DNA of 57,177 bases. Origin: a virus. Its lineage: Duplodnaviria; Caudoviricetes. The DNA lies in the IMG/VR virus record IMGVR_UViG_3300020442_001429, positions 1 through 57,177 of that record, one strand, 5' to 3'. A model generated the notes under the pieces. That model was not told where the DNA came from. It did no database searches and saw only the letters and a program-made list of their open reading frames with translations. Position numbers and translations under genes: made by a program. This document shows, piece after piece, positions 1 to 57,177 of the stretch; within the stretch, counting starts at the first letter, position 1, and every line of letters starts with the position of its first letter.

Positions 1-1
1 C

Positions 2-466
2 TATTACTACGATACTAGAAAAGAAATAGCATCACAAGGTTACGAAGGAAGTTATACAGGTAACTATACAGGTGGGTACACAGGAGCTAAAAACTACGCA
101 GGAAGTTACGCAGGAGATTATTCAGGAGACTACACAGGTAACTATACAGGAACATCTGCTTACGCAGGCACATACCAAGGAGATTATACGGGTTCTTATA
201 CACCGTTCTTTGCTGGGTATCAAGGTCCTACTTCTTATTCAGGTACATATACAGGATACTATACAGGTTATTACACAGGCGCTAAAAACTACGCAGGTAC
301 ATATTCGGGAACTTACTCAGGTTCATATACTGGATACTATGCGGGCACATCAGCATATTCAGGAACCTATGCAGGTACATATACTGGTTATTATTCTGGA
401 GACACTATACAATCTTCAAGTGAAAATGTGTCTAACGTAGCACTGTGGGTAAAGACTGCAAACTAA
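2..466 (+). CDS. 3' end of a Tyr/Gly/Thr/Ser-rich Y-x-G-x repeat protein, probably a virion or fibre protein; 5'-truncated by the window
   Basis: Frame 2 is open from the window start to TAA 464-466: YYYDTRKEIASQGYEGSYTGNYTGGYTGAKNYAGSYAGDYSGDYTGNYTG...NVALWVKTAN*. Not in the ORF track; 72..440 is its shadow. Confidence 0.85.
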   Translation, partial: YYYDTRKEIASQGYEGSYTGNYTGGYTGAKNYAGSYAGDYSGDYTGNYTGTSAYAGTYQGDYTGSYTPFFAGYQGPTSYSGTYTGYYTGYYTGAKNYAGTYSGTYSGSYTGYYAGTSAYSGTYAGTYTGYYSGDTIQSSSENVSNVALWVKTAN

Positions 467-474
467 TATAAATA
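467..474 (+). promoter_or_regulatory. T4-type late promoter (gp55-dependent)
   Basis: TATAAATA in the intergenic gap before ORF 506; gp55 is encoded in the window. Confidence 0.7.
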
Positions 475-505
475 ACTTTACATTATTGTTCATTATGGAG
501 ATATT

Positions 506-1024
506 ATGGCAAAGGCGAAAAAGAAGATTGATCTATCAGGCATAGAAATCACTCCCGCACCAAAAGAAAAAGAAGAACCGAAATACATCTTTAAAGATCC
601 CTATTGGTCTAACAAAAAGGCCAAACATATTATAGCGGTAGTAGAATATCCTAACGGTAAAATAGCAACAGCGTCCATTCAGGACTCAGACGGCAAAAAT
701 CCAGACTATAAAAGAATCATTGAAGAGTTCGGTGAAGAACAAATTGATGCTAATACAGAAGAAGGTTTAAAAAGACGTGAAGAAAATATAAAGAAACGTC
801 TAGCTAGAAAAGAAACTGAGGAGATTAGGCGTAAACAAGAAATGCTATTTAATACAAAATTAGAAGCATTTGAAATAGCCGCTGTTAAGGAATCTAAAAA
901 TACAGACTTAAAAAGACTTATACGAAAAGCCAAAACTCCTTTAGAGGTAGGTGCATTAACATCTATACTAATACAAGAAGATTTAATTCAACGAGGAGTA
1001 ATCAGTGGAAAAGAAGATACCTGA
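506..1024 (+). CDS. hypothetical phage protein
   Basis: 172-aa ORF with GGAG RBS and a charged helical C-terminus. Confidence 0.75.
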   Translation: MAKAKKKIDLSGIEITPAPKEKEEPKYIFKDPYWSNKKAKHIIAVVEYPNGKIATASIQDSDGKNPDYKRIIEEFGEEQIDANTEEGLKRREENIKKRLARKETEEIRRKQEMLFNTKLEAFEIAAVKESKNTDLKRLIRKAKTPLEVGALTSILIQEDLIQRGVISGKEDT

Positions 1025-1742
1025 TAACGGGTTTTTAATTGTAGCGTCCAAACACGAACGCTTTTATCAAGCAGCCATAGAATTATGTGACTCTATAAAA
1101 CTATTTTGGCCTGAGGCACATATCACTTTATTTACATCACATGAAGAATGGATTAAACCTACAGATTGGAATGTAGCAGATAGTATTGTTTGGTGGGAAG
1201 TACCTAACCATATACGAGCTAAATTGTGGGCTCTATCACAAACACCATACAAAGGCATAACTTGTTACTTAGATGCTGATATGGATTGTCAGCATGAAGA
1301 TGTAAAAGATGTATTTGACCAGCTACCAGATGATTTAGATTTAATATTTACACCCACAAGAGAATACAACGCAAAATTAGTACAACTTTCAAATACAGAA
1401 AGAATGACAATGCACTGCGGTATGTTTTTATATAGAAACAAACCCAATGTCTTAAAATTAATGGATAGTTGGTATGGGGAGTTTTTAAAACAACAATTAA
1501 AAGATGAAGAAGGTTATAGCTATGTACATGACATAGGAGATTATCCTGAGGAAGCTAGAAAGTGGGATACCTTTACTATGTGGAAACTTTTAACCTATAG
1601 CGACCATGGAGTCAAATGGGATGAAAACTTAAAAATGAGATGGAATATGATTAACGGTCATTTGCCAGAGGAATTAGAAGGAGAAGAAATAGTTTTTTGG
1701 CATTATTCAATCCCTAGACATGAGATTTATAAAGACAGATAA
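1005..1742 (+). CDS. GT-A glycosyltransferase (GT8-like)
   Basis: AKLWALSQTPY..YLDAD (DxD), then GMFLY and a C-terminal HY; typical GT8/nucleotide-diphospho-sugar transferase layout. Confidence 0.75.
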   Translation: MEKKIPDNGFLIVASKHERFYQAAIELCDSIKLFWPEAHITLFTSHEEWIKPTDWNVADSIVWWEVPNHIRAKLWALSQTPYKGITCYLDADMDCQHEDVKDVFDQLPDDLDLIFTPTREYNAKLVQLSNTERMTMHCGMFLYRNKPNVLKLMDSWYGEFLKQQLKDEEGYSYVHDIGDYPEEARKWDTFTMWKLLTYSDHGVKWDENLKMRWNMINGHLPEELEGEEIVFWHYSIPRHEIYKDR

Positions 1743-2377
1743 TGAGATTTACTAAAATAGGATCAGAACTTTCAGCAATAATTACACCCTTTTCAGATTG
1801 GTTTTTTCAACAGGACTTAACAGAACTAAATGAACTAGCTAAAGCAAATGAAAAGAATACAGGTGAGAGTATTGATTATTGTTGTGGTGAAGATTATTTA
1901 GATATAATTGTAAAGAAAGACGGACAGCACATAGGTTATCCTGAGATATCTTATTCATACGATATGAATATGGATAGAACTCCAGCGCATTTTAGAAAAC
2001 CATTGTGGGATATGAATACAGAATTGTGTGCATATTTGGGTGCTAGAAACACAGCAGTTTCCGTGTACTATCCGGAAGGTGGATTCATGGGTTGGCACAA
2101 CAATTGGAATGCCCATGGTTATAATATATTATTATCTTACACAAAGAACGGAGGAGGGTATTTTAAGTTTAGAGACCCTGAATCCAGAATAGTCAATACA
2201 ATGTACGATCCTGAGGGTTGGTCCTCAAAAGTAGGGTATTATGGCAGAGGAAGAGAGCCAGATAAAGTATATTACCACTGCGCCGGCACAACGGAACCAC
2301 GTATTACACTAGGATTCGTAGTTCCAGACGAGGATATGTGGTTAATGATGATAGAAGATATTGAATCAGATGCCTAA
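1742..2377 (+). CDS. putative 2OG-Fe(II) oxygenase / cupin-fold protein
   Basis: YYPEGGFMGWHNN...YHC...RITLGF resembles the Hx(D/N)...H...R DSBH pattern. Confidence 0.55.
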   Translation: MRFTKIGSELSAIITPFSDWFFQQDLTELNELAKANEKNTGESIDYCCGEDYLDIIVKKDGQHIGYPEISYSYDMNMDRTPAHFRKPLWDMNTELCAYLGARNTAVSVYYPEGGFMGWHNNWNAHGYNILLSYTKNGGGYFKFRDPESRIVNTMYDPEGWSSKVGYYGRGREPDKVYYHCAGTTEPRITLGFVVPDEDMWLMMIEDIESDA

Positions 2378-2482
2378 GTTATTGTTTTTACAGTAAAAAA
2401 GACTTCAAAAGATTAGCGAAAAAAGGTTGACTTTAGGTTCCGTAGATGCTATCATATACAGTATAAAGTAAAAAAGTGAGGT
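2375..2482 (+). promoter_or_regulatory. strong sigma70-type early promoter, repeat copy 1
   Basis: TTGACT (2427-2432), 17 bp spacer, extended -10 TGcTATCAT (2447-2455); RBS AAGTGAGG; near-identical copies at 46780-46885 and 49225-49295. Confidence 0.85.
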
Positions 2483-2487
2483 AATAA

Positions 2488-2919
2488 ATGTACTTAGATA
2501 ACGAAGTAAAAATAGCAGGCGAAACAGTAACAAAGCAACGTTACGGAATGGCTAGCGTTCATGATGAGAACAAAACTTTTACAGGTGACGTTCTTTTTAC
2601 AGATCAACTTAGAGCAGATCCTAATGGTAATATTTGGGATAAGAGTATTGAAATGAAGTTTCAAGACACAGCTCAAGTAGATGGTCTTACAGTATGGAAA
2701 TCAAACGGTGAGGTTCCATTCGCAGACATGCTATTAGACTTTGTACAAATTGGTGCAATTACATTTGAACAAGCAGAGTTCTCACTAATACAAAAGGCAA
2801 AAGACGACAAAGCAAGTCTTAGTAATTTAGTGAGAGATCCTGAAACAGGAAATATTTACTTAGGCGAAGGTGCCCTAAGTTACAGAGACGAAAGATTAGC
2901 AAAAATTGAGGCTGCGTAA
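2488..2919 (+). CDS. hypothetical early protein
   Basis: 143-aa ORF directly behind the early promoter and RBS. Confidence 0.8.
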   Translation: MYLDNEVKIAGETVTKQRYGMASVHDENKTFTGDVLFTDQLRADPNGNIWDKSIEMKFQDTAQVDGLTVWKSNGEVPFADMLLDFVQIGAITFEQAEFSLIQKAKDDKASLSNLVRDPETGNIYLGEGALSYRDERLAKIEAA

Positions 2920-3356
2920 TGATGGATGTAATTTTTGACGTAGACGGAACATTAATGGATATTGAACACAGAAGGCATTTTGTTGTTCAACGTCCAAAAG
3001 ACTTTGACGCTTTTAGAGAGGCAACTAGCCAGGACACTGCTAAGGAAGATATCTTCGCCGTTGCCAAAGCTCTAAAAGCAGCAGGGCACAGAATAATTAT
3101 TTCTTCAGGTAGAAATAAATCTCAACGTGCTGTAACTTTGAAACAGTTAATGGGTGCTGGTTTAGTATTTGACGCATTATACATGAGGTCAGATAAAGAC
3201 TTTAGGCCCGATGACGAAGTTAAATCTCAGATGTTAGACAAAATGATTAAAGATGGATTTAATCCTACTATGGCATTTGATGATAGACAAAGAGTCGTTG
3301 ATATGTGGAGAGACAGAGGTTTAACAGTTGCACAGGTGGCACCAGGTGACTTCTAA
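2919..3356 (+). CDS. HAD-family phosphatase (stand-alone PseT 3'-phosphatase-like domain)
   Basis: DVDGT motif I, SGR motif II, MR...DxRPD..VK, FDDR motif IV. Confidence 0.85.
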   Translation: MMDVIFDVDGTLMDIEHRRHFVVQRPKDFDAFREATSQDTAKEDIFAVAKALKAAGHRIIISSGRNKSQRAVTLKQLMGAGLVFDALYMRSDKDFRPDDEVKSQMLDKMIKDGFNPTMAFDDRQRVVDMWRDRGLTVAQVAPGDF

Positions 3357-4254
3357 CGTTAAAGCACATATCATATCTTATTTCGGTAGTAGAGACTATC
3401 CGGAAGCTAGAAAGGTGAGAGTAGATAACCACCGTAAACAGGTGGAGTTTTGGAAAGAATATTATCCTGATATGCAAATAAAAATACTTGCACAGGATTA
3501 TGATGATGAAGACTATATTGATGGGTGTTCTTACATAACACATCACGGTGGTCTACTCACACCCGGTAAAGCAAGAAATGTCCTATTACAGGACTTTTAT
3601 AATGATGAAACTTATGAATGGGCATTGATGATGGACAACGATGCAGTTCTTAAAATTCATCCAGAGTTTCCTAATATTACAGGTATGAATATTTGTGAGA
3701 CTCTTACAAATTATCCCGAAAACTTTGATGGTATAGATTTGTTTATGCCCCATTGGGACGGACGTCCTGGTGATGGAGCATTTAAGGACAAGTATAATAA
3801 TATTGATCCTAAATATCAGAACATAGATTGGAATAATGAAATGTGTTTTGATAGAAAGTTTGCTAGCTGTAAAGGAACAATTTTCTTCCTTAGGCGACTA
3901 GACAAAAAGATATATTTTAACGAAGAGTTTATGTATATCGACGGACAATTATTAGTAGGTGAAGATGACTTCTTTGCATTAGAAGTAGCAATGAACGGCT
4001 ACAAAACATATATGCTAAGGAATATTATTCTAAAAGAATTCACCTCACCAAGTACACACGCAGGAGCACAAAATACACGAAAAGCAGAAATGTTAAAAGG
4101 TGATGATGTGTTTCGTAAAGCGTATAATTTCCCTGAGGGCAGAGCTAAGTGGTATGCAAGTGCTGGTAAACAGCATGGCATCTACATGGATTCTAGAATA
4201 GTTAGGCCTTATAATAACAAATATGAACCAGCAAGTTTGGAGGACTTATTCTAA
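3346..4254 (+). CDS. GT-A glycosyltransferase, GT2 or TAGT/GREB1-like (track start 3328)
   Basis: GKARN..L, MMDND (DxD), GEDDFFALEV (ED catalytic motif). Confidence 0.6.
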   Translation: MTSNVKAHIISYFGSRDYPEARKVRVDNHRKQVEFWKEYYPDMQIKILAQDYDDEDYIDGCSYITHHGGLLTPGKARNVLLQDFYNDETYEWALMMDNDAVLKIHPEFPNITGMNICETLTNYPENFDGIDLFMPHWDGRPGDGAFKDKYNNIDPKYQNIDWNNEMCFDRKFASCKGTIFFLRRLDKKIYFNEEFMYIDGQLLVGEDDFFALEVAMNGYKTYMLRNIILKEFTSPSTHAGAQNTRKAEMLKGDDVFRKAYNFPEGRAKWYASAGKQHGIYMDSRIVRPYNNKYEPASLEDLF

Positions 4255-4931
4255 TGCCAAAAACATCTGACCAACGGATACCTAAAAAATATTTAAAAAA
4301 GGCAGGAGCTTACAAAAGAACTAAAAGTGTAAGACGTATAAACAAACATGGACTGCCGGTATTTAATACTACAAATGATGCCTCATCACATCCTGACAGG
4401 CCACAAAAATGTATGACCCCTGGTTGTGATAATAAACCAGATATAAGTGGGGGCAATAAAACAGGATTTGTTTGGAGATTTTGGTGTCAATCTTGTACAA
4501 AGGAAGAAAGAGCTAAGGAACAAGGGTTTGAAACCATGTTAGAGTATGAAGATCATATTGCTAAAAGAAATGGTTGGATAGATAACGCTGATGCTAGTAG
4601 AACAGGATATTTAAGACATAGAAAAGATTATTGTGAGAATAGAGATGGTAGCGTAATAGGTATTCCATGTCCATTAGGTGATAATCCAATTATAAATCCT
4701 GTTAATAATAGGGACGTCTTTATAGATAAGGATAATAAACGTGGTTACTATCATGGTTTAGTAGTACACGAATCTTGGAACGGACTATTACACGTCGACC
4801 ATAAGGACGGAGACCCTAGTAATAATGATCCAGAGAATTTACAAACATTATGCGTTTGCTGTCATGTAATTAAGACAGCACAAGAAGGAGACAACCACAC
4901 AGCTGGTAGAAAAGAATTAGGCATCGCCTAA
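4254..4931 (+). CDS. HNH endonuclease with Cys-rich N-terminal region
   Basis: LHVDHKDGDPSNNDPENLQTLCVCCH; extra CxxxxC and CxxC motifs. Confidence 0.85.
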   Translation: MPKTSDQRIPKKYLKKAGAYKRTKSVRRINKHGLPVFNTTNDASSHPDRPQKCMTPGCDNKPDISGGNKTGFVWRFWCQSCTKEERAKEQGFETMLEYEDHIAKRNGWIDNADASRTGYLRHRKDYCENRDGSVIGIPCPLGDNPIINPVNNRDVFIDKDNKRGYYHGLVVHESWNGLLHVDHKDGDPSNNDPENLQTLCVCCHVIKTAQEGDNHTAGRKELGIA

Positions 4932-4935
4932 TATT

Positions 4936-4984
4936 AAGGCCCTGGGCACCTCACTTACTTTACTTCAATAAGACCCAGGGCCTT
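4936..4984. terminator. GC-rich inverted repeat between convergent genes, probable bidirectional terminator
   Basis: AAGGCCCTGGG (4936-4946) pairs with CCCAGGGCCTT (4974-4984); 27-nt loop. Confidence 0.6.
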
Positions 4985-4990
4985 TCTTAC

Positions 4991-5143
4991 CTATGAAGTC
5001 CAGTGAACTCCTCGATAAGTGCCTTGTTTCATTTTAGTTGGGGAAACAGGAATGGCGTCGTGTTTAACGCCTCTGTAAATGCCTGGCAAAGACTGTGCTT
5101 TCTCTTTGGCCAGGGCTTTGTAAAATGTACCTCTATAATACAT
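4991..5143 (-). CDS. small YRG-repeat peptide (DUF4278-like), 50 aa
   Basis: MYYRGTFYK...IYRGVKH...TYRGVHWTS; AAGGAGG RBS before ATG 5143. The track start at 5221 lies inside the riboswitch. Confidence 0.8.
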   Translation of the reverse strand: MYYRGTFYKALAKEKAQSLPGIYRGVKHDAIPVSPTKMKQGTYRGVHWTS

Positions 5144-5164
5144 AATACGCCTCCTTGGTTGAAA

Positions 5165-5227
5165 GCGCGTTCCTTCGACATCATCGTCTACTTCCGTGTG
5201 TAAGTAAATGAACTTACACATGAACGT
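5165..5227 (-). ncRNA. glutamine riboswitch (glnA RNA motif, glutamine-I class)
   Basis: Minus strand ACGUUCA-UGUGUAAGU(UCAUUU)ACUUACACA-CGGAAGUAGACG(AUGA)UGUCGAAGGAACGCG: P1 CGUUC/GAACG, 9-bp P2, E-loop GGAAGUA/GAAG, P3. Confidence 0.85.
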
Positions 5228-5232
5228 AAAAA

Positions 5233-5240
5233 TATTTATA
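5233..5240 (-). promoter_or_regulatory. T4-type late promoter driving the riboswitch and peptide
   Basis: TATAAATA on the minus strand, 5 nt upstream of the riboswitch. Confidence 0.7.
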
Positions 5241-5241
5241 C

Positions 5242-5472
5242 TTAATCGTACTTAGAAAATTGCAAACGGACTAATGCCTTTCTAATTATTGCTATGACTG
5301 TTAAGAGTGAAAAATTAGCAAAAGCAGCAACTTCTGATGTCGTTTCGAAGTAATCTATGCACGTTTTGATTATAATCACACTCAAGGGGAACATTATTAT
5401 AGCACCTATAAAAGTGTCTACACTAGCTTCGTGTAATGCCCTCTTTACTTTATTATTTTTATTTTTTGCCAA
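5242..5472 (-). CDS. small two-TM membrane protein (start uncertain: 5472, 5490 or 5571)
   Basis: KRALHEASVDTFIGAIIMFPLSVII...FSLLTVIAIIRKALVRLQF; two hydrophobic segments. Confidence 0.65.
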   Translation of the reverse strand: MAKNKNNKVKRALHEASVDTFIGAIIMFPLSVIIIKTCIDYFETTSEVAAFANFSLLTVIAIIRKALVRLQFSKYD

Positions 5473-6127
5473 TCGCCATAAACCTGTCATAATAAACTTT
5501 TCCATTCCAATCATAATAGAACTGTTTAATTTTACCGCTATAATCAATGTCTTTAAGTCCTGCATTTTCAATTAGTGCTTTCTCACTATCAACGCAATTA
5601 ATACCATACATCTCTTCTATTACATTAGAGTTTTGCACAGCAAATATAGCGTGTTTATTGGCAGTTCTTAAATCATGTAACGGGTACATTTGCTCAGAGC
5701 CCATTGTTATAACTACATCTACTTTCAATTGATTTAATTCATCAAAGGCAAATGGTATATCTAAGTTCCAATGATTAACTTTTATATACTCTTCAGCAAT
5801 ATAATGTTTATTAAAAACTTTAGAAAGTTCTAATGCTTCGTTGTCTATATCTACCAAATGTAATTCTCCTATATCTAAATTTTCACATAGTAAAGGAACA
5901 AGTGGTACACCTAACCAACTATTTAATACTAGAACCTTAAATTGTTCTTCTTTCATATAGCCATCTAAACTATTTTTTAGTTCTTCGACTAGCCATATAG
6001 CCGCTTCCATTGTATTAGGATTTAGAGCCTGTCTAAAGTCGTCGTGTTTATGTTTCATTTCATGTTCAACTTTAGCAAGGCCGTCGCCCCAATGTTGTAG
6101 GTTATTTAAAAAATTAAAATTTAACAT
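5459..6127 (-). CDS. class I SAM-dependent methyltransferase-like protein with a degenerate motif I
   Basis: VLVLNSWLG (motif I-like), LHLVDID (motif II), DVVIT (motif IV); track start 6163. Confidence 0.55.
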   Translation of the reverse strand: MLNFNFLNNLQHWGDGLAKVEHEMKHKHDDFRQALNPNTMEAAIWLVEELKNSLDGYMKEEQFKVLVLNSWLGVPLVPLLCENLDIGELHLVDIDNEALELSKVFNKHYIAEEYIKVNHWNLDIPFAFDELNQLKVDVVITMGSEQMYPLHDLRTANKHAIFAVQNSNVIEEMYGINCVDSEKALIENAGLKDIDYSGKIKQFYYDWNGKVYYDRFMAIGKK

Positions 6128-6788
6128 CTTCTTTTCTTCCCATTGAATCAAATAAACAAACATAAGGTATTTGTCTATAAACTTGTAATTCTACATCATG
6201 AGGATAAACATACCCATGATTATAACTATAAAACCAACCTAAAGGAAAGTATTTTATTCTTGCTACACCCTTGTGCATAAAGAAATTATCTATCCCACGG
6301 TAGTACCATAGTATTTTTTCTAAATGTGTTTTAAAATATAGAGTGATATTTTCCTTATCCAAATTATCATTCCATCTTAAAATACTGCTATTTAAATCTG
6401 TGTATTTGTGAGGCACATGACTAGTTTCTTTTTTCATTTTATCTAAATCGTGCCAATGTGTCTGACCAAAACATAAACAGTCTTCAGGATCAAAGTTTGC
6501 TATGTCATCTATATTCTTTTGTATAATAACATCTAAGTCAAAGAATAAATTTTCACCTTTTTGTCTTACAACATTATCATCAAACAGATACATTTTATTC
6601 CACCACTTTTTTAATCTGTTTCCTTTTGGTAGTGGTATGACGGTAATATCTCTATCAATTCCTTTTGGGTTTTCAGTTAGGCAATAGAACTTAAAGTCCA
6701 TAGATAAATTTTCTTTGCACGCTTCGTAGATTTTGTCTACGTGCTGTGCAGAATATTTACTGCCCCATTTTACTGTATAGATATTCAC
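6114..6788 (-). CDS. GT-A glycosyltransferase, KWG-x-KY family
   Basis: VKWGSKYS, FYCLTE, WWNKMYLF, FFDLDV (DxD), NSSILRW, YSY; GTG start at 6788. Confidence 0.75.
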   Translation of the reverse strand: MNIYTVKWGSKYSAQHVDKIYEACKENLSMDFKFYCLTENPKGIDRDITVIPLPKGNRLKKWWNKMYLFDDNVVRQKGENLFFDLDVIIQKNIDDIANFDPEDCLCFGQTHWHDLDKMKKETSHVPHKYTDLNSSILRWNDNLDKENITLYFKTHLEKILWYYRGIDNFFMHKGVARIKYFPLGWFYSYNHGYVYPHDVELQVYRQIPYVCLFDSMGRKEDVKF

Positions 6789-6946
6789 CAGTGTCTTAAT
6801 ACTCCTGATATAATAAAGAAACAAGTAAAGAAGTTTACAAGAACAATTACTGTTCTAAAACCTGCTACTATATCTGCCTCTTTAGAATCATCGCTTGCCT
6901 TTTCTCCTAAAGATTTTGCCCATAATTTCCAATAATAATAAATCAT
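6785..6946 (-). CDS. small membrane protein, 53 aa (not in ORF track)
   Basis: MIYYYWKLWAKSLGEKASDDSKEADIVAGFRTVIVLVNFFTCFFIISGVLRHW*; overlaps both neighbours by 4 nt. Confidence 0.75.
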   Translation of the reverse strand: MIYYYWKLWAKSLGEKASDDSKEADIVAGFRTVIVLVNFFTCFFIISGVLRHW

Positions 6947-7131
6947 TCAACTTTGCTCCATGCTCTCTCGTGTAAATAATAAACAATCATTTTAATAAAA
7001 AATTCAACACCACCTATTGCCAATGCTGCACTCACGTCTCCTATAATTAACCAAGCAACCATTATAGTGGTTAAGGTTGCTATAAGTCTCCAGGATAATG
7101 TTTTTAAAAAACTCTTTTGATAACTCTCCAA
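6943..7131 (-). CDS. DUF2061-like small membrane protein
   Basis: ESYQKSFLKTLSWRLIAT...YYLHERAW signature. Confidence 0.8.
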   Translation of the reverse strand: MESYQKSFLKTLSWRLIATLTTIMVAWLIIGDVSAALAIGGVEFFIKMIVYYLHERAWSKVE

Positions 7132-7950
7132 TTATTCCCCTGTCCAATGTTTAAGTAGCTGAGGGTCAACTAATTTATCCTGTTTAGTTTTACCTCTTGT
7201 AGCATCCTCAAACGGTAATAAATCTATATTGAATACGCATAATATACAATTAGGTCTATAGATTTCTGTTGTTAAATCGTCATCGTCCCAGCTACGTCCT
7301 CGATTATATGAGTAAGCATAATCTGCTGGGAAATGATCCCATAATTTTTTACCAAAGTCACCCCATCTCCAGGAGTGATAATTATCTGTTCCGTCTGTAT
7401 ATGTAAACCAAATCTTTTCTTTATGTTCTAATACATCTTCCCATATACATTCTGCTTGATCGTCGGACCATACTTGGCAACTACCATTTGTATATGCTCC
7501 GTGTGCTAATTTAAATCTTCTTGACTTCATAGGACGTGGGTCCTGCCACCAACTTCTTAATTTAGTTGGCCTTTCCATATTGTATGTAAGTAATGGCTCT
7601 ATATCGTCCTGTATAATTACGTCCAAATCAAAGAAGATAAAGCGTCCCGTCGGCTTATCTGCTGCGAAATTGTGAGTATTAAAGACAAATGTTTTAGGCC
7701 TGTCCCAGCATCTAGCCATGCCATACTTAAAGTCATCAGAGCCGAACCAATACTTAGGATGTATGGTATCAATATCGGGAAATGGTATAACTTTAATATT
7801 TGGATCCAAGCCCTCGGCATCATCAGTATAGCAATAAAAATGGAAGTCATGTTTAGGATCAGTATGCCTTCGAGACATATCGTGAAGACGGTTGACAAAG
7901 TGCGGACCATATCTATCTCCCCATTTACTACAAACTACATTTACTCTCAT
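7132..7950 (-). CDS. GT-A glycosyltransferase, KWG-x-KY family
   Basis: CSKWGDRYG, FYCYTDD, FFDLDV, NGSCQVW, GTDNY, YSYNRG; close paralog of 9618..10391. Confidence 0.75.
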   Translation of the reverse strand: MRVNVVCSKWGDRYGPHFVNRLHDMSRRHTDPKHDFHFYCYTDDAEGLDPNIKVIPFPDIDTIHPKYWFGSDDFKYGMARCWDRPKTFVFNTHNFAADKPTGRFIFFDLDVIIQDDIEPLLTYNMERPTKLRSWWQDPRPMKSRRFKLAHGAYTNGSCQVWSDDQAECIWEDVLEHKEKIWFTYTDGTDNYHSWRWGDFGKKLWDHFPADYAYSYNRGRSWDDDDLTTEIYRPNCILCVFNIDLLPFEDATRGKTKQDKLVDPQLLKHWTGE

Positions 7951-8168
7951 CCAGCCTTCCTCGCAATGACATAGTCTGTTCCATATTGTTTACCAATATC
8001 AGCCAGCTGTTCTGTTATACGCATACATTTATAATCAAAGTCTGTTAGATCAGATCTAATAATAAGTGTTGCAAATTTGTTACTATTTTTCATCCATGTA
8101 GTATATTCATCTGAGTCGTTGAACTCACCTTCAATAATTAAAGTTTTTTCCGATTTAAGTGTTAGCAT
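7947..8168 (-). CDS. hypothetical protein
   Basis: 73-aa ORF overlapping both neighbours in the operon. Confidence 0.6.
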   Translation of the reverse strand: MLTLKSEKTLIIEGEFNDSDEYTTWMKNSNKFATLIIRSDLTDFDYKCMRITEQLADIGKQYGTDYVIARKAG

Positions 8169-9649
8169 TTTCCATCCTGTTCATTATGTATTATTGTAGG
8201 ATTTAACTTTAACAAATTATTAAAGTATCCTTTATAAAAATCATTTGTAAAAATAGTTTCTAAATCATTATTTACGATACTATTTTTCTCCCAATCATAT
8301 AATAATTCTGTTTTATGTTCTGGACTTTTATATGATGTCGTTATATTTAGTGCAACCGTTTTGCATGGGAAAACCTGTCCCTCTGCACTTAGATAAAATG
8401 AATTATTAACTTTACCTTCGCACATAATATGTGGTGCAAATTTAATTTTCCTTTCTCTATATATGTCGTCCTTTTTTCTTGTTTTTAAAGTTTCAAGTTC
8501 TATAAGTTTATAATCAGGCATTTCCTGTTTTATTTTCTTCTTAACAGTTTTCTTTTCCTCAGGTACTTCGTTATTATAAACAAAACCTGTGAACATATAT
8601 TGTTTGCAAAGTTTCTTTGCTTTTTGTATATCATTGTCCAATTGATTTGTATGTGTATATGCCCAGAATACTCTTACACCTGAGTCTAGTAATACTTTAG
8701 CATTTTGTAATACCTTTTTATCTGGATTGCCTGTGTTTATATTAAAGGTTATATTACCCAACTCCTTAAATAATGTTGCAGTATTTTTCCACCAGACTTC
8801 ATCGTGTGATATACCTTGTGTATCTAAGTCCACACTAATGACCCATTCTTTTACAAAGTAGTGAACAATGTCTACAAAGTCTGGATTATCTGTTGCATCT
8901 CCGTTTAGTCCTTTTAATTTTATTCTTTTTAGTTTTGCCTTTAGTAAAAAGTCTGGATTGAAAGACTCCTTTACTTGTTCATACGATAAGTTATTGTCTC
9001 CATCAGATAATTCTATTTCAACCTTTTGTGGAAGATACGGATAAAGGTCCGTTTCTTTATTGTACATGGCAATTTGATGTTCAGGAGTGTAATCGTCGTA
9101 CCAATGAGGCAATGCGACGACCTCCCCTTCTAATTTTTCTGGATACGTTGCTGTGGTATCTTGTAAAAAGGGTAAAGTTCCTTCTTCGATTAAAAACTTT
9201 TCATGGAACGCATCAAAGTTATATAGTAGGTCATCTTCATTTTCTTCCCACTCCTTTAATATACTTTCTATTTTATTATTACGGTAAATAAAGTAACAAA
9301 GATTACCGTCCTGAAGTCGAACCTTCTTGTTGGCCTTATAAGTCTCTATGTCCTTTATAGAGTTTAATAATATATTAGGAGTTACAAACAAACAACGGTT
9401 ATTAGAATGCGTGTGTTGCATTATATCTATTTCTAACCAATCTAATCCATACTTAGGTACATGAAAGTTTATTCCATCTAAATAACCATCTTTCTTTTTG
9501 GATGATTCAAGCAGATCCATTTCTTCCTTTTGTACAAAGACAATAAAGTCAAAAGGATCCTCAATCAGTTTCTTCGCCTGAGTATAAAAAGCGTTTATCT
9601 GTGTTTGGCTATAATTGTTATCTAGCTGATTTGCTATAAGTGTTACCAT
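8162..9649 (-). CDS. fusion of a degenerate GT-like N-terminus and a degenerate radical SAM/SPASM-like C-terminus
   Basis: N-terminus echoes the neighbouring GTs but has no DxD; C-half GD..NPDF..I, DTQG..WW and C..YLSAEGQVFPC resemble radical SAM/SPASM but there is no CxxxCxxC. Confidence 0.5.
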   Translation of the reverse strand: MVTLIANQLDNNYSQTQINAFYTQAKKLIEDPFDFIVFVQKEEMDLLESSKKKDGYLDGINFHVPKYGLDWLEIDIMQHTHSNNRCLFVTPNILLNSIKDIETYKANKKVRLQDGNLCYFIYRNNKIESILKEWEENEDDLLYNFDAFHEKFLIEEGTLPFLQDTTATYPEKLEGEVVALPHWYDDYTPEHQIAMYNKETDLYPYLPQKVEIELSDGDNNLSYEQVKESFNPDFLLKAKLKRIKLKGLNGDATDNPDFVDIVHYFVKEWVISVDLDTQGISHDEVWWKNTATLFKELGNITFNINTGNPDKKVLQNAKVLLDSGVRVFWAYTHTNQLDNDIQKAKKLCKQYMFTGFVYNNEVPEEKKTVKKKIKQEMPDYKLIELETLKTRKKDDIYRERKIKFAPHIMCEGKVNNSFYLSAEGQVFPCKTVALNITTSYKSPEHKTELLYDWEKNSIVNNDLETIFTNDFYKGYFNNLLKLNPTIIHNEQDGKC

Positions 9650-10391
9650 GCCAAAGTCTCAAAAGTTTCTCATCTTGTAATTCATCTATTTTTATTTGTC
9701 CCTCATTGTTGGGTGTCATATCAACATTGAAAAGACAAAACTTACATTCTTCTCTATATTTATGTGCCTCCAAATCATGAGGATGTGACTTTCCTCGGTT
9801 ATAACTATACACCCAATCTAAGGGTATGTTATTCCAAAAGTCTTTTTGTCTCCAAAAGTGATAGTTATCTGTACCTTTATAAAAAGTTCTAAATATTAAT
9901 TGTTCTTCTTGCATTGCGTCCCAGAAAATATGTTCACATTGATCTCTATTCCAGCACATCACACTAGAATTATAATATGTGCCTCTAATATCTATGAAAC
10001 GCCTATTGTGTATATGTTTAGGATTGTCCCATTCTACATTTATGATTCTAGGTTTTAATGATAGTTCATATAAGTCTGAAATATCATTTTGTATAATTAC
10101 ATCTAAATCAAAGTAACACCAATGTCCATCGTAACCTAAAAAGTTATGTGAGTTGAATACTAAAAACTTAGCTCTATCCCAACAATAATTTTCTTTACCA
10201 AACCAATACTTAGGATGTAATGGTTCAACGTCGGGAATAGGTTTTGTATCACAGTTTAATCCTATAGGATCGTCGGTGTAACAAGTAAAGGTAAAATTAT
10301 GCTTGTAGTTCTCCTGTACCATACGATACAGATTGTTTACATAATGTGGTCCGTATTTAGTGCCCCACTTGATGCAGACAAAGTTCATCAT
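9618..10391 (-). CDS. GT-A glycosyltransferase, KWG-x-KY family
   Basis: CIKWGTKYG, FTCYTDD, YFDLDV, NSSVMCW, GTDNY, YSYNRG. Confidence 0.75.
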   Translation of the reverse strand: MMNFVCIKWGTKYGPHYVNNLYRMVQENYKHNFTFTCYTDDPIGLNCDTKPIPDVEPLHPKYWFGKENYCWDRAKFLVFNSHNFLGYDGHWCYFDLDVIIQNDISDLYELSLKPRIINVEWDNPKHIHNRRFIDIRGTYYNSSVMCWNRDQCEHIFWDAMQEEQLIFRTFYKGTDNYHFWRQKDFWNNIPLDWVYSYNRGKSHPHDLEAHKYREECKFCLFNVDMTPNNEGQIKIDELQDEKLLRLWHGNTYSKSAR

Positions 10392-11028
10392 ATTCTTTTG
10401 CAATCTCCGGGTATTGATCCTGTCCGTTTAAAAGACAAATTGTTTTATCTTGATATGTTCTACCGTCAAACATATATGAGTATATCTCCTCTCTTGGGAA
10501 ATGTTCAAATGTAAATCCTTCATGATATAAAAATGTATCATCTCCGAAAGGATATTGTAAATGATATTTATGAGCGTTCATAGCATACTTCTTCCAAATA
10601 TGTGTGGCGTCTTTCCATGCCATAACACTAGAATTAAAATTAGATAGCGGTCCTTTTTTACTATGATATGGGAATTCATGTATATTAATACCTTCTTTCT
10701 CACCTCGTTCTTTCCAATAAGTGTAACATATTACAGGATTATGAGTACAATAATCAAACAAATGGTCTATAGGTTTTTGGATTCTTACGTCTAAATCTAA
10801 ATAAAGTATTGTTTCTCCCTCATTTGCTTTGATTTGGAATAGTTTTAACTTTTCCATATTGCCAGCAGGCTCGTGTTCTATGTTAAGAATGCCTATATCG
10901 GGATGCAAATCGGTGGGGTCATCAGTAACGCAGATGTAATTGAACTTACCCTCGGTGTGTTCGTATATCGCATTTACATCATTTGCACTGTATTTAGTGC
11001 CATATTTTAATGTCAAAATAGTTTTCAT
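10357..11028 (-). CDS. GT-A glycosyltransferase, KWG-x-KY family
   Basis: LKYGTKYS, ICVTDD, KLKLF, YLDLDV, NSSVMAW, GDD, YSY. Confidence 0.75.
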   Translation of the reverse strand: MKTILTLKYGTKYSANDVNAIYEHTEGKFNYICVTDDPTDLHPDIGILNIEHEPAGNMEKLKLFQIKANEGETILYLDLDVRIQKPIDHLFDYCTHNPVICYTYWKERGEKEGINIHEFPYHSKKGPLSNFNSSVMAWKDATHIWKKYAMNAHKYHLQYPFGDDTFLYHEGFTFEHFPREEIYSYMFDGRTYQDKTICLLNGQDQYPEIAKEYDELCLHQVGH

Positions 11029-11041
11029 ATCAATATCATTT

Positions 11042-11053
11042 TATTTATAAATA
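11042..11053. promoter_or_regulatory. overlapping divergent late promoters
   Basis: Palindrome TATTTATAAATA reads TATAAATA on + (11046-11053) and on - (11049-11042), between divergent operons. Confidence 0.75.
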
Positions 11054-11081
11054 AGATACATAAGAGAAAATAGAGGTATAG

Positions 11082-11408
11082 ATGGCTACTGTACAGAATA
11101 TAGTTATAGATCAGGGAACGACGTTTAGTCTCGATATTACGCTGACTAATGCGGACGGAACTGCTAAGGACTTAACTTCTTACACGCCAACTAGCCAACT
11201 GCGTAAACATTACTCCAGCACAACAGCAACCGACTTTACAGTAGCCAAGGTTGACAATACAGGAGAAATTACGCTGTCTCTATCGGCAACACAAACTGCT
11301 GGACTTAAAGAAGGCAGATATGTGTACGATGTCGAAATAGCAAGCTCATCTGAAACATTAAGAGTTTTAGAAGGGCTAGTAACAGTAACGCCAAACGTAA
11401 CGAGGTAA
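11082..11408 (+). CDS. small beta-sandwich virion structural protein (baseplate- or fibre-associated)
   Basis: IDQGTTF...GRYVYDV...RVLEG.VTVTP pattern common in marine T4-like phages. Confidence 0.65.
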   Translation: MATVQNIVIDQGTTFSLDITLTNADGTAKDLTSYTPTSQLRKHYSSTTATDFTVAKVDNTGEITLSLSATQTAGLKEGRYVYDVEIASSSETLRVLEGLVTVTPNVTR

Positions 11409-11412
11409 GTAA

Positions 11413-11643
11413 ATGGGAGTAAAAGTAACAGTAGGAACTAGCGCCAATAGGGTAGTAACTTCAACGACTTCGCAATCCCGTACTCAAACATCTACAACAC
11501 TAGATGGATTAGAAGGAGTAGATACTACTGGCGTGCAAAACGGTTACACATTAGTTTATGACAGCACTAACGGTAAATGGGAAGCGGCTCCGGCCAGTAA
11601 TCTTTCTGTAAACGTTACTGCAATTGATGGTGGAACATTTTAG
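11413..11643 (+). CDS. small fibre-associated protein ending IDGGTF
   Basis: LVYDSTNGKW fibre-type motif; C-terminal IDGGTF. Confidence 0.65.
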   Translation: MGVKVTVGTSANRVVTSTTSQSRTQTSTTLDGLEGVDTTGVQNGYTLVYDSTNGKWEAAPASNLSVNVTAIDGGTF

Positions 11644-11678
11644 TATAAAATTGACCAATATTCAATAGGAGAAAATAA

Positions 11679-12995
11679 ATGGCAACAACTATTCAGATAA
11701 AAAGAAGTACTGGATCAACAGCTCCAGGTACTTCCGATTTAGTTGAAGGCGAATTAGCGTATGCTGAGGATCGTACTGGAGACGGTGCGTCCGCCAAGTT
11801 ATACATCTCATCTATAGATAGTGGCGGTAACGAGGTTATTCAAGAGATTGGTGGTAAATATTACACTGATTTATTGGATAACGCTACTAATGCTAATACA
11901 GCATCAACAATCGTAAAAAGAGACGGCAGTGGTAATTTTTCCGCAGGCACAATATCTTACGGTTCACTTAGCGACGGTACTATTACAGTAACCGCGTTCG
12001 TTGATGAAGATAACATGGCTTCTGATAGTGCCACAATGGTACCTACTCAGCAGTCTGTTAAAGCATACGTAGACTCACAAGTCACAGCACAAGATGTTGA
12101 TGTAGCAGGTGACTCTGGAACAGGAGCAATTACTGATTCAGAAACCTTTACTATTGCAGGTGGTACAGGTATCACAACTGCAATGTCTGGCAATACACTT
12201 ACAGCGACATTGGATGATACAGCAGTTACAGCAGGATCATATGGTTCTACAACAGCTGTTCCTATCTTAACTATTGACGCACAGGGACGTATTACAGCAG
12301 CTTCTACAGGAACAATTGCAACTTCATTTACAGTTGCAGCGGACTCAGGTTCAGACGATGTAGTCGCAGGTGGTGAAACACTAACATTCGCTGGTACAGC
12401 TAACGAAATCGAAACAACGGTTTCAAACAATCAGATACAAATTGGATTACCTAGTAACGTAACAGTTGGAAACAACCTTACAGTTTCAGGTAACTTAACT
12501 GTATCAGGAACAACTACAACAGTTGATTCCACAACATTATCCGTAGCAGATCCGCTAATTTCATTAGCGACAGGAAACAATTCAACTGACGCAGTTGACA
12601 TTGGTTTGTTCGGATTGTACGACACTTCAGGATCACAAGACTTGTATGCAGGTTTCTTTAGAGACGCATCAGATTCTGGTAAGTGGAAACTATTTAAAGA
12701 CTTACAAGCAGCTCCAACAACCACAGTTAATACAAGTGGAACAGGTTATGCAGTAGGTACTTTGGTAGCCAACATTGAAGGTAGTGTATCAGGCGGTACT
12801 GTATCTGGCTTGTCATCAGACATAGCAGTAGCAGACGGTGGTACAGGAGCAGGTACGTTTACAAGTAATGGTATCCTTTACGGTAACGGAACAGGTGCTC
12901 TTCAAGTAACAGCAGCAGGTTCTGAAGGACAAGTTCTTCAAGCAGGCTCAGGTGGTACTCCAGAATTCGGCGGAATTGACGGAGGTACATACTAA
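11679..12995 (+). CDS. tail or collar fibre protein
   Basis: N-terminal IQIKRS..GELA (Mtd_N-like); G/T/S-rich; VADGGTG; ends IDGGTY. Confidence 0.75.
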   Translation: MATTIQIKRSTGSTAPGTSDLVEGELAYAEDRTGDGASAKLYISSIDSGGNEVIQEIGGKYYTDLLDNATNANTASTIVKRDGSGNFSAGTISYGSLSDGTITVTAFVDEDNMASDSATMVPTQQSVKAYVDSQVTAQDVDVAGDSGTGAITDSETFTIAGGTGITTAMSGNTLTATLDDTAVTAGSYGSTTAVPILTIDAQGRITAASTGTIATSFTVAADSGSDDVVAGGETLTFAGTANEIETTVSNNQIQIGLPSNVTVGNNLTVSGNLTVSGTTTTVDSTTLSVADPLISLATGNNSTDAVDIGLFGLYDTSGSQDLYAGFFRDASDSGKWKLFKDLQAAPTTTVNTSGTGYAVGTLVANIEGSVSGGTVSGLSSDIAVADGGTGAGTFTSNGILYGNGTGALQVTAAGSEGQVLQAGSGGTPEFGGIDGGTY

Positions 12996-13016
12996 TTTAT
13001 TGTAAGGTAACGTGAA

Positions 13017-13361
13017 ATGGATGAAAAATTAATTAATGAATATATTAACAATCTTGTTTTACAGGTTAATACTGTAACTCAAGAATCTATAGTATTGAAA
13101 ACTAGATTACAGGTAATGGAAAAGGAAAAGAATAGATTGGCAGAGACTAATAAGGATTTAGCAGAAGAACTCGACGCTCTAAAGTTTCAACAACAAGAGG
13201 AAGAGAAAGAAAATAAACCTGAAATAGAAAATGTCATAGAGGAAGAACCAAAGGTAGAGAAAAAAATTCCTAAATATGTTAGGGAACCTAAACCTAAAGG
13301 TTATAATCCGAAAGTGGATGGTCCTCGTAAACTTATGCCTAATCCAGAATTTACAAATTAA
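13017..13361 (+). CDS. hypothetical coiled-coil protein (possible fibre chaperone)
   Basis: 114 aa with a heptad-rich charged N-half, inside the fibre cluster. Confidence 0.65.
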   Translation: MDEKLINEYINNLVLQVNTVTQESIVLKTRLQVMEKEKNRLAETNKDLAEELDALKFQQQEEEKENKPEIENVIEEEPKVEKKIPKYVREPKPKGYNPKVDGPRKLMPNPEFTN

Positions 13362-13378
13362 ATCAGAGGAGCAATTAA

Positions 13379-13699
13379 ATGGCAACAGTAATTAAACTCA
13401 AGAAGTCAGAAACAGCGAGTAGCGTACCTACTACATCTGACATCGTTGTAGGTGAAGTTGCTATTAACACAGCCGATCAAATAATGTATGTCAGAAATTC
13501 AACTGACTCTATTGTTAAGGTTGCAAACTTTACTGAAAAGGATCAATCGTTGGTGTTCCCAACAGGCGATTACGGTTCAGTAGCGTCAGCACTTTCAACA
13601 GATGCATTTGGGCAATATTTAGATCAAATATATGATTTGAATACTGCTATAAAATATAGGCTAGCGACTGAAGATTTAGGTTCAGATAGTTCAATATAG
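13379..13699 (+). CDS. small fibre-associated protein with Mtd_N-like domain
   Basis: IKLKKS..GEVAINT; DYGS and DLGS motifs near the C-terminus. Confidence 0.65.
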   Translation: MATVIKLKKSETASSVPTTSDIVVGEVAINTADQIMYVRNSTDSIVKVANFTEKDQSLVFPTGDYGSVASALSTDAFGQYLDQIYDLNTAIKYRLATEDLGSDSSI

Positions 13700-13708
13700 G
13701 AGACGACA

Positions 13709-13963
13709 ATGGCAGTAACAGTACAATTTAGAAGAGGCACAGCAACACAAAACAATGCCTTTACAGGTGCAGTTGGTGAATTGTCGGTCAATACTACCAA
13801 CAATACAATTAGAGTACACGACGGCAGTACACAAGGTGGACATGAGCTTATGAAAGCTGATGCCACAAACATTGATGGTAATATAGCATCTAGCCGTATT
13901 ACTGGAACAATAGTAGCAGATTCCATGGAAGATGGATCTAGCATAGACGGTGGAACTTTTTAG
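13709..13963 (+). CDS. small Mtd_N-like fibre protein ending IDGGTF
   Basis: VQFRRGT..FTGAVGEL..VHDGSTQGG; C-terminal IDGGTF. Confidence 0.7.
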   Translation: MAVTVQFRRGTATQNNAFTGAVGELSVNTTNNTIRVHDGSTQGGHELMKADATNIDGNIASSRITGTIVADSMEDGSSIDGGTF

Positions 13964-13974
13964 AGGAGAAATAA

Positions 13975-14967
13975 ATGCCAACACAAGTACAATTTAGACG
14001 TGGTACAACCACTCAAAATAATAACTTTACAGGTGCTGTTGGAGAGATTTCAATTGATACAGATCTAGATACCATCCGCGTCCATGATGGTAGCACTGCT
14101 GGTGGGATTAGACTCGCCAAATATTCTGAGATTACATCAGGGGATATTACAGGTGTTACAGCAGGAACAGGCCTCTCAGGAGGTGGTTCGTCAGGTGACG
14201 TAACTGTCAATTTATCACATTTAGGATTGGAAAGTTTATCCGATCCTGACGCAGATAGATTATTCATGTGGGACGATAGTGCAGGCGCAGCAGCATTTGT
14301 TGCTGTAGGTACTGGTATTAATTTATCAGGAACTAGCATGACTATCGGCCAATCAGTTGGTACATCAGATAACGTACAATTTCAGAACCTAGTTCTCTCA
14401 GGAGACTTAACGGTTAATGGAACAACAACATCCGTAAATACAACAAATACGAACGTTACTGACGCATTACTAGAATTAGGAAACGGAACAACCGGTTCAC
14501 CCAGCAATGATGCTGGTATTGTAATAGAAAGAGGAGACTCAAACAACGCATTCATAGGATTTGATGAAAGTGCAGACAAGTTTATTGTAGGTACTGGAAC
14601 ATTTACAGGTGCAAGTACAGGTAATCTTTCAATTACAACAGGAACCCTTGTAGCGAACCTAGAAGGTGATGTAACAGGTGACGTTACAGGTAACGCAGAC
14701 ACGGCGACTACGTTAGCTACAGCAAGAACAATCTCATTAGGTGGGGACCTTAGTGGTTCAGCATCATTTAATGGGTCAGCCGATATAACTATAAGTGCAA
14801 CAATAGCAGCTAATAGCGTTGCACTAGGTACGGACACAACAGGTAATTATGTTGCAAGTCTAGTAGCAGGAACAGGTATTACACTTGCCAACAATAGTGG
14901 CGAGAACGCAACACCTACTATTACAGGATTAGCAGTATATGATTCTTCAGGGTCTTTACTTAACTAA
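13975..14967 (+). CDS. tail or collar fibre protein
   Basis: VQFRRGT..FTGAVGEI..VHDGSTAGG N-terminus; GNADTAT.L..ARTI fibre motif. Confidence 0.75.
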   Translation: MPTQVQFRRGTTTQNNNFTGAVGEISIDTDLDTIRVHDGSTAGGIRLAKYSEITSGDITGVTAGTGLSGGGSSGDVTVNLSHLGLESLSDPDADRLFMWDDSAGAAAFVAVGTGINLSGTSMTIGQSVGTSDNVQFQNLVLSGDLTVNGTTTSVNTTNTNVTDALLELGNGTTGSPSNDAGIVIERGDSNNAFIGFDESADKFIVGTGTFTGASTGNLSITTGTLVANLEGDVTGDVTGNADTATTLATARTISLGGDLSGSASFNGSADITISATIAANSVALGTDTTGNYVASLVAGTGITLANNSGENATPTITGLAVYDSSGSLLN

Positions 14968-14977
14968 GGAATGAATT

Positions 14978-15955
14978 ATGGCATTAGCGAGTAGACAAGA
15001 TTTACAGGACTACGCACTGCGTAGATTAGGACACCCTGTAATAGAAATAAATGTTGATGAAGGTCAACTCTCAGATCGTATGGACGATGCTCTACAGTTT
15101 TTTCAAGAGTATCACTTCGATGGTGTAGAAAAGACTTATGTTAAACATGAGATAACAGGATCTCAGTTAAAACTAACTGCAAATCTTGCTACAAACTTTA
15201 CCAAAGGTGAAACAATCACAGGCGGAACGTCCGGTGCAACTGCAATAGTCGACGGTGCAGATTCCACGGGACAGTTCATATTAATCGAGCAGGTTAAATC
15301 CGGCACGTTCCAAGCCTCTGAGCAACTTACAGGTTCAGACAGTGGCGCAACAGCAACATTAGGTGCCACTGATTTTTACACTAAAGGGGATATAGAAAAC
15401 GGATATATTCCTATCACCGACCAAATATTAGGTATTACAAGATTATTTAATTTTGGTGGGGCAGCAACAAACAATACAAGAGACGGACAACTATTTGATC
15501 TAATGTATCAATTTAGAATGAACGACTTGTATAACTTAATGGGCGCAGATATGATATACTATTCTGTGGTCCAATCTCACTTAACAACGTTAGAAAAACT
15601 TCTAACAGGTGATAGACAAATTAGATTCAATAGAAAAACTAATAAACTTCATGTAGATACAGATTGGGATAAGACATTTAATGTAGGAGATTATATTGTA
15701 GCAGAAGCATACGCTATTGTAGATCCTGCAACATACGCAGAAGTGTATGATGATATGTTTCTTAAAAAATATGTAACTGCATTATTTAAAAGACAATGGG
15801 GCGAGAACTTGAAAAAATTCCAAGGTATTCAAATGCCAGGTGGGGTAACTTTAAATGGAGAAAGTATATATCAAGAAGCCGTACAGGAGATACAGCAAAT
15901 CGAACAAGAAATGCAACTCAAATACGAACTTCCGCCCTCATTTATGATAGGGTAG
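14978..15955 (+). CDS. gp13: neck protein gp13
   Basis: YALRRLGHPVIEINV, QWGENLKKF.G..MPGGVTLNG; T4 synteny. Confidence 0.93.
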   Translation: MALASRQDLQDYALRRLGHPVIEINVDEGQLSDRMDDALQFFQEYHFDGVEKTYVKHEITGSQLKLTANLATNFTKGETITGGTSGATAIVDGADSTGQFILIEQVKSGTFQASEQLTGSDSGATATLGATDFYTKGDIENGYIPITDQILGITRLFNFGGAATNNTRDGQLFDLMYQFRMNDLYNLMGADMIYYSVVQSHLTTLEKLLTGDRQIRFNRKTNKLHVDTDWDKTFNVGDYIVAEAYAIVDPATYAEVYDDMFLKKYVTALFKRQWGENLKKFQGIQMPGGVTLNGESIYQEAVQEIQQIEQEMQLKYELPPSFMIG

Positions 15956-15959
15956 ATAG

Positions 15960-16703
15960 ATGCCAGTAAACAACTTTTTTCAAAATGGTAAAGGAGTAGG
16001 CTCACTAGGCGAACAGCGCTTGGTTGAGGACCTTGTCATTGAGAGTTTAAAAGTATATGGTCATGATATCTTTTACTTACCCAGAACAATAGTAAACAAA
16101 GACACAATATTTGATGAGGATGAACTATCAAGGTTTACACAAGCATATCCTCTAGAAATGTATATTGAAAATGTATCAGGCTTTGAAGGACAAGGCGATA
16201 TATTTGGTAGATTTGGTTTAGAAGTAAGAGACCAAGTAACATTTACATTGGCCAAACGTAGATGGGAAGACATGGTATTTACCCAAGACGGTACTTTTAC
16301 CCAAGAAGCTAGGCCTAGTGAAGGCGATTTATTGTATATGCCTTTAACTAAATCTCTGTTCGAGATTAAATATGTAGAATTTCAAAATCCATTCTTTCAA
16401 CTTAATAAAATTTATGTTTATAGGTTGGTATGTGAATTGTTCGAATACAGTTCAGAAGATTTGGATACAGGTATAGCAGAAGTAGATGCAATTGAAACTA
16501 AATACTCACAAGACTTATTAGAGTATCAATTCCAATTAGAGGACGACACTTTATTCTTATTAGAAGATGGTGGTTCTTTAATTAAAGAGGACTTCTCTAC
16601 AACAATAGAACCAATAGACAACACAGACTTTAGTAGTTTATTAACAGTCGAAGGAATATTAGACTTTAGTGAGAGTAATCCATTTGGAGAAATAGGCGGA
16701 TGA
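15960..16703 (+). CDS. gp14: neck protein gp14
   Basis: DLVIESLKVYG.D..YLPR, RPSEGDLLY, CELFEYS, DFSESNPFG. Confidence 0.93.
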   Translation: MPVNNFFQNGKGVGSLGEQRLVEDLVIESLKVYGHDIFYLPRTIVNKDTIFDEDELSRFTQAYPLEMYIENVSGFEGQGDIFGRFGLEVRDQVTFTLAKRRWEDMVFTQDGTFTQEARPSEGDLLYMPLTKSLFEIKYVEFQNPFFQLNKIYVYRLVCELFEYSSEDLDTGIAEVDAIETKYSQDLLEYQFQLEDDTLFLLEDGGSLIKEDFSTTIEPIDNTDFSSLLTVEGILDFSESNPFGEIGG

Positions 16704-16903
16704 AGATAGAACATTTAGAAAAAATAAATGCTAGTTATTTTAAGCATTTTAAATATTCTATATATTTAGGTTCTATATCATTACTTGTAGGAGTTATGAG
16801 TATTGTACACGCAATTATACCCTGGTGGTTTGTGGAAACGCCTTATAAATTAACTAAGTATCAAATAAAATTAGCAGAAGAGGCATTTGGTTTAGGAAAG
16901 TAA
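16700..16903 (+). CDS. small membrane protein (DUF6356-like)
   Basis: HL....SYFKHF...IVHAIIPW pattern. Confidence 0.6.
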   Translation: MKIEHLEKINASYFKHFKYSIYLGSISLLVGVMSIVHAIIPWWFVETPYKLTKYQIKLAEEAFGLGK

Positions 16904-16904
16904 T

Positions 16905-17693
16905 ATGTTTAAAGATACAACATTTTATCACAGTCATATAAGAAAAGCTATTATTGCCTTTGGAACTATATTCAACAACATAAACATTGAACGTAAAAAT
17001 AGTTCAGGTGCTGTTGCACAAACATTAAGAGTACCCTTAGCGTACTCTACTAAACAAAAATTTATGACAAGAATTAATCGTGTTCCTGATTCAACAACAA
17101 GAGGGGAAGTTGCAATGACACTTCCTAGAATGGGATTTGAAATTGATGGAATACAATATGATCCTACTAGAAAAACAACTGCCATACAAAAGAACAAAGC
17201 AGTTGGTGTAGGAGATGATACAAATACAGTTAGAACCGTATTTAATTCTACGCCATATAACATGAATTTATCGTTATATATATTTGCGAAGAATCAAGAA
17301 GACGGGCTACAAATTGTAGAACAAATTTTGCCTTATTTTAATCCTGACTTTAATGTAACAGTTAATGATTTACCAGAGTTAGGAATAAAAAGAGACATAA
17401 AAATAACATTAGATAACGTAACGTATGAAGATGATTATGAAGGAGACTTTGCTAGTAGGATAGCAATTATTTGGACACTTAATTTTAAGATGACACTTAA
17501 TTTCTATAGCAATGTTAATAATGTGGGAGTGATAAAGAAAGCTATTGCAGACGTATTTAACGATCCGGCAATGGCATTAGTTAGAACGAATACATCTAAC
17601 AGGGAACGACTTACTGTTTCCGTAAATCCAACCTCGGCTACACCTTCAGACGATTATACGTTCCTGGAGGAGTTTGATGCCGAATTCGAATAA
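16905..17693 (+). CDS. gp15: tail sheath stabilizer/terminator gp15
   Basis: FGTIFNNI, VPLAY, LPRMGFE, QIVEQILPYFNP. Confidence 0.93.
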   Translation: MFKDTTFYHSHIRKAIIAFGTIFNNINIERKNSSGAVAQTLRVPLAYSTKQKFMTRINRVPDSTTRGEVAMTLPRMGFEIDGIQYDPTRKTTAIQKNKAVGVGDDTNTVRTVFNSTPYNMNLSLYIFAKNQEDGLQIVEQILPYFNPDFNVTVNDLPELGIKRDIKITLDNVTYEDDYEGDFASRIAIIWTLNFKMTLNFYSNVNNVGVIKKAIADVFNDPAMALVRTNTSNRERLTVSVNPTSATPSDDYTFLEEFDAEFE

Positions 17694-18168
17694 CCCTTTT
17701 GACTCTTTAGATAAGACATTTAATACTAAAGAAGTTACAAAGGCACTAGAAAAAAATTTAAAAGAACTAAAGGATAAGGAAAATCTTCCTGATGTAGCTA
17801 TGTCTGACGATGATAAAGCAAAATTAAGAGTAAAACAAAGAGATCAGGACTATGAATATGCCAGATCAATATTAAAACAAGCAGAGCAATACAATGCTGA
17901 GGCAATAGAAGGTATATTACATATAGCAAGAAACTCTGACCAACCACGTGCGTATGAGGTTGCTATTACGGCAATTAAAAATTTACAAGACAATGCAAAG
18001 GATATGATTGCAGTACAAGAGGCACAGAAAAGAATAGAAAATGAGGACAGTAAAGGTAAACCCATACAAACACAAAACAATTTATTCGTAGGAAGCACAA
18101 AAGATTTATTGAAGGCAATTAAAAAAGAACAAGAACCAATTGATATAACACCTAATGACACAGACTGA
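17677..18168 (+). CDS. gp16: terminase small subunit gp16
   Basis: DYEYAR, PRAYEV, NNLFVGST.DL; precedes gp17. Confidence 0.9.
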   Translation: MPNSNNPFDSLDKTFNTKEVTKALEKNLKELKDKENLPDVAMSDDDKAKLRVKQRDQDYEYARSILKQAEQYNAEAIEGILHIARNSDQPRAYEVAITAIKNLQDNAKDMIAVQEAQKRIENEDSKGKPIQTQNNLFVGSTKDLLKAIKKEQEPIDITPNDTD

Positions 18169-19813
18169 GCAAACATCATATCACGGTAATCCCAATCTAA
18201 AACCATTAGCATATCAACATGATTTCTCTGAGGAAGAAATTAAAGAGTATGTAAAATGTAAGGAAGATCCTGTATATTTTATAGAAAACTATGTAAAAAT
18301 TATTACACTTGATAAAGGATTACAACCATTTAAATTATATGACTGCCAAAAACAAAAGGTAGAATGTATAATGAACAACAGACGTGTGGTGTTAATGGAA
18401 GGTAGACAGCAAGGTAAAACAGTTACATCAGCAGCGTGTATATTACATTATACAATCTTTGAGGAAGACAAAACAGTAGCTATTATGGCAAACAAATCCT
18501 CAGCAGCAAGGGAAGTATTAAACAGATATCAAATAATGTATGAGAACTTACCTATATGGATGCAACAGGGTGTTAAAGTATGGAACAAAGGTGACGTAGA
18601 ACTAGAAAACAATAGTAAAGTTCTCACAGCAGCAACAACAGCAGCAGCCATCAGGGGTAAATCTGTAAACTGGCTCTATATTGATGAGGCAGCAATCATA
18701 CCTAACAACATAGCAGACGAGTTCTTTACATCTGTTTATCCTACTATTTCTGCTGGTGAAACAACAAAGATACTTCTAACATCAACTCCGTTAGGTTATA
18801 ATCACTTTTGGAAGTTCTGGAATGAGGCAGAAAAAGGAGAGAACGGTTTTGAAAGTATGTTTATTCCTTACTATGAGATACCAGGAAGAGATGAAAAGTG
18901 GTTAGAAGAACAGAAACAATTACTAGGAGATGTAAAATTTAACCAGGAGGTTATGTGTGAATTCCTAGGATCTACCAATACATTAATTAATGCACAAACA
19001 ATTGGTAGGTTAAGCACACTAGATCCTGAATATCAAAATAATCATTTGGATATATATGAGAGTCCACAAGAAAATCATTACTATGCAATAACAGTGGACA
19101 CAGCAAGAGGTATAGGTGGAGATTACTCTGCCTTTATAGTAGTTGATATCACAGAAATGCCATACAAAGTAGTGGCAAAGTATAGAGACAATAATATAGC
19201 CCCTATGTTGTTTCCAGATGTTATAGGAAAAGTAGCAAGGGACTTCAATGACGCCTTTGTATTAGTAGAGGTAAATGATATTGGACAACAGGTAGTAGAA
19301 ATACTACATCAGGAACTAGAATACGAAAATATTTTAAGTACGGTAACCGAAAAACAAAGACAATTTATTAGCCCAGGTTTCGGTAAAAGTACAAAATTAG
19401 GAGTAAATACATCTAAAGCAGTAAAAAGGCAAGGGTGTTTTACATTTAAGTCCTTATTAGAGGAACAAAAACTGTTGGTATTTGATGAACATATAATACA
19501 TGAAATATCAACTTTTATAGAAAAAGGCAACACTTATCAAGCAGATGAAGGCTATCATGATGACTTGGTTATGTGTATGGTGTTGTTTGGGTGGTTATCT
19601 TCACAGGCATTCTTTAAAGATATGACTGATATTAACACTAGAGAAGGTTTGTATAAACAACAAAGTGCTGATATAGAACATAATTTAACACCATTTATTC
19701 GTAATGATGGACAGGAACCGGAAGCAGAAGTAATTGGAGGAGATCTTTGGTTATTAGACGATGATTATAAGAAAAACCTGCAACAAAAGCTCCGGGACAT
19801 GGTAAAAAATTAA
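18155..19813 (+). CDS. gp17: terminase large subunit gp17
   Basis: YHGNPNLK, Walker A RQQGKT, Walker B LYIDEAA, STP.G.NHF, HDDLVM. Confidence 0.97.
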   Translation: MTQTEQTSYHGNPNLKPLAYQHDFSEEEIKEYVKCKEDPVYFIENYVKIITLDKGLQPFKLYDCQKQKVECIMNNRRVVLMEGRQQGKTVTSAACILHYTIFEEDKTVAIMANKSSAAREVLNRYQIMYENLPIWMQQGVKVWNKGDVELENNSKVLTAATTAAAIRGKSVNWLYIDEAAIIPNNIADEFFTSVYPTISAGETTKILLTSTPLGYNHFWKFWNEAEKGENGFESMFIPYYEIPGRDEKWLEEQKQLLGDVKFNQEVMCEFLGSTNTLINAQTIGRLSTLDPEYQNNHLDIYESPQENHYYAITVDTARGIGGDYSAFIVVDITEMPYKVVAKYRDNNIAPMLFPDVIGKVARDFNDAFVLVEVNDIGQQVVEILHQELEYENILSTVTEKQRQFISPGFGKSTKLGVNTSKAVKRQGCFTFKSLLEEQKLLVFDEHIIHEISTFIEKGNTYQADEGYHDDLVMCMVLFGWLSSQAFFKDMTDINTREGLYKQQSADIEHNLTPFIRNDGQEPEAEVIGGDLWLLDDDYKKNLQQKLRDMVKN

Positions 19814-19817
19814 GACT

Positions 19818-19825
19818 TATAAATA
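19818..19825 (+). promoter_or_regulatory. late promoter upstream of gp18
   Basis: TATAAATA. Confidence 0.75.
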
Positions 19826-19884
19826 ATACGATGATAAAACTTGTGTCATTCATAAGATAATATTTAAAAACCGAGGAGAAAAAC

Positions 19885-21798
19885 ATGGCATTTCAGCTAT
19901 CACCAGGTGTACTCGTTAAAGAGGTAGATTTAACCAGTGTGGTACCAGCAGTAGCATCAACAATTGGTGCGTTTGTTGGTAACTTTCAGTGGGGACCTGT
20001 AGACGAGATCACAACAGTAAGTTCTGAGAATAATCTTGTTGAAAGATTTTTTAAACCGGACAATGACACCTTTGTGGATTTCTTTACAGCAGCTAGTTTC
20101 CTAGCTTACGGTAATAATCTTAAGTTAGTCAGAGCAGCAGGCGACGCAGCACGAAACGCGGTCGCATCAGGAACTGCTATAGTAGTAGATAATGAAGATG
20201 ACTACGACCTAAACCATTCAACTGGTTCAGGTTCCAATGGTATGTGGGTAGCTAGATACCCTGGAGCTTTAGGAAACTCTCTTAAAGTTTCATTTGCAGA
20301 TTCTAGTACGTTTGACAGCAACTCTGTTGCTTCAACAACTATTACTGCAGGAGGTTCTGGTTACACATCAGCAACTGTTACATTTAGTGCAGCACCAGCA
20401 GGCGGTATTACTGCTACTGGTACAGCAACAGTATCAGGTGGTGCAGTTACAGCTATCACTATTACTAATCCAGGTAATGGTTATACATCAGCACCAACAG
20501 TTACTATTGGAGGAGATGGTTCTTCAGCAACAGCTACAGCAACGCTCGCATCAGATTGGACATACAAAACACAATTTGATAGAGCTCCACTTTCATCAAG
20601 CACAGTATTAGCAAAAGGTGGTTCAAACGACCAATTGCACATTATTGTTATAGACGAAGATGGTTTATTCTCTGGACAACAGGGAACAGTTCTTGAGAAA
20701 TTTGAAAACGTTTCAAAGGCTTCTGACGCCAAAGGTTTAGAAGGCGGTTCAATTTATTATAAAGACGTGATTAATTCTCAATCAAAATATATTTGGTGGA
20801 GTGATCATCCAGCATCTGAAAAATCAACAGGTGGTTGGGGTTCTGTTTCCACTACAACATTTACATCAAACTATACATCATCAGAAGCAACTGTATCACT
20901 AACAGGTGGTGTTTCAGAAGCACCTACTTCAGGTAATATCCAAACAGGATATTCCTTGTTTGCAGATTCAGAAAGTGTTGATATTAGTTTGGTTTTAACT
21001 GGCGGACATAGTTCTACAGATGTTGATTATGTTATCGATAATATTTCCCAAGTCAGAAAGGACTGTATTACATTCCTTTCACCTCAAAGAGCTAGCGTAG
21101 TAAACAACGCAGGTTCAGAGGTAACTTCAATGATTGCTGATAAAGCAGCATTAGCAGGTACTTCGTTTGCGGTAATGGACGGTAACTGGAAATATCAATA
21201 CGATAGATATAACGACGTTTATAGATGGGTTCCACTTAATGGAGACGTTGCAGGTCTTTGTGTAGCAACAGACTTAAGCACTGATCCGTGGTTCTCACCT
21301 GCTGGTTATAACAGAGGACAAGTAAGAAACGCAGTAAAACTTGCATTTAATCCTACTAAAACAAACAGGGACGATATGTATAAAAACGGTATCAACCCTA
21401 TTGTTAATACACCAGGTACAGGAATTATTCTGTTTGGTGATAAAACAATGTTGGCAGCACCTAGTGCATTCAACAGAATTAATGTTAGAAGATTGTTTAT
21501 CATTCTTGAGAAAGCAATTAGTACAGCAGCTAAATTCCAATTGTTTGAATTTAACGATGCGTTTACTAGGTCGCAATTTACTAGCTTGCTTACACCGTTC
21601 TTGAGAGACGTTCAAGGACGTAGAGGTATATATGACTTTAAAGTTATTTGTAACTCTAGCAACAATACACCCGAAGTTATTGACAGAAACGAATTTGTAG
21701 CAGATATTTTTATTAAACCTGCTAGAGCAATTAACTTCATACAACTTAACTTTATCGCTACTCGAACAGGCGTAAGCTTCGAAGAGATTGGTGGGTAA
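19885..21798 (+). CDS. gp18: tail sheath protein gp18
   Basis: [37 protein letters not shown]. Confidence 0.97.
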
Positions 21799-21806
21799 TA
21801 TAAATA
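21799..21806 (+). promoter_or_regulatory. late promoter upstream of gp19
   Basis: TATAAATA. Confidence 0.75.
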
Positions 21807-21824
21807 GGTAAAGAGGAGAAATAA

Positions 21825-22355
21825 ATGAATATCGAAGAGTTTAGAAGTAGATTAGGGGCAGGCGGAGCTCGTCCCAATCAGTTCAGAGTCACTCTTAATT
21901 TCCCGACTATTGCTGAAAGCGACAATACCTATAGTATTTTAGTTTCAGGTGCAGCTATCCCAGCTTCAACTGTTAACCCAGCAATTATTCAATACAGAGG
22001 TAGGGAAATTAAGTTAGCTGGCGAGCGTATATTTGATCCGTGGACAGTAACAATTATTAACGATACTAATCAATCGTTAAGAAGACCTTTCGAACAATGG
22101 TTAGATTCTATGAACCAGAAAGATGACAATAGAGGTAATTTAAACCCTGTTGACTACTTCCAGGACATTGAAATCGAACACCTAGATAGGAACGACGCAG
22201 TATTACCAGGTGGTAAATACATTTTATACGATGCGTTCCCAATTAATATGTCAGAAATTGCATTACAATATGCACAGAACGACATTATCGAAGAGTTTAC
22301 AGTTACATTCCAGTATCAGAGATACGAGAACGTTGGCGTAGACGTATCCGTTTAA
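21825..22355 (+). CDS. gp19: tail tube protein gp19
   Basis: GGARPNQF, YRGR.IKLAGER.F..WTVT, IEEFTVTF. Confidence 0.95.
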   Translation: MNIEEFRSRLGAGGARPNQFRVTLNFPTIAESDNTYSILVSGAAIPASTVNPAIIQYRGREIKLAGERIFDPWTVTIINDTNQSLRRPFEQWLDSMNQKDDNRGNLNPVDYFQDIEIEHLDRNDAVLPGGKYILYDAFPINMSEIALQYAQNDIIEEFTVTFQYQRYENVGVDVSV

Positions 22356-22390
22356 CGGATATGATCTTACAATTAAGGTAAGAATAAATT

Positions 22391-23986
22391 ATGGATATAT
22401 TTGGATTTGAAATAAAGAGAAAGGAACAGGCTACGAACGAGAAATCGTTTGTAGCACCTTCCGAGGACGGCGCTGTTGAAAGTATTAGAGCCGGCGGTTA
22501 TTATGGTACCTATTTAGATTTAGATGGCATTAGTCAAACTGAATCTGAACTAATTAAAAGGTATCGTGATATAGCTATGATGGCAGATGTTGATACAGCG
22601 ATCGAAGACATTATTAATGAGGGAATAGCTCAATTGGAAAACGAAAGTCCAGTTGAAATTAACTTAGATAAAGTTGAATTGTCCGCTTCTATTAGAAAAA
22701 GTATATCCAGAGAGTTCGAGGAAATAAAAGCTCTCATGTCCATCCAAGATATGGCACAAGACTATTTCAAGAGATGGTACGTAGACGGCAAAATATATTT
22801 CCATAAGGTTATCGATATAGATAACCCTAAAGATGGGATTAAAGATATAAGATATATTGATCCCAGAAAAATTAGACGTGTTCGAGAAGTTAAGAAGGAA
22901 AAGAATGCGTCAGGTGTGCAGTTCGTTAAAGATGTAGAAGAATACTTCATCTATAACGATAAAGGTGTTACTACAAAACCCGGTGCATATGTAGCTCCTG
23001 AAAATCAACAGGGCTTAAAAATTGTAAAGGATGCAATTGCATATGCGCCAAGCGGTTTGGTAGATCATGATAAGAAAATTGCACTTTCTTATCTACACAA
23101 AGCCATTAGGCCTGCAAACCAACTTCGTATGATGGAGAACGCAGTAGTCATTTATAGGATTACAAGGGCTCCTGAAAGACGTATTTTTTATGTGGATGTT
23201 GGTAACTTGCCAAAGATGAAGGCAGAACAATATCTAAAAGACATTATGGACAGGTATAGAAATAAACTTGTTTATGATGCTAACACAGGAGAGATACGTG
23301 ATGATAAAAAGTTTATGTCTATGTTGGAAGACTTCTGGTTACCTAGAAGGGAAGGCGGGACAGGAACTAACATTGATACATTGCCAGCAGGACAAAACCT
23401 AGGGCAGATTGAAGATGTACAATATTTTCAACAAAAATTGTATCAAGCGTTAAACATTCCGATGTCACGTTTAGAACAACAGGCAGGACTTAACTTTGGT
23501 AGGGCAGCTGAGATAAACAGAGACGAGATGAAGTTCACAAAGTTTATCGATAAACTAAGAAGAAAATTCTCAGTTCTGTTTATGGATTTACTCAAATCTC
23601 AGCTTTTACTAAAGAATGTTATTACTATGGAAGATTGGGATAACATTAAAGATGATATCTTTTTTGAGTTTGCTACTGATGCATACTACACAGAATCTAA
23701 AGAACAAGAGATTCTAAGAAGTAGAGTAGAAGTATTAAACGGATTATCCGCATATATAGGAACATTTTTTAGTAAGCGCTGGATACAGAAAAATGTATTG
23801 AGCCTTACTGATGAAGAAATTGAGGCAATAGAAACAGACTTGTTAAAAGAACCTCAGTTACAAAGACAGTATCAATGGAGTCCTCTTACTGCTGTTGAAC
23901 AACAACAAGATGGCGGTGGAGGGGATATAAATAATGGTATGCCTGGTGAAGGAAACCCGGTACCAGGACCTGAAGAAGGAGCATAA
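22391..23986 (+). CDS. gp20: portal vertex protein gp20
   Basis: WYVDG, IYRITRAPERRIFYVDVGN, EDFWLPRREG. Confidence 0.97.
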   Translation: MDIFGFEIKRKEQATNEKSFVAPSEDGAVESIRAGGYYGTYLDLDGISQTESELIKRYRDIAMMADVDTAIEDIINEGIAQLENESPVEINLDKVELSASIRKSISREFEEIKALMSIQDMAQDYFKRWYVDGKIYFHKVIDIDNPKDGIKDIRYIDPRKIRRVREVKKEKNASGVQFVKDVEEYFIYNDKGVTTKPGAYVAPENQQGLKIVKDAIAYAPSGLVDHDKKIALSYLHKAIRPANQLRMMENAVVIYRITRAPERRIFYVDVGNLPKMKAEQYLKDIMDRYRNKLVYDANTGEIRDDKKFMSMLEDFWLPRREGGTGTNIDTLPAGQNLGQIEDVQYFQQKLYQALNIPMSRLEQQAGLNFGRAAEINRDEMKFTKFIDKLRRKFSVLFMDLLKSQLLLKNVITMEDWDNIKDDIFFEFATDAYYTESKEQEILRSRVEVLNGLSAYIGTFFSKRWIQKNVLSLTDEEIEAIETDLLKEPQLQRQYQWSPLTAVEQQQDGGGGDINNGMPGEGNPVPGPEEGA

Positions 23987-23987
23987 T

Positions 23988-24311
23988 ATGGCAGAAGAAC
24001 AAAACGACGTAACAGTAAATGATCTAGTAGATAATATTATCGCTGGACAAAATGCTGATGCACAAGATCAGTTCAACGCTCTAATGCAACAACGCACTGG
24101 CGAGGCATTAGATAATTTGAAACAACAGCAGGCAGCTTCTACATTTGGTAATCAAATTGCTGGCAAAGAAGGTGCTGATATAGGTGAATTTGAGAAAATG
24201 GGACTTGTCCCTGATCAAGAGCCTGTAGGTGACAGTCTCGAGGACGCAGTCGTCGACGTTGACACAGAAACCGGAGTGCCAGTAGACAAACAAGATAACG
24301 AGGAAAACTAA
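23988..24311 (+). CDS. prohead core protein (gp67-like), acidic
   Basis: Position after gp20, acidic, AGGAG RBS, late promoter TATAAATA at 23926-23933; track start 23934. Confidence 0.55.
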   Translation: MAEEQNDVTVNDLVDNIIAGQNADAQDQFNALMQQRTGEALDNLKQQQAASTFGNQIAGKEGADIGEFEKMGLVPDQEPVGDSLEDAVVDVDTETGVPVDKQDNEEN

Positions 24312-24616
24312 TGAAAACTTTCAAGCAATTTAGAGAAGGTGTTGAAAACGTAACTGAAGCTCCTGTAGATGGAGTTGCAAAAGGATCACTTCCAAAAGAT
24401 GATCATATGTGTGCAACTAAAATTTTCCACAAGGAGTGGAACGAAGGAACACCTATTTTTGGAGAACACGCTGACCCTGATGAACAAGGTAACGTGTCTT
24501 GGTATAAAGTAATGTTCGAACATGGTATCGAACAAGTTGAAGTGGATGACCCTAATGTTGAGGTACTTGAAGAAGGATCTCACGGATCACATAAAAAAGC
24601 TAAAAAATCATACTAA
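24311..24616 (+). CDS. hypothetical head-region protein
   Basis: Starts MKTFKQF, typical of T4-like capsid-internal proteins; lies between gp20 and gp21. Confidence 0.65.
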   Translation: MKTFKQFREGVENVTEAPVDGVAKGSLPKDDHMCATKIFHKEWNEGTPIFGEHADPDEQGNVSWYKVMFEHGIEQVEVDDPNVEVLEEGSHGSHKKAKKSY

Positions 24617-24635
24617 TTTTTAAAGGAAAACCAAA

Positions 24636-25061
24636 ATGGCAGTAACAGTAAACAATCTCAAATTAACACAAGTCCAAGGTGTTGTGAGTGTTAGGGGTAC
24701 TGCTGCTACAGGGACAATCGACTTAGATGTAACACTAAAGAAATCTACCGAGACAGCTAGCAGCCCAACAGTAAATATTAAAGGATTACATTGGACACTA
24801 TCAAGCGGCGCTAGTGCTAAGGTGCAACGTAACTCCGTTGTACTTTACGAATTAGCAGAAAGTGGTAGCTTAGATATGTATGGATTTAACGACAATTCAG
24901 AGAACACATCAAACATCGAGGTAGTAATCGCCGGCGGTGACGGTGGTACTGTTATTTTAGATTTAGCTAAAGTAGCAGGATTTGGTTCTCAACAACACCA
25001 GGATGCACCATTAGATACTAATGATGCAGGTAACGTATATAACGGAGGTAGCTTAGGATAA
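24636..25061 (+). CDS. hypothetical beta-rich structural protein
   Basis: 141-aa ORF in the head operon, coupled to gp21. Confidence 0.65.
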   Translation: MAVTVNNLKLTQVQGVVSVRGTAATGTIDLDVTLKKSTETASSPTVNIKGLHWTLSSGASAKVQRNSVVLYELAESGSLDMYGFNDNSENTSNIEVVIAGGDGGTVILDLAKVAGFGSQQHQDAPLDTNDAGNVYNGGSLG

Positions 25062-25720
25062 TGAGACTAATTAAAGAATTTAATGAGGAAATACGATACC
25101 TCACAGAAGAGAGTAAGGACCCTAAGAAACCTAATGTATATATTGAAGGTGTATTTTTACAATCAGATTTAAAAAACAAGAACGGCAGGATATATCCTAA
25201 AGAAGTCATGCAGAGAGAAGTCAACAGATATGTTGAAGAAGCAGTCAAGACTAAAAGAGCGTACGGTGAATTAGGACACCCGGACGGTCCAACAGTTAAT
25301 TTAGACAGAGTTTCCCACATGATTACAAGTCTTAAAGAAGACGGCTCTAATTATATTGGTAGAGCTAAGATAATGGATACCCCAATGGGCCGTATTGTAA
25401 AGGAACTTATTAGCGAAGGTGCTCAACTAGGCGTTAGCTCTAGAGGATTAGGTTCGTTAAAAGAGAAGGGTGGCATAAATGAAGTACAAGATGACTTCAT
25501 GTTAGCAACTGCAGCAGATATTGTTGCGGATCCTTCGGCTCCGGATGCCTTTGTACAAGGAATTATGGAGGGTAAAGAATGGGTTTTTGTTAACGGAAGA
25601 TGGACTGAACAGGACATAGAAGAGGCACAGAGCGTTATTAAACGTGCTAGTAGCCAAGAGCTAGAAGAGGCAAAGATGTCTCAATTTAGCAAATTCCTGT
25701 CTAAACTGTCTGAAATTTAA
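25061..25720 (+). CDS. gp21: prohead protease gp21
   Basis: NKNGRIY, GELGHP, GVSSRGLGS, DIVADPSAPDA. Confidence 0.96.
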   Translation: MRLIKEFNEEIRYLTEESKDPKKPNVYIEGVFLQSDLKNKNGRIYPKEVMQREVNRYVEEAVKTKRAYGELGHPDGPTVNLDRVSHMITSLKEDGSNYIGRAKIMDTPMGRIVKELISEGAQLGVSSRGLGSLKEKGGINEVQDDFMLATAADIVADPSAPDAFVQGIMEGKEWVFVNGRWTEQDIEEAQSVIKRASSQELEEAKMSQFSKFLSKLSEI

Positions 25721-25730
25721 CAGAAAACTG

Positions 25731-25744
25731 TATAAATATAAATA
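25731..25744 (+). promoter_or_regulatory. tandem late promoters upstream of gp22
   Basis: TATAAATATAAATA contains two overlapping TATAAATA. Confidence 0.7.
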
Positions 25745-25796
25745 ATATTGATGTTTTATTATTTAAAATAATCCTAATAAACAAAAGGAGAGAAAA

Positions 25797-27107
25797 ATGG
25801 GAGTAGAATCCAAAATCAGAGAACTTCTAGAAGGCAAACAAATTGCTGAAGAAGTTATAGATGAAGTTGCTGGTAATCAGCAGCCGACGTCTTCTGCGGA
25901 TGCACATCGTCCATTAGATAAAAAGCAAGGTGATGCTACCCCTCCCCTACAAGGCAGTTCAAATCCTAACCCAGAACAACAAGACCTAAGTGGTACTAAC
26001 AACCCTGAAGGTGGATTAACAAGCGAAGTAGGAAAGGCAGCATCAGCAAAAGCTGGCTCAGCCCCACGTCCACAAAACAGTGGTGCTGGACAGGCTCCTA
26101 ACTACACAGACGGTACAGACCCACGTAGCGTTGTTAACCAATCATCTTCTAAAGGTAATGTACACCAAGAAGAAGACGAAGTTGAGTTGGAAGACGAACA
26201 AGAAGTTTTAGATGAAGTCGAAGAGACTGAAGAAGAAGCTATCGTTGAAGACGAATACGTTGACGAAGGTCTTGAAGAGTTAGAAGAAGGAGAGGAGGAG
26301 TCCGAAGAAGTAGTAGCTGAAGAAACTGAGGAAGAAGTTGAAATGACTGAAGACGAAGTAGAAGCAGAAACACTATTCGAGGATGACATTGCTAATTTAT
26401 TTGAAGATGAAGAGCATCTTTCCGAAGAATTTAAAACAAAAGCAGCCTCACTTTTTGAGTCTGTTGTTGTTGCTAGAGTAAATCAACAAATTTCTCAAAT
26501 CGAGGATGAACTTGTTGAGGAAGCTAGCAAAGCTTTTGATGAAGCTAAAGAAAATCTCGTTGAAAATGTCGACAAGTATCTGTCATACGTGACTGAGCAG
26601 TGGATGAAGGAAAACGAGCTTGCTATTGAAAATGGTTTAAGAAATGAAATCACTGAGTCCTTTATTAAAGGGATGAAAGACGTTTTCGTTGAACATTATA
26701 TTGACGTTCCAGATGAGAAAGTTGATGTATTGGCTAACCAACAGCAAGAAATTGACGAACTAAAATCTAAGTTAGACGAAGAAATTGGTAAGTCAGTAGC
26801 GATCAGCGAAGAAAAAGAGCAACTACAAAAAGAGAAAGTATTCTCTTCCGTGGTTGGCGATCTAGCTGAGACAGAGGTTGAAAAGTTTGCTACTCTAGTC
26901 AATGATGTAACATTCGGAGACGAAGAGGAGTACGCTCAGAAACTAAACGTTATTAAGGAAAATTATTTTCCTAAAGCGAAAGCGGAAACTTCTGGCGATA
27001 AGCTAGATGATAGCGTTGACCAAGGAGCCTTAGTTGAAAATACTGTTATGGCTAGATATGCCGAAAGCATTTCTAAAGCAGCTAAATTCGACAAGGTTAA
27101 AAGTTAA
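25797..27107 (+). CDS. gp22: prohead core scaffold gp22
   Basis: LSEEFKTKAA..FE, VDKYLSYV.EQWM.EN.LAIE.GL, IKENYF; position before gp23. Confidence 0.92.
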   Translation: MGVESKIRELLEGKQIAEEVIDEVAGNQQPTSSADAHRPLDKKQGDATPPLQGSSNPNPEQQDLSGTNNPEGGLTSEVGKAASAKAGSAPRPQNSGAGQAPNYTDGTDPRSVVNQSSSKGNVHQEEDEVELEDEQEVLDEVEETEEEAIVEDEYVDEGLEELEEGEEESEEVVAEETEEEVEMTEDEVEAETLFEDDIANLFEDEEHLSEEFKTKAASLFESVVVARVNQQISQIEDELVEEASKAFDEAKENLVENVDKYLSYVTEQWMKENELAIENGLRNEITESFIKGMKDVFVEHYIDVPDEKVDVLANQQQEIDELKSKLDEEIGKSVAISEEKEQLQKEKVFSSVVGDLAETEVEKFATLVNDVTFGDEEEYAQKLNVIKENYFPKAKAETSGDKLDDSVDQGALVENTVMARYAESISKAAKFDKVKS

Positions 27108-27113
27108 TTTTTT

Positions 27114-27121
27114 TATAAATA
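27114..27121 (+). promoter_or_regulatory. late promoter upstream of gp23
   Basis: TATAAATA. Confidence 0.75.
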
Positions 27122-27166
27122 ATTAGGTTATTAAACATATAACAAACGTAAATAAAGGAGCAACTA

Positions 27167-28432
27167 ATGTATCTTTCAGAAGAACTACAGAAAAAGTGGC
27201 AACCAGTTCTAGAGCATCCTGAACTTGATGATATCAAGGATCCTTATAGAAAGGCTGTTACTACCGTGGTACTCGAAAACCAGGAAAAAGCTCTCCGTGA
27301 GGAGAAGGAAGCCCTGTTCGAAGCTACACACGCAAACCAAACTGGTTCTAACATTGATAACTATGATCCTATTTTAATTTCGTTAGTTAGACGTGCGTTG
27401 CCAAACTTAATGGCATATGACGTATGTGGTGTACAACCTATGTCTGGACCAACTGGTCTTATCTTCGCAATGAAGTCACACTTCACTTCACAAAGTGGAA
27501 CTGAGGCATTATTCAACGAAGCGGACACAGACTTTTCAGGCGCAGGTACACACGCTGGATCTAACCCAGTAGACGGTACTTATACAACAGGTACTGGCGT
27601 AAGCACATCTACTGCAGAAGGATTTGGTGATTCAACTACACTTAACGAAATGGCTTTCTCTATTGAGAAAACAACTGTTACTGCTAAATCAAGAGCATTG
27701 AAAGCAGAATACACAGTTGAACTTGCTCAAGACTTGAAAGCGGTTCATGGTTTAGATGCGGAATCAGAACTCAGCAACATTCTTTCTCAAGAAATTTTGG
27801 CTGAGATTAACCGTGAGGTTATTAGAACGATTTATAAAGTCGCAAAGACTGGATCTGCAAGCACAGCAACTGCTGGAACATTCGACCTAGACGTCGATAG
27901 TAACGGTAGATGGTCGGTAGAAAGATTCAAGGGTCTTCTCTTTAACATTGAGAGAGACGCTAACGTAATTGCACAAGACACAAGGCGTGGTAAAGGTAAC
28001 TTCATCATCTGTTCATCAGATGTTGCAAGTGCTTTAGCGATGGCTGGTGTTCTTGATTACGCCCCAGCATTATCAACTAACTTAAATGTTGATGACACAG
28101 GTAATACATTCGCTGGTGTGTTAAACGGCCGTTACAGAGTCTACATTGACCCTTATTCAGCAAACACAGGAGCTGCTAGCCAGTTCTACGTTGTTGGATA
28201 TAAAGGTACTAGCCCATATGACGCTGGTATTTTCTACTGTCCATACGTTCCACTACAAATGGTAAGGGCTATTGACCCAAGCACATTCCAACCTAAAATT
28301 GGTTTCAAAACTAGGTATGGCATGATTGCTAATCCATTCGTAATGCAAGCGGACGGTACAACTGATGCTGACACATTCACAGCAGACAGAAACCAATACT
28401 ACAGATCAGTTAAAGTTACAAACTTAATGTAA
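27167..28432 (+). CDS. gp23: major capsid protein gp23
   Basis: LVRRALPNL.AYDVCGVQPM.GPTGLIFAM, ELAQDLKAVHGLDAE, FQPKIGFKTRYG. Confidence 0.98.
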   Translation: MYLSEELQKKWQPVLEHPELDDIKDPYRKAVTTVVLENQEKALREEKEALFEATHANQTGSNIDNYDPILISLVRRALPNLMAYDVCGVQPMSGPTGLIFAMKSHFTSQSGTEALFNEADTDFSGAGTHAGSNPVDGTYTTGTGVSTSTAEGFGDSTTLNEMAFSIEKTTVTAKSRALKAEYTVELAQDLKAVHGLDAESELSNILSQEILAEINREVIRTIYKVAKTGSASTATAGTFDLDVDSNGRWSVERFKGLLFNIERDANVIAQDTRRGKGNFIICSSDVASALAMAGVLDYAPALSTNLNVDDTGNTFAGVLNGRYRVYIDPYSANTGAASQFYVVGYKGTSPYDAGIFYCPYVPLQMVRAIDPSTFQPKIGFKTRYGMIANPFVMQADGTTDADTFTADRNQYYRSVKVTNLM

Positions 28433-28451
28433 TTAGATCTTTTTTTATTGT

Positions 28452-28480
28452 AAAGGGGGCTAGATTTAGCCCCCTTTTTT
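28452..28480 (+). terminator. rho-independent terminator after gp23
   Basis: AAAGGGGGCTA-GATT-TAGCCCCC-TTTTTT. Confidence 0.9.
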
Positions 28481-28498
28481 GCCTAGGATATAATATAA

Positions 28499-28660
28499 AT
28501 GAAAAACTTATATATCATACCACTTGTACTTTTAGGAGTATTACTAGCAACAGGATGTGCGGGTAGAATTTATTTAGATGCTACTTTGCCTAATGATAAG
28601 GACGTTGACATCCGTATAACTACTAATACAGAACCTAAAGAGTACATTGTCGAAAAGTAA
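28499..28660 (+). CDS. small predicted lipoprotein, 53 aa (not in ORF track)
   Basis: MKNLYIIPLVLLGVLLATG-CAGRIY...EK*; signal peptide II with lipobox. Confidence 0.65.
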   Translation: MKNLYIIPLVLLGVLLATGCAGRIYLDATLPNDKDVDIRITTNTEPKEYIVEK

Positions 28661-28663
28661 CAG

Positions 28664-28903
28664 TTAGTCTGTTTCTTTTACGAAAGCGTTCAGCTCCCTA
28701 GCTACTGCTATTACTTCCTTAGCAGTAATAGGTTCTAAACAACTTGTTGGAAAATCTGGATAAGCAACATCTCGTTGTTCCAAACTTCTTTGAACGTTAT
28801 TGTGATAAGCATCTAGTTTAAAGCTTCTATTTTGCTCTAAAATACATTGTGCTTGGTTGAGTAAATCGGCTCTAATTTCAAAGCCATTTCTATTATTTGA
28901 CAT
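28664..28903 (-). CDS. hypothetical phage protein
   Basis: MSNNRNGFEIRADLL...EVIAVARELNAFV; AGGAG RBS before ATG 28903 (track start 28942). Confidence 0.75.
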   Translation of the reverse strand: MSNNRNGFEIRADLLNQAQCILEQNRSFKLDAYHNNVQRSLEQRDVAYPDFPTSCLEPITAKEVIAVARELNAFVKETD

Positions 28904-28972
28904 ATTTTTCTCCTGTGTGTGTGTCTTGTCCTTTGTGGACAAAATTATTTATTCCTTTGGTTGTCTACCTAA

Positions 28973-29006
28973 TTGACATCTGGTTAGATAGAAAGTATTA
29001 TAAATA
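28973..29006 (+). promoter_or_regulatory. overlapping sigma70 and late promoters upstream of iscU
   Basis: TTGACA (28973-28978), 17 bp, TATTAT (28996-29001); TATAAATA at 28999-29006. Confidence 0.7.
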
Positions 29007-29025
29007 CTATTGCTAAGGAGGAAAT

Positions 29026-29493
29026 ATGGCATATTCGAAAGAAGTAGTAAAAAGATTTGAGGAAGTAACAAACAATCCTGCTGCACATGGTGTAGGACGC
29101 TTTGATCCTAAAGACCCTAATGTAGCTACAGGACTTACAGGCGCCCCAGCGTGTGGTGATGTAATGAAGTTAGATCTAAAATTAAATCCTGATACTGACG
29201 TTATTGAAGATGTTAAATTTAAAACCTATGGCTGTGGTAGTGCTATTGCTAGCTCTAGTATGTTCGTTGAAATGCTAACAGGACTTACAATAGAAGAAGC
29301 AAAACAAATAAAAGATAAAGACATTGCCACTGCATTGGATTTACCACCAATCAAAATACATTGTTCTGTATTAGCAGAGGATAGTATTAAGAAAGCAATA
29401 GAAGATTGGGAAGAAAAGAAAGCAGGACGTAACTCTACTTGGATGGAAAAAATGGGTGCTAAACCTAGAGAGGGAGAAACTATTGCAAGCTAG
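29026..29493 (+). CDS. iscU: Fe-S cluster scaffold IscU
   Basis: GAPACGDVMKL, FKTYGCGSAIASSS, LPPIKIHCSVLAED. Confidence 0.95.
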   Translation: MAYSKEVVKRFEEVTNNPAAHGVGRFDPKDPNVATGLTGAPACGDVMKLDLKLNPDTDVIEDVKFKTYGCGSAIASSSMFVEMLTGLTIEEAKQIKDKDIATALDLPPIKIHCSVLAEDSIKKAIEDWEEKKAGRNSTWMEKMGAKPREGETIAS

Positions 29494-29857
29494 TCAATTT
29501 GACCCTAACAGTTTAATTGCTACATCTAGACCACCTTTAGTGGACTTTACAGATGAGGCACTTCAACAAGTTATGGAAAGATTAGAAAAGAATAATTCTA
29601 AAGGTATTCACTTTGGATTGACAGGCGGAGGTTGTGCAGGATTTTCTTATGTTTTTAATTATGCTAATGGACCAGCATCAGAAACTGATATAGAAATTGA
29701 TTTCGGAAAATTTAAAGTATGGATGGATGTAATGTCTGAGATGTACTTAGCAGGGACAATTATATCATGGAAAGTGGAAGGACTTAATGAAGGATTTGAA
29801 TTTATAAATCCTGCTGAACAATCTGCTTGCGGATGTGGAGTTAGCGTATCGTTTTAG
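29483..29857 (+). CDS. iscA: A-type Fe-S carrier (IscA/HesB family)
   Basis: GGGCAGFSY, F.F.NP, CGCGVS; track start 29456. Confidence 0.9.
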   Translation: MQASQFDPNSLIATSRPPLVDFTDEALQQVMERLEKNNSKGIHFGLTGGGCAGFSYVFNYANGPASETDIEIDFGKFKVWMDVMSEMYLAGTIISWKVEGLNEGFEFINPAEQSACGCGVSVSF

Positions 29858-29866
29858 GAGTATATA

Positions 29867-30022
29867 ATGGCGAGAACGTGGGCGAAAATAACGCACAGAG
29901 CAACAAAAAAGGCATCATCACAAGGTGTTGGTGGAAGAGGTAGAAGTGTAAAATGTTCTACTTCATCAATGAACAAACATAAAAAGAGAAGTTATAAAAA
30001 ATACAGAGGACAAGGTAGATGA
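29867..30022 (+). CDS. small basic protein, 51 aa (not in ORF track)
   Basis: MARTWAK...SSMNKHKKRSYKKYRGQGR*; AGGAG RBS; ATGA overlap with gp3. Confidence 0.75.
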   Translation: MARTWAKITHRATKKASSQGVGGRGRSVKCSTSSMNKHKKRSYKKYRGQGR

Positions 30023-30612
30023 CACTTACAAATATTAACAACATTACGGAAGCTTCATTCACAGCAAATAATCCAGGTGAGTTGGATTATCTAAAACCTA
30101 ATGGATTTAAATTTCAAATACATAATATCCCTAATGTTAGTTATTTTTGTCAAGCGGCAAATATACCAGAAATTAATTTGCCCCCAGCAGATCAACCTAC
30201 ACCACTTGTAGATGTCCCTTTACCAGGTGACAAGCTACAGTTTGGTACGTTGATGATTAGGTTCCTTATACAAGAAGACATGACAAATTATAAGGAACTA
30301 TATGATTGGTTAATTGGATTAGGGTTTCCAAGTGACCATAAACAGTACGCAAGTTATGGTACTCAACAGGAATATAGATTTCCTGATATAGATCCTAAAA
30401 AACAACAAGCATTGGGACAATTCTCAGATGCTACTTTATTTGTATTGGATTCTAATAATAACCCTATTGTTCAGTTTACATTCAGAGACTTGTTTCCTGT
30501 TAGTTTACAGGGATTAGACTTTGAGATATATACAGGAAGCACAGAGTATATGACAGGTGTAGGTATGTTTAGGTACAAAGACTACACAATTACAACGGCT
30601 TCTGGTATATAA
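30019..30612 (+). CDS. gp3: tail tube terminator / tail completion gp3
   Basis: YL.PNGFKF, YFCQAANIP, PGDKL, EDMTNYKELYDW, SDATL, FPVSL. Confidence 0.9.
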   Translation: MTLTNINNITEASFTANNPGELDYLKPNGFKFQIHNIPNVSYFCQAANIPEINLPPADQPTPLVDVPLPGDKLQFGTLMIRFLIQEDMTNYKELYDWLIGLGFPSDHKQYASYGTQQEYRFPDIDPKKQQALGQFSDATLFVLDSNNNPIVQFTFRDLFPVSLQGLDFEIYTGSTEYMTGVGMFRYKDYTITTASGI

Positions 30613-30617
30613 AATAC

Positions 30618-30646
30618 TTGACATTTACTTTACTAGGTCCTATAAT
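30618..30646 (+). promoter_or_regulatory. consensus sigma70 promoter upstream of uvsY
   Basis: TTGACA-17bp-TATAAT. Confidence 0.85.
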
Positions 30647-30654
30647 ACTATATT

Positions 30655-31101
30655 ATGAAAATATCACTTGAATATCTACAAGAAGAATGGCAAAAGGATT
30701 GTAAGTTAGACGAACTTAACTTAGGTGGCGACTCTACGAAACAACCAGAACTCCATGCCAAATATCTTAATTACTTAACAACTTTAAAGCTCCAGGCAAG
30801 AAAGGCTAAGAGTACATTGTTGTCTTTGAGACGTTTGAAGTGGCAATATTATAGAGGTGAATTGGACCAAAGACAACTTAATGAATTGGGTTGGGAACAG
30901 TATTTAGGTAATGCGCCTCTTAACAATCAGATGAATGATTATTTAGACACAGATCCAGATGTAATAAAACAAACAGACAAAGTAGAGTATTTAGACACTT
31001 GTTTACTACAATGTGAAAGTATTCTTAAGGCAGTTGGTAGCAGAGGGTTTGATATTAGAAACGCAATAGAATGGACTAAGTTTACAAATGGATTACTATA
31101 A
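30655..31101 (+). CDS. uvsY: recombination mediator UvsY
   Basis: W.KD...D, PELHAKYL, YYRG, RGFDIRNAIEW.KF; precedes uvsW. Confidence 0.88.
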   Translation: MKISLEYLQEEWQKDCKLDELNLGGDSTKQPELHAKYLNYLTTLKLQARKAKSTLLSLRRLKWQYYRGELDQRQLNELGWEQYLGNAPLNNQMNDYLDTDPDVIKQTDKVEYLDTCLLQCESILKAVGSRGFDIRNAIEWTKFTNGLL

Positions 31102-31567
31102 ACCAAGACCTCTACCAATGGCGATATTTACAGATAAATTTGCTGTATTAGCAGGACCTCGTTCAGGTTCAACAAAATTACAACACGAATTTCCAGACGC
31201 ACACATAGGTACATTTGATGAGTGGAAAGAAACAAACTTAAGACGTATCGCTATATTAAGACAGCCTATACATAGATATTTTAGCGTTAAAAGAATGGAA
31301 AAACACGCAGAACATTTAAAAGCAACAGAATGGTGGGTTCCTAATTACTGTGAACAATTACAAGATGTTAATTTTGAATACATAATGTTTGGAGAATTTT
31401 CAGATTATGTAGGAGACGTAAAAGTAGGAACAACATTAACAACAGGTGTCAATCTTAATGACATGATTGACGATGAAATGATGAGACCAGAAATGGATGC
31501 GTATCATAAACTTATAACAACAAGACAAAAAATAAGCGTAAAGGATTGGCGTGATCTCTGTAAGTAA
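31088..31567 (+). CDS. hypothetical, sulfotransferase/P-loop-like
   Basis: AGPRSGST (5'-PSB-like) and LRQPIHRYFS (3'-PB-like). Confidence 0.45.
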   Translation: MDYYKPRPLPMAIFTDKFAVLAGPRSGSTKLQHEFPDAHIGTFDEWKETNLRRIAILRQPIHRYFSVKRMEKHAEHLKATEWWVPNYCEQLQDVNFEYIMFGEFSDYVGDVKVGTTLTTGVNLNDMIDDEMMRPEMDAYHKLITTRQKISVKDWRDLCK

Positions 31568-33020
31568 AAAGAACGAAGTACATTTAAAAGTACAAACAGA
31601 TCCTGGTATTGCTCAGGAACTATCTGACTTCTTTACATTTGAAGTGCCAGGCGCTCGCTTTATGCCTATGTATAAGAATAGAATGTGGGACGGCAAGGTT
31701 AGATTGTTTAGTATGTACACCAACGAACTATATGTTGGACTGCTAAAGTATTTAATTGACTTTGCTAATACATTAGAATATGATGTAGATGTAAAAATAG
31801 ATGACTTAGGAGAAGATGTAGACGTTGCAGGGTTTACAAAACTATTAAAGTTACAAAGTGGCGGTAAAGATATACAAATAAGAGATTATCAAATAGATGC
31901 TATACGACATGCACTAAAAAATACTAGGTCACTTTTATTAAGTCCTACGGCTAGTGGTAAATCATTAATTATTTACAGTTTAATTAGATACCATCAGTCA
32001 AGAGGACGTAGGCAACTCATAGTAGTACCAACAACTTCATTGGTAGAACAAATGTATGGAGACTTTCAGGACTACGCAACAGCAGATGAATGGAAAGCTC
32101 CTGAAAACTGTCATAGAATATATGGTGGTAAAGAAAAATCTAATGAATATCCTATTACTATTTCTACATGGCAATCTATATACAAGTTTCCTAAAAAATG
32201 GTTTGAAAAATTTGATGTTATCTATGGTGATGAAGCACACAATTTTAAATCGAAATCATTGACAACATTAATGAATAAATGTACTAATGCTCCTTATAGA
32301 ATAGGAACAACAGGAACATTAGACGGAACACAGACACATAAATTAGTATTAGAGGGTGTGTTTGGCCCTGTGTACAAAGTAACAACTACCAAGAAGTTAA
32401 TGGAGGACAAACAATTAGCAGATCTAAAAATCGTGTGTTGCACACTAAATTACAGCAAGGACGAAGAGCGCAAGTTTATTACCAAATCCACATATCAGGA
32501 AGAGATAGATTGGATAGTAACAAATCCAAAGAGAAACGAGATAATAAAAAATCTGACAATAGCTCAGGAAGGTAATACACTTGTTTTATTTCAATATGTA
32601 GAGAAACATGGTAAGGTTTTACATGAAATAATTAGTAAAGCAGTTAAAAAAGGCAGAAAAGTATTCTTTGTTTATGGTGGAACTGATACAGAAGTTAGAG
32701 AAGAGATACGTGCAATAACTGAGAAAGAAGATGACGCTATAATTATAGCATCATACGGCACATTTTCCACAGGCATAAATATAAGGAACCTACATAATAT
32801 TGTCTTTGCATCTCCAACAAAGAGTAGGATAAGAAATCTACAAAGTATAGGTAGAGGACTTAGAAGAGGAGATCAAAAGGTACAATGTAAATTATTTGAT
32901 ATAGGAGATGATTTGTCCTGGAAGTCCAAGAAAAATTATACATTAAATCACTTAATAGAAAGGGTAAAAATTTATAACGAAGAAGGTTTCGATTATAAGT
33001 TAGTAAAAATAGATGTCTGA
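31551..33020 (+). CDS. uvsW: SF2 DNA helicase UvsW
   Basis: RDYQ, SPTASGKS, DEAH, TGT, QSIGRGLR. Confidence 0.96.
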   Translation: MISVSKKNEVHLKVQTDPGIAQELSDFFTFEVPGARFMPMYKNRMWDGKVRLFSMYTNELYVGLLKYLIDFANTLEYDVDVKIDDLGEDVDVAGFTKLLKLQSGGKDIQIRDYQIDAIRHALKNTRSLLLSPTASGKSLIIYSLIRYHQSRGRRQLIVVPTTSLVEQMYGDFQDYATADEWKAPENCHRIYGGKEKSNEYPITISTWQSIYKFPKKWFEKFDVIYGDEAHNFKSKSLTTLMNKCTNAPYRIGTTGTLDGTQTHKLVLEGVFGPVYKVTTTKKLMEDKQLADLKIVCCTLNYSKDEERKFITKSTYQEEIDWIVTNPKRNEIIKNLTIAQEGNTLVLFQYVEKHGKVLHEIISKAVKKGRKVFFVYGGTDTEVREEIRAITEKEDDAIIIASYGTFSTGINIRNLHNIVFASPTKSRIRNLQSIGRGLRRGDQKVQCKLFDIGDDLSWKSKKNYTLNHLIERVKIYNEEGFDYKLVKIDV

Positions 33021-33435
33021 GATAACGGTACTAAAATTAATAGACGGCTCCACGGTTGTGGGAAGAGTAACTCAGGGTGTAGATGTTTACGAAATAGAAC
33101 ACCCTATTGAAATAGTAAGTCATATGAGTATTAGTAGGGGAGTTATAGGAGAACAATTAAGTTTACGTCCGTGGATAGCGTTCTCAGATACAGGAGTTTT
33201 TACAATAGACAGAATTAATGTGTTAGCGATAACAGGTTTAGATCAAAAGTATGAGGCAGGTTACACAAATATAGTAGAGGCCACATATTTAAATGAAAAT
33301 GTTTATGTCGAAGAATTACCTAAAGCGGCAGATTTACCAACAAATGCTGACATGGGTTATGATCCAATGGACGATATAGATTTAGAAACATTAGCAGAAT
33401 ACGCTGACGCACACATAAAGAAAAAGATACATTAG
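33013..33435 (+). CDS. conserved hypothetical between uvsW and gp55
   Basis: LKLIDGS.VVG...PWI Sm-like pattern; typical position in marine T4-like phages. Confidence 0.7.
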   Translation: MSEITVLKLIDGSTVVGRVTQGVDVYEIEHPIEIVSHMSISRGVIGEQLSLRPWIAFSDTGVFTIDRINVLAITGLDQKYEAGYTNIVEATYLNENVYVEELPKAADLPTNADMGYDPMDDIDLETLAEYADAHIKKKIH

Positions 33436-33444
33436 GAGTATATT

Positions 33445-34032
33445 ATGGCAAAAAGACGTGATCCAAATTCATCACACTATATAAACAATAAGGAATTTCT
33501 ACAAGCTATGACAGAGTTTAGAAAAATCCGTATTGAAGCAGAAGATAGTGGAGATGACAGACCGCAAGTACCTAATTATATTGGTGAGTGCTTTGTTAAA
33601 ATAGCAAATCACTTGGCATATAAAGCAAACTTTGTAAATTATACATTTAGAGATGAAATGATTCTAGATGGTATTGAAAATTGTCTTACATATATGGACA
33701 ACTTTGATCCTGAAAAATCTAACAATCCTTTTGCGTACTTTACACAAATCACATACTATGCTTTCATTAGACGTATCCAGAAAGAGAAACGTCATATGGA
33801 AACAAAGTTCAAATACATTCAAAGTTTGGATATAGAGCAACTTCTTGAAGAAGGTGAAGGAAGTACAGAGTATGTTACTTATATGAAAAATATAATTGAC
33901 CAAGCTCAAGCAGACGAGAAGAAAGCTAATGAGGCAAACAAAGGCAAAAAGATGCCTAAGCGTAGGCCAAAATATTTGGATGAAAAAATCAAAGCAGAAG
34001 AAGCGGCTGCTAAGAAAAAACAAAACGGTTAA
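33445..34032 (+). CDS. gp55: late transcription sigma factor gp55
   Basis: HYINNKEF, NFVNYTFRDEMI.DGIENC, NPFAYFTQI.YYAF.RRIQKEK. Confidence 0.96.
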   Translation: MAKRRDPNSSHYINNKEFLQAMTEFRKIRIEAEDSGDDRPQVPNYIGECFVKIANHLAYKANFVNYTFRDEMILDGIENCLTYMDNFDPEKSNNPFAYFTQITYYAFIRRIQKEKRHMETKFKYIQSLDIEQLLEEGEGSTEYVTYMKNIIDQAQADEKKANEANKGKKMPKRRPKYLDEKIKAEEAAAKKKQNG

Positions 34033-34077
34033 ATTGACTCTTGATTATAGCTTCTATAATCATATATAATACTCAAC

Positions 34078-34959
34078 ATGGCAAAACTTAGATATAGCGA
34101 AGCATTTTATTCAGTACAAGGTGAAGGAAGATTTGTAGGTGTTCCTAGTATTTTCCTTAGGGTGTTTGGTTGCAACTTTGAATGTAGAGGTTTTGGTCAG
34201 GAACGAGGTAAACTTATTCCTGTAGAAGAAATGCCCTATATGACAGATCCTAGAGCAGAAAAGGATAATGAAATAGCATATAAAAGTATCGAAGAACTTC
34301 CTGTTACGCCTATAGGTTGTGATAGTTCAGCATCTTGGGCGATGAAATACAAACATTTACAATTAACAAAGACAATAGACGAGGTGTTCGAACATATCGT
34401 TAGTTTACTTCCTAATGGTAAATTTGATGAGAGAGAAGATATACATTTAGTTATTACAGGTGGCGAACCTTTATTAGGTTGGCAAAGAGTTTGGCCTGAA
34501 CTATTAGAAATGTGTAAAGAAGTAGGTTTAAAGAATGTAACATTTGAAACAAATGGAACACAGAACTTACAACAACAATTTATAGATTATTTAAATGAAG
34601 ATGGAAAAGACATTCATATTACATGGTCAACATCTCCTAAATTATCTATCTCAGGTGAGGATCAATTCGATGCCCTTATTCCTGAAGCACTATTAGATAT
34701 GAACAAGGTAACTAACAGTCATTTATATAATAAATTTGTCGTTAGAGACTATATAGATTTTGAAGAAGTAGATTTATTTGTTGATGAATATAAATCTGCT
34801 GGTGTTGTTCTGGATGCAGTTTATTGCATGCCAGAAGGCGCAACATTGGAACAACAAGCCCTAACAGAAAAGGATGTTGCAGAAGCCTGTATGAAAACAG
34901 GTTACAAGTTTAGTCCAAGGTTGCATATTACATTATTCGGGAACGCATGGGGAACATAG
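34078..34959 (+). CDS. queE: 7-carboxy-7-deazaguanine synthase QueE (radical SAM)
   Basis: EAFYSVQGEG..G.P..FLR..GC, CDS, ITGGEP, ETNG, SPK, SPRLH. Confidence 0.92.
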   Translation: MAKLRYSEAFYSVQGEGRFVGVPSIFLRVFGCNFECRGFGQERGKLIPVEEMPYMTDPRAEKDNEIAYKSIEELPVTPIGCDSSASWAMKYKHLQLTKTIDEVFEHIVSLLPNGKFDEREDIHLVITGGEPLLGWQRVWPELLEMCKEVGLKNVTFETNGTQNLQQQFIDYLNEDGKDIHITWSTSPKLSISGEDQFDALIPEALLDMNKVTNSHLYNKFVVRDYIDFEEVDLFVDEYKSAGVVLDAVYCMPEGATLEQQALTEKDVAEACMKTGYKFSPRLHITLFGNAWGT

Positions 34960-35372
34960 ACGTAACTTGGAATACAATAAACGAACAAGTAGAACACATT
35001 AGTGATTTGGTAAAACAGAATAATATTGACATGATTGTTGGTATTGCAAGAGGAGGACTGGTACCAGCAGTAATGGTATCCAACAGAACAAAGGTTCCTA
35101 TGCAAAGTTTAGAGTGGCAAACAAGAGACGGAAACGGAACAGACAGGAAGAAACTTATAGAATTACAACTTGATAAATATAATTGTCTGTTCATAGATGA
35201 TATATGTGATACAGGTAAAACAATTTTTGGTATCCGAGAAGTATTTCCTGGTGCTAAGTTTGCTGTTTTATTTAACAAAATGGTTGACATGGAGCTTGAC
35301 TTTGAAGGAGTAAGACTCTATAATAATACACAATATCAAATAAAGCAATGGATAAACTTTCCGTGGGAATGA
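34947..35372 (+). CDS. type I purine phosphoribosyltransferase (Gpt-like)
   Basis: GIARGGLVPA, IDDICDTGKT (PRPP-binding loop), WINFPWE. Confidence 0.88.
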   Translation: MGNIDVTWNTINEQVEHISDLVKQNNIDMIVGIARGGLVPAVMVSNRTKVPMQSLEWQTRDGNGTDRKKLIELQLDKYNCLFIDDICDTGKTIFGIREVFPGAKFAVLFNKMVDMELDFEGVRLYNNTQYQIKQWINFPWE

Positions 35373-35380
35373 ACAGAATG

Positions 35381-35388
35381 TATAAATA
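35381..35388 (+). promoter_or_regulatory. late promoter upstream of folE
   Basis: TATAAATA followed by the hairpin GCAAC-ACAAAG-GTTGC. Confidence 0.6.
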
Positions 35389-35449
35389 TAAGGCAACACA
35401 AAGGTTGCAAATTTTAAAAACTATATCCGTGTTAGGAAGGAGAAAATAA

Positions 35450-36124
35450 ATGGCTTTTAATAAGACAAAAACTGACCCTGAATTGGGTCTTAAAATTCAC
35501 GAACACTTAGTCAAGTGTGGAGTAGAAACCCCCGTAGTAGATAATGGACTCACTCGTACAGAGAAGATTGAGATTATCAAAGATAAATTTACTGACATTA
35601 TGAATGTTATGGGACTAGATTTATCTGATGACAGTCTTATGGACACACCTAATCGTGTCGCTAAGATGTATATTAACGAGATCTTTTGGGGTCTAGATTA
35701 CGAGGCGTTTCCTAAATGTACAGCAGTTGAAAACAAAATGGAATATGAAAGTATGGTTGTTGAACGTAACATAAATGTTCAATCCAACTGTGAACATCAT
35801 TTTGTAGTCATTGATGGCGTAGGAACTGTGGCGTATATTCCAAACAAAAAGGTTTTAGGATTAAGTAAACTTAATCGTATAGTAGAATACTTTGCTAAGA
35901 GACCACAAATACAAGAACGTTTGACAGAACAAGTATATTATGCACTACAATACATTCTCGATACAGATAATATTGCAGTAGTTATAGATGCTCAACATTA
36001 TTGCGTAAAGAGTCGTGGTGTAGAAGACGTAGGTTCGTCTACTATTACAAGTAAACTAGGTGGAGGGTTCAAAGATGACCCAGCACTTAGAGCAGAGTTT
36101 ATGAACTTGATTGCTAGAAAGTAA
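35450..36124 (+). CDS. folE: GTP cyclohydrolase I
   Basis: TPNRVAKMY, CEHH, GLSKLNR, RPQIQERLT, HYC..SRG. Confidence 0.96.
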   Translation: MAFNKTKTDPELGLKIHEHLVKCGVETPVVDNGLTRTEKIEIIKDKFTDIMNVMGLDLSDDSLMDTPNRVAKMYINEIFWGLDYEAFPKCTAVENKMEYESMVVERNINVQSNCEHHFVVIDGVGTVAYIPNKKVLGLSKLNRIVEYFAKRPQIQERLTEQVYYALQYILDTDNIAVVIDAQHYCVKSRGVEDVGSSTITSKLGGGFKDDPALRAEFMNLIARK

Positions 36125-36142
36125 ATTACAAAATTTTATATT

Positions 36143-36676
36143 ATGGACATTAATAAACCTCATATAGTCGTTGATTTGGAAACATTAAGCACACGCTCTA
36201 ATGCGTGTATAGTTTCTATTGGCGCTGTTAGAATAGAAAACTTAGAAATAGTAGATGAGTTTTTTGTGAACGTAGATCCTATGACTTGTAAAGAAGCAGG
36301 ATTACACATACAAAAAAGCACAGTAGATTGGTGGGCAGAACAACCAAAAGATATTAGACAGGCGTGGCAAAAAGATCCTGTTCCATTAGATGAGGCATTA
36401 GATAAGTTTCAAAAGTTTTATGGTTGGGATAGTATTCCTATTTGGGGATATGGTGCCAACTTTGATGTTGTAATATTAGAAAATGCTATGACACTATCAG
36501 GTTGGAATGAAAACAAAAGTGAAATGGAACGTTACCCCTGGAAATTTTGGGACATTTATTGTTTAAGAACATTAATGAACGTGTTGAATAAAAAGTTACC
36601 TAAGGCAAACAATCATAATGCTTTAGATGATGCAGTAGCAGAAGCTAATATGCTTATAGAGATATTAAAATCATGA
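36143..36676 (+). CDS. DEDDh 3'-5' exonuclease
   Basis: DLETL, GANFD, HNALDDA. Confidence 0.85.
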   Translation: MDINKPHIVVDLETLSTRSNACIVSIGAVRIENLEIVDEFFVNVDPMTCKEAGLHIQKSTVDWWAEQPKDIRQAWQKDPVPLDEALDKFQKFYGWDSIPIWGYGANFDVVILENAMTLSGWNENKSEMERYPWKFWDIYCLRTLMNVLNKKLPKANNHNALDDAVAEANMLIEILKS

Positions 36677-37938
36677 ATAAAAAATTAGAATATGTAGTAT
36701 CAGGCACAAGTTATATGCGCCTAAGTAATCCACAAATTGCTAATGATGAAACCAATTCAGGTATTGTTAGAACACTGATAGAAAAATTAGTACAGGACAA
36801 ACATCATCACAAATTTAGCATGCTATACAACGGACATACAGAGTCAGGCTTTGGTGAACGATTTAAATCTTACAGAGAATCTATACACCAAGTTCATGTT
36901 GACTCAGGTGGTCTTCAGGTTGTTACACAAGGACTAGATTTAACTGATGAACTAAAAGAAAAGGTATATCGAAACCAAGCACAGTTTGGAGATATCGGTA
37001 TGTGCTTTGATGAGATTCCTGTAATACTTACAGGCGAAAGGTCAGAACGTAATGATGTAAAACAAAGGTTCTTTGACTTTGAAAACTATGAGGAGATGGC
37101 AAGAGCTACAGGTAGAAACATTAAAAGGCAATTAGAAATATTTGATGAAGAAGAAAGTAATTGTAAGCCCTTTATTATTCTACAAGGTAATTGTGTTGAT
37201 ACATATCTTCGTTGGTATGAATGTTTGCTATCAGAAATACCTGAACAATGGCATGATAGATTAGGCGGTATTGCAATGGGAGCAGCAGGACTAGGAACAG
37301 GTCCATTAGAAGATGTAAAAAGAGCTTTTATTGCTAGTGAAATAGAAAAAGTTTGGACACAAGATAAAATGCACTTACACGTCTTAGGAGTAGGAAGTAT
37401 TAGACGTATGTTGCCTTATTTGGTGTTCACACAGAATGGTTTATACAAAGATGTAGATATATCATATGACTCTACAACACATAGTAGAGCTGTAGAAACA
37501 GGTTTATTTTATATGGGTACAGGTACAACTAAGTTTTCCAGACAAATGAGTAATTTGTATAGAGAAATGTACGATAATTGCACACAGGAAGTCAATTTAG
37601 GTGTAGATCTTGACACATTTTACAAGATGTTGAACACACCAAGCACAAAGGCAAAAGAAGAATGGGGCGACTTACATCAATGGATATATGTAAGAACAGC
37701 ATTTACACTTATGTCTATCAAAAACTTTATGTCACATTTAGAAACAATGTTATTGGATAAAGATACCCTAATTAAGTTTACGGGTAAAATGAAACTTGAC
37801 GGACAGTTCCGTAATCTCTATAATGTAAACAATAGACAGGACTTTGACTATTGGGAGAACAATCAATACTTAGGAGGTATGATGAAGTCAATGTCCGTGG
37901 CGAAGGAAGCGCCAATTAATTTGGAGGAACTATTTTGA
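36673..37938 (+). CDS. dpdA: TGT-fold base-exchange enzyme, DpdA-like DNA 7-deazaguanine transglycosylase
   Basis: VDSGG, FDEIP, LQG, GGIAMG, HVLGVG, YDS: TGT catalytic motifs; inside the que/fol cluster. Confidence 0.75.
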   Translation: MNKKLEYVVSGTSYMRLSNPQIANDETNSGIVRTLIEKLVQDKHHHKFSMLYNGHTESGFGERFKSYRESIHQVHVDSGGLQVVTQGLDLTDELKEKVYRNQAQFGDIGMCFDEIPVILTGERSERNDVKQRFFDFENYEEMARATGRNIKRQLEIFDEEESNCKPFIILQGNCVDTYLRWYECLLSEIPEQWHDRLGGIAMGAAGLGTGPLEDVKRAFIASEIEKVWTQDKMHLHVLGVGSIRRMLPYLVFTQNGLYKDVDISYDSTTHSRAVETGLFYMGTGTTKFSRQMSNLYREMYDNCTQEVNLGVDLDTFYKMLNTPSTKAKEEWGDLHQWIYVRTAFTLMSIKNFMSHLETMLLDKDTLIKFTGKMKLDGQFRNLYNVNNRQDFDYWENNQYLGGMMKSMSVAKEAPINLEELF

Positions 37939-38495
37939 ATATCTTTATGTTACATGAGAACCAACAGAAATGTGTAGAATCACATTGTGATAAGCACGTT
38001 GTTAAGATGGTTATTGAATACGCGCAATTATTGTCCACAGCACATCGTGTACTAGACGGTGTAATGTACATGGACAAAACTGCTAACGGTAGAAACATTA
38101 AACGCTGGCGTATTGAAGGCGATGAAGTTAAAGAGTGGGGCTTATACAAAGCATCTCACATCAATCATCCATGTGGTATATGGGTAAGGGAAAGTAATGC
38201 TAATTATATGTACTTGCATAACTTGTGGTATAAACTTTGTAAAGAATATACTCATAGGTATGGCAAATTACATTTGACTGAGGCAAAACTTAGAAGCATT
38301 CTTTGTAACCCACCAAAAAATATTCCTTATGCGCCAATGGCAGACGTACATAATATGCCACAAGCAATGCCCGATGATGCAAAAATACCAAATGATGTTG
38401 TATCTGCATATCGAAGGTATTATAATATGTACAAATTGGACTTTGCTAAATATACAAACAGAGAGGAACCACAATGGTTAAGAACAGGTACATAA
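37935..38495 (+). CDS. pyrimidine-dimer DNA glycosylase-like (DenV-related) protein
   Basis: MNIF.L, HCDKHVVKM..EYAQLLSTAH, H.NHP...W, EY..RYGK.H, QAMP. Confidence 0.75.
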   Translation: MNIFMLHENQQKCVESHCDKHVVKMVIEYAQLLSTAHRVLDGVMYMDKTANGRNIKRWRIEGDEVKEWGLYKASHINHPCGIWVRESNANYMYLHNLWYKLCKEYTHRYGKLHLTEAKLRSILCNPPKNIPYAPMADVHNMPQAMPDDAKIPNDVVSAYRRYYNMYKLDFAKYTNREEPQWLRTGT

Positions 38496-38857
38496 AAGTA
38501 AAATTTACTAAAGAGGGTATTCACAAATTCCCAGGAGCAGATAAAGATCCTAAATACGCAACAGGTAACTGGGACGACGTCTCATTTTTAGGATACCCTC
38601 ACCGTCATATGTTTTACTTTTATGTAACTCTCGGTGTTACGCATAATGATAGAGACGTGGAGTTCATACAATTTAAGCGTGAACTAGAAAGACTCTTTAC
38701 TAAGAACGTTTTACATTTAGACTACCAGTCCTGTGAAATGATAGCAGAGAATCTTATAAATTATATTGAAAACAAATATCCTAATCGTGCAGTTCGTGTA
38801 GAAGTGTATGAAGATGATGAAAACGGGGCTATACTAGATAATGATTTATTTAATTGA
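38474..38857 (+). CDS. QueD-like T-fold protein with LxxxHRHxF motif (DpdL-like, putative CDG decarboxylase)
   Basis: FLGYPHRHMF, DRDVEF, SCEMIAE, V.EDDENGA; second QueD-like gene in the cluster. Confidence 0.7.
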   Translation: MVKNRYIKVKFTKEGIHKFPGADKDPKYATGNWDDVSFLGYPHRHMFYFYVTLGVTHNDRDVEFIQFKRELERLFTKNVLHLDYQSCEMIAENLINYIENKYPNRAVRVEVYEDDENGAILDNDLFN

Positions 38858-39908
38858 TTTAGAATATGTAGAAACTCGTTACACTGCACAATGGAAAACA
38901 GAATTACCCCAGGCAATTGCAGACGCTAACGACACTTCAGTTACAATTATTGAAGGTACACATCAGGAACAAGATGTTTCGTCAGGAACATTCTTAGATT
39001 TCTCAGCGACTAACATATACAAAGCAGAACAAGTCCAAAAGATTGCACAACTGTTTAAGAACGGTGATGTAAAAGATGGAGACCACTTTGTATTTGCAGA
39101 TGCCTGGCACCCTGGTATTATTAATTTAAAATACATGGCAGACTTGCAGAATATTAAAATTATTACACATGGTCTGTGGCACGCAGGTAGTTATGATCCA
39201 CAGGACTTTTTAGGTAGGCAAATAGGTGATAAGCCCTGGGTTAGACATTCAGAGTATGCAATGTTTGATGGGTATGATAAAAACTATTTTGCTAGTCAAT
39301 TTCATATAAGTTTATTTGCACAGGAAATGTTTAATGATCCTGATAGCCAGGAGTATTTACAAAAGAAAATTGTAAGAACAGGTTGGCCTTTTGAATATCT
39401 ACAAAATGTTATTAGAAATGATACAATAGGTGTTGAAAAGGATAACTTAATATTGTTTCCTCACAGAAACGCACCAGAAAAACAGTTAAAAATATTTGAG
39501 GACTTAGCTTTACAACTCCCAGAATATGAATTTATTAACTGTGCAGATTATGACTTGAAGAAACAGGACTATCACAAACTATTAGGACAGGCAAAGATTG
39601 TGTTTAGTGCTAATCTACAAGAAACATTAGGTATATCATGTTATGAAATACTATTAGCGGGTGGCTATCCACTTGTTCCTAATAGATTGTCTTATAGTGA
39701 GATGTATCAATCGGAGTTTTTGTATCCTAGTGAATGGACATTGAGTTATGAAGATTATCAGAGTAACAAACAATATCTAATAGATAGGATACGATATATT
39801 ATGGAAAACTTTAATTCAAATGAATTGAGAAATGCAGCAGAAGAGAACACTGCATCATTAACGCAGCAGTATTTCTCTGCTAATAACTTATATCAGGAGT
39901 TAAAATGA
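38841..39908 (+). CDS. GT-B glycosyltransferase (GT4-like)
   Basis: FPHR..PEK, ETLGISCYE (E-x7-E), PLVPNRLSY.E. Confidence 0.8.
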   Translation: MIYLIDLEYVETRYTAQWKTELPQAIADANDTSVTIIEGTHQEQDVSSGTFLDFSATNIYKAEQVQKIAQLFKNGDVKDGDHFVFADAWHPGIINLKYMADLQNIKIITHGLWHAGSYDPQDFLGRQIGDKPWVRHSEYAMFDGYDKNYFASQFHISLFAQEMFNDPDSQEYLQKKIVRTGWPFEYLQNVIRNDTIGVEKDNLILFPHRNAPEKQLKIFEDLALQLPEYEFINCADYDLKKQDYHKLLGQAKIVFSANLQETLGISCYEILLAGGYPLVPNRLSYSEMYQSEFLYPSEWTLSYEDYQSNKQYLIDRIRYIMENFNSNELRNAAEENTASLTQQYFSANNLYQELK

Positions 39909-40369
39909 ATATGAAAACATTTAAATATTATTCTACAAAAACTTATGGACACGAAGAAGGTTTGTCTTGTGTATTTAGACAACCTAATGCTACACATAGC
40001 CATTGCAGTTTACTACATGGTTATTCTTTGTCCTTTAGTTTTGAATTTGCATGTCAAAGTTTAGACGACAAAAATTGGGTTGTAGACTTTGGTGGATTAA
40101 AAGAACTAAAACAATGGTTGAAGGACAATTTCGACCACAAATTTGCAGTTGCAAAGGATGATCCTGCACTACAAGATTTTCTAGAACTAGAACAAAAAGG
40201 ACTAGCAGATGTTGTTGTAATGAATGGTGTAGGTTGTGAAAAGTTTGCAGAACAAGCATTTCACTTTGCCAGTGACTTAGTAAGTAAAAAAACTAATGGC
40301 AGATGTTACGCAACACAATGTGAAGTAAGAGAACACGGGGCTAATTCAGCGATATATAGGGCAGTCTAA
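39905..40369 (+). CDS. queD: 6-carboxytetrahydropterin synthase QueD
   Basis: HCSLLHGY, WVVDFG, FDH, E..AE, EH..NSA. Confidence 0.9.
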   Translation: MNMKTFKYYSTKTYGHEEGLSCVFRQPNATHSHCSLLHGYSLSFSFEFACQSLDDKNWVVDFGGLKELKQWLKDNFDHKFAVAKDDPALQDFLELEQKGLADVVVMNGVGCEKFAEQAFHFASDLVSKKTNGRCYATQCEVREHGANSAIYRAV

Positions 40370-41431
40370 ATGAAAGTCGCCCTAGTAACTGATACGCACT
40401 TCGGTGCGAGACAAGATAATTTACAATTCGACGCTTACTTCGAGCAGTTTTACACAGATTTTTTCTTTCCGTATTTACAAGAACACGGAATAAAAACAAT
40501 ATGTCATTTAGGTGATATATTTGACAGGCGTAAGTACATAAACTTCAACACTCTAAAATCCTGTAAAAGATATTTCTTTGCCAAGGCAGCAGAGTTAGGT
40601 ATTGAAATACATATGATACCTGGTAATCATGATACTTACTTTAAAAATACAAATGATGTTAATTCGCCTAATCTATTATTAGGAGAATATGATAATATAA
40701 CATTATACGAAGAACCAACTGAAATAATGTTGGACAGACACAAGGTATTATATTTACCTTGGATTTGTGGAGAAAATTATGACAGGACTATGGCCAAAAT
40801 TGAAGAGTCAGATGCAAGAACTGTATTCGGACATTTCGAATTCGCCGGTTATGACATGCTTCCTGGAATGCCTAATCTTCATGGCATGGATCCTAACACT
40901 TTTACTGGTTATGATCTTGTGGTCTCTGGCCACTTTCACCATCGTCATAGCAGAGGCAATATTACATACATGGGCAACCCTTACGAAATCACTTGGTCTG
41001 ACTATGGAGACCCTCGTGGATTCGCCGTATTCGACACGGTTAAAGGAGATTTGGAATATCATGACAACCCGTTTAGAATCTTCCATAAAATTTATTACGA
41101 CGATTCAACTTTCGAGGGCGTCAATGATATTAGGAACTTCGATTTTACTACTATTATTGGTGGTGTGGTTAAGCTTATAGTAAATAAGAAATCTGATTAC
41201 AAACTATTCGACAACTTTGTAGATAGATTATATCTTAATAACTTATTAGATTTAAAAATTATTGAGGACTTCTCAGAATTTGAAGATGAGGCATTAGGAG
41301 ATGATATTAACTTAGAAGATACAATGACACTTCTAAAAGAATATGTTGATGTAGTTGAAACAGACTTGGATAAACAAAAAATTAAAAATTTATTGCAGAC
41401 GCTTTATTTAGAAGCACAAGACACAGTATGA
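40370..41431 (+). CDS. gp47: recombination endonuclease subunit gp47 (Mre11-like)
   Basis: DTHFG, GDIFD, GNHD, GHFH. Confidence 0.95.
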   Translation: MKVALVTDTHFGARQDNLQFDAYFEQFYTDFFFPYLQEHGIKTICHLGDIFDRRKYINFNTLKSCKRYFFAKAAELGIEIHMIPGNHDTYFKNTNDVNSPNLLLGEYDNITLYEEPTEIMLDRHKVLYLPWICGENYDRTMAKIEESDARTVFGHFEFAGYDMLPGMPNLHGMDPNTFTGYDLVVSGHFHHRHSRGNITYMGNPYEITWSDYGDPRGFAVFDTVKGDLEYHDNPFRIFHKIYYDDSTFEGVNDIRNFDFTTIIGGVVKLIVNKKSDYKLFDNFVDRLYLNNLLDLKIIEDFSEFEDEALGDDINLEDTMTLLKEYVDVVETDLDKQKIKNLLQTLYLEAQDTV

Positions 41432-43131
41432 TACATTTTAAAAATATCAGATGGAAAAACTTTCTGTCTACAGGAAATGCTTGGACAGAAATAGACTTCG
41501 GAAGATCTCCTAGTACACTTATTATAGGTGAGAATGGTAGTGGAAAATCCACTTTGTTAGATGCTTTGACTTATACATTGTTTAACAAACCCTTTAGAAG
41601 TGTAACTATACCTCAACTTGTCAATTCTATTAATGGCAAGAACATGATGGCAGAGATTAACTTTCAAATAGGAAGTAAAAATTATTTGATTAGACGAGGG
41701 TTTGGACCGAGAGTATTTGAAATTGAAATAGATGGAGAGAAGTTAGATAGTGATGCTAATATTAGAGATATGCAAAAGTATCTTGAGGAAAATATTCTTA
41801 AACTAAATTACAAATCATTCACACAAATTGTTATGCTAGGAAGTACATCATTTACTCCGTTTATGCAGTTACATTTAGGTGCTCGACGTGAAATTATTGA
41901 GGACTTACTAGACATTAGCATATTTTCATCTATGAATCAGGTCCTAAAGACTAAGTATGTACAACTTGAAAACCAACAAAGAGTTATTGAAGGTGAAATA
42001 GAAGTAGCTAAGCAGAAAGCAAAAGTTCAAGAGGAATATATACAAACATTAGAGACTGATAAACAAGCGAAAGTCGATGACATTCTTAAACAACTAACGG
42101 AGGAAAAAGATGCGGTCCAGACAAACCAGGAAACGGCAAATGACCTTCATGAGGAGAAGGCGGCGCTTGGTGATGTTTCAAAAACAAAAAGCCAACTCGA
42201 CAAGTACAGAGACAGATTCCTCAGACAAATTGAACAACACGAAAAACAACTAGCATTCTTTGAGCATAATGATGAATGTCCTACTTGTCAGCAAGGCATA
42301 CCACACGAACACAAGAACGAATTATCCTCAAAGGATAAAGAAAAACTTACAGAAATAAAATCAGCACTAGAAGATTTAGAAACAAAATATGAGGAAGTTT
42401 CTATTTTATGTGATAAAGTAATTGACATTGATGAAAAGATAATGGATGCCAACAATGAAATTATTACTCATCAAAGAATTGTCCAACGTCTACAGTTAGA
42501 GCTTAATGATACTGAAACAAAAGTAGGTAATATTACAGAAGAAAAGGCAAAGTTAAAGAAACTAGCAAAAACAACTTTGTCTAAAGTAGAACAAAAGACA
42601 GAACTTACACAAGAAGAACATTATTACAATGTTGCCAGAGCTATGTTAAAAGATTCTGGTATAAAAACTAAGATTATTAAGGAATATTTACCTATCATTA
42701 ATAAATTAGTTAATAAATATCTACAGGCTATGGACTTTTTTGTTCAATTTGATTTAGATGAAACATTTAAAGAAACAATTAAGTCTAGACACAGAGATAA
42801 ATTTAGTTATTCTTCATTCTCTGAAGGTGAAAAACAAAGAATAGATCTCGCGCTAGTTTTTACATGGCGAACAATTGCTAAAATGAAAAATAGCGCTAGC
42901 ACAAACATTTTATTATTAGATGAGGTGTTTGATAGCTCTTTAGATGTAAACGGTACTGACTATGTTATGTCCTTATTGAATACAATAGGCGAAGATACGA
43001 ATGTATTTGTTATATCTCATAAAGGAGACCAACTGTTTGACAAATTTAGAAGTGTAATTAGATTTGAGAAACGACAAAACTACTCTGTCCTTGAGAATAG
43101 GAAAAGAGAAAATGAAATGGAAACACAATGA
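41428..43131 (+). CDS. gp46: recombination ATPase gp46 (Rad50-like)
   Basis: GENGSGKS, CPTC zinc hook, FSEGE, LLDEVFD, ISH. Confidence 0.96.
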   Translation: MIHFKNIRWKNFLSTGNAWTEIDFGRSPSTLIIGENGSGKSTLLDALTYTLFNKPFRSVTIPQLVNSINGKNMMAEINFQIGSKNYLIRRGFGPRVFEIEIDGEKLDSDANIRDMQKYLEENILKLNYKSFTQIVMLGSTSFTPFMQLHLGARREIIEDLLDISIFSSMNQVLKTKYVQLENQQRVIEGEIEVAKQKAKVQEEYIQTLETDKQAKVDDILKQLTEEKDAVQTNQETANDLHEEKAALGDVSKTKSQLDKYRDRFLRQIEQHEKQLAFFEHNDECPTCQQGIPHEHKNELSSKDKEKLTEIKSALEDLETKYEEVSILCDKVIDIDEKIMDANNEIITHQRIVQRLQLELNDTETKVGNITEEKAKLKKLAKTTLSKVEQKTELTQEEHYYNVARAMLKDSGIKTKIIKEYLPIINKLVNKYLQAMDFFVQFDLDETFKETIKSRHRDKFSYSSFSEGEKQRIDLALVFTWRTIAKMKNSASTNILLLDEVFDSSLDVNGTDYVMSLLNTIGEDTNVFVISHKGDQLFDKFRSVIRFEKRQNYSVLENRKRENEMETQ

Positions 43132-43352
43132 TAGAAATTTATGGAAAGACTAGATGTACATTTTGCAATTCAGCAAAAGCATTAGCAGAATCAAAAGGAC
43201 GTGACTACAAGTATTATCTTTTAGACGCGGATTATACAGAAGAGGAGTTTTTTGAAAAATTCCCTGGAGCGAGAACGTTCCCACAGATTGTTGTAGAAGG
43301 AAAAGCAATTGGCGGCTTTAATGAACTACAACAGGTACTTGGTGGCGGTTAA
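43128..43352 (+). CDS. glutaredoxin (NrdC-like)
   Basis: CTFC, TFPQI, IGGF. Confidence 0.9.
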   Translation: MIEIYGKTRCTFCNSAKALAESKGRDYKYYLLDADYTEEEFFEKFPGARTFPQIVVEGKAIGGFNELQQVLGGG

Positions 43353-43706
43353 TTGGAATTCGATATGGAAACATATAGGCCCTTACCACAGGGTTTGACT
43401 ATTAAACCATCTAGAATAGATGGACTAGGACTACATACAGAAAAGTCCTTCGATGCGGGTACAGTATTTGGTGAGACGCACGTTTTAGTACACAGCAGAG
43501 ATAGACACGAATGGATTAGAACACCTCTAGGAGGTTTTATAAATCATAGTGATAATCCTAATTGTTTTATTACAACGGATGCGGGAGACAGAACTTTATA
43601 CGCAATAAAGCCCATTAAAAAAGGCGAAGAGATAACAGTATTTTATAGATTTAAAGGGTACGATGGAATCATTGGTGATACAGGTACTCCAGACGTAGGA
43701 TGTTAA
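43353..43706 (+). CDS. SET-domain methyltransferase
   Basis: GLGL, FINHSDNPN, I.KGEEITVFY. Confidence 0.85.
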   Translation: MEFDMETYRPLPQGLTIKPSRIDGLGLHTEKSFDAGTVFGETHVLVHSRDRHEWIRTPLGGFINHSDNPNCFITTDAGDRTLYAIKPIKKGEEITVFYRFKGYDGIIGDTGTPDVGC

Positions 43707-43707
43707 T

Positions 43708-44283
43708 ATGGAAGAAGCAGTAATAACAGAAACAGAAGCAACAGAGTTAGATGAATTAAAATTAATTGATCCAGACTCAGAAATGTTGAAACGTGCACCT
43801 GGTGCGTTTGATTTTGAATTGGACAATGCTGAAGAGTTGAGTGAACAACTTATAGACGCTATGAAAAAACTAGGAGGCGTTGGACTTTCTGCTAATCAAG
43901 TAGGAATTGATAAATCAGTTTTCGTTATAGGTGATGGCGCAGACTTTACTAAAACATTTTTCAATCCATTGGTTGTAGGTGTTAGTGAAGAAACAGAAGT
44001 AATGAAAGAAGGTTGTTTATCTTTCCCTGGACTATGGTTAATGGTGTCTCGCCCTAAACAAGTTTCCATTAAATATACAGACATCAAAGGTGAAGAAATT
44101 ATTGAAACTTATGAGGACGTAACAGCGAGAGTTATATTACACGAATACGACCACATGCTAGGTTTTAATTTTACACAAAGAGTTTCTCGGATCAAATTAG
44201 AACGTGCTATCAAAGCATTCAACAAGAAACTTAAAAAACACCAAAGACACTTAGCTCTACAAGCAGCTAACATAAATAAGTAA
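43708..44283 (+). CDS. def: peptide deformylase
   Basis: GVGLSANQ, EGCLS, HEYDH. Confidence 0.93.
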   Translation: MEEAVITETEATELDELKLIDPDSEMLKRAPGAFDFELDNAEELSEQLIDAMKKLGGVGLSANQVGIDKSVFVIGDGADFTKTFFNPLVVGVSEETEVMKEGCLSFPGLWLMVSRPKQVSIKYTDIKGEEIIETYEDVTARVILHEYDHMLGFNFTQRVSRIKLERAIKAFNKKLKKHQRHLALQAANINK

Positions 44284-44300
44284 AAGAACAGGAGAACAAC

Positions 44301-44654
44301 ATGGCAGACGATACTTTTGATTTCGGTTTCACGGCTGTAGATGAACCAAGTGATAATGTACAGCAGCCTCAACCTGCTCTAAATAATGACGAAGTCCTAG
44401 ATAAACTTGCACAACTAGAAGCAAAGATTATCCAAGCGGACAATTCAAATATGGTGAATGAACATAGGGCTCTTATTGAGTCAGATGTTGCAGGCAAACT
44501 TCGCGATGTAGAAGATCTTGTACTACCTTTACTATATAATTTACAAAAGAATCCTGAAAAGGAATATATCCATTGGCCAAATAGAACGGCTATTATTGAT
44601 AAACAAATTGAAAAAATTAAGGCGGTAACAAGATTTTATGAGCGAGTCAACTAA
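44301..44654 (+). CDS. hypothetical phage protein
   Basis: FDFGFTAVDE...PLL.NL.KNPEKEYI.WPNR; AGGAG RBS; late-like CATAAATA at 44271. Confidence 0.75.
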   Translation: MADDTFDFGFTAVDEPSDNVQQPQPALNNDEVLDKLAQLEAKIIQADNSNMVNEHRALIESDVAGKLRDVEDLVLPLLYNLQKNPEKEYIHWPNRTAIIDKQIEKIKAVTRFYERVN

Positions 44655-45240
44655 ACCAATAAACAATCCACAGCAACAGGGCAACGCTTTTGAACGTCCT
44701 GTTGCTAGAATATTTGATCTGTATCTATCAGGACCGATAGAATCAGCAGAAAAATACCAAGACTGGAACCAAATACTAAGGTCATCAAGTGAAAATGATG
44801 TAATAATATTGCACATCAATAGTAATGGTGGCAATATATTTTCATGTATTCAATTGATGCGTAGTATAAGAGAGTCTCAAGGAACAGTCGTAGCTTCAGT
44901 AGAAGGTATGTGTTTCTCAGCAGCAACTCTCTTATTTTTAGTTTCCGATGTATGTGAAGTAAGCGATCATTCGCATTTTATGTTTCATACATACAGTTCG
45001 GGAGCATGGGGAAAAGGGAACGAACAATTAGAATCAGTTATGGCTGATGATAAATGGGCACGGGCTCTTTTTAAAGACGTATATAAGGACTTTTTATCAG
45101 CAGAAGAACTAAAAGAAATGATGCAAGGCAGAGACTTTTGGTTATCAGCAGATGATGTTACAAAGCGTCTCGAGGCAAGGAATAAGAAAAACGCAAAAGC
45201 TAAACCTCGTAAAAGACTTTTGCAAAAACAAGGAAAGTAA
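44638..45240 (+). CDS. ClpP-like serine protease
   Basis: INSNGG, CFSAA (Ser), MFH (His), DFWLSA (Asp). Confidence 0.85.
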   Translation: MSESTKPINNPQQQGNAFERPVARIFDLYLSGPIESAEKYQDWNQILRSSSENDVIILHINSNGGNIFSCIQLMRSIRESQGTVVASVEGMCFSAATLLFLVSDVCEVSDHSHFMFHTYSSGAWGKGNEQLESVMADDKWARALFKDVYKDFLSAEELKEMMQGRDFWLSADDVTKRLEARNKKNAKAKPRKRLLQKQGK

Positions 45241-46790
45241 TGAGAAATATATTATGGGTGCTTTTATTCACCACACTATCTACCACGGTAGCAGCTTCTA
45301 ATTCAGATTATGATGTAGAAGAAATAATTGTAGTAGGAGCATACATCGTTGAAGGACGATCAGATGCAGAATATGATGATAATTTATTGGAATCTATTAT
45401 GCCTACTAAGAGTTATGTTGCAGGAGGCCCTGGAGCATTTCAAGGTATCATGTTAAATGGTACAGACACGAAACATACAGCCGTTTACAAAAACGGAGTC
45501 CCTGTAAATGATCCTAGTTCTGGATGGTTTGATTTTGGAACAGAATTAATTTCAGGGCAAAATACAAAACTTATATCAGGACCTAATAGTGTCCAATTTG
45601 GTAGTGGTTCTATGGCAGGAGTCGTACTTATTGATGACGATTTATCAATAAGAGAAACTATTATTAAAGGAGCTAATGATAAAGCATACGTCTTTACATC
45701 TCTTGAAGGACTTCAACTGATACATTATAAAGGAACAAACGGTTCTGCTAGGAGTGATAACACAGAAGAAGATTGGTATGAAAATACAACTTTAAAATTT
45801 GGTGGTGATGTAAATGATTGGATTATTAGAGGTGAATTTACAGATTACACTTATGATTATGATAATTGTTGGACTGAAACACCTAATAATTGTGTACAAG
45901 ACGGAGAGAAAACTTTCTTCTCAGCAAGAAATGATAAAATTACTCTAGGTTATATGGGTAATGAAGCAACACATAACACAGGTTTTGAATTAGACACAGA
46001 GAGATTTTATCTTGATGCAACAGTTTACGAAGCCTATGGTATGAAAGTAGGAATCACAGGACAGAAAGAAACATACAACGAACTAGATAGAGATATTGGT
46101 GCTGTATGGTTTACTTGGACAGACGACAGAGGAGTTTCAGTAGGTTTGAGATACGAAGATGACGCAGAGATTATTAGAGTAGGATACGAAAATGATGATG
46201 TGAAAGTTTCTGTAGGTAATAGTTACAGACGTCCTAATCTATATGAGGAAAATGGTGACGATTGGGTAGCAGCTAATCCTAATTTATTACCTGAAGAAGG
46301 CATAGGTGCTGAGGTAACTTGGAATAAATTTTCAGTATTTTATAATGAATTTAGCGAAGGTATTGAATTTGATATGTCAGCATATCAATATGTGAACACA
46401 GGATCTTATGATGCTCATGGTGTTAAATATATGAACCAATGGCTAATGGATACAGGATCTATCTTTTTCTCTACTACATATACGCAAACAGATAAAATTA
46501 GAGTGCCTGATTGGATGACTAAAATCTCATATTGGACAGCAGGAAATATAGGTGGCATGACTTGGACAGGAGAGATTGCATACATCTCAGAACTTAATAA
46601 AGGAAAGGACTTTGATGGTAGAGAAATCGACGATGTAGACAACTTTGATATCCGTTGGAGTATAGAACCTGCCCCTAGACATACATTAATGTTCGCGATA
46701 AACGATGTTTTCGACAATAATTTTGAGGTTTTACCCGATTATCCAGCAGGAGGACGTGAATTTTCTCTTAGCTACCGCGTAAGTTATTGA
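45240..46790 (+). CDS. TonB-dependent outer-membrane receptor (compact, BtuB-like)
   Basis: Signal peptide; TonB-box-like EEIIVVG; plug motifs NGVPVND and GPNSVQFGSGSMAGVV; YRRPNLYE, NPNLLPE, GRE; terminal aromatic residue. Confidence 0.85.
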   Translation: MRNILWVLLFTTLSTTVAASNSDYDVEEIIVVGAYIVEGRSDAEYDDNLLESIMPTKSYVAGGPGAFQGIMLNGTDTKHTAVYKNGVPVNDPSSGWFDFGTELISGQNTKLISGPNSVQFGSGSMAGVVLIDDDLSIRETIIKGANDKAYVFTSLEGLQLIHYKGTNGSARSDNTEEDWYENTTLKFGGDVNDWIIRGEFTDYTYDYDNCWTETPNNCVQDGEKTFFSARNDKITLGYMGNEATHNTGFELDTERFYLDATVYEAYGMKVGITGQKETYNELDRDIGAVWFTWTDDRGVSVGLRYEDDAEIIRVGYENDDVKVSVGNSYRRPNLYEENGDDWVAANPNLLPEEGIGAEVTWNKFSVFYNEFSEGIEFDMSAYQYVNTGSYDAHGVKYMNQWLMDTGSIFFSTTYTQTDKIRVPDWMTKISYWTAGNIGGMTWTGEIAYISELNKGKDFDGREIDDVDNFDIRWSIEPAPRHTLMFAINDVFDNNFEVLPDYPAGGREFSLSYRVSY

Positions 46791-46885
46791 AATAAATAAA
46801 GAAAAGATTTCAAAAGATTAGCATAAAGTGCTTGACTTTAGCTTCTATAGGTGCTATCATATACACATAAACTAAAAAAGTGAGG
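46780..46885 (+). promoter_or_regulatory. early promoter, repeat copy 2
   Basis: TAAGTTATTG..TTCAAAAGATTAGC..TTGACT (46832), 17 bp, TATCAT (46855), ..AAGTGAGG. Confidence 0.85.
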
Positions 46886-46895
46886 AATTTTAGTA

Positions 46896-49220
46896 GTGAA
46901 TGAGATACAACAAAAATCAACATTAGCAAAGTTACTGGCAACAGAAGATATTTCTGTTGTACACGATGCTAAAATGCCAACTGCAGCATTTGATGTAAAA
47001 GAACGTACATTATATTTGCCAGTATTTAAGAAAATGTCTAATGAACTATATGATTTGTTTATTGGACACGAAGTAGGACATGCACATTTTACTCCTGAAG
47101 AAGGATGGCATGACGCAGTATGTGATACACCTGAACTTAAGCACTTCTACAACATTATAGAAGACGCACGTATTGAACGTAAGGTTAAGGCAAAGTATCC
47201 TGGTTTAGCTTCCTCATTTTACAAAGGTTACAAAGAATTATTCGACAAAGACTTTTTTGGTATTAGAGGTCGTGACGTAAATAGTTTCCCATTCGCAGAC
47301 AGAATTAACTTACACTTCAAATTAGGCCACATGGCAGGTGTAGAGTTCTCAGAAACAGAACAAGTTTTCATAGATCGTATTGCAAAAGCAGAAACTTGGG
47401 ACGATGTTAAACAACTTTCACAAGAACTAGCAGTTACTTCCAAGAAAGAAGCTGAGGAACGTGCTGACGAAGGCAACGATTTACAAGAAATGCTAGATGA
47501 TCTTCAGAAACAACTAGCACAATCTCAAGAATCACAAACAGAAAATCCTGAGGACAATGAGTTGGATTCTTGGGAGCAACGTTACCAAATGGAAAAAGAA
47601 GATCGTGAAGAACACGAAGACGAAGATGGTAACGTCCCAGAAGATTACGAATTTGATCGTTACAGCGATGAAGTTACTGAAGAAGTTGACAAGCGTGTTG
47701 AAAAAGCAAAGGCACAGCGTCAGCAACACGAAGAAGAACAAAAAGAAATCGAGGACTTAGAAGAACAGATTGAGAAAGTCAAACAAGATTTAGAATTTCA
47801 CAATCAAGACGGTCAACATTCTCAAACAGACGCAGCGTTTAGAAAAAACGAAACTCAACTTGTTGATATGGATGCAGCAGAAAGAGTATATGTAGACTTA
47901 GACGGTCCTAGTGGTCCAGAAGATGTTATTGTCCAAATGGACGATCTATATAATTGGGAAAACTGCGTAACTCGTGAACAATATTACGAACCATACAAAA
48001 CTAGCCCTGAAGAACTTAAAAAATGGGGCTTAGAAATGGGTCGTAAGTATGAGGCAATGAACAGGCCAATCATTAATCAAATGGCTCAACAGTTTGAACT
48101 TAGAAAAGCAGCAACAGGTTTCAAGAAAGCACGTATTTCTAAAACAGGTAAGTTGAATGAGGACAAATTGTGGGCATACAAACTGACTGAGGACTTGTTC
48201 CAACAGACACAGGTTGTTCCTAACGGTAAGAATCACGGTATAATTATGTACGTTGATTTATCAGGTAGCATGCACTATCATATGAAAGGTACATTAGAAC
48301 AAGCAATCAATGTTGGTATGTTCTGTAGAAAAGTTGGTATCCCTTTTGATGTGTATGGTTTTAGCGACAACGGTAAAAGAGAACAATCTCTTAAAACTAA
48401 ATATAATACTCATAATTTTAAAGTAGGACAGTTTATGGACTATGGTAATGTCAAACTTGTCCATATGCTAAGTTCTAAGTCTAAGAAATCACAATGGGAT
48501 AACGCACTTGCATACTTAATGTGCATGATCAAAGGTTACGAGCGTAGTTCATATGATGAATACATCTACATTATGAACGAATACTTTAGACTTTCAGGTA
48601 CACCACTTAACCATTGTTTAGCATACGCTCCTAAAATAGCAGCGCAATTTAAAAAGCAATACAATGTTGAGATACTTTCAACAATATTCTTAACAGATGG
48701 TGGTGCAACTGACCAACTAGCTTTCTTTAAAGAAAGAAAAGAAGATCATAACTACGGCGAGCGTACACGCGGTAAGCAATTGGTTGCACGTATAGGTGCT
48801 AGCACAGTAGAAGGTCCTAGGTTAAACGGTAGTTATTACAGTAACGAAGCAGAAACTAGATTCCTTGTAGATTACTACAAAAAGGTAACAGGTTCCAGAA
48901 CATTTAACTTCCATATTGTAGGAGTTAAGCGTAGAGACTTCGAGAATGAGTATCACAGACGTTCAGATAACTATTCTTACACCCACTTTGATAACTGGTA
49001 CAAAAATGTACTTAAAAACAAGTTCGGTCTATTGACAGAGGACGCAGGATGGGATGCAACTATGCTCATCAAAGGACAAAGAGATCTACAGATTGAGGAC
49101 AAAGAATTAGAAGTTAAATCCAATAAAAGAGGTGATTTACTTCGAGGATTTAAGAAGTTTAATGGTGATAAGAAAACATCTAGGACTTTTGTTAACCAAA
49201 TCATAGAGTTAGTAGCGTAA
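46896..49220 (+). CDS. metallopeptidase-like plus VWA domain protein (CobT-like partner of the AAA+ ATPase)
   Basis: HEVGH..N..ED.RIE at the N-terminus, acidic linker, MIDAS DLSGS, GTPL, LTDG. Confidence 0.85.
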   Translation: MNEIQQKSTLAKLLATEDISVVHDAKMPTAAFDVKERTLYLPVFKKMSNELYDLFIGHEVGHAHFTPEEGWHDAVCDTPELKHFYNIIEDARIERKVKAKYPGLASSFYKGYKELFDKDFFGIRGRDVNSFPFADRINLHFKLGHMAGVEFSETEQVFIDRIAKAETWDDVKQLSQELAVTSKKEAEERADEGNDLQEMLDDLQKQLAQSQESQTENPEDNELDSWEQRYQMEKEDREEHEDEDGNVPEDYEFDRYSDEVTEEVDKRVEKAKAQRQQHEEEQKEIEDLEEQIEKVKQDLEFHNQDGQHSQTDAAFRKNETQLVDMDAAERVYVDLDGPSGPEDVIVQMDDLYNWENCVTREQYYEPYKTSPEELKKWGLEMGRKYEAMNRPIINQMAQQFELRKAATGFKKARISKTGKLNEDKLWAYKLTEDLFQQTQVVPNGKNHGIIMYVDLSGSMHYHMKGTLEQAINVGMFCRKVGIPFDVYGFSDNGKREQSLKTKYNTHNFKVGQFMDYGNVKLVHMLSSKSKKSQWDNALAYLMCMIKGYERSSYDEYIYIMNEYFRLSGTPLNHCLAYAPKIAAQFKKQYNVEILSTIFLTDGGATDQLAFFKERKEDHNYGERTRGKQLVARIGASTVEGPRLNGSYYSNEAETRFLVDYYKKVTGSRTFNFHIVGVKRRDFENEYHRRSDNYSYTHFDNWYKNVLKNKFGLLTEDAGWDATMLIKGQRDLQIEDKELEVKSNKRGDLLRGFKKFNGDKKTSRTFVNQIIELVA

Positions 49221-49224
49221 ATGA

Positions 49225-49295
49225 TTGCAAAAGAATGCAAAAAAAAGGTTGACTTTAGGTTCCAAAGGTGCTATCATATACACATAAACTAAAAA
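49225..49295 (+). promoter_or_regulatory. early promoter, repeat copy 3
   Basis: AAAAAAGGTTGACTTTAGGTTCC..GGTGCTATCATATACACATAAACTAAAAAA; -35 at 49249, -10 at 49272. Confidence 0.85.
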
Positions 49296-49322
49296 ATTAA
49301 CTATATTTTGTGAGGAAATATT

Positions 49323-50519
49323 ATGAAAGCAATTGATAGAGAAAACTTAGTAGCAGCACTTAAAGACTGTGATAACGGTACAGGTGTTTTTACTAGGAAA
49401 CAAATAATTGAAACTGCCCAATCTATTGGTGTTGGTTTCCCAGCCTGGTTAGTAAACAAGCCAGACTATAAAGTAGACAGAGGTGTCTATAACTTGACTG
49501 CAATGTTCGGAGGAACAGCACAGGCAATTGAACTTCCAAAGGCAGCCCCTAAGGCTCCAATTATGGAGGTACAATCCCAGGCTCCAGCCCCCGAGGTATT
49601 GACTCAGGCTATCCTGAATGTAACCGTTGATAACTTAGTCCCATTCAAAGATGAGACTTATGTTCCATATGGTTTCTTCAAGGACTTGAAAAAAGTTCTA
49701 ACAAGTTCTATGTTTTACCCAATATTCATTAGCGGTTTATCTGGTAATGGTAAAACTACAATGGTAGAACAAGTATGTGCGAACCTGAAACGTGAGGCGG
49801 TTCGTGTAAATATTAGTATTGAAACTGATGAAGATGATTTGATCGGTGGCAATACTCTAGTTGACGGTAACGTCGTGTATAGAGAAGGGCCCGTCCTCAC
49901 AGCGATGAAACGCGGGGCTGTTCTTATCCTTGATGAAGTGGACAGAGGTTCCAACAAGCTGATGTGCTTACAAGCTATTCTAGAAGGTAAGCCCTACTTC
50001 AACAAGAAGACTGGCGAAACCGTAACTCCTGCTCCCGGCTTTAACATTGTTGCAACAGCCAACACAAAAGGTCGAGGTTCTGATGATGGCAAATTTATTA
50101 GCGCCAACATACTCGACGAGGCATTCCTAGAAAGGTTTGCAATCACCGTGGAGCAGGAGTACCCTACTTTAGCAACCGAGAAGAAGATTGTTCTAAACAA
50201 AATGAACAAGGCAAATTGTGTAGACGAAGATTTCGCACTGCACTTGGTTACTTGGTCAGATGTAATTCGTAAAACATATTACGAAGGTGCAATTGATGAA
50301 CTGATCTCAACTCGTAGGTTAGAGCACATTGTAAACGCATACGCAATGTTTACAGATAAAACTAAGGCAATTGAACTATGTGTCAACAGGTTCGATGAAG
50401 ATACTAAGGCAGCATTTATAGACTTGTATGCCAAAGTTGATCCTAGTGTACAAATTAATGAAGGTGACGATGAGATCCTTGATAACGAAAAAGCGGAGGA
50501 AGAACTTGGCGAAGAATAA
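49323..50519 (+). CDS. cobS: CobS-like MoxR-family AAA+ ATPase
   Basis: GLSGNGKT, LILDEVD, ATANTKGRG, LDEAFLERF, ISTRRL. Confidence 0.9.
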   Translation: MKAIDRENLVAALKDCDNGTGVFTRKQIIETAQSIGVGFPAWLVNKPDYKVDRGVYNLTAMFGGTAQAIELPKAAPKAPIMEVQSQAPAPEVLTQAILNVTVDNLVPFKDETYVPYGFFKDLKKVLTSSMFYPIFISGLSGNGKTTMVEQVCANLKREAVRVNISIETDEDDLIGGNTLVDGNVVYREGPVLTAMKRGAVLILDEVDRGSNKLMCLQAILEGKPYFNKKTGETVTPAPGFNIVATANTKGRGSDDGKFISANILDEAFLERFAITVEQEYPTLATEKKIVLNKMNKANCVDEDFALHLVTWSDVIRKTYYEGAIDELISTRRLEHIVNAYAMFTDKTKAIELCVNRFDEDTKAAFIDLYAKVDPSVQINEGDDEILDNEKAEEELGEE

Positions 50520-50814
50520 AATAGACTACAAGTTTAACGAAGGAGCTCTTATTCAAGAGCTCCAGGCGTATATCGACGAAACATATGGTGGTCATTACAG
50601 TAGAAATAAATTCCAATCAACGGAATTTATCAGTGATTGTGGACACGGTATTGGTTTCGCAATAGGAAACATTTTAAAATATGCACAAAGGTATGGCAAA
50701 AAAGGTGTTGCCGAGGACCATAGAAAGGATCTACAAAAGGTTCTACACTATGCAATTATTGCACTAAATGAGCATGATAAAAGTACCGTGAAACACTATT
50801 TGGATGAAGACTAA
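50506..50814 (+). CDS. DUF3310-like protein
   Basis: HY...GF..GNILKY..R.GKK...DL.K..HY; TTG start with GGAGG RBS (track start 50428). Confidence 0.7.
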   Translation: MAKNKIDYKFNEGALIQELQAYIDETYGGHYSRNKFQSTEFISDCGHGIGFAIGNILKYAQRYGKKGVAEDHRKDLQKVLHYAIIALNEHDKSTVKHYLDED

Positions 50815-51683
50815 TGGACTTTGTAGAAGCCGATTATGTTGAATGTAATGTAGTTGACTACAAATCATGCCATGGTATGGACTCCAACTATCGCAATTTT
50901 AATCTAGTATATCGCCCAGGTATTAATACAATACGTCTGGGCATCTACATGGATGATAGAATGGAAAGGCGTAGAGTGTTTGGTTATGTAAAACAACTGA
51001 ACGAAATATTTAAAATCAACGGTATTGATATTCATATTGAGACTGCTTTTGTAGAGCCTGTTGATATTGAAAACACCTATGATAGTTTAGGAAATATTGA
51101 ACTAGCATATGATTTAAAAGATTGGGATCAGTATTCTCCCTTCTATGAGAAAGCTTGGTTAGTAGACAAGTATGAAGTAGATATGATTCACGTCATGTTA
51201 GACAGTGAACAAGATTGGGAAGTATGTGGTGCCGGTTGGGTATGGAAAGGTGAAGGTATGACAGCAGGATTGACTGCCTGTTATACTAAGAATGATATTG
51301 CCACAGTAGATCCTGAACAAGATACATCTACTGAATATATTTTTGCACATGAAATAGGACACCAACTAGGGTTAGCACATTCTAAAGATGACGCAGGCGA
51401 GAAACCAACCTTTAGTGTAGGACATGGCTTCATGGCATCTGATGGTACAGGAACAATTATGTCTTATGCTAAAAATAGAGTGCCTTATTACTCTAATTGC
51501 TGGACAGAGATCAATGGTATTAAATATGGTAATTCAGAACATAGAGCAGACATGGCAATCAACGCATCTGCTCCTTCGATATCATTAACTTATGAAAACT
51601 ATGGTCCCTATAATTATCCTGTTATTGATCCTGAGATAGGAGCAAATAACGACAGGTTTATTAACACCGTATTTAGAAATTAA
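50814..51683 (+). CDS. metzincin (reprolysin-like) zinc metalloprotease
   Basis: HEIGHQLGLAH (HExxHxxGxxH) and Met-turn TIMSY. Confidence 0.85.
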   Translation: MDFVEADYVECNVVDYKSCHGMDSNYRNFNLVYRPGINTIRLGIYMDDRMERRRVFGYVKQLNEIFKINGIDIHIETAFVEPVDIENTYDSLGNIELAYDLKDWDQYSPFYEKAWLVDKYEVDMIHVMLDSEQDWEVCGAGWVWKGEGMTAGLTACYTKNDIATVDPEQDTSTEYIFAHEIGHQLGLAHSKDDAGEKPTFSVGHGFMASDGTGTIMSYAKNRVPYYSNCWTEINGIKYGNSEHRADMAINASAPSISLTYENYGPYNYPVIDPEIGANNDRFINTVFRN

Positions 51684-51736
51684 AAGACAAAATTATTATA
51701 AATAAGAGTATAGAAAAGTTAATTTAGGAGAATTTA

Positions 51737-52108
51737 ATGGCATATTCTAAAACTAGCACATTCGTCAGACCTAATACAGGCACCGCTTGGACATCAGTTA
51801 AAGACCATGGCGAAGGTAGTGACTATTGGGAATGGAGAAGACAATACCAAGCAGATAATGGTATAAGTGTTTCTTTTGATTTATCATCGGACGAACTAAC
51901 ATTAACTGTCACAGAAACTTGCGCAGATGAGGCAACTTATGATGCGTTCAAAGCAGCAGATGTAGCAGATGGTAGATACAACGCATTAAGAGCTGACTTA
52001 TCAGCAGCAATGGCATCGGCAGGTATTACATTGTCGATAACAGAAAACAACGACGGTTCGGTACAAACTTTAATGGAAGCTGCTTCAGTATCACCTGAAC
52101 TTACATAA
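51737..52108 (+). CDS. hypothetical late protein
   Basis: TATAAATA at 51697-51704 and AGGAG RBS. Confidence 0.7.
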   Translation: MAYSKTSTFVRPNTGTAWTSVKDHGEGSDYWEWRRQYQADNGISVSFDLSSDELTLTVTETCADEATYDAFKAADVADGRYNALRADLSAAMASAGITLSITENNDGSVQTLMEAASVSPELT

Positions 52109-52125
52109 AACGGTACTCTTACCAC

Positions 52126-52154
52126 TTGATTTTTAGTATGAAAGATCCTATAAT
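52126..52154 (+). promoter_or_regulatory. sigma70-type promoter upstream of gp45
   Basis: TTGATT-17bp-TATAAT. Confidence 0.7.
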
Positions 52155-52184
52155 AGTAGGATAATATTTGGAGAAAATTATATT

Positions 52185-52838
52185 ATGAAACTATCTAAAA
52201 ACACAATTGAAGTTCTCAAGAACTTCGCTACTATCAACACCAACATTCTAGTTCGTGAAGGTAGTACACTTTCTACAATTAGCACAGGTAAAAATATATT
52301 TGCACGTGCAGATATTGAGGAAAGTTTTCCACAAGAATTTGCAGTCTATGATTTGAATAGCCTGCTATCTTTATTAACCGTAATAGAAGATCCTGATGTA
52401 GTATTTGAGGAAGAAAGACTCCTCGTATCTAAAGGCGCTTCTAGATTCGAATATTACTTTGCAGATCCTAACATCATTGTTAGCGCTCCTGATAAAACAA
52501 TTGAAGTAGACAACTTCTTTGAGTTTGAACTTAACAAGGATAACGTTGAAATGATTCTTAAGGCTGCAGGTATTACAGGCGCACCTATGTTATCTATTAA
52601 AGGTGATGGTGAAAATATTAGAGTAGAAGTAGGCGATCCGAATACACCTAAGTCTAACGCATACAGAACAGATGTTGTAACATCAGACGTTACATTTGAT
52701 GCGAGACTTGCTATTGAAAACTTCAAGGTTATTCCTGACACTTACAAAGTTATTATCTCTAAGAAGAAATTTATGTATCTTGAAAGTAAGACTGGCCGTA
52801 AGTATTGGTTAGCACTTGAAAGATCCTCAGATATATAG
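52185..52838 (+). CDS. gp45: sliding clamp gp45
   Basis: MKLS..T..VLKNFATIN, F.VYDL, YWLALE. Confidence 0.93.
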   Translation: MKLSKNTIEVLKNFATINTNILVREGSTLSTISTGKNIFARADIEESFPQEFAVYDLNSLLSLLTVIEDPDVVFEEERLLVSKGASRFEYYFADPNIIVSAPDKTIEVDNFFEFELNKDNVEMILKAAGITGAPMLSIKGDGENIRVEVGDPNTPKSNAYRTDVVTSDVTFDARLAIENFKVIPDTYKVIISKKKFMYLESKTGRKYWLALERSSDI

Positions 52839-52846
52839 GAGTAACT

Positions 52847-53026
52847 ATGGACGAGAGTAAATTAGAAGTAACAATCCGAGAAGCGACTAACGGCTGGATT
52901 GTTGAAATTAATCTGGATGGTGAAACAGTAGAATACATTTTTACTAGACCCAACCCAGCAATTAATTTAGTTAGAAAAGTAATGAAGGGAGAATTAGATC
53001 CTTTCAATTCAGGGGAGGATGAATAA
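52847..53026 (+). CDS. small hypothetical protein, 59 aa (not in ORF track)
   Basis: MDESKLEVTIREATNGWIVEIN...GEDE*; AGGAG RBS; TAATG overlap with the next gene. Confidence 0.7.
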   Translation: MDESKLEVTIREATNGWIVEINLDGETVEYIFTRPNPAINLVRKVMKGELDPFNSGEDE

Positions 53027-53637
53027 TGGGAGAGCATGTCTTTACAGAAACAGCGCAAATCGCAGATACTATCCCACCCTTTAAACTAATCAAGCAGGTT
53101 AAAACAACCTCAGGCGTATCTAAATTTGTGGACATGGATAACGATGTCCTATTTACAGGTAAAAGAGTAATTATATTTGGATTGCCTGGTGCGTTTACAC
53201 CTACTTGTTCTAGTAAACAACTACCAGGGTTTGAAACTCAATATCATTTGTTTAGAAACTTGGGTATTGATGACATCTATTGTATTAGTGTCAACGATAC
53301 TTTTGTTATGAACGAGTGGGCAAAGGATCAAGGATTGGTAAATGTAAAACTTATTCCAGATGGTAGCGCCCAACTTACAATTAAACTTGGTATGGATGTT
53401 CGTAAGGACAACCTACAGTTTGGTGTTAGGAGTTGGAGATATGCTGCAATCTATGATGATGGCAAACTCGTACAGAGTTTTATTGAAGAAGGGTTTGGTG
53501 ATAACTTTGAGGAAGATCCTTATGTTGTTAGCACACCCGAAAATGTGATGAAATGGATTAGAGAAAATCCTTTTGAAGGGAAAGATATTAAACTTGATAT
53601 CTCAGATTCGACAGATATTAAGGAAGATATTTCCTAA
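53026..53637 (+). CDS. peroxiredoxin (Prx5/redoxin type)
   Basis: PGAFTPTCS, SVND.FVM..W, RSWRYA. Confidence 0.92.
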   Translation: MGEHVFTETAQIADTIPPFKLIKQVKTTSGVSKFVDMDNDVLFTGKRVIIFGLPGAFTPTCSSKQLPGFETQYHLFRNLGIDDIYCISVNDTFVMNEWAKDQGLVNVKLIPDGSAQLTIKLGMDVRKDNLQFGVRSWRYAAIYDDGKLVQSFIEEGFGDNFEEDPYVVSTPENVMKWIRENPFEGKDIKLDISDSTDIKEDIS

Positions 53638-53712
53638 AACCTTTTTCTGTGCCAAAATTTTTTACGATATTTTGGTGCAAAAAAAGTTGGTTAAATTATA
53701 TTATGATTAGGA

Positions 53713-54657
53713 GTGAGTATGGAACCAGCACAATTCTTATGGGTTGAAAAATATAGACCCAAGCGTATAGATGATTGCATCCTTCCTGAGGATGTTAAGA
53801 AACAATTCAAACAGTTTATATCTAAAAAGGAAGCCCCTAACTTATTACTAGCAGGTACTGCTGGGACAGGTAAGACAACGCTCGCGCGTGCTCTCTGTGA
53901 GGAGTTAGGATGTGACTATATAGTAATCAATGGTAGTGATGAGGGTCGTCAGATCGACACTCTCAGGACCAAGATCAAGCAGTTTGCATCAGCAGTTTCC
54001 TTTGAGGGTGCTACAAAGGTAGTTATACTAGACGAGGCGGACTATATGAATCGTGATAGTGTACAACCAGCACTTAGAGCGTTCATAGAGACGTTCTCAG
54101 AGAACTGTAGATTCATCTTTACTTGTAACTATGCTAATAGGCTTATAGAGCCCTTACATAGTAGAACTACTGTCATAGACTTTAAGATAGCGCCTAAGGA
54201 CCGTCCTAAGATGGCTAAATTGTTTATGGAACGTATGGCATACATCTTAAATACTGAAGGTGTGACGTACAATGAGAAGGTCCTAGCAGAGCTATTGATG
54301 AAATACTTTCCAGACTACCGTAGGGTTATCAATGAACTCCAGAGATACTCTGTGGCAGGTTCTATAGACGAGGGTATATTAAGTAACTTCCAGGAAATTA
54401 ACGCTAAGAACCTCATAGAGAGCCTTAGAGAGAAGGACTGGAAGAAGATGAGACAGTGGGTTGCCAATAACGTAGACACTGATCCTCAGGGTGTATTTAG
54501 ACAAATATACGACACATTATTGCCTGAGGTTAAGGGTATTCCACACTTGGTATTGCTCATAGCAGATTATCAGTACAAAGCGGCGTTCGTAGCAGATCAA
54601 GAGATCAACCTTACTGCCTGTTTAACTGAGATTATGGCTAATGTGGAGTTCACATGA
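53713..54657 (+). CDS. gp44: clamp loader large subunit gp44
   Basis: WVEKYRP, GTGKTT, DEAD, PLHSR. Confidence 0.96.
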   Translation: MSMEPAQFLWVEKYRPKRIDDCILPEDVKKQFKQFISKKEAPNLLLAGTAGTGKTTLARALCEELGCDYIVINGSDEGRQIDTLRTKIKQFASAVSFEGATKVVILDEADYMNRDSVQPALRAFIETFSENCRFIFTCNYANRLIEPLHSRTTVIDFKIAPKDRPKMAKLFMERMAYILNTEGVTYNEKVLAELLMKYFPDYRRVINELQRYSVAGSIDEGILSNFQEINAKNLIESLREKDWKKMRQWVANNVDTDPQGVFRQIYDTLLPEVKGIPHLVLLIADYQYKAAFVADQEINLTACLTEIMANVEFT

Positions 54658-55115
54658 GCGATGGAATACTAGAAGGGTTTGGAGACCCTATTGAGGAGAT
54701 AAATGAAGAGGACTTTCAACAGAAACTGAAAAAGATCTCTCCGTTTGATTTTGCTAACAGCATAAACTTCACAAAAGAAAACCTAATAGTAGATGAGAGA
54801 ACAGAAAAGGAATACAATCCTTTTATTGTAAATCGTGCTATGGGTTTTGGTAAAGATACAGTTATTGCTGGTAACGAAATGAATTCTCGTCCACACTTAG
54901 ACAACAAAATGCAATATGATTTTCTCCGTGAGGTTGTGAGAAAGTCTAAGCGCTATAATAAGTGGCTGAAAAATGAAGAAGAGAACATAGAAGCTGTACA
55001 AAAGTTCTTTGGTTACTCTTTTAATAAGGCAAAAGAGGCGTTGTCTATATTAACTGAAACAGATCTTGATCGGATCAAGCTGTACCAAACCACATCAAAA
55101 GGTGGGAAGGTATAA
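54654..55115 (+). CDS. gp62: clamp loader small subunit gp62
   Basis: Y.PFIVNR, NEMN, QYDF, W.K, GYS..KAKEAL. Confidence 0.92.
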   Translation: MSDGILEGFGDPIEEINEEDFQQKLKKISPFDFANSINFTKENLIVDERTEKEYNPFIVNRAMGFGKDTVIAGNEMNSRPHLDNKMQYDFLREVVRKSKRYNKWLKNEEENIEAVQKFFGYSFNKAKEALSILTETDLDRIKLYQTTSKGGKV

Positions 55116-55148
55116 ATAGTTCAGTAATTATTAACAGGCTATATTGAA

Positions 55149-55568
55149 ATGAATGATCAAGAGAATTTCTTTAATATTGACTTTCCAGGTTATACACCCA
55201 TCGAAGTCTCATTAAAAGATCCCGAAGACTTTTTAAAAGTTAGGGAAACCCTATCTCGAATCGGCGTAGCGTCTAAAAAAGAAAAAGTTCTTTATCAATC
55301 ATGCCACATCCTACACAAGAAAGGACGTTACTTTATCGTACACTTCAAAGAACTATTTGCTTTGGATGGTAAGGACGCAGATTTTTTAGAGAATGATTTA
55401 CAACGTAGAAATACTGTTGCTAAACTCTTGTCGGATTGGGGACTGATTGAAGTAAAAGGAGAACTAGGTGAACAGGCTCCGCTCAGTCAGATAAAAATTA
55501 TATCTTTTAAAGAGAAAGGTGAATGGAATTTGATTCCGAAGTATAACATTGGAAAGAAGACAAAATAA
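55149..55568 (+). CDS. regA: translational repressor RegA
   Basis: DFLKVRETLSRIGVAS, LYQSCHILHK.G.Y.IVHFKELFALDG; TATAAATA at 55111-55118. Confidence 0.96.
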   Translation: MNDQENFFNIDFPGYTPIEVSLKDPEDFLKVRETLSRIGVASKKEKVLYQSCHILHKKGRYFIVHFKELFALDGKDADFLENDLQRRNTVAKLLSDWGLIEVKGELGEQAPLSQIKIISFKEKGEWNLIPKYNIGKKTK

Positions 55569-56859
55569 AGACTTAGAATACCTAGAACTTATTAAAACAA
55601 AACAGGATGCTATTGGTCCTGGATTTTGTGTCCTCAAATGGTATCATCAAGAAATGCATCTAGCAGAAGGCATGAACCATTCATGCTATCATTGTCCTCA
55701 ACATAAAATACCTTTGGGATCTGATTTACATAACACACCTTTTAAAGTAGAACAACGAGCGAGAATGTTAAATGGTGAAAGGCCAGAGGAATGTTCTTAT
55801 TGTTGGAGTGCAGAAGATTTAGGTTTAGTAAGTGATAGGCAAACATTAGCAGTACAATTTTTCCAAGATGCCAACAATGTGGTAGAAACTGCCGTTGAAG
55901 CAGGATTAGAATATGTGTATCCAAGATACTTAGAAATATCCTTTACAAATAAATGTCAAATGTCCTGCAGTTATTGTACTCCTGCTAAGTCTAGTATGTG
56001 GCAAAAGGAAATAGATAAGTTTGGTGAATACGATTTAGAACATGGACCTTCTAAAGCACAGTACAATAGCAGAGATGATATTATAGCAGTAGATGATAAT
56101 CCTTATATCACAAAGTTTTGGAAATGGTTTCCGCAGGCATACAATCATTTATTCGTATTAAGAGTTACAGGTGGGGAGCCGTTACTAGATAAAAACACAT
56201 ATAAACTGCTGGAGTATGTCAAAGAACACCCGAGAGAAAGGTTAGGATTCCATGTTAATTCAAACTTAATGGTCACAGAAAAGCGTGTGCAGAGGTACAT
56301 AGATTTAGTCAAAGATAATCCTAAGAATAAAACTTATGTAAGTATAGATAATTGGGGCAAAAGAGCTGAGTGGATTAGATTTGGATTAGAAATGCAGCAC
56401 TTTGAAAAGAACTTATACAAAGTATTAGAAGCGGGCCTGAATGTAGGATTGATGGTTACATATTGTCTTTTATCTATACCTCATTTTGAGGATTTTCTAA
56501 CAAAGGTAGCATATCTAAAAAGAAGATATCCTGGGCAGTTGACTATTGATACACCTCATATGGTACAACCAGAACACCTAACGGCGATGATTGCTGATGA
56601 TTATACAATAAATAATATGATATCACAGTTAGACTATATGAAAAATTTTATTGGTAGTGATATGTTTACAATAGGAGAATATAAAAAGTTTGAACGAACT
56701 GTAAACTGGATTTACAACAATAGATTTAAAGGCGAAGAACTTAAACTACATAGAAAAGACTTTGCTAAATTTGTAACAGAACATGATAAAAGGAGAGGTA
56801 CTAATTTTTTAGAAGCCTTCCCTGAATTGAGAGATTTTTATGAGAGCGCACGTTCATAG
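55549..56859 (+). CDS. radical SAM enzyme with N-terminal Cys-rich (twitch/SPASM-like) domain
   Basis: CQMSCSYC (CxxxCxxC), GGEP; N-terminal FC..KW, SC, R..ML.GERPEECSYCW..E. Confidence 0.88.
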   Translation: MERRQNKDLEYLELIKTKQDAIGPGFCVLKWYHQEMHLAEGMNHSCYHCPQHKIPLGSDLHNTPFKVEQRARMLNGERPEECSYCWSAEDLGLVSDRQTLAVQFFQDANNVVETAVEAGLEYVYPRYLEISFTNKCQMSCSYCTPAKSSMWQKEIDKFGEYDLEHGPSKAQYNSRDDIIAVDDNPYITKFWKWFPQAYNHLFVLRVTGGEPLLDKNTYKLLEYVKEHPRERLGFHVNSNLMVTEKRVQRYIDLVKDNPKNKTYVSIDNWGKRAEWIRFGLEMQHFEKNLYKVLEAGLNVGLMVTYCLLSIPHFEDFLTKVAYLKRRYPGQLTIDTPHMVQPEHLTAMIADDYTINNMISQLDYMKNFIGSDMFTIGEYKKFERTVNWIYNNRFKGEELKLHRKDFAKFVTEHDKRRGTNFLEAFPELRDFYESARS

Positions 56860-57177
56860 GGTATTTAATCCCACACTAATAGAAATATATGATTTTATGA
56901 CACCAGAAGAATGTGCTCAAATGATTGAGGACATAAAACAATTTGGCACATTAAAAGATGCCGAGGTTGTAGATAGAAATCCAGAAACAGGTGATGACTC
57001 AGCTAGTAGAATAGATAAAGAGGCAAGGTCAAATAGTAATTGTTTTCTACCATATAAAGAAAGTTGGTGTGCCAGAGAGTTCCTAAGAAAGGCAAGTATG
57101 CTTACACAAATACATTGGAGCCAGGCAGAAAATATACAAGCAGTTCATTACAAAGAAGGAGAGTTTTATAAGGCACA
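56840..57177 (+). CDS. 2OG-Fe(II) oxygenase, prolyl-4-hydroxylase-like; 3'-truncated by the window (not in ORF track)
   Basis: MRAHVH...DFMTPEEC..MI...RSNS...ENIQAVHYKEGEFYKA, open to the window end where the first metal-binding His is expected. Confidence 0.75.
   Translation, partial: MRAHVHRVFNPTLIEIYDFMTPEECAQMIEDIKQFGTLKDAEVVDRNPETGDDSASRIDKEARSNSNCFLPYKESWCAREFLRKASMLTQIHWSQAENIQAVHYKEGEFYKA

What the first reader, a model, noticed from the sequence alone, without database searches (positions are those of the whole stretch)
4991..5240. Glutamine riboswitch under a T4 late promoter controlling a YRG-repeat peptide
Seen: TATAAATA, then a complete glnA-motif fold, then the AAGGAGG RBS about 10 nt after P1, then a 50-aa peptide with three YRG repeats. 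Established: glnA-motif RNAs bind glutamine and are best known from cyanobacteria and marine metagenomes; glutamine riboswitches often precede DUF4278/YRG peptides. Inference: an apparently non-cyanobacterial phage senses host nitrogen status late in infection and gates a small effector, for example for lysis timing or glutamine synthetase control.
Basis: partly seen in the sequence, partly recalled or inferred. Interest (0 to 1): 0.75.

Follow-up and report, generated by a model that had tools for sequence, protein, structure and literature searches.

The report
Phage glutamine riboswitch gating a small peptide
A marine T4-like phage that probably infects a non-photosynthetic bacterium carries a compact, movable unit (late promoter, glutamine-sensing RNA, 50-residue basic peptide, terminator) that should make the peptide only late in infection and only when cellular glutamine is high.

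Summary
TATAAATA (5240-5233) is followed by a full-length Rfam glutamine aptamer (5228-5164; 51.5 bits, threshold 35), AAGGAGG, and a 50-aa ORF (5143-4991) with YRG at residues 3, 23 and 43, then a strong hairpin. Eight related viral contigs keep the promoter box, aptamer and linker nearly invariant while the ORF drifts in a coding-like way.

The 7 nt after P1 (CGCUUUC) pair with the Shine-Dalgarno region (GGAGGCG). This helix covaries across 69 distinct viral leaders. It matches the published ON-switch model, in which glutamine frees the ribosome site.

The phage is T4-like. Its 99%-complete relative lacks psbA/psbD and hli, and its portal branches outside the cyanomyophages, so the host is probably a heterotroph. 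The unit sits at a different genome position in that relative, as a clean insertion at a late promoter.

Glutamine riboswitches in SAR11/OM43 myophages and the aptamer-DUF4278 link in cyanobacteria are both published. New here: their combination in such a phage, the late-promoter drive, the unit's mobility, and the fact that phage glutamine riboswitches precede many classes of small basic peptides. The peptide's target is unknown.

The parts
5233..5240 (-). T4-type late promoter box TATAAATA. The predicted transcript start is A5227, one nucleotide before P1.
   Evidence: Exact motif. It is invariant in 9 of 9 aligned copies, while the 30 nt upstream drop to 10-13 of 30 identical in the distant copies. 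14 of 14 such boxes in the window lie just upstream of ORF starts. Box geometry, with its first base at -13, is from Geiduschek and Kassavetis 2010 (PMC2988020, passages). The start site itself was not measured.
5164..5228 (-). Glutamine riboswitch aptamer (glnA RNA, type 1). P1 is 5226-5222 paired with 5172-5168.
   Evidence: RF01739 at 51.5 bits against 35, full model (the same hit). 8 of 8 related loci hold it at the same offset, 51.5-56.5 bits. It is 60-61 of 65 identical in copies whose ORF is only 104-110 of 150 identical.
5148..5167 (-). Expression platform. CGCUUUC (5167-5161, starting with the C directly after P1) pairs with GGAGGCG (5154-5148), which covers the Shine-Dalgarno sequence. 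The loop is 5160-5155.
   Evidence: 7 bp, -8.0 kcal/mol in isolation. The leader folds at -29.1 kcal/mol with the helix enforced and at -20.6 with the region held open. The terminator-like scan picked it up independently. Covariation across viral leaders is shown.
5150..5156 (-). Shine-Dalgarno sequence AAGGAGG, 6 nt before the ATG.
   Evidence: Read from the sequence. Invariant in 9 of 9 copies.
4991..5143 (-). 50-aa basic peptide gene, with net charge +7 by my own count of residues and three YRG units 20 residues apart. It is DUF4278-like.
   Evidence: ORF. Pfam DUF4278 scores 24.9 bits against a 25.3 cut-off, E 2.6e-5. There are 11 homolog clusters at 62-100% identity. Against the distant copies there are 11-12 synonymous and 15-18 non-synonymous codon changes, most at third positions. 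The nearest Atlas clusters are DUF4278.
4936..4984 (.). Long GC-rich hairpin between the peptide gene and the convergent HNH endonuclease gene (4254-4931, plus strand). It is probably a two-way terminator.
   Evidence: -28.1 kcal/mol. 8 of the 9 aligned copies have a hairpin after the stop codon, with different sequences between subgroups; L009 ends before its stop.

Best explanation
This is a self-contained late-gene unit of a marine T4-like myovirus. The phage's late transcription machinery starts an mRNA at about A5227, so the glutamine aptamer forms the very 5' end of the RNA. When glutamine is low, the seven nucleotides directly after P1 pair with the Shine-Dalgarno region and block ribosome binding. 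When glutamine is bound, the first of these nucleotides (C5167) is drawn into the aptamer's long-range pair, the blocking helix is weakened, and the 50-aa peptide is translated. It is a translational ON switch. The peptide is therefore made only late in infection and only when cellular glutamine, meaning nitrogen supply, is high. The peptide is a small, strongly basic DUF4278-like protein. I infer that it binds an acidic host target in nitrogen metabolism, with glutamine synthetase as the leading but unproven candidate. Shown here: the anatomy, its conservation, the covarying helix, the promoter's positional signal, the unit's mobility, and the likely heterotroph host. Inferred: glutamine binding, the ON direction (taken from experiments on the cyanobacterial homolog), the transcript start, and the peptide's target.
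For: The aptamer is well above the Rfam threshold, and so are those of 8 of 8 relatives. The promoter box, aptamer and linker are kept at 8/8, 60-61/65 and 18/20 identity in copies whose ORF is 104-110/150 identical and whose upstream flank is 10-13/30 identical. A helix anchored at the C after P1 reaches 5 bp or more in 44 of 69 unique viral leaders, against 30% of cross-paired controls. The mean length is 4.59 against 3.24, and 0 of 2000 permutations reach the observed mean. Compensatory variants include CACCU/AGGUG, CACUU/AAGUG, CACUC/GAGUG, CAUCU/AGAUG and CGCUUUC/GGAGGCG. Klahn 2018 (PMC6212724, passages) showed experimentally that the Synechocystis gifB aptamer raises expression with glutamine, and proposed this same helix. 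Promoter: 14 of 14 TATAAATA boxes sit before ORF starts, and a TAAATA motif ends 4-9 nt before P1 in 27 of 70 unique viral leaders, against about 0.7% expected. The ORF shows a coding-type substitution pattern. DUF4278 is the top Pfam family for 15 of the 17 YRG peptides tested. Short contigs at 99% identity or more, from metatranscriptomes of 3 studies, lie over 5019-5278 and bridge aptamer and ORF (weak evidence). Host: G001, whose portal is 84% and major capsid protein 95% identical and which is rated 99% complete, has no psbA/psbD and no hli. The portal tree puts the window and G001 (100/100) outside the clade holding all 7 cyanomyophages (89/93).
Against: Nothing here measures glutamine binding, the transcript start or translation. 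The blocking helix costs about 8.5 kcal/mol to open in the nearest-neighbour model. That is more than a weakly binding ligand is likely to pay, so the switch may work by fraying or kinetically. The helix is followed by a U-rich stretch and was flagged as terminator-like, so attenuation is not excluded. 25 of 69 leaders lack an anchored helix of 5 bp or more; some YRG classes start it 2 nt later or show none. My permutation test does not correct for shared ancestry. One RNA-library contig runs 38 nt upstream of the promoter box, which means read-through or DNA carry-over. The peptide is 0.4 bits below the DUF4278 cut-off, and its structure model has low confidence (pLDDT 60.9, pTM 0.22). DUF4278 is the IF17 part reported as dispensable for inhibiting glutamine synthetase. 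The host is unknown. The deeper branches of the portal tree are unresolved, and a long Rhizobium-phage branch falls inside the cyanophage clade.
Confidence: 0.62

Rival explanations
1. The sensor is the same but the read-out differs. The hairpin after P1 acts as a glutamine-controlled intrinsic transcription terminator, alone or together with ribosome-site masking.
For: The terminator-like scan called 5168-5147 (8 pairs, 4 of them G-C, 6-nt loop) followed by a tail with 5 or more T in 8 bases.
Against: The tail is interrupted and contains the start codon itself. In other viral leaders the helix is followed by only two U before the AUG. The helix always engulfs the Shine-Dalgarno bases, which fits translational control.
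Confidence: 0.1
2. The regulation is as in the best explanation, but the peptide does not touch glutamine synthetase. It is a general basic micro-protein, for example one that neutralises nucleic-acid charge in the virion, binds the ribosome or RNA, or acts on another nitrogen-related target. Its nitrogen-rich synthesis is simply permitted only when nitrogen is plentiful.
For: All 79 complete peptides called downstream of viral glutamine aptamers are net positive (mean +5.7), yet they fall into 10 blastp clusters with no common motif. Only 12 of 78 other ORFs in the window are net positive. Expression is late, when virions are built. DUF4278 is not the part of IF17 that inhibits glutamine synthetase. 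G001 and the window encode no glutamine synthetase.
Against: In cyanobacteria the aptamer-DUF4278 pairing is tied to control of glutamine synthetase. Bolay 2018 describes a Prochlorococcus DUF4278 protein as sharing physicochemical properties with the inactivating factors (passages). No evidence links these peptides to virions.
Confidence: 0.3
3. It is an OFF switch: glutamine binding stabilises a structure that hides the ribosome site, so the peptide is made under nitrogen shortage.
For: Nothing in my calls. From memory, an OFF reading has been suggested for the related type-2 aptamer on structural grounds; I did not check this.
Against: The type-1 and type-2 aptamers both raised expression after an ammonium upshift in reporter assays (Klahn 2018, passages). 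The blocking helix here starts at the nucleotide that the bound state needs.
Confidence: 0.07
4. The real gene is the 76-aa ORF (5221-4991) found by gene callers, and the Rfam match is a coincidence inside a coding region.
For: 8 of 11 homolog clusters in the protein database are recorded at 76-78 aa, reading through the aptamer.
Against: The Rfam match is 16 bits above threshold. The extension has no ribosome site, whereas a perfect one precedes the internal ATG. The extension varies less than the rest and only in RNA loops. Two clusters and the Mosig-type and other cargo genes start right after the aptamer.
Confidence: 0.01

Closest known systems
Type-1 glutamine riboswitch in the gifB (IF17) leader of Synechocystis and other cyanobacteria (Klahn et al. 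2018, PMC6212724)
   Same: The same Rfam family. The same kind of downstream gene (DUF4278). The same proposed platform, in which the C after P1 and the following bases pair with the ribosome site. An ON response to glutamine is expected.
   Different: Here the unit sits in a phage that is probably not a cyanophage. It is driven by a T4-type late promoter rather than an NtcA-repressed host promoter. The product is only 50 aa and has no room for the C-terminal IF7-like part that inhibits glutamine synthetase. The unit moves between genome positions.
Glutamine riboswitches reported in OM43 phage Melnitz, SAR11 phage Mosig and pelagimyophage assemblies (Buchholz et al. 2022, PMC9004378)
   Same: Marine T4-like myophages of heterotrophs carrying one RF01739 aptamer. 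I confirmed Melnitz and Mosig. By portal path length they are the window's nearest isolates.
   Different: In the passages I read, that paper treats the aptamer as controlling ssrA or lysis and mentions no downstream peptide. I find a small ORF with a masked ribosome site right after each aptamer: 32 aa in Melnitz, unannotated, and 51 aa in Mosig, Mosig_00116. Neither is a YRG peptide and neither matches Pfam. The window's cargo is DUF4278-like.
Type-2 glutamine riboswitch (Downstream-peptide motif, RF01704) with short DUF4278 proteins in Prochlorococcus and Synechococcus (Weinberg 2010, PMC2864571; Klahn 2018)
   Same: Short DUF4278 peptides of 17-100 aa under a glutamine aptamer, lacking the IF17 C-terminus. 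Their function is unknown.
   Different: The aptamer class differs: the window matches RF01739, not RF01704. The published cases are host genes, not phage genes.
Promoter-stem-loop mobile cassettes of T4-type phages
   Same: Small genes bracketed by a phage promoter and a stem-loop that shuffle between genome positions.
   Different: Those cassettes use early promoters, as I recall. This one uses a late promoter and carries a metabolite sensor. The comparison rests on memory only.

Membership tests
Rfam RF01739 glutamine riboswitch (glnA RNA, type 1) | Covariance-model score at or above the curated gathering score, over the whole model | tested here: met
   51.5 bits against 35, model positions 1-53 of 53, E 1.9e-8 (repeated).
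Rfam RF01739 glutamine riboswitch (glnA RNA, type 1) | Lies in the 5' leader of a same-strand gene | tested here: met
   The aptamer ends 20 nt before the ATG of the 50-aa ORF. The offset is the same in 8 of 8 relatives.
Rfam RF01739 glutamine riboswitch (glnA RNA, type 1) | Expression platform in which the nucleotide after P1 and its neighbours pair with the ribosome site (model of Klahn 2018) | tested here: met
   7-bp helix at 5167-5161 with 5154-5148, -8.0 kcal/mol. It covaries across 69 viral leaders.
Rfam RF01739 glutamine riboswitch (glnA RNA, type 1) | Selective binding of L-glutamine | not testable with these tools
   Needs in-line probing or calorimetry.
Pfam PF14105 DUF4278 | HMM score at or above the curated cut-off (25.3 bits) | tested here: inconclusive
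   The window peptide scores 24.9 bits, E 2.6e-5, 0.4 bits short. L003, 94% identical, scores 25.2. Two other viral YRG peptides pass (L049 at 30.2, L073 at 26.5). DUF4278 is listed for 16 of the 17 YRG peptides tested at E up to 0.1 and is the top family in 15. 3 of 11 homolog clusters carry a precomputed PF14105 label. The nearest Atlas clusters are DUF4278 (score 0.90, 211 of 256 features shared).
Pfam PF14105 DUF4278 | Preceded by a glutamine aptamer, the usual context in cyanobacteria (25 of 28 genomes, Klahn 2018) | tested here: met
IF17 (gifB) glutamine synthetase inactivating factor | C-terminal IF7-like region needed to inhibit glutamine synthetase | tested here: not met
   The peptide is 50 aa and consists of three YRG units. 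The Pfam match covers residues 22-49 against the DUF4278 model only, and DUF4278 is the N-terminal part of IF17. There is no room for a further domain. I did not align it to IF17 itself.
IF17 (gifB) glutamine synthetase inactivating factor | Inhibits glutamine synthetase | not testable with these tools
   Needs an enzyme assay, and the host is unknown.
T4-type late promoter | 8-bp TATAAATA box with no -35 element, about one helical turn before the start site | tested here: met
   The box is exact and invariant in 9 of 9 copies, with an unconserved upstream flank. Geometry is from PMC2988020.
T4-type late promoter | The motif is used as a promoter in this genome | tested here: met
   14 of 14 boxes lie 0-89 nt before same-strand ORF starts, including those of the sheath, tube, scaffold and major capsid genes. 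This is positional evidence only.
T4-type late promoter | Mapped transcript 5' end; presence of gp55 and gp33 | not tested
   The RNA-library contigs cannot show ends. I did not search for gp55 or gp33. The clamp-loader genes are present.

The most novel reading that the evidence does not exclude
Marine T4-like phages, including those of SAR11 and OM43, share a portable nitrogen-status module. A glutamine ON-riboswitch is placed at the very 5' end of an RNA, by a late promoter or by processing of an upstream tRNA or tmRNA. It gates one of many interchangeable small basic peptides, and the whole unit inserts at late promoters. If so, the published view that the Melnitz aptamer controls ssrA would be wrong: it would control an unannotated 32-aa gene. 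The DUF4278 peptides of cyanobacteria would then be one branch of a much wider set of glutamine-gated micro-proteins that phages use to retune host nitrogen metabolism.
Probability: 0.5. Interest if true: 0.72.

Novelty: new variant of a known kind. Interest (0 to 1): 0.55.

Why it matters
Riboswitches are rare in phages, and what the marine phage examples control has been unclear. This case has a complete and readable logic: phage late timing AND high glutamine leads to one micro-protein. It sits in a phage lineage abundant enough to appear in marine metagenomes from more than ten studies. It links the unexplained DUF4278 peptides of cyanobacteria to phages of other hosts. It also gives comparative support, from many independent phage leaders, for the proposed ON-switch helix. 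Finally, it offers a short and easily synthesised set of peptides whose targets could show how phages read and adjust host nitrogen status in the nitrogen-limited ocean.

Tried and rejected
- Near-identical DNA search of 3000-9000 against isolated phages: no match.
- tblastn of the peptide against isolated phages: no match.
- blastn of the leader against isolated phages: no match.
- Cellular genomes (one per species): only a 15-residue partial match in a gut MAG, which I discount. This gave no host clue. The patterns used were specific to this peptide clade.
- Unconstrained folding of the leader did not recover the native aptamer, as expected for a fold with non-canonical elements. I used constrained folds instead.
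- Structure prediction of the peptide: pLDDT 60.9, pTM 0.22, with a short helix and a C-terminal hairpin. This is too weak for a fold search, so none was run.
- Complex prediction with glutamine synthetase: not run, because the host enzyme is unknown and a stand-in would not be informative.
- Curli pore CsgG and glutamine synthetase in G001 and the window: none found.
- RNA-library contigs: parts of the 1-kb stretch without cover, and the low depths, are not interpreted.
- My first start-codon rule wrongly chose GTG inside GGAGGGTG-type ribosome sites. It was replaced by a rule that prefers ATG.
- Blastp single-linkage merged some peptide classes through a chimeric member, L041, so the number of classes is approximate.

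Full report
**1. What is there**

All elements lie on the minus strand:
- TATAAATA at 5240-5233.
- A glutamine aptamer at 5228-5164.
- A 20-nt linker containing AAGGAGG (5156-5150).
- ATG at 5143 and a 50-codon ORF ending at TAG 4993-4991.
- A GC-rich hairpin at 4984-4936 (-28.1 kcal/mol). It faces the end of a convergent HNH endonuclease gene (4254-4931).

The aptamer is the only Rfam family above threshold in the window: RF01739, 51.5 bits against a gathering score of 35, the whole 53-position model, E 1.9e-8.

The peptide has YRG at residues 3, 23 and 43 and is strongly basic. Gene callers often read a 76-aa ORF through the aptamer; 8 of 11 database clusters are recorded at 76-78 aa. That longer form has no ribosome site and is an artefact.

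**2. Is the promoter box meaningful?**

By count it is not. There are 14 TATAAATA sites against 9.04 expected, and 9 of 100 shuffles reach 14.

By position it clearly is. All 14 sites lie 0-89 nt upstream of a same-strand ORF start, and 13 lie within 61 nt. They include the sites before the sheath, tube, scaffold and major capsid genes. Only 5.6% of strand-specific positions lie within 80 nt upstream of a start.

The T4 late promoter is an 8-bp box whose first base is at -13 (PMC2988020, passages). That puts the start at A5227, one nucleotide before P1 (5226-5222). The aptamer would therefore form the very 5' end of the mRNA. The start site was not measured.

**3. Conservation**

The peptide has 11 homolog clusters at 62-100% identity. 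Eight viral contigs encode it, and 8 of 8 have the aptamer above threshold at the same offset.

In the four complete distant copies (L005-L008):

| Region | Identity to the window |
|---|---|
| 30 nt upstream of the box | 10-13 of 30 |
| TATAAATA box | 8 of 8 |
| Aptamer | 60-61 of 65 |
| Linker | 18 of 20 |
| ORF | 104-110 of 150 |

The few aptamer changes lie in loops, or turn a G-U pair into A-U. The ORF differs by 11-12 synonymous and 15-18 non-synonymous codons, with most changes at third positions. 8 of the 9 aligned copies end in a hairpin, with different sequences between subgroups; L009 is cut before its stop.

**4. How the switch probably works**

Directly after the P1 3' strand (5172-5168) comes CGCUUUC (5167-5161). 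It can pair with GGAGGCG (5154-5148), which covers the Shine-Dalgarno bases. The helix has 7 bp and a 6-nt loop, at -8.0 kcal/mol in isolation. The whole leader folds at -29.1 kcal/mol with P1 and this helix enforced, and at -20.6 with the region held open.

Klahn et al. 2018 (PMC6212724, passages) showed that the Synechocystis gifB aptamer raises expression when glutamine rises. They proposed that the C after P1 and its neighbours pair with the ribosome site, and that glutamine binding melts this pairing.

I tested that idea comparatively.
- 79 of those 80 hold RF01739 above threshold; L022 does not.
- Among 69 unique leaders (the window, Melnitz and Mosig included), a helix anchored at that C reaches 5 bp or more in 44. 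The figure is 30% when leaders and ribosome sites are cross-paired.
- The mean length is 4.59 against 3.24, and 0 of 2000 permutations reach the observed mean.
- The helix changes on both sides together: CACCU/AGGUG, CACUU/AAGUG, CACUC/GAGUG, CAUCU/AGAUG, CUCUUU/AAGGAG and CGCUUUC/GGAGGCG.

Limits of this test:
- The permutation does not correct for shared descent.
- 25 leaders lack such an anchored helix.
- The 8.5 kcal/mol cost of opening suggests fraying or kinetic control rather than full melting.
- The terminator-like scan also flagged this hairpin, which has a U-rich tail, so attenuation remains a minor rival.

**5. The peptide**

- Pfam DUF4278 is the only match, at 24.9 bits against a cut-off of 25.3.
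- I submitted 17 viral YRG peptides: the window's, three relatives, and 13 of the 19 unique ones from the scan. The six peptides of 16-18 aa are below the tool's length limit and were left out.
- DUF4278 is listed for 16 of the 17, is the top family for 15, and exceeds the cut-off for 2.
- The nearest Atlas clusters are DUF4278.
- DUF4278 covers the N-terminal part of IF17. That part is reported to be dispensable for inhibiting glutamine synthetase but to promote stability. The short Prochlorococcus DUF4278 proteins have no proven function (Bolay 2018, PMC6316151, passages; Klahn 2018).
- The structure model is of low confidence.

So the peptide is a probable DUF4278 relative. Its target is unknown, and glutamine synthetase is a candidate, not a finding.

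**6. The phage and its host**

The window carries the T4-type structural and replication modules:
- neck proteins, sheath, tube, portal, prohead protease, scaffold and major capsid;
- terminase, UvsW, UvsY, gp46/47, clamp loader and RegA;
- IscU, IscA, a protein with a TonB-receptor plug domain, peptide deformylase, ClpP, peroxiredoxin, CobS-like ATPase and 7-deazaguanine pathway genes.

Evidence on the host:
- The portal is 51-53% identical to those of SAR11, OM43 and cyanobacterial myophages alike.
- G001 is a 170,236-bp record rated 99% complete. Its portal is 84% identical and its major capsid protein 95% identical to the window's.
- G001 has the cassette but no psbA/psbD, no hli, no glutamine synthetase and no CsgG.
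- In a 16-taxon portal tree, the window and G001 pair at 100/100 support. They lie outside the clade holding all 7 cyanomyophages (89/93). By path length they are nearest to HTVC008M, Mosig and Melnitz.
- The backbone of that tree is unresolved, and a long Rhizobium-phage branch sits inside the cyanophage clade.

A heterotroph host is likely but unidentified.

**7. The unit moves**

L003 (peptide 94% identical) is syntenic with the window. In G001, L007 and L006, however, the cassette lies between the major capsid gene and iscU, on the opposite strand to both.

Aligned to the window's capsid-iscU gap, the aptamer, ORF and hairpin appear as one clean insertion of about 290 nt. It sits between a late-promoter box and the ribosome site of a small gene. 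In the window, that box (AATAAATA) drives that gene's homolog directly. In those three loci a second TATAAATA overlaps the peptide's stop codon.

The unit therefore behaves as a self-contained, relocatable late gene.

**8. Wider picture**

Downstream of the viral aptamers my script called a complete ORF of 10 aa or more in 79 of 83 entries (the window, the 80 loci, Melnitz and Mosig). They fall into 10 blastp single-linkage clusters, of sizes 24, 18, 15, 7, 5, 4, 3, 1, 1 and 1.
- 20 of the 80 scanned loci encode a peptide with YRG.
- All 79 peptides are net positive (mean +5.7), against 12 of 78 other ORFs in the window.
- A TAAATA motif ends 4-9 nt before P1 in 27 of 70 unique leaders, where about 0.7% is expected.
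- Eight loci have tandem aptamers.
- In four loci the aptamer follows a tmRNA gene, and in two it follows a tRNA gene.

Isolated phages:
- Melnitz and Mosig each have one aptamer; HTVC008M and P-HM2 have none.
- Mosig's aptamer precedes Mosig_00116 (51 aa).
- Melnitz's aptamer overlaps the annotated 3' end of ssrA and precedes an unannotated 32-aa ORF with a masked ribosome site. The only gene annotated at that spot is on the other strand.
- Relatives of both peptides recur in the viral contigs.

**9. Prior art**

- Buchholz et al. 2022 (PMC9004378, passages) reported the aptamer in Melnitz, Mosig and pelagimyophage assemblies. They noted that the OM43 host lacks it, and read it as controlling ssrA or lysis. 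I saw no mention of a downstream peptide in the passages I read.
- Cyanophage papers mention only that the riboswitch occurs in T4-like cyanophages (PMC9602691 and PMC9964418, passages).
- Weinberg 2010 (PMC2864571, passages) described the motif, tandem copies, and short ORFs after the related Downstream-peptide motif.
- Full-text searches for 'glutamine riboswitch' with 'phage' (22 papers), 'DUF4278' (6 papers), 'glnA RNA' with 'cyanophage' (4 papers), and riboswitch/glutamine/virome/small ORF (39 papers) turned up no description of a phage-encoded DUF4278 gene or of the peptide repertoire.
- Subscription journals and supplements were not covered.

**10. Occurrence and expression**

The 1-kb stretch is held almost whole by 14 marine DNA runs. 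Two of these may be the source sample.

Contigs from RNA libraries of three studies, at 99% identity or more, cover 5047-5197, 5019-5181 and 5055-5278.
- They bridge the aptamer and the ORF.
- They are shallow (depth 2-7.6).
- One runs past the promoter box.
- DNA carry-over cannot be excluded.

This is weak support for transcription and says nothing about the start site.

**11. Verdict**

It is a new variant of known things: a known riboswitch class and a known cargo family, in a phage setting that was only partly described. The new features are late-promoter drive, mobility, and a broad repertoire of basic micro-proteins. The peptide's function remains the open question.

Noticed in passing
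L017 (Melnitz MZ577097.1), locus 799-965, plus strand: The Melnitz aptamer overlaps the annotated 3' end of ssrA. It is followed by an unannotated 32-aa ORF whose ribosome site is masked by the post-P1 helix. The only gene annotated at that spot lies on the opposite strand. Similar peptides follow tmRNA-plus-aptamer arrangements in L051, L053, L080 and L090.
   Followed up: partly
L029, L033, L045, L066, L077, L078, L087, L096: Two glutamine aptamers in tandem, both above the Rfam threshold, precede one small ORF. In several of these loci it is a 45-49-aa peptide ending in a proline-aromatic motif.
   Followed up: partly
L074 and L078; L051, L053, L080, L090: The aptamer starts within about 15-35 nt (L074, L078) or 0-6 nt (the tmRNA loci) after the end of a tRNA or tmRNA gene. 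Processing of that RNA, like a late promoter, would leave the aptamer near the 5' end of the downstream message.
   Followed up: no
L041: A chimeric cargo peptide. It has one YRG unit at the N-terminus, joined to a lysine/glutamine-rich C-terminus like the peptides of L020, L021, L030 and L064. This suggests modular exchange between cargo classes.
   Followed up: no
window 11042-11053: Two overlapping TATAAATA boxes on opposite strands sit between divergent genes (10357-11028 minus, 11082-11408 plus). This is an apparent two-way late promoter heading the 12-gene minus-strand block that ends with the riboswitch cassette.
   Followed up: no
window 34078-36124 and 39905-40369: A 7-deazaguanine (queuosine-precursor) gene set: QueE-like radical SAM enzyme, a phosphoribosyltransferase, GTP cyclohydrolase I and a 6-pyruvoyl-tetrahydropterin synthase homolog. 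This suggests modified DNA bases.
   Followed up: no
window 29026-29857 and 45240-46790: IscU and IscA homologs directly after the capsid gene, and a 516-aa protein with a TonB-dependent-receptor plug domain. These are unusual phage cargo and point to a Gram-negative heterotroph host.
   Followed up: no
window 29867-30022: A 51-aa ORF with net charge +16, the most basic product in the window. It has no family match.
   Followed up: no
window 28664-28942, minus strand: A 92-aa gene under an AATAAATA box lies in the capsid-iscU gap. In G001, L007 and L006 the riboswitch cassette is inserted between this box and the gene's ribosome site.
   Followed up: yes
L029 589-676, L066 48-131, L067 1-181: Other Rfam cis-regulatory motifs lie within a few hundred bases of the glutamine aptamers: freshwater-2 RNA in L029 and L066, and manA RNA in L067.
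   Followed up: no
window 5242-5490, minus strand: A small hydrophobic ORF of about 82 aa from the internal ATG. Its stop codon lies 1 nt before the cassette's TATAAATA box. It has no family match.
   Followed up: no
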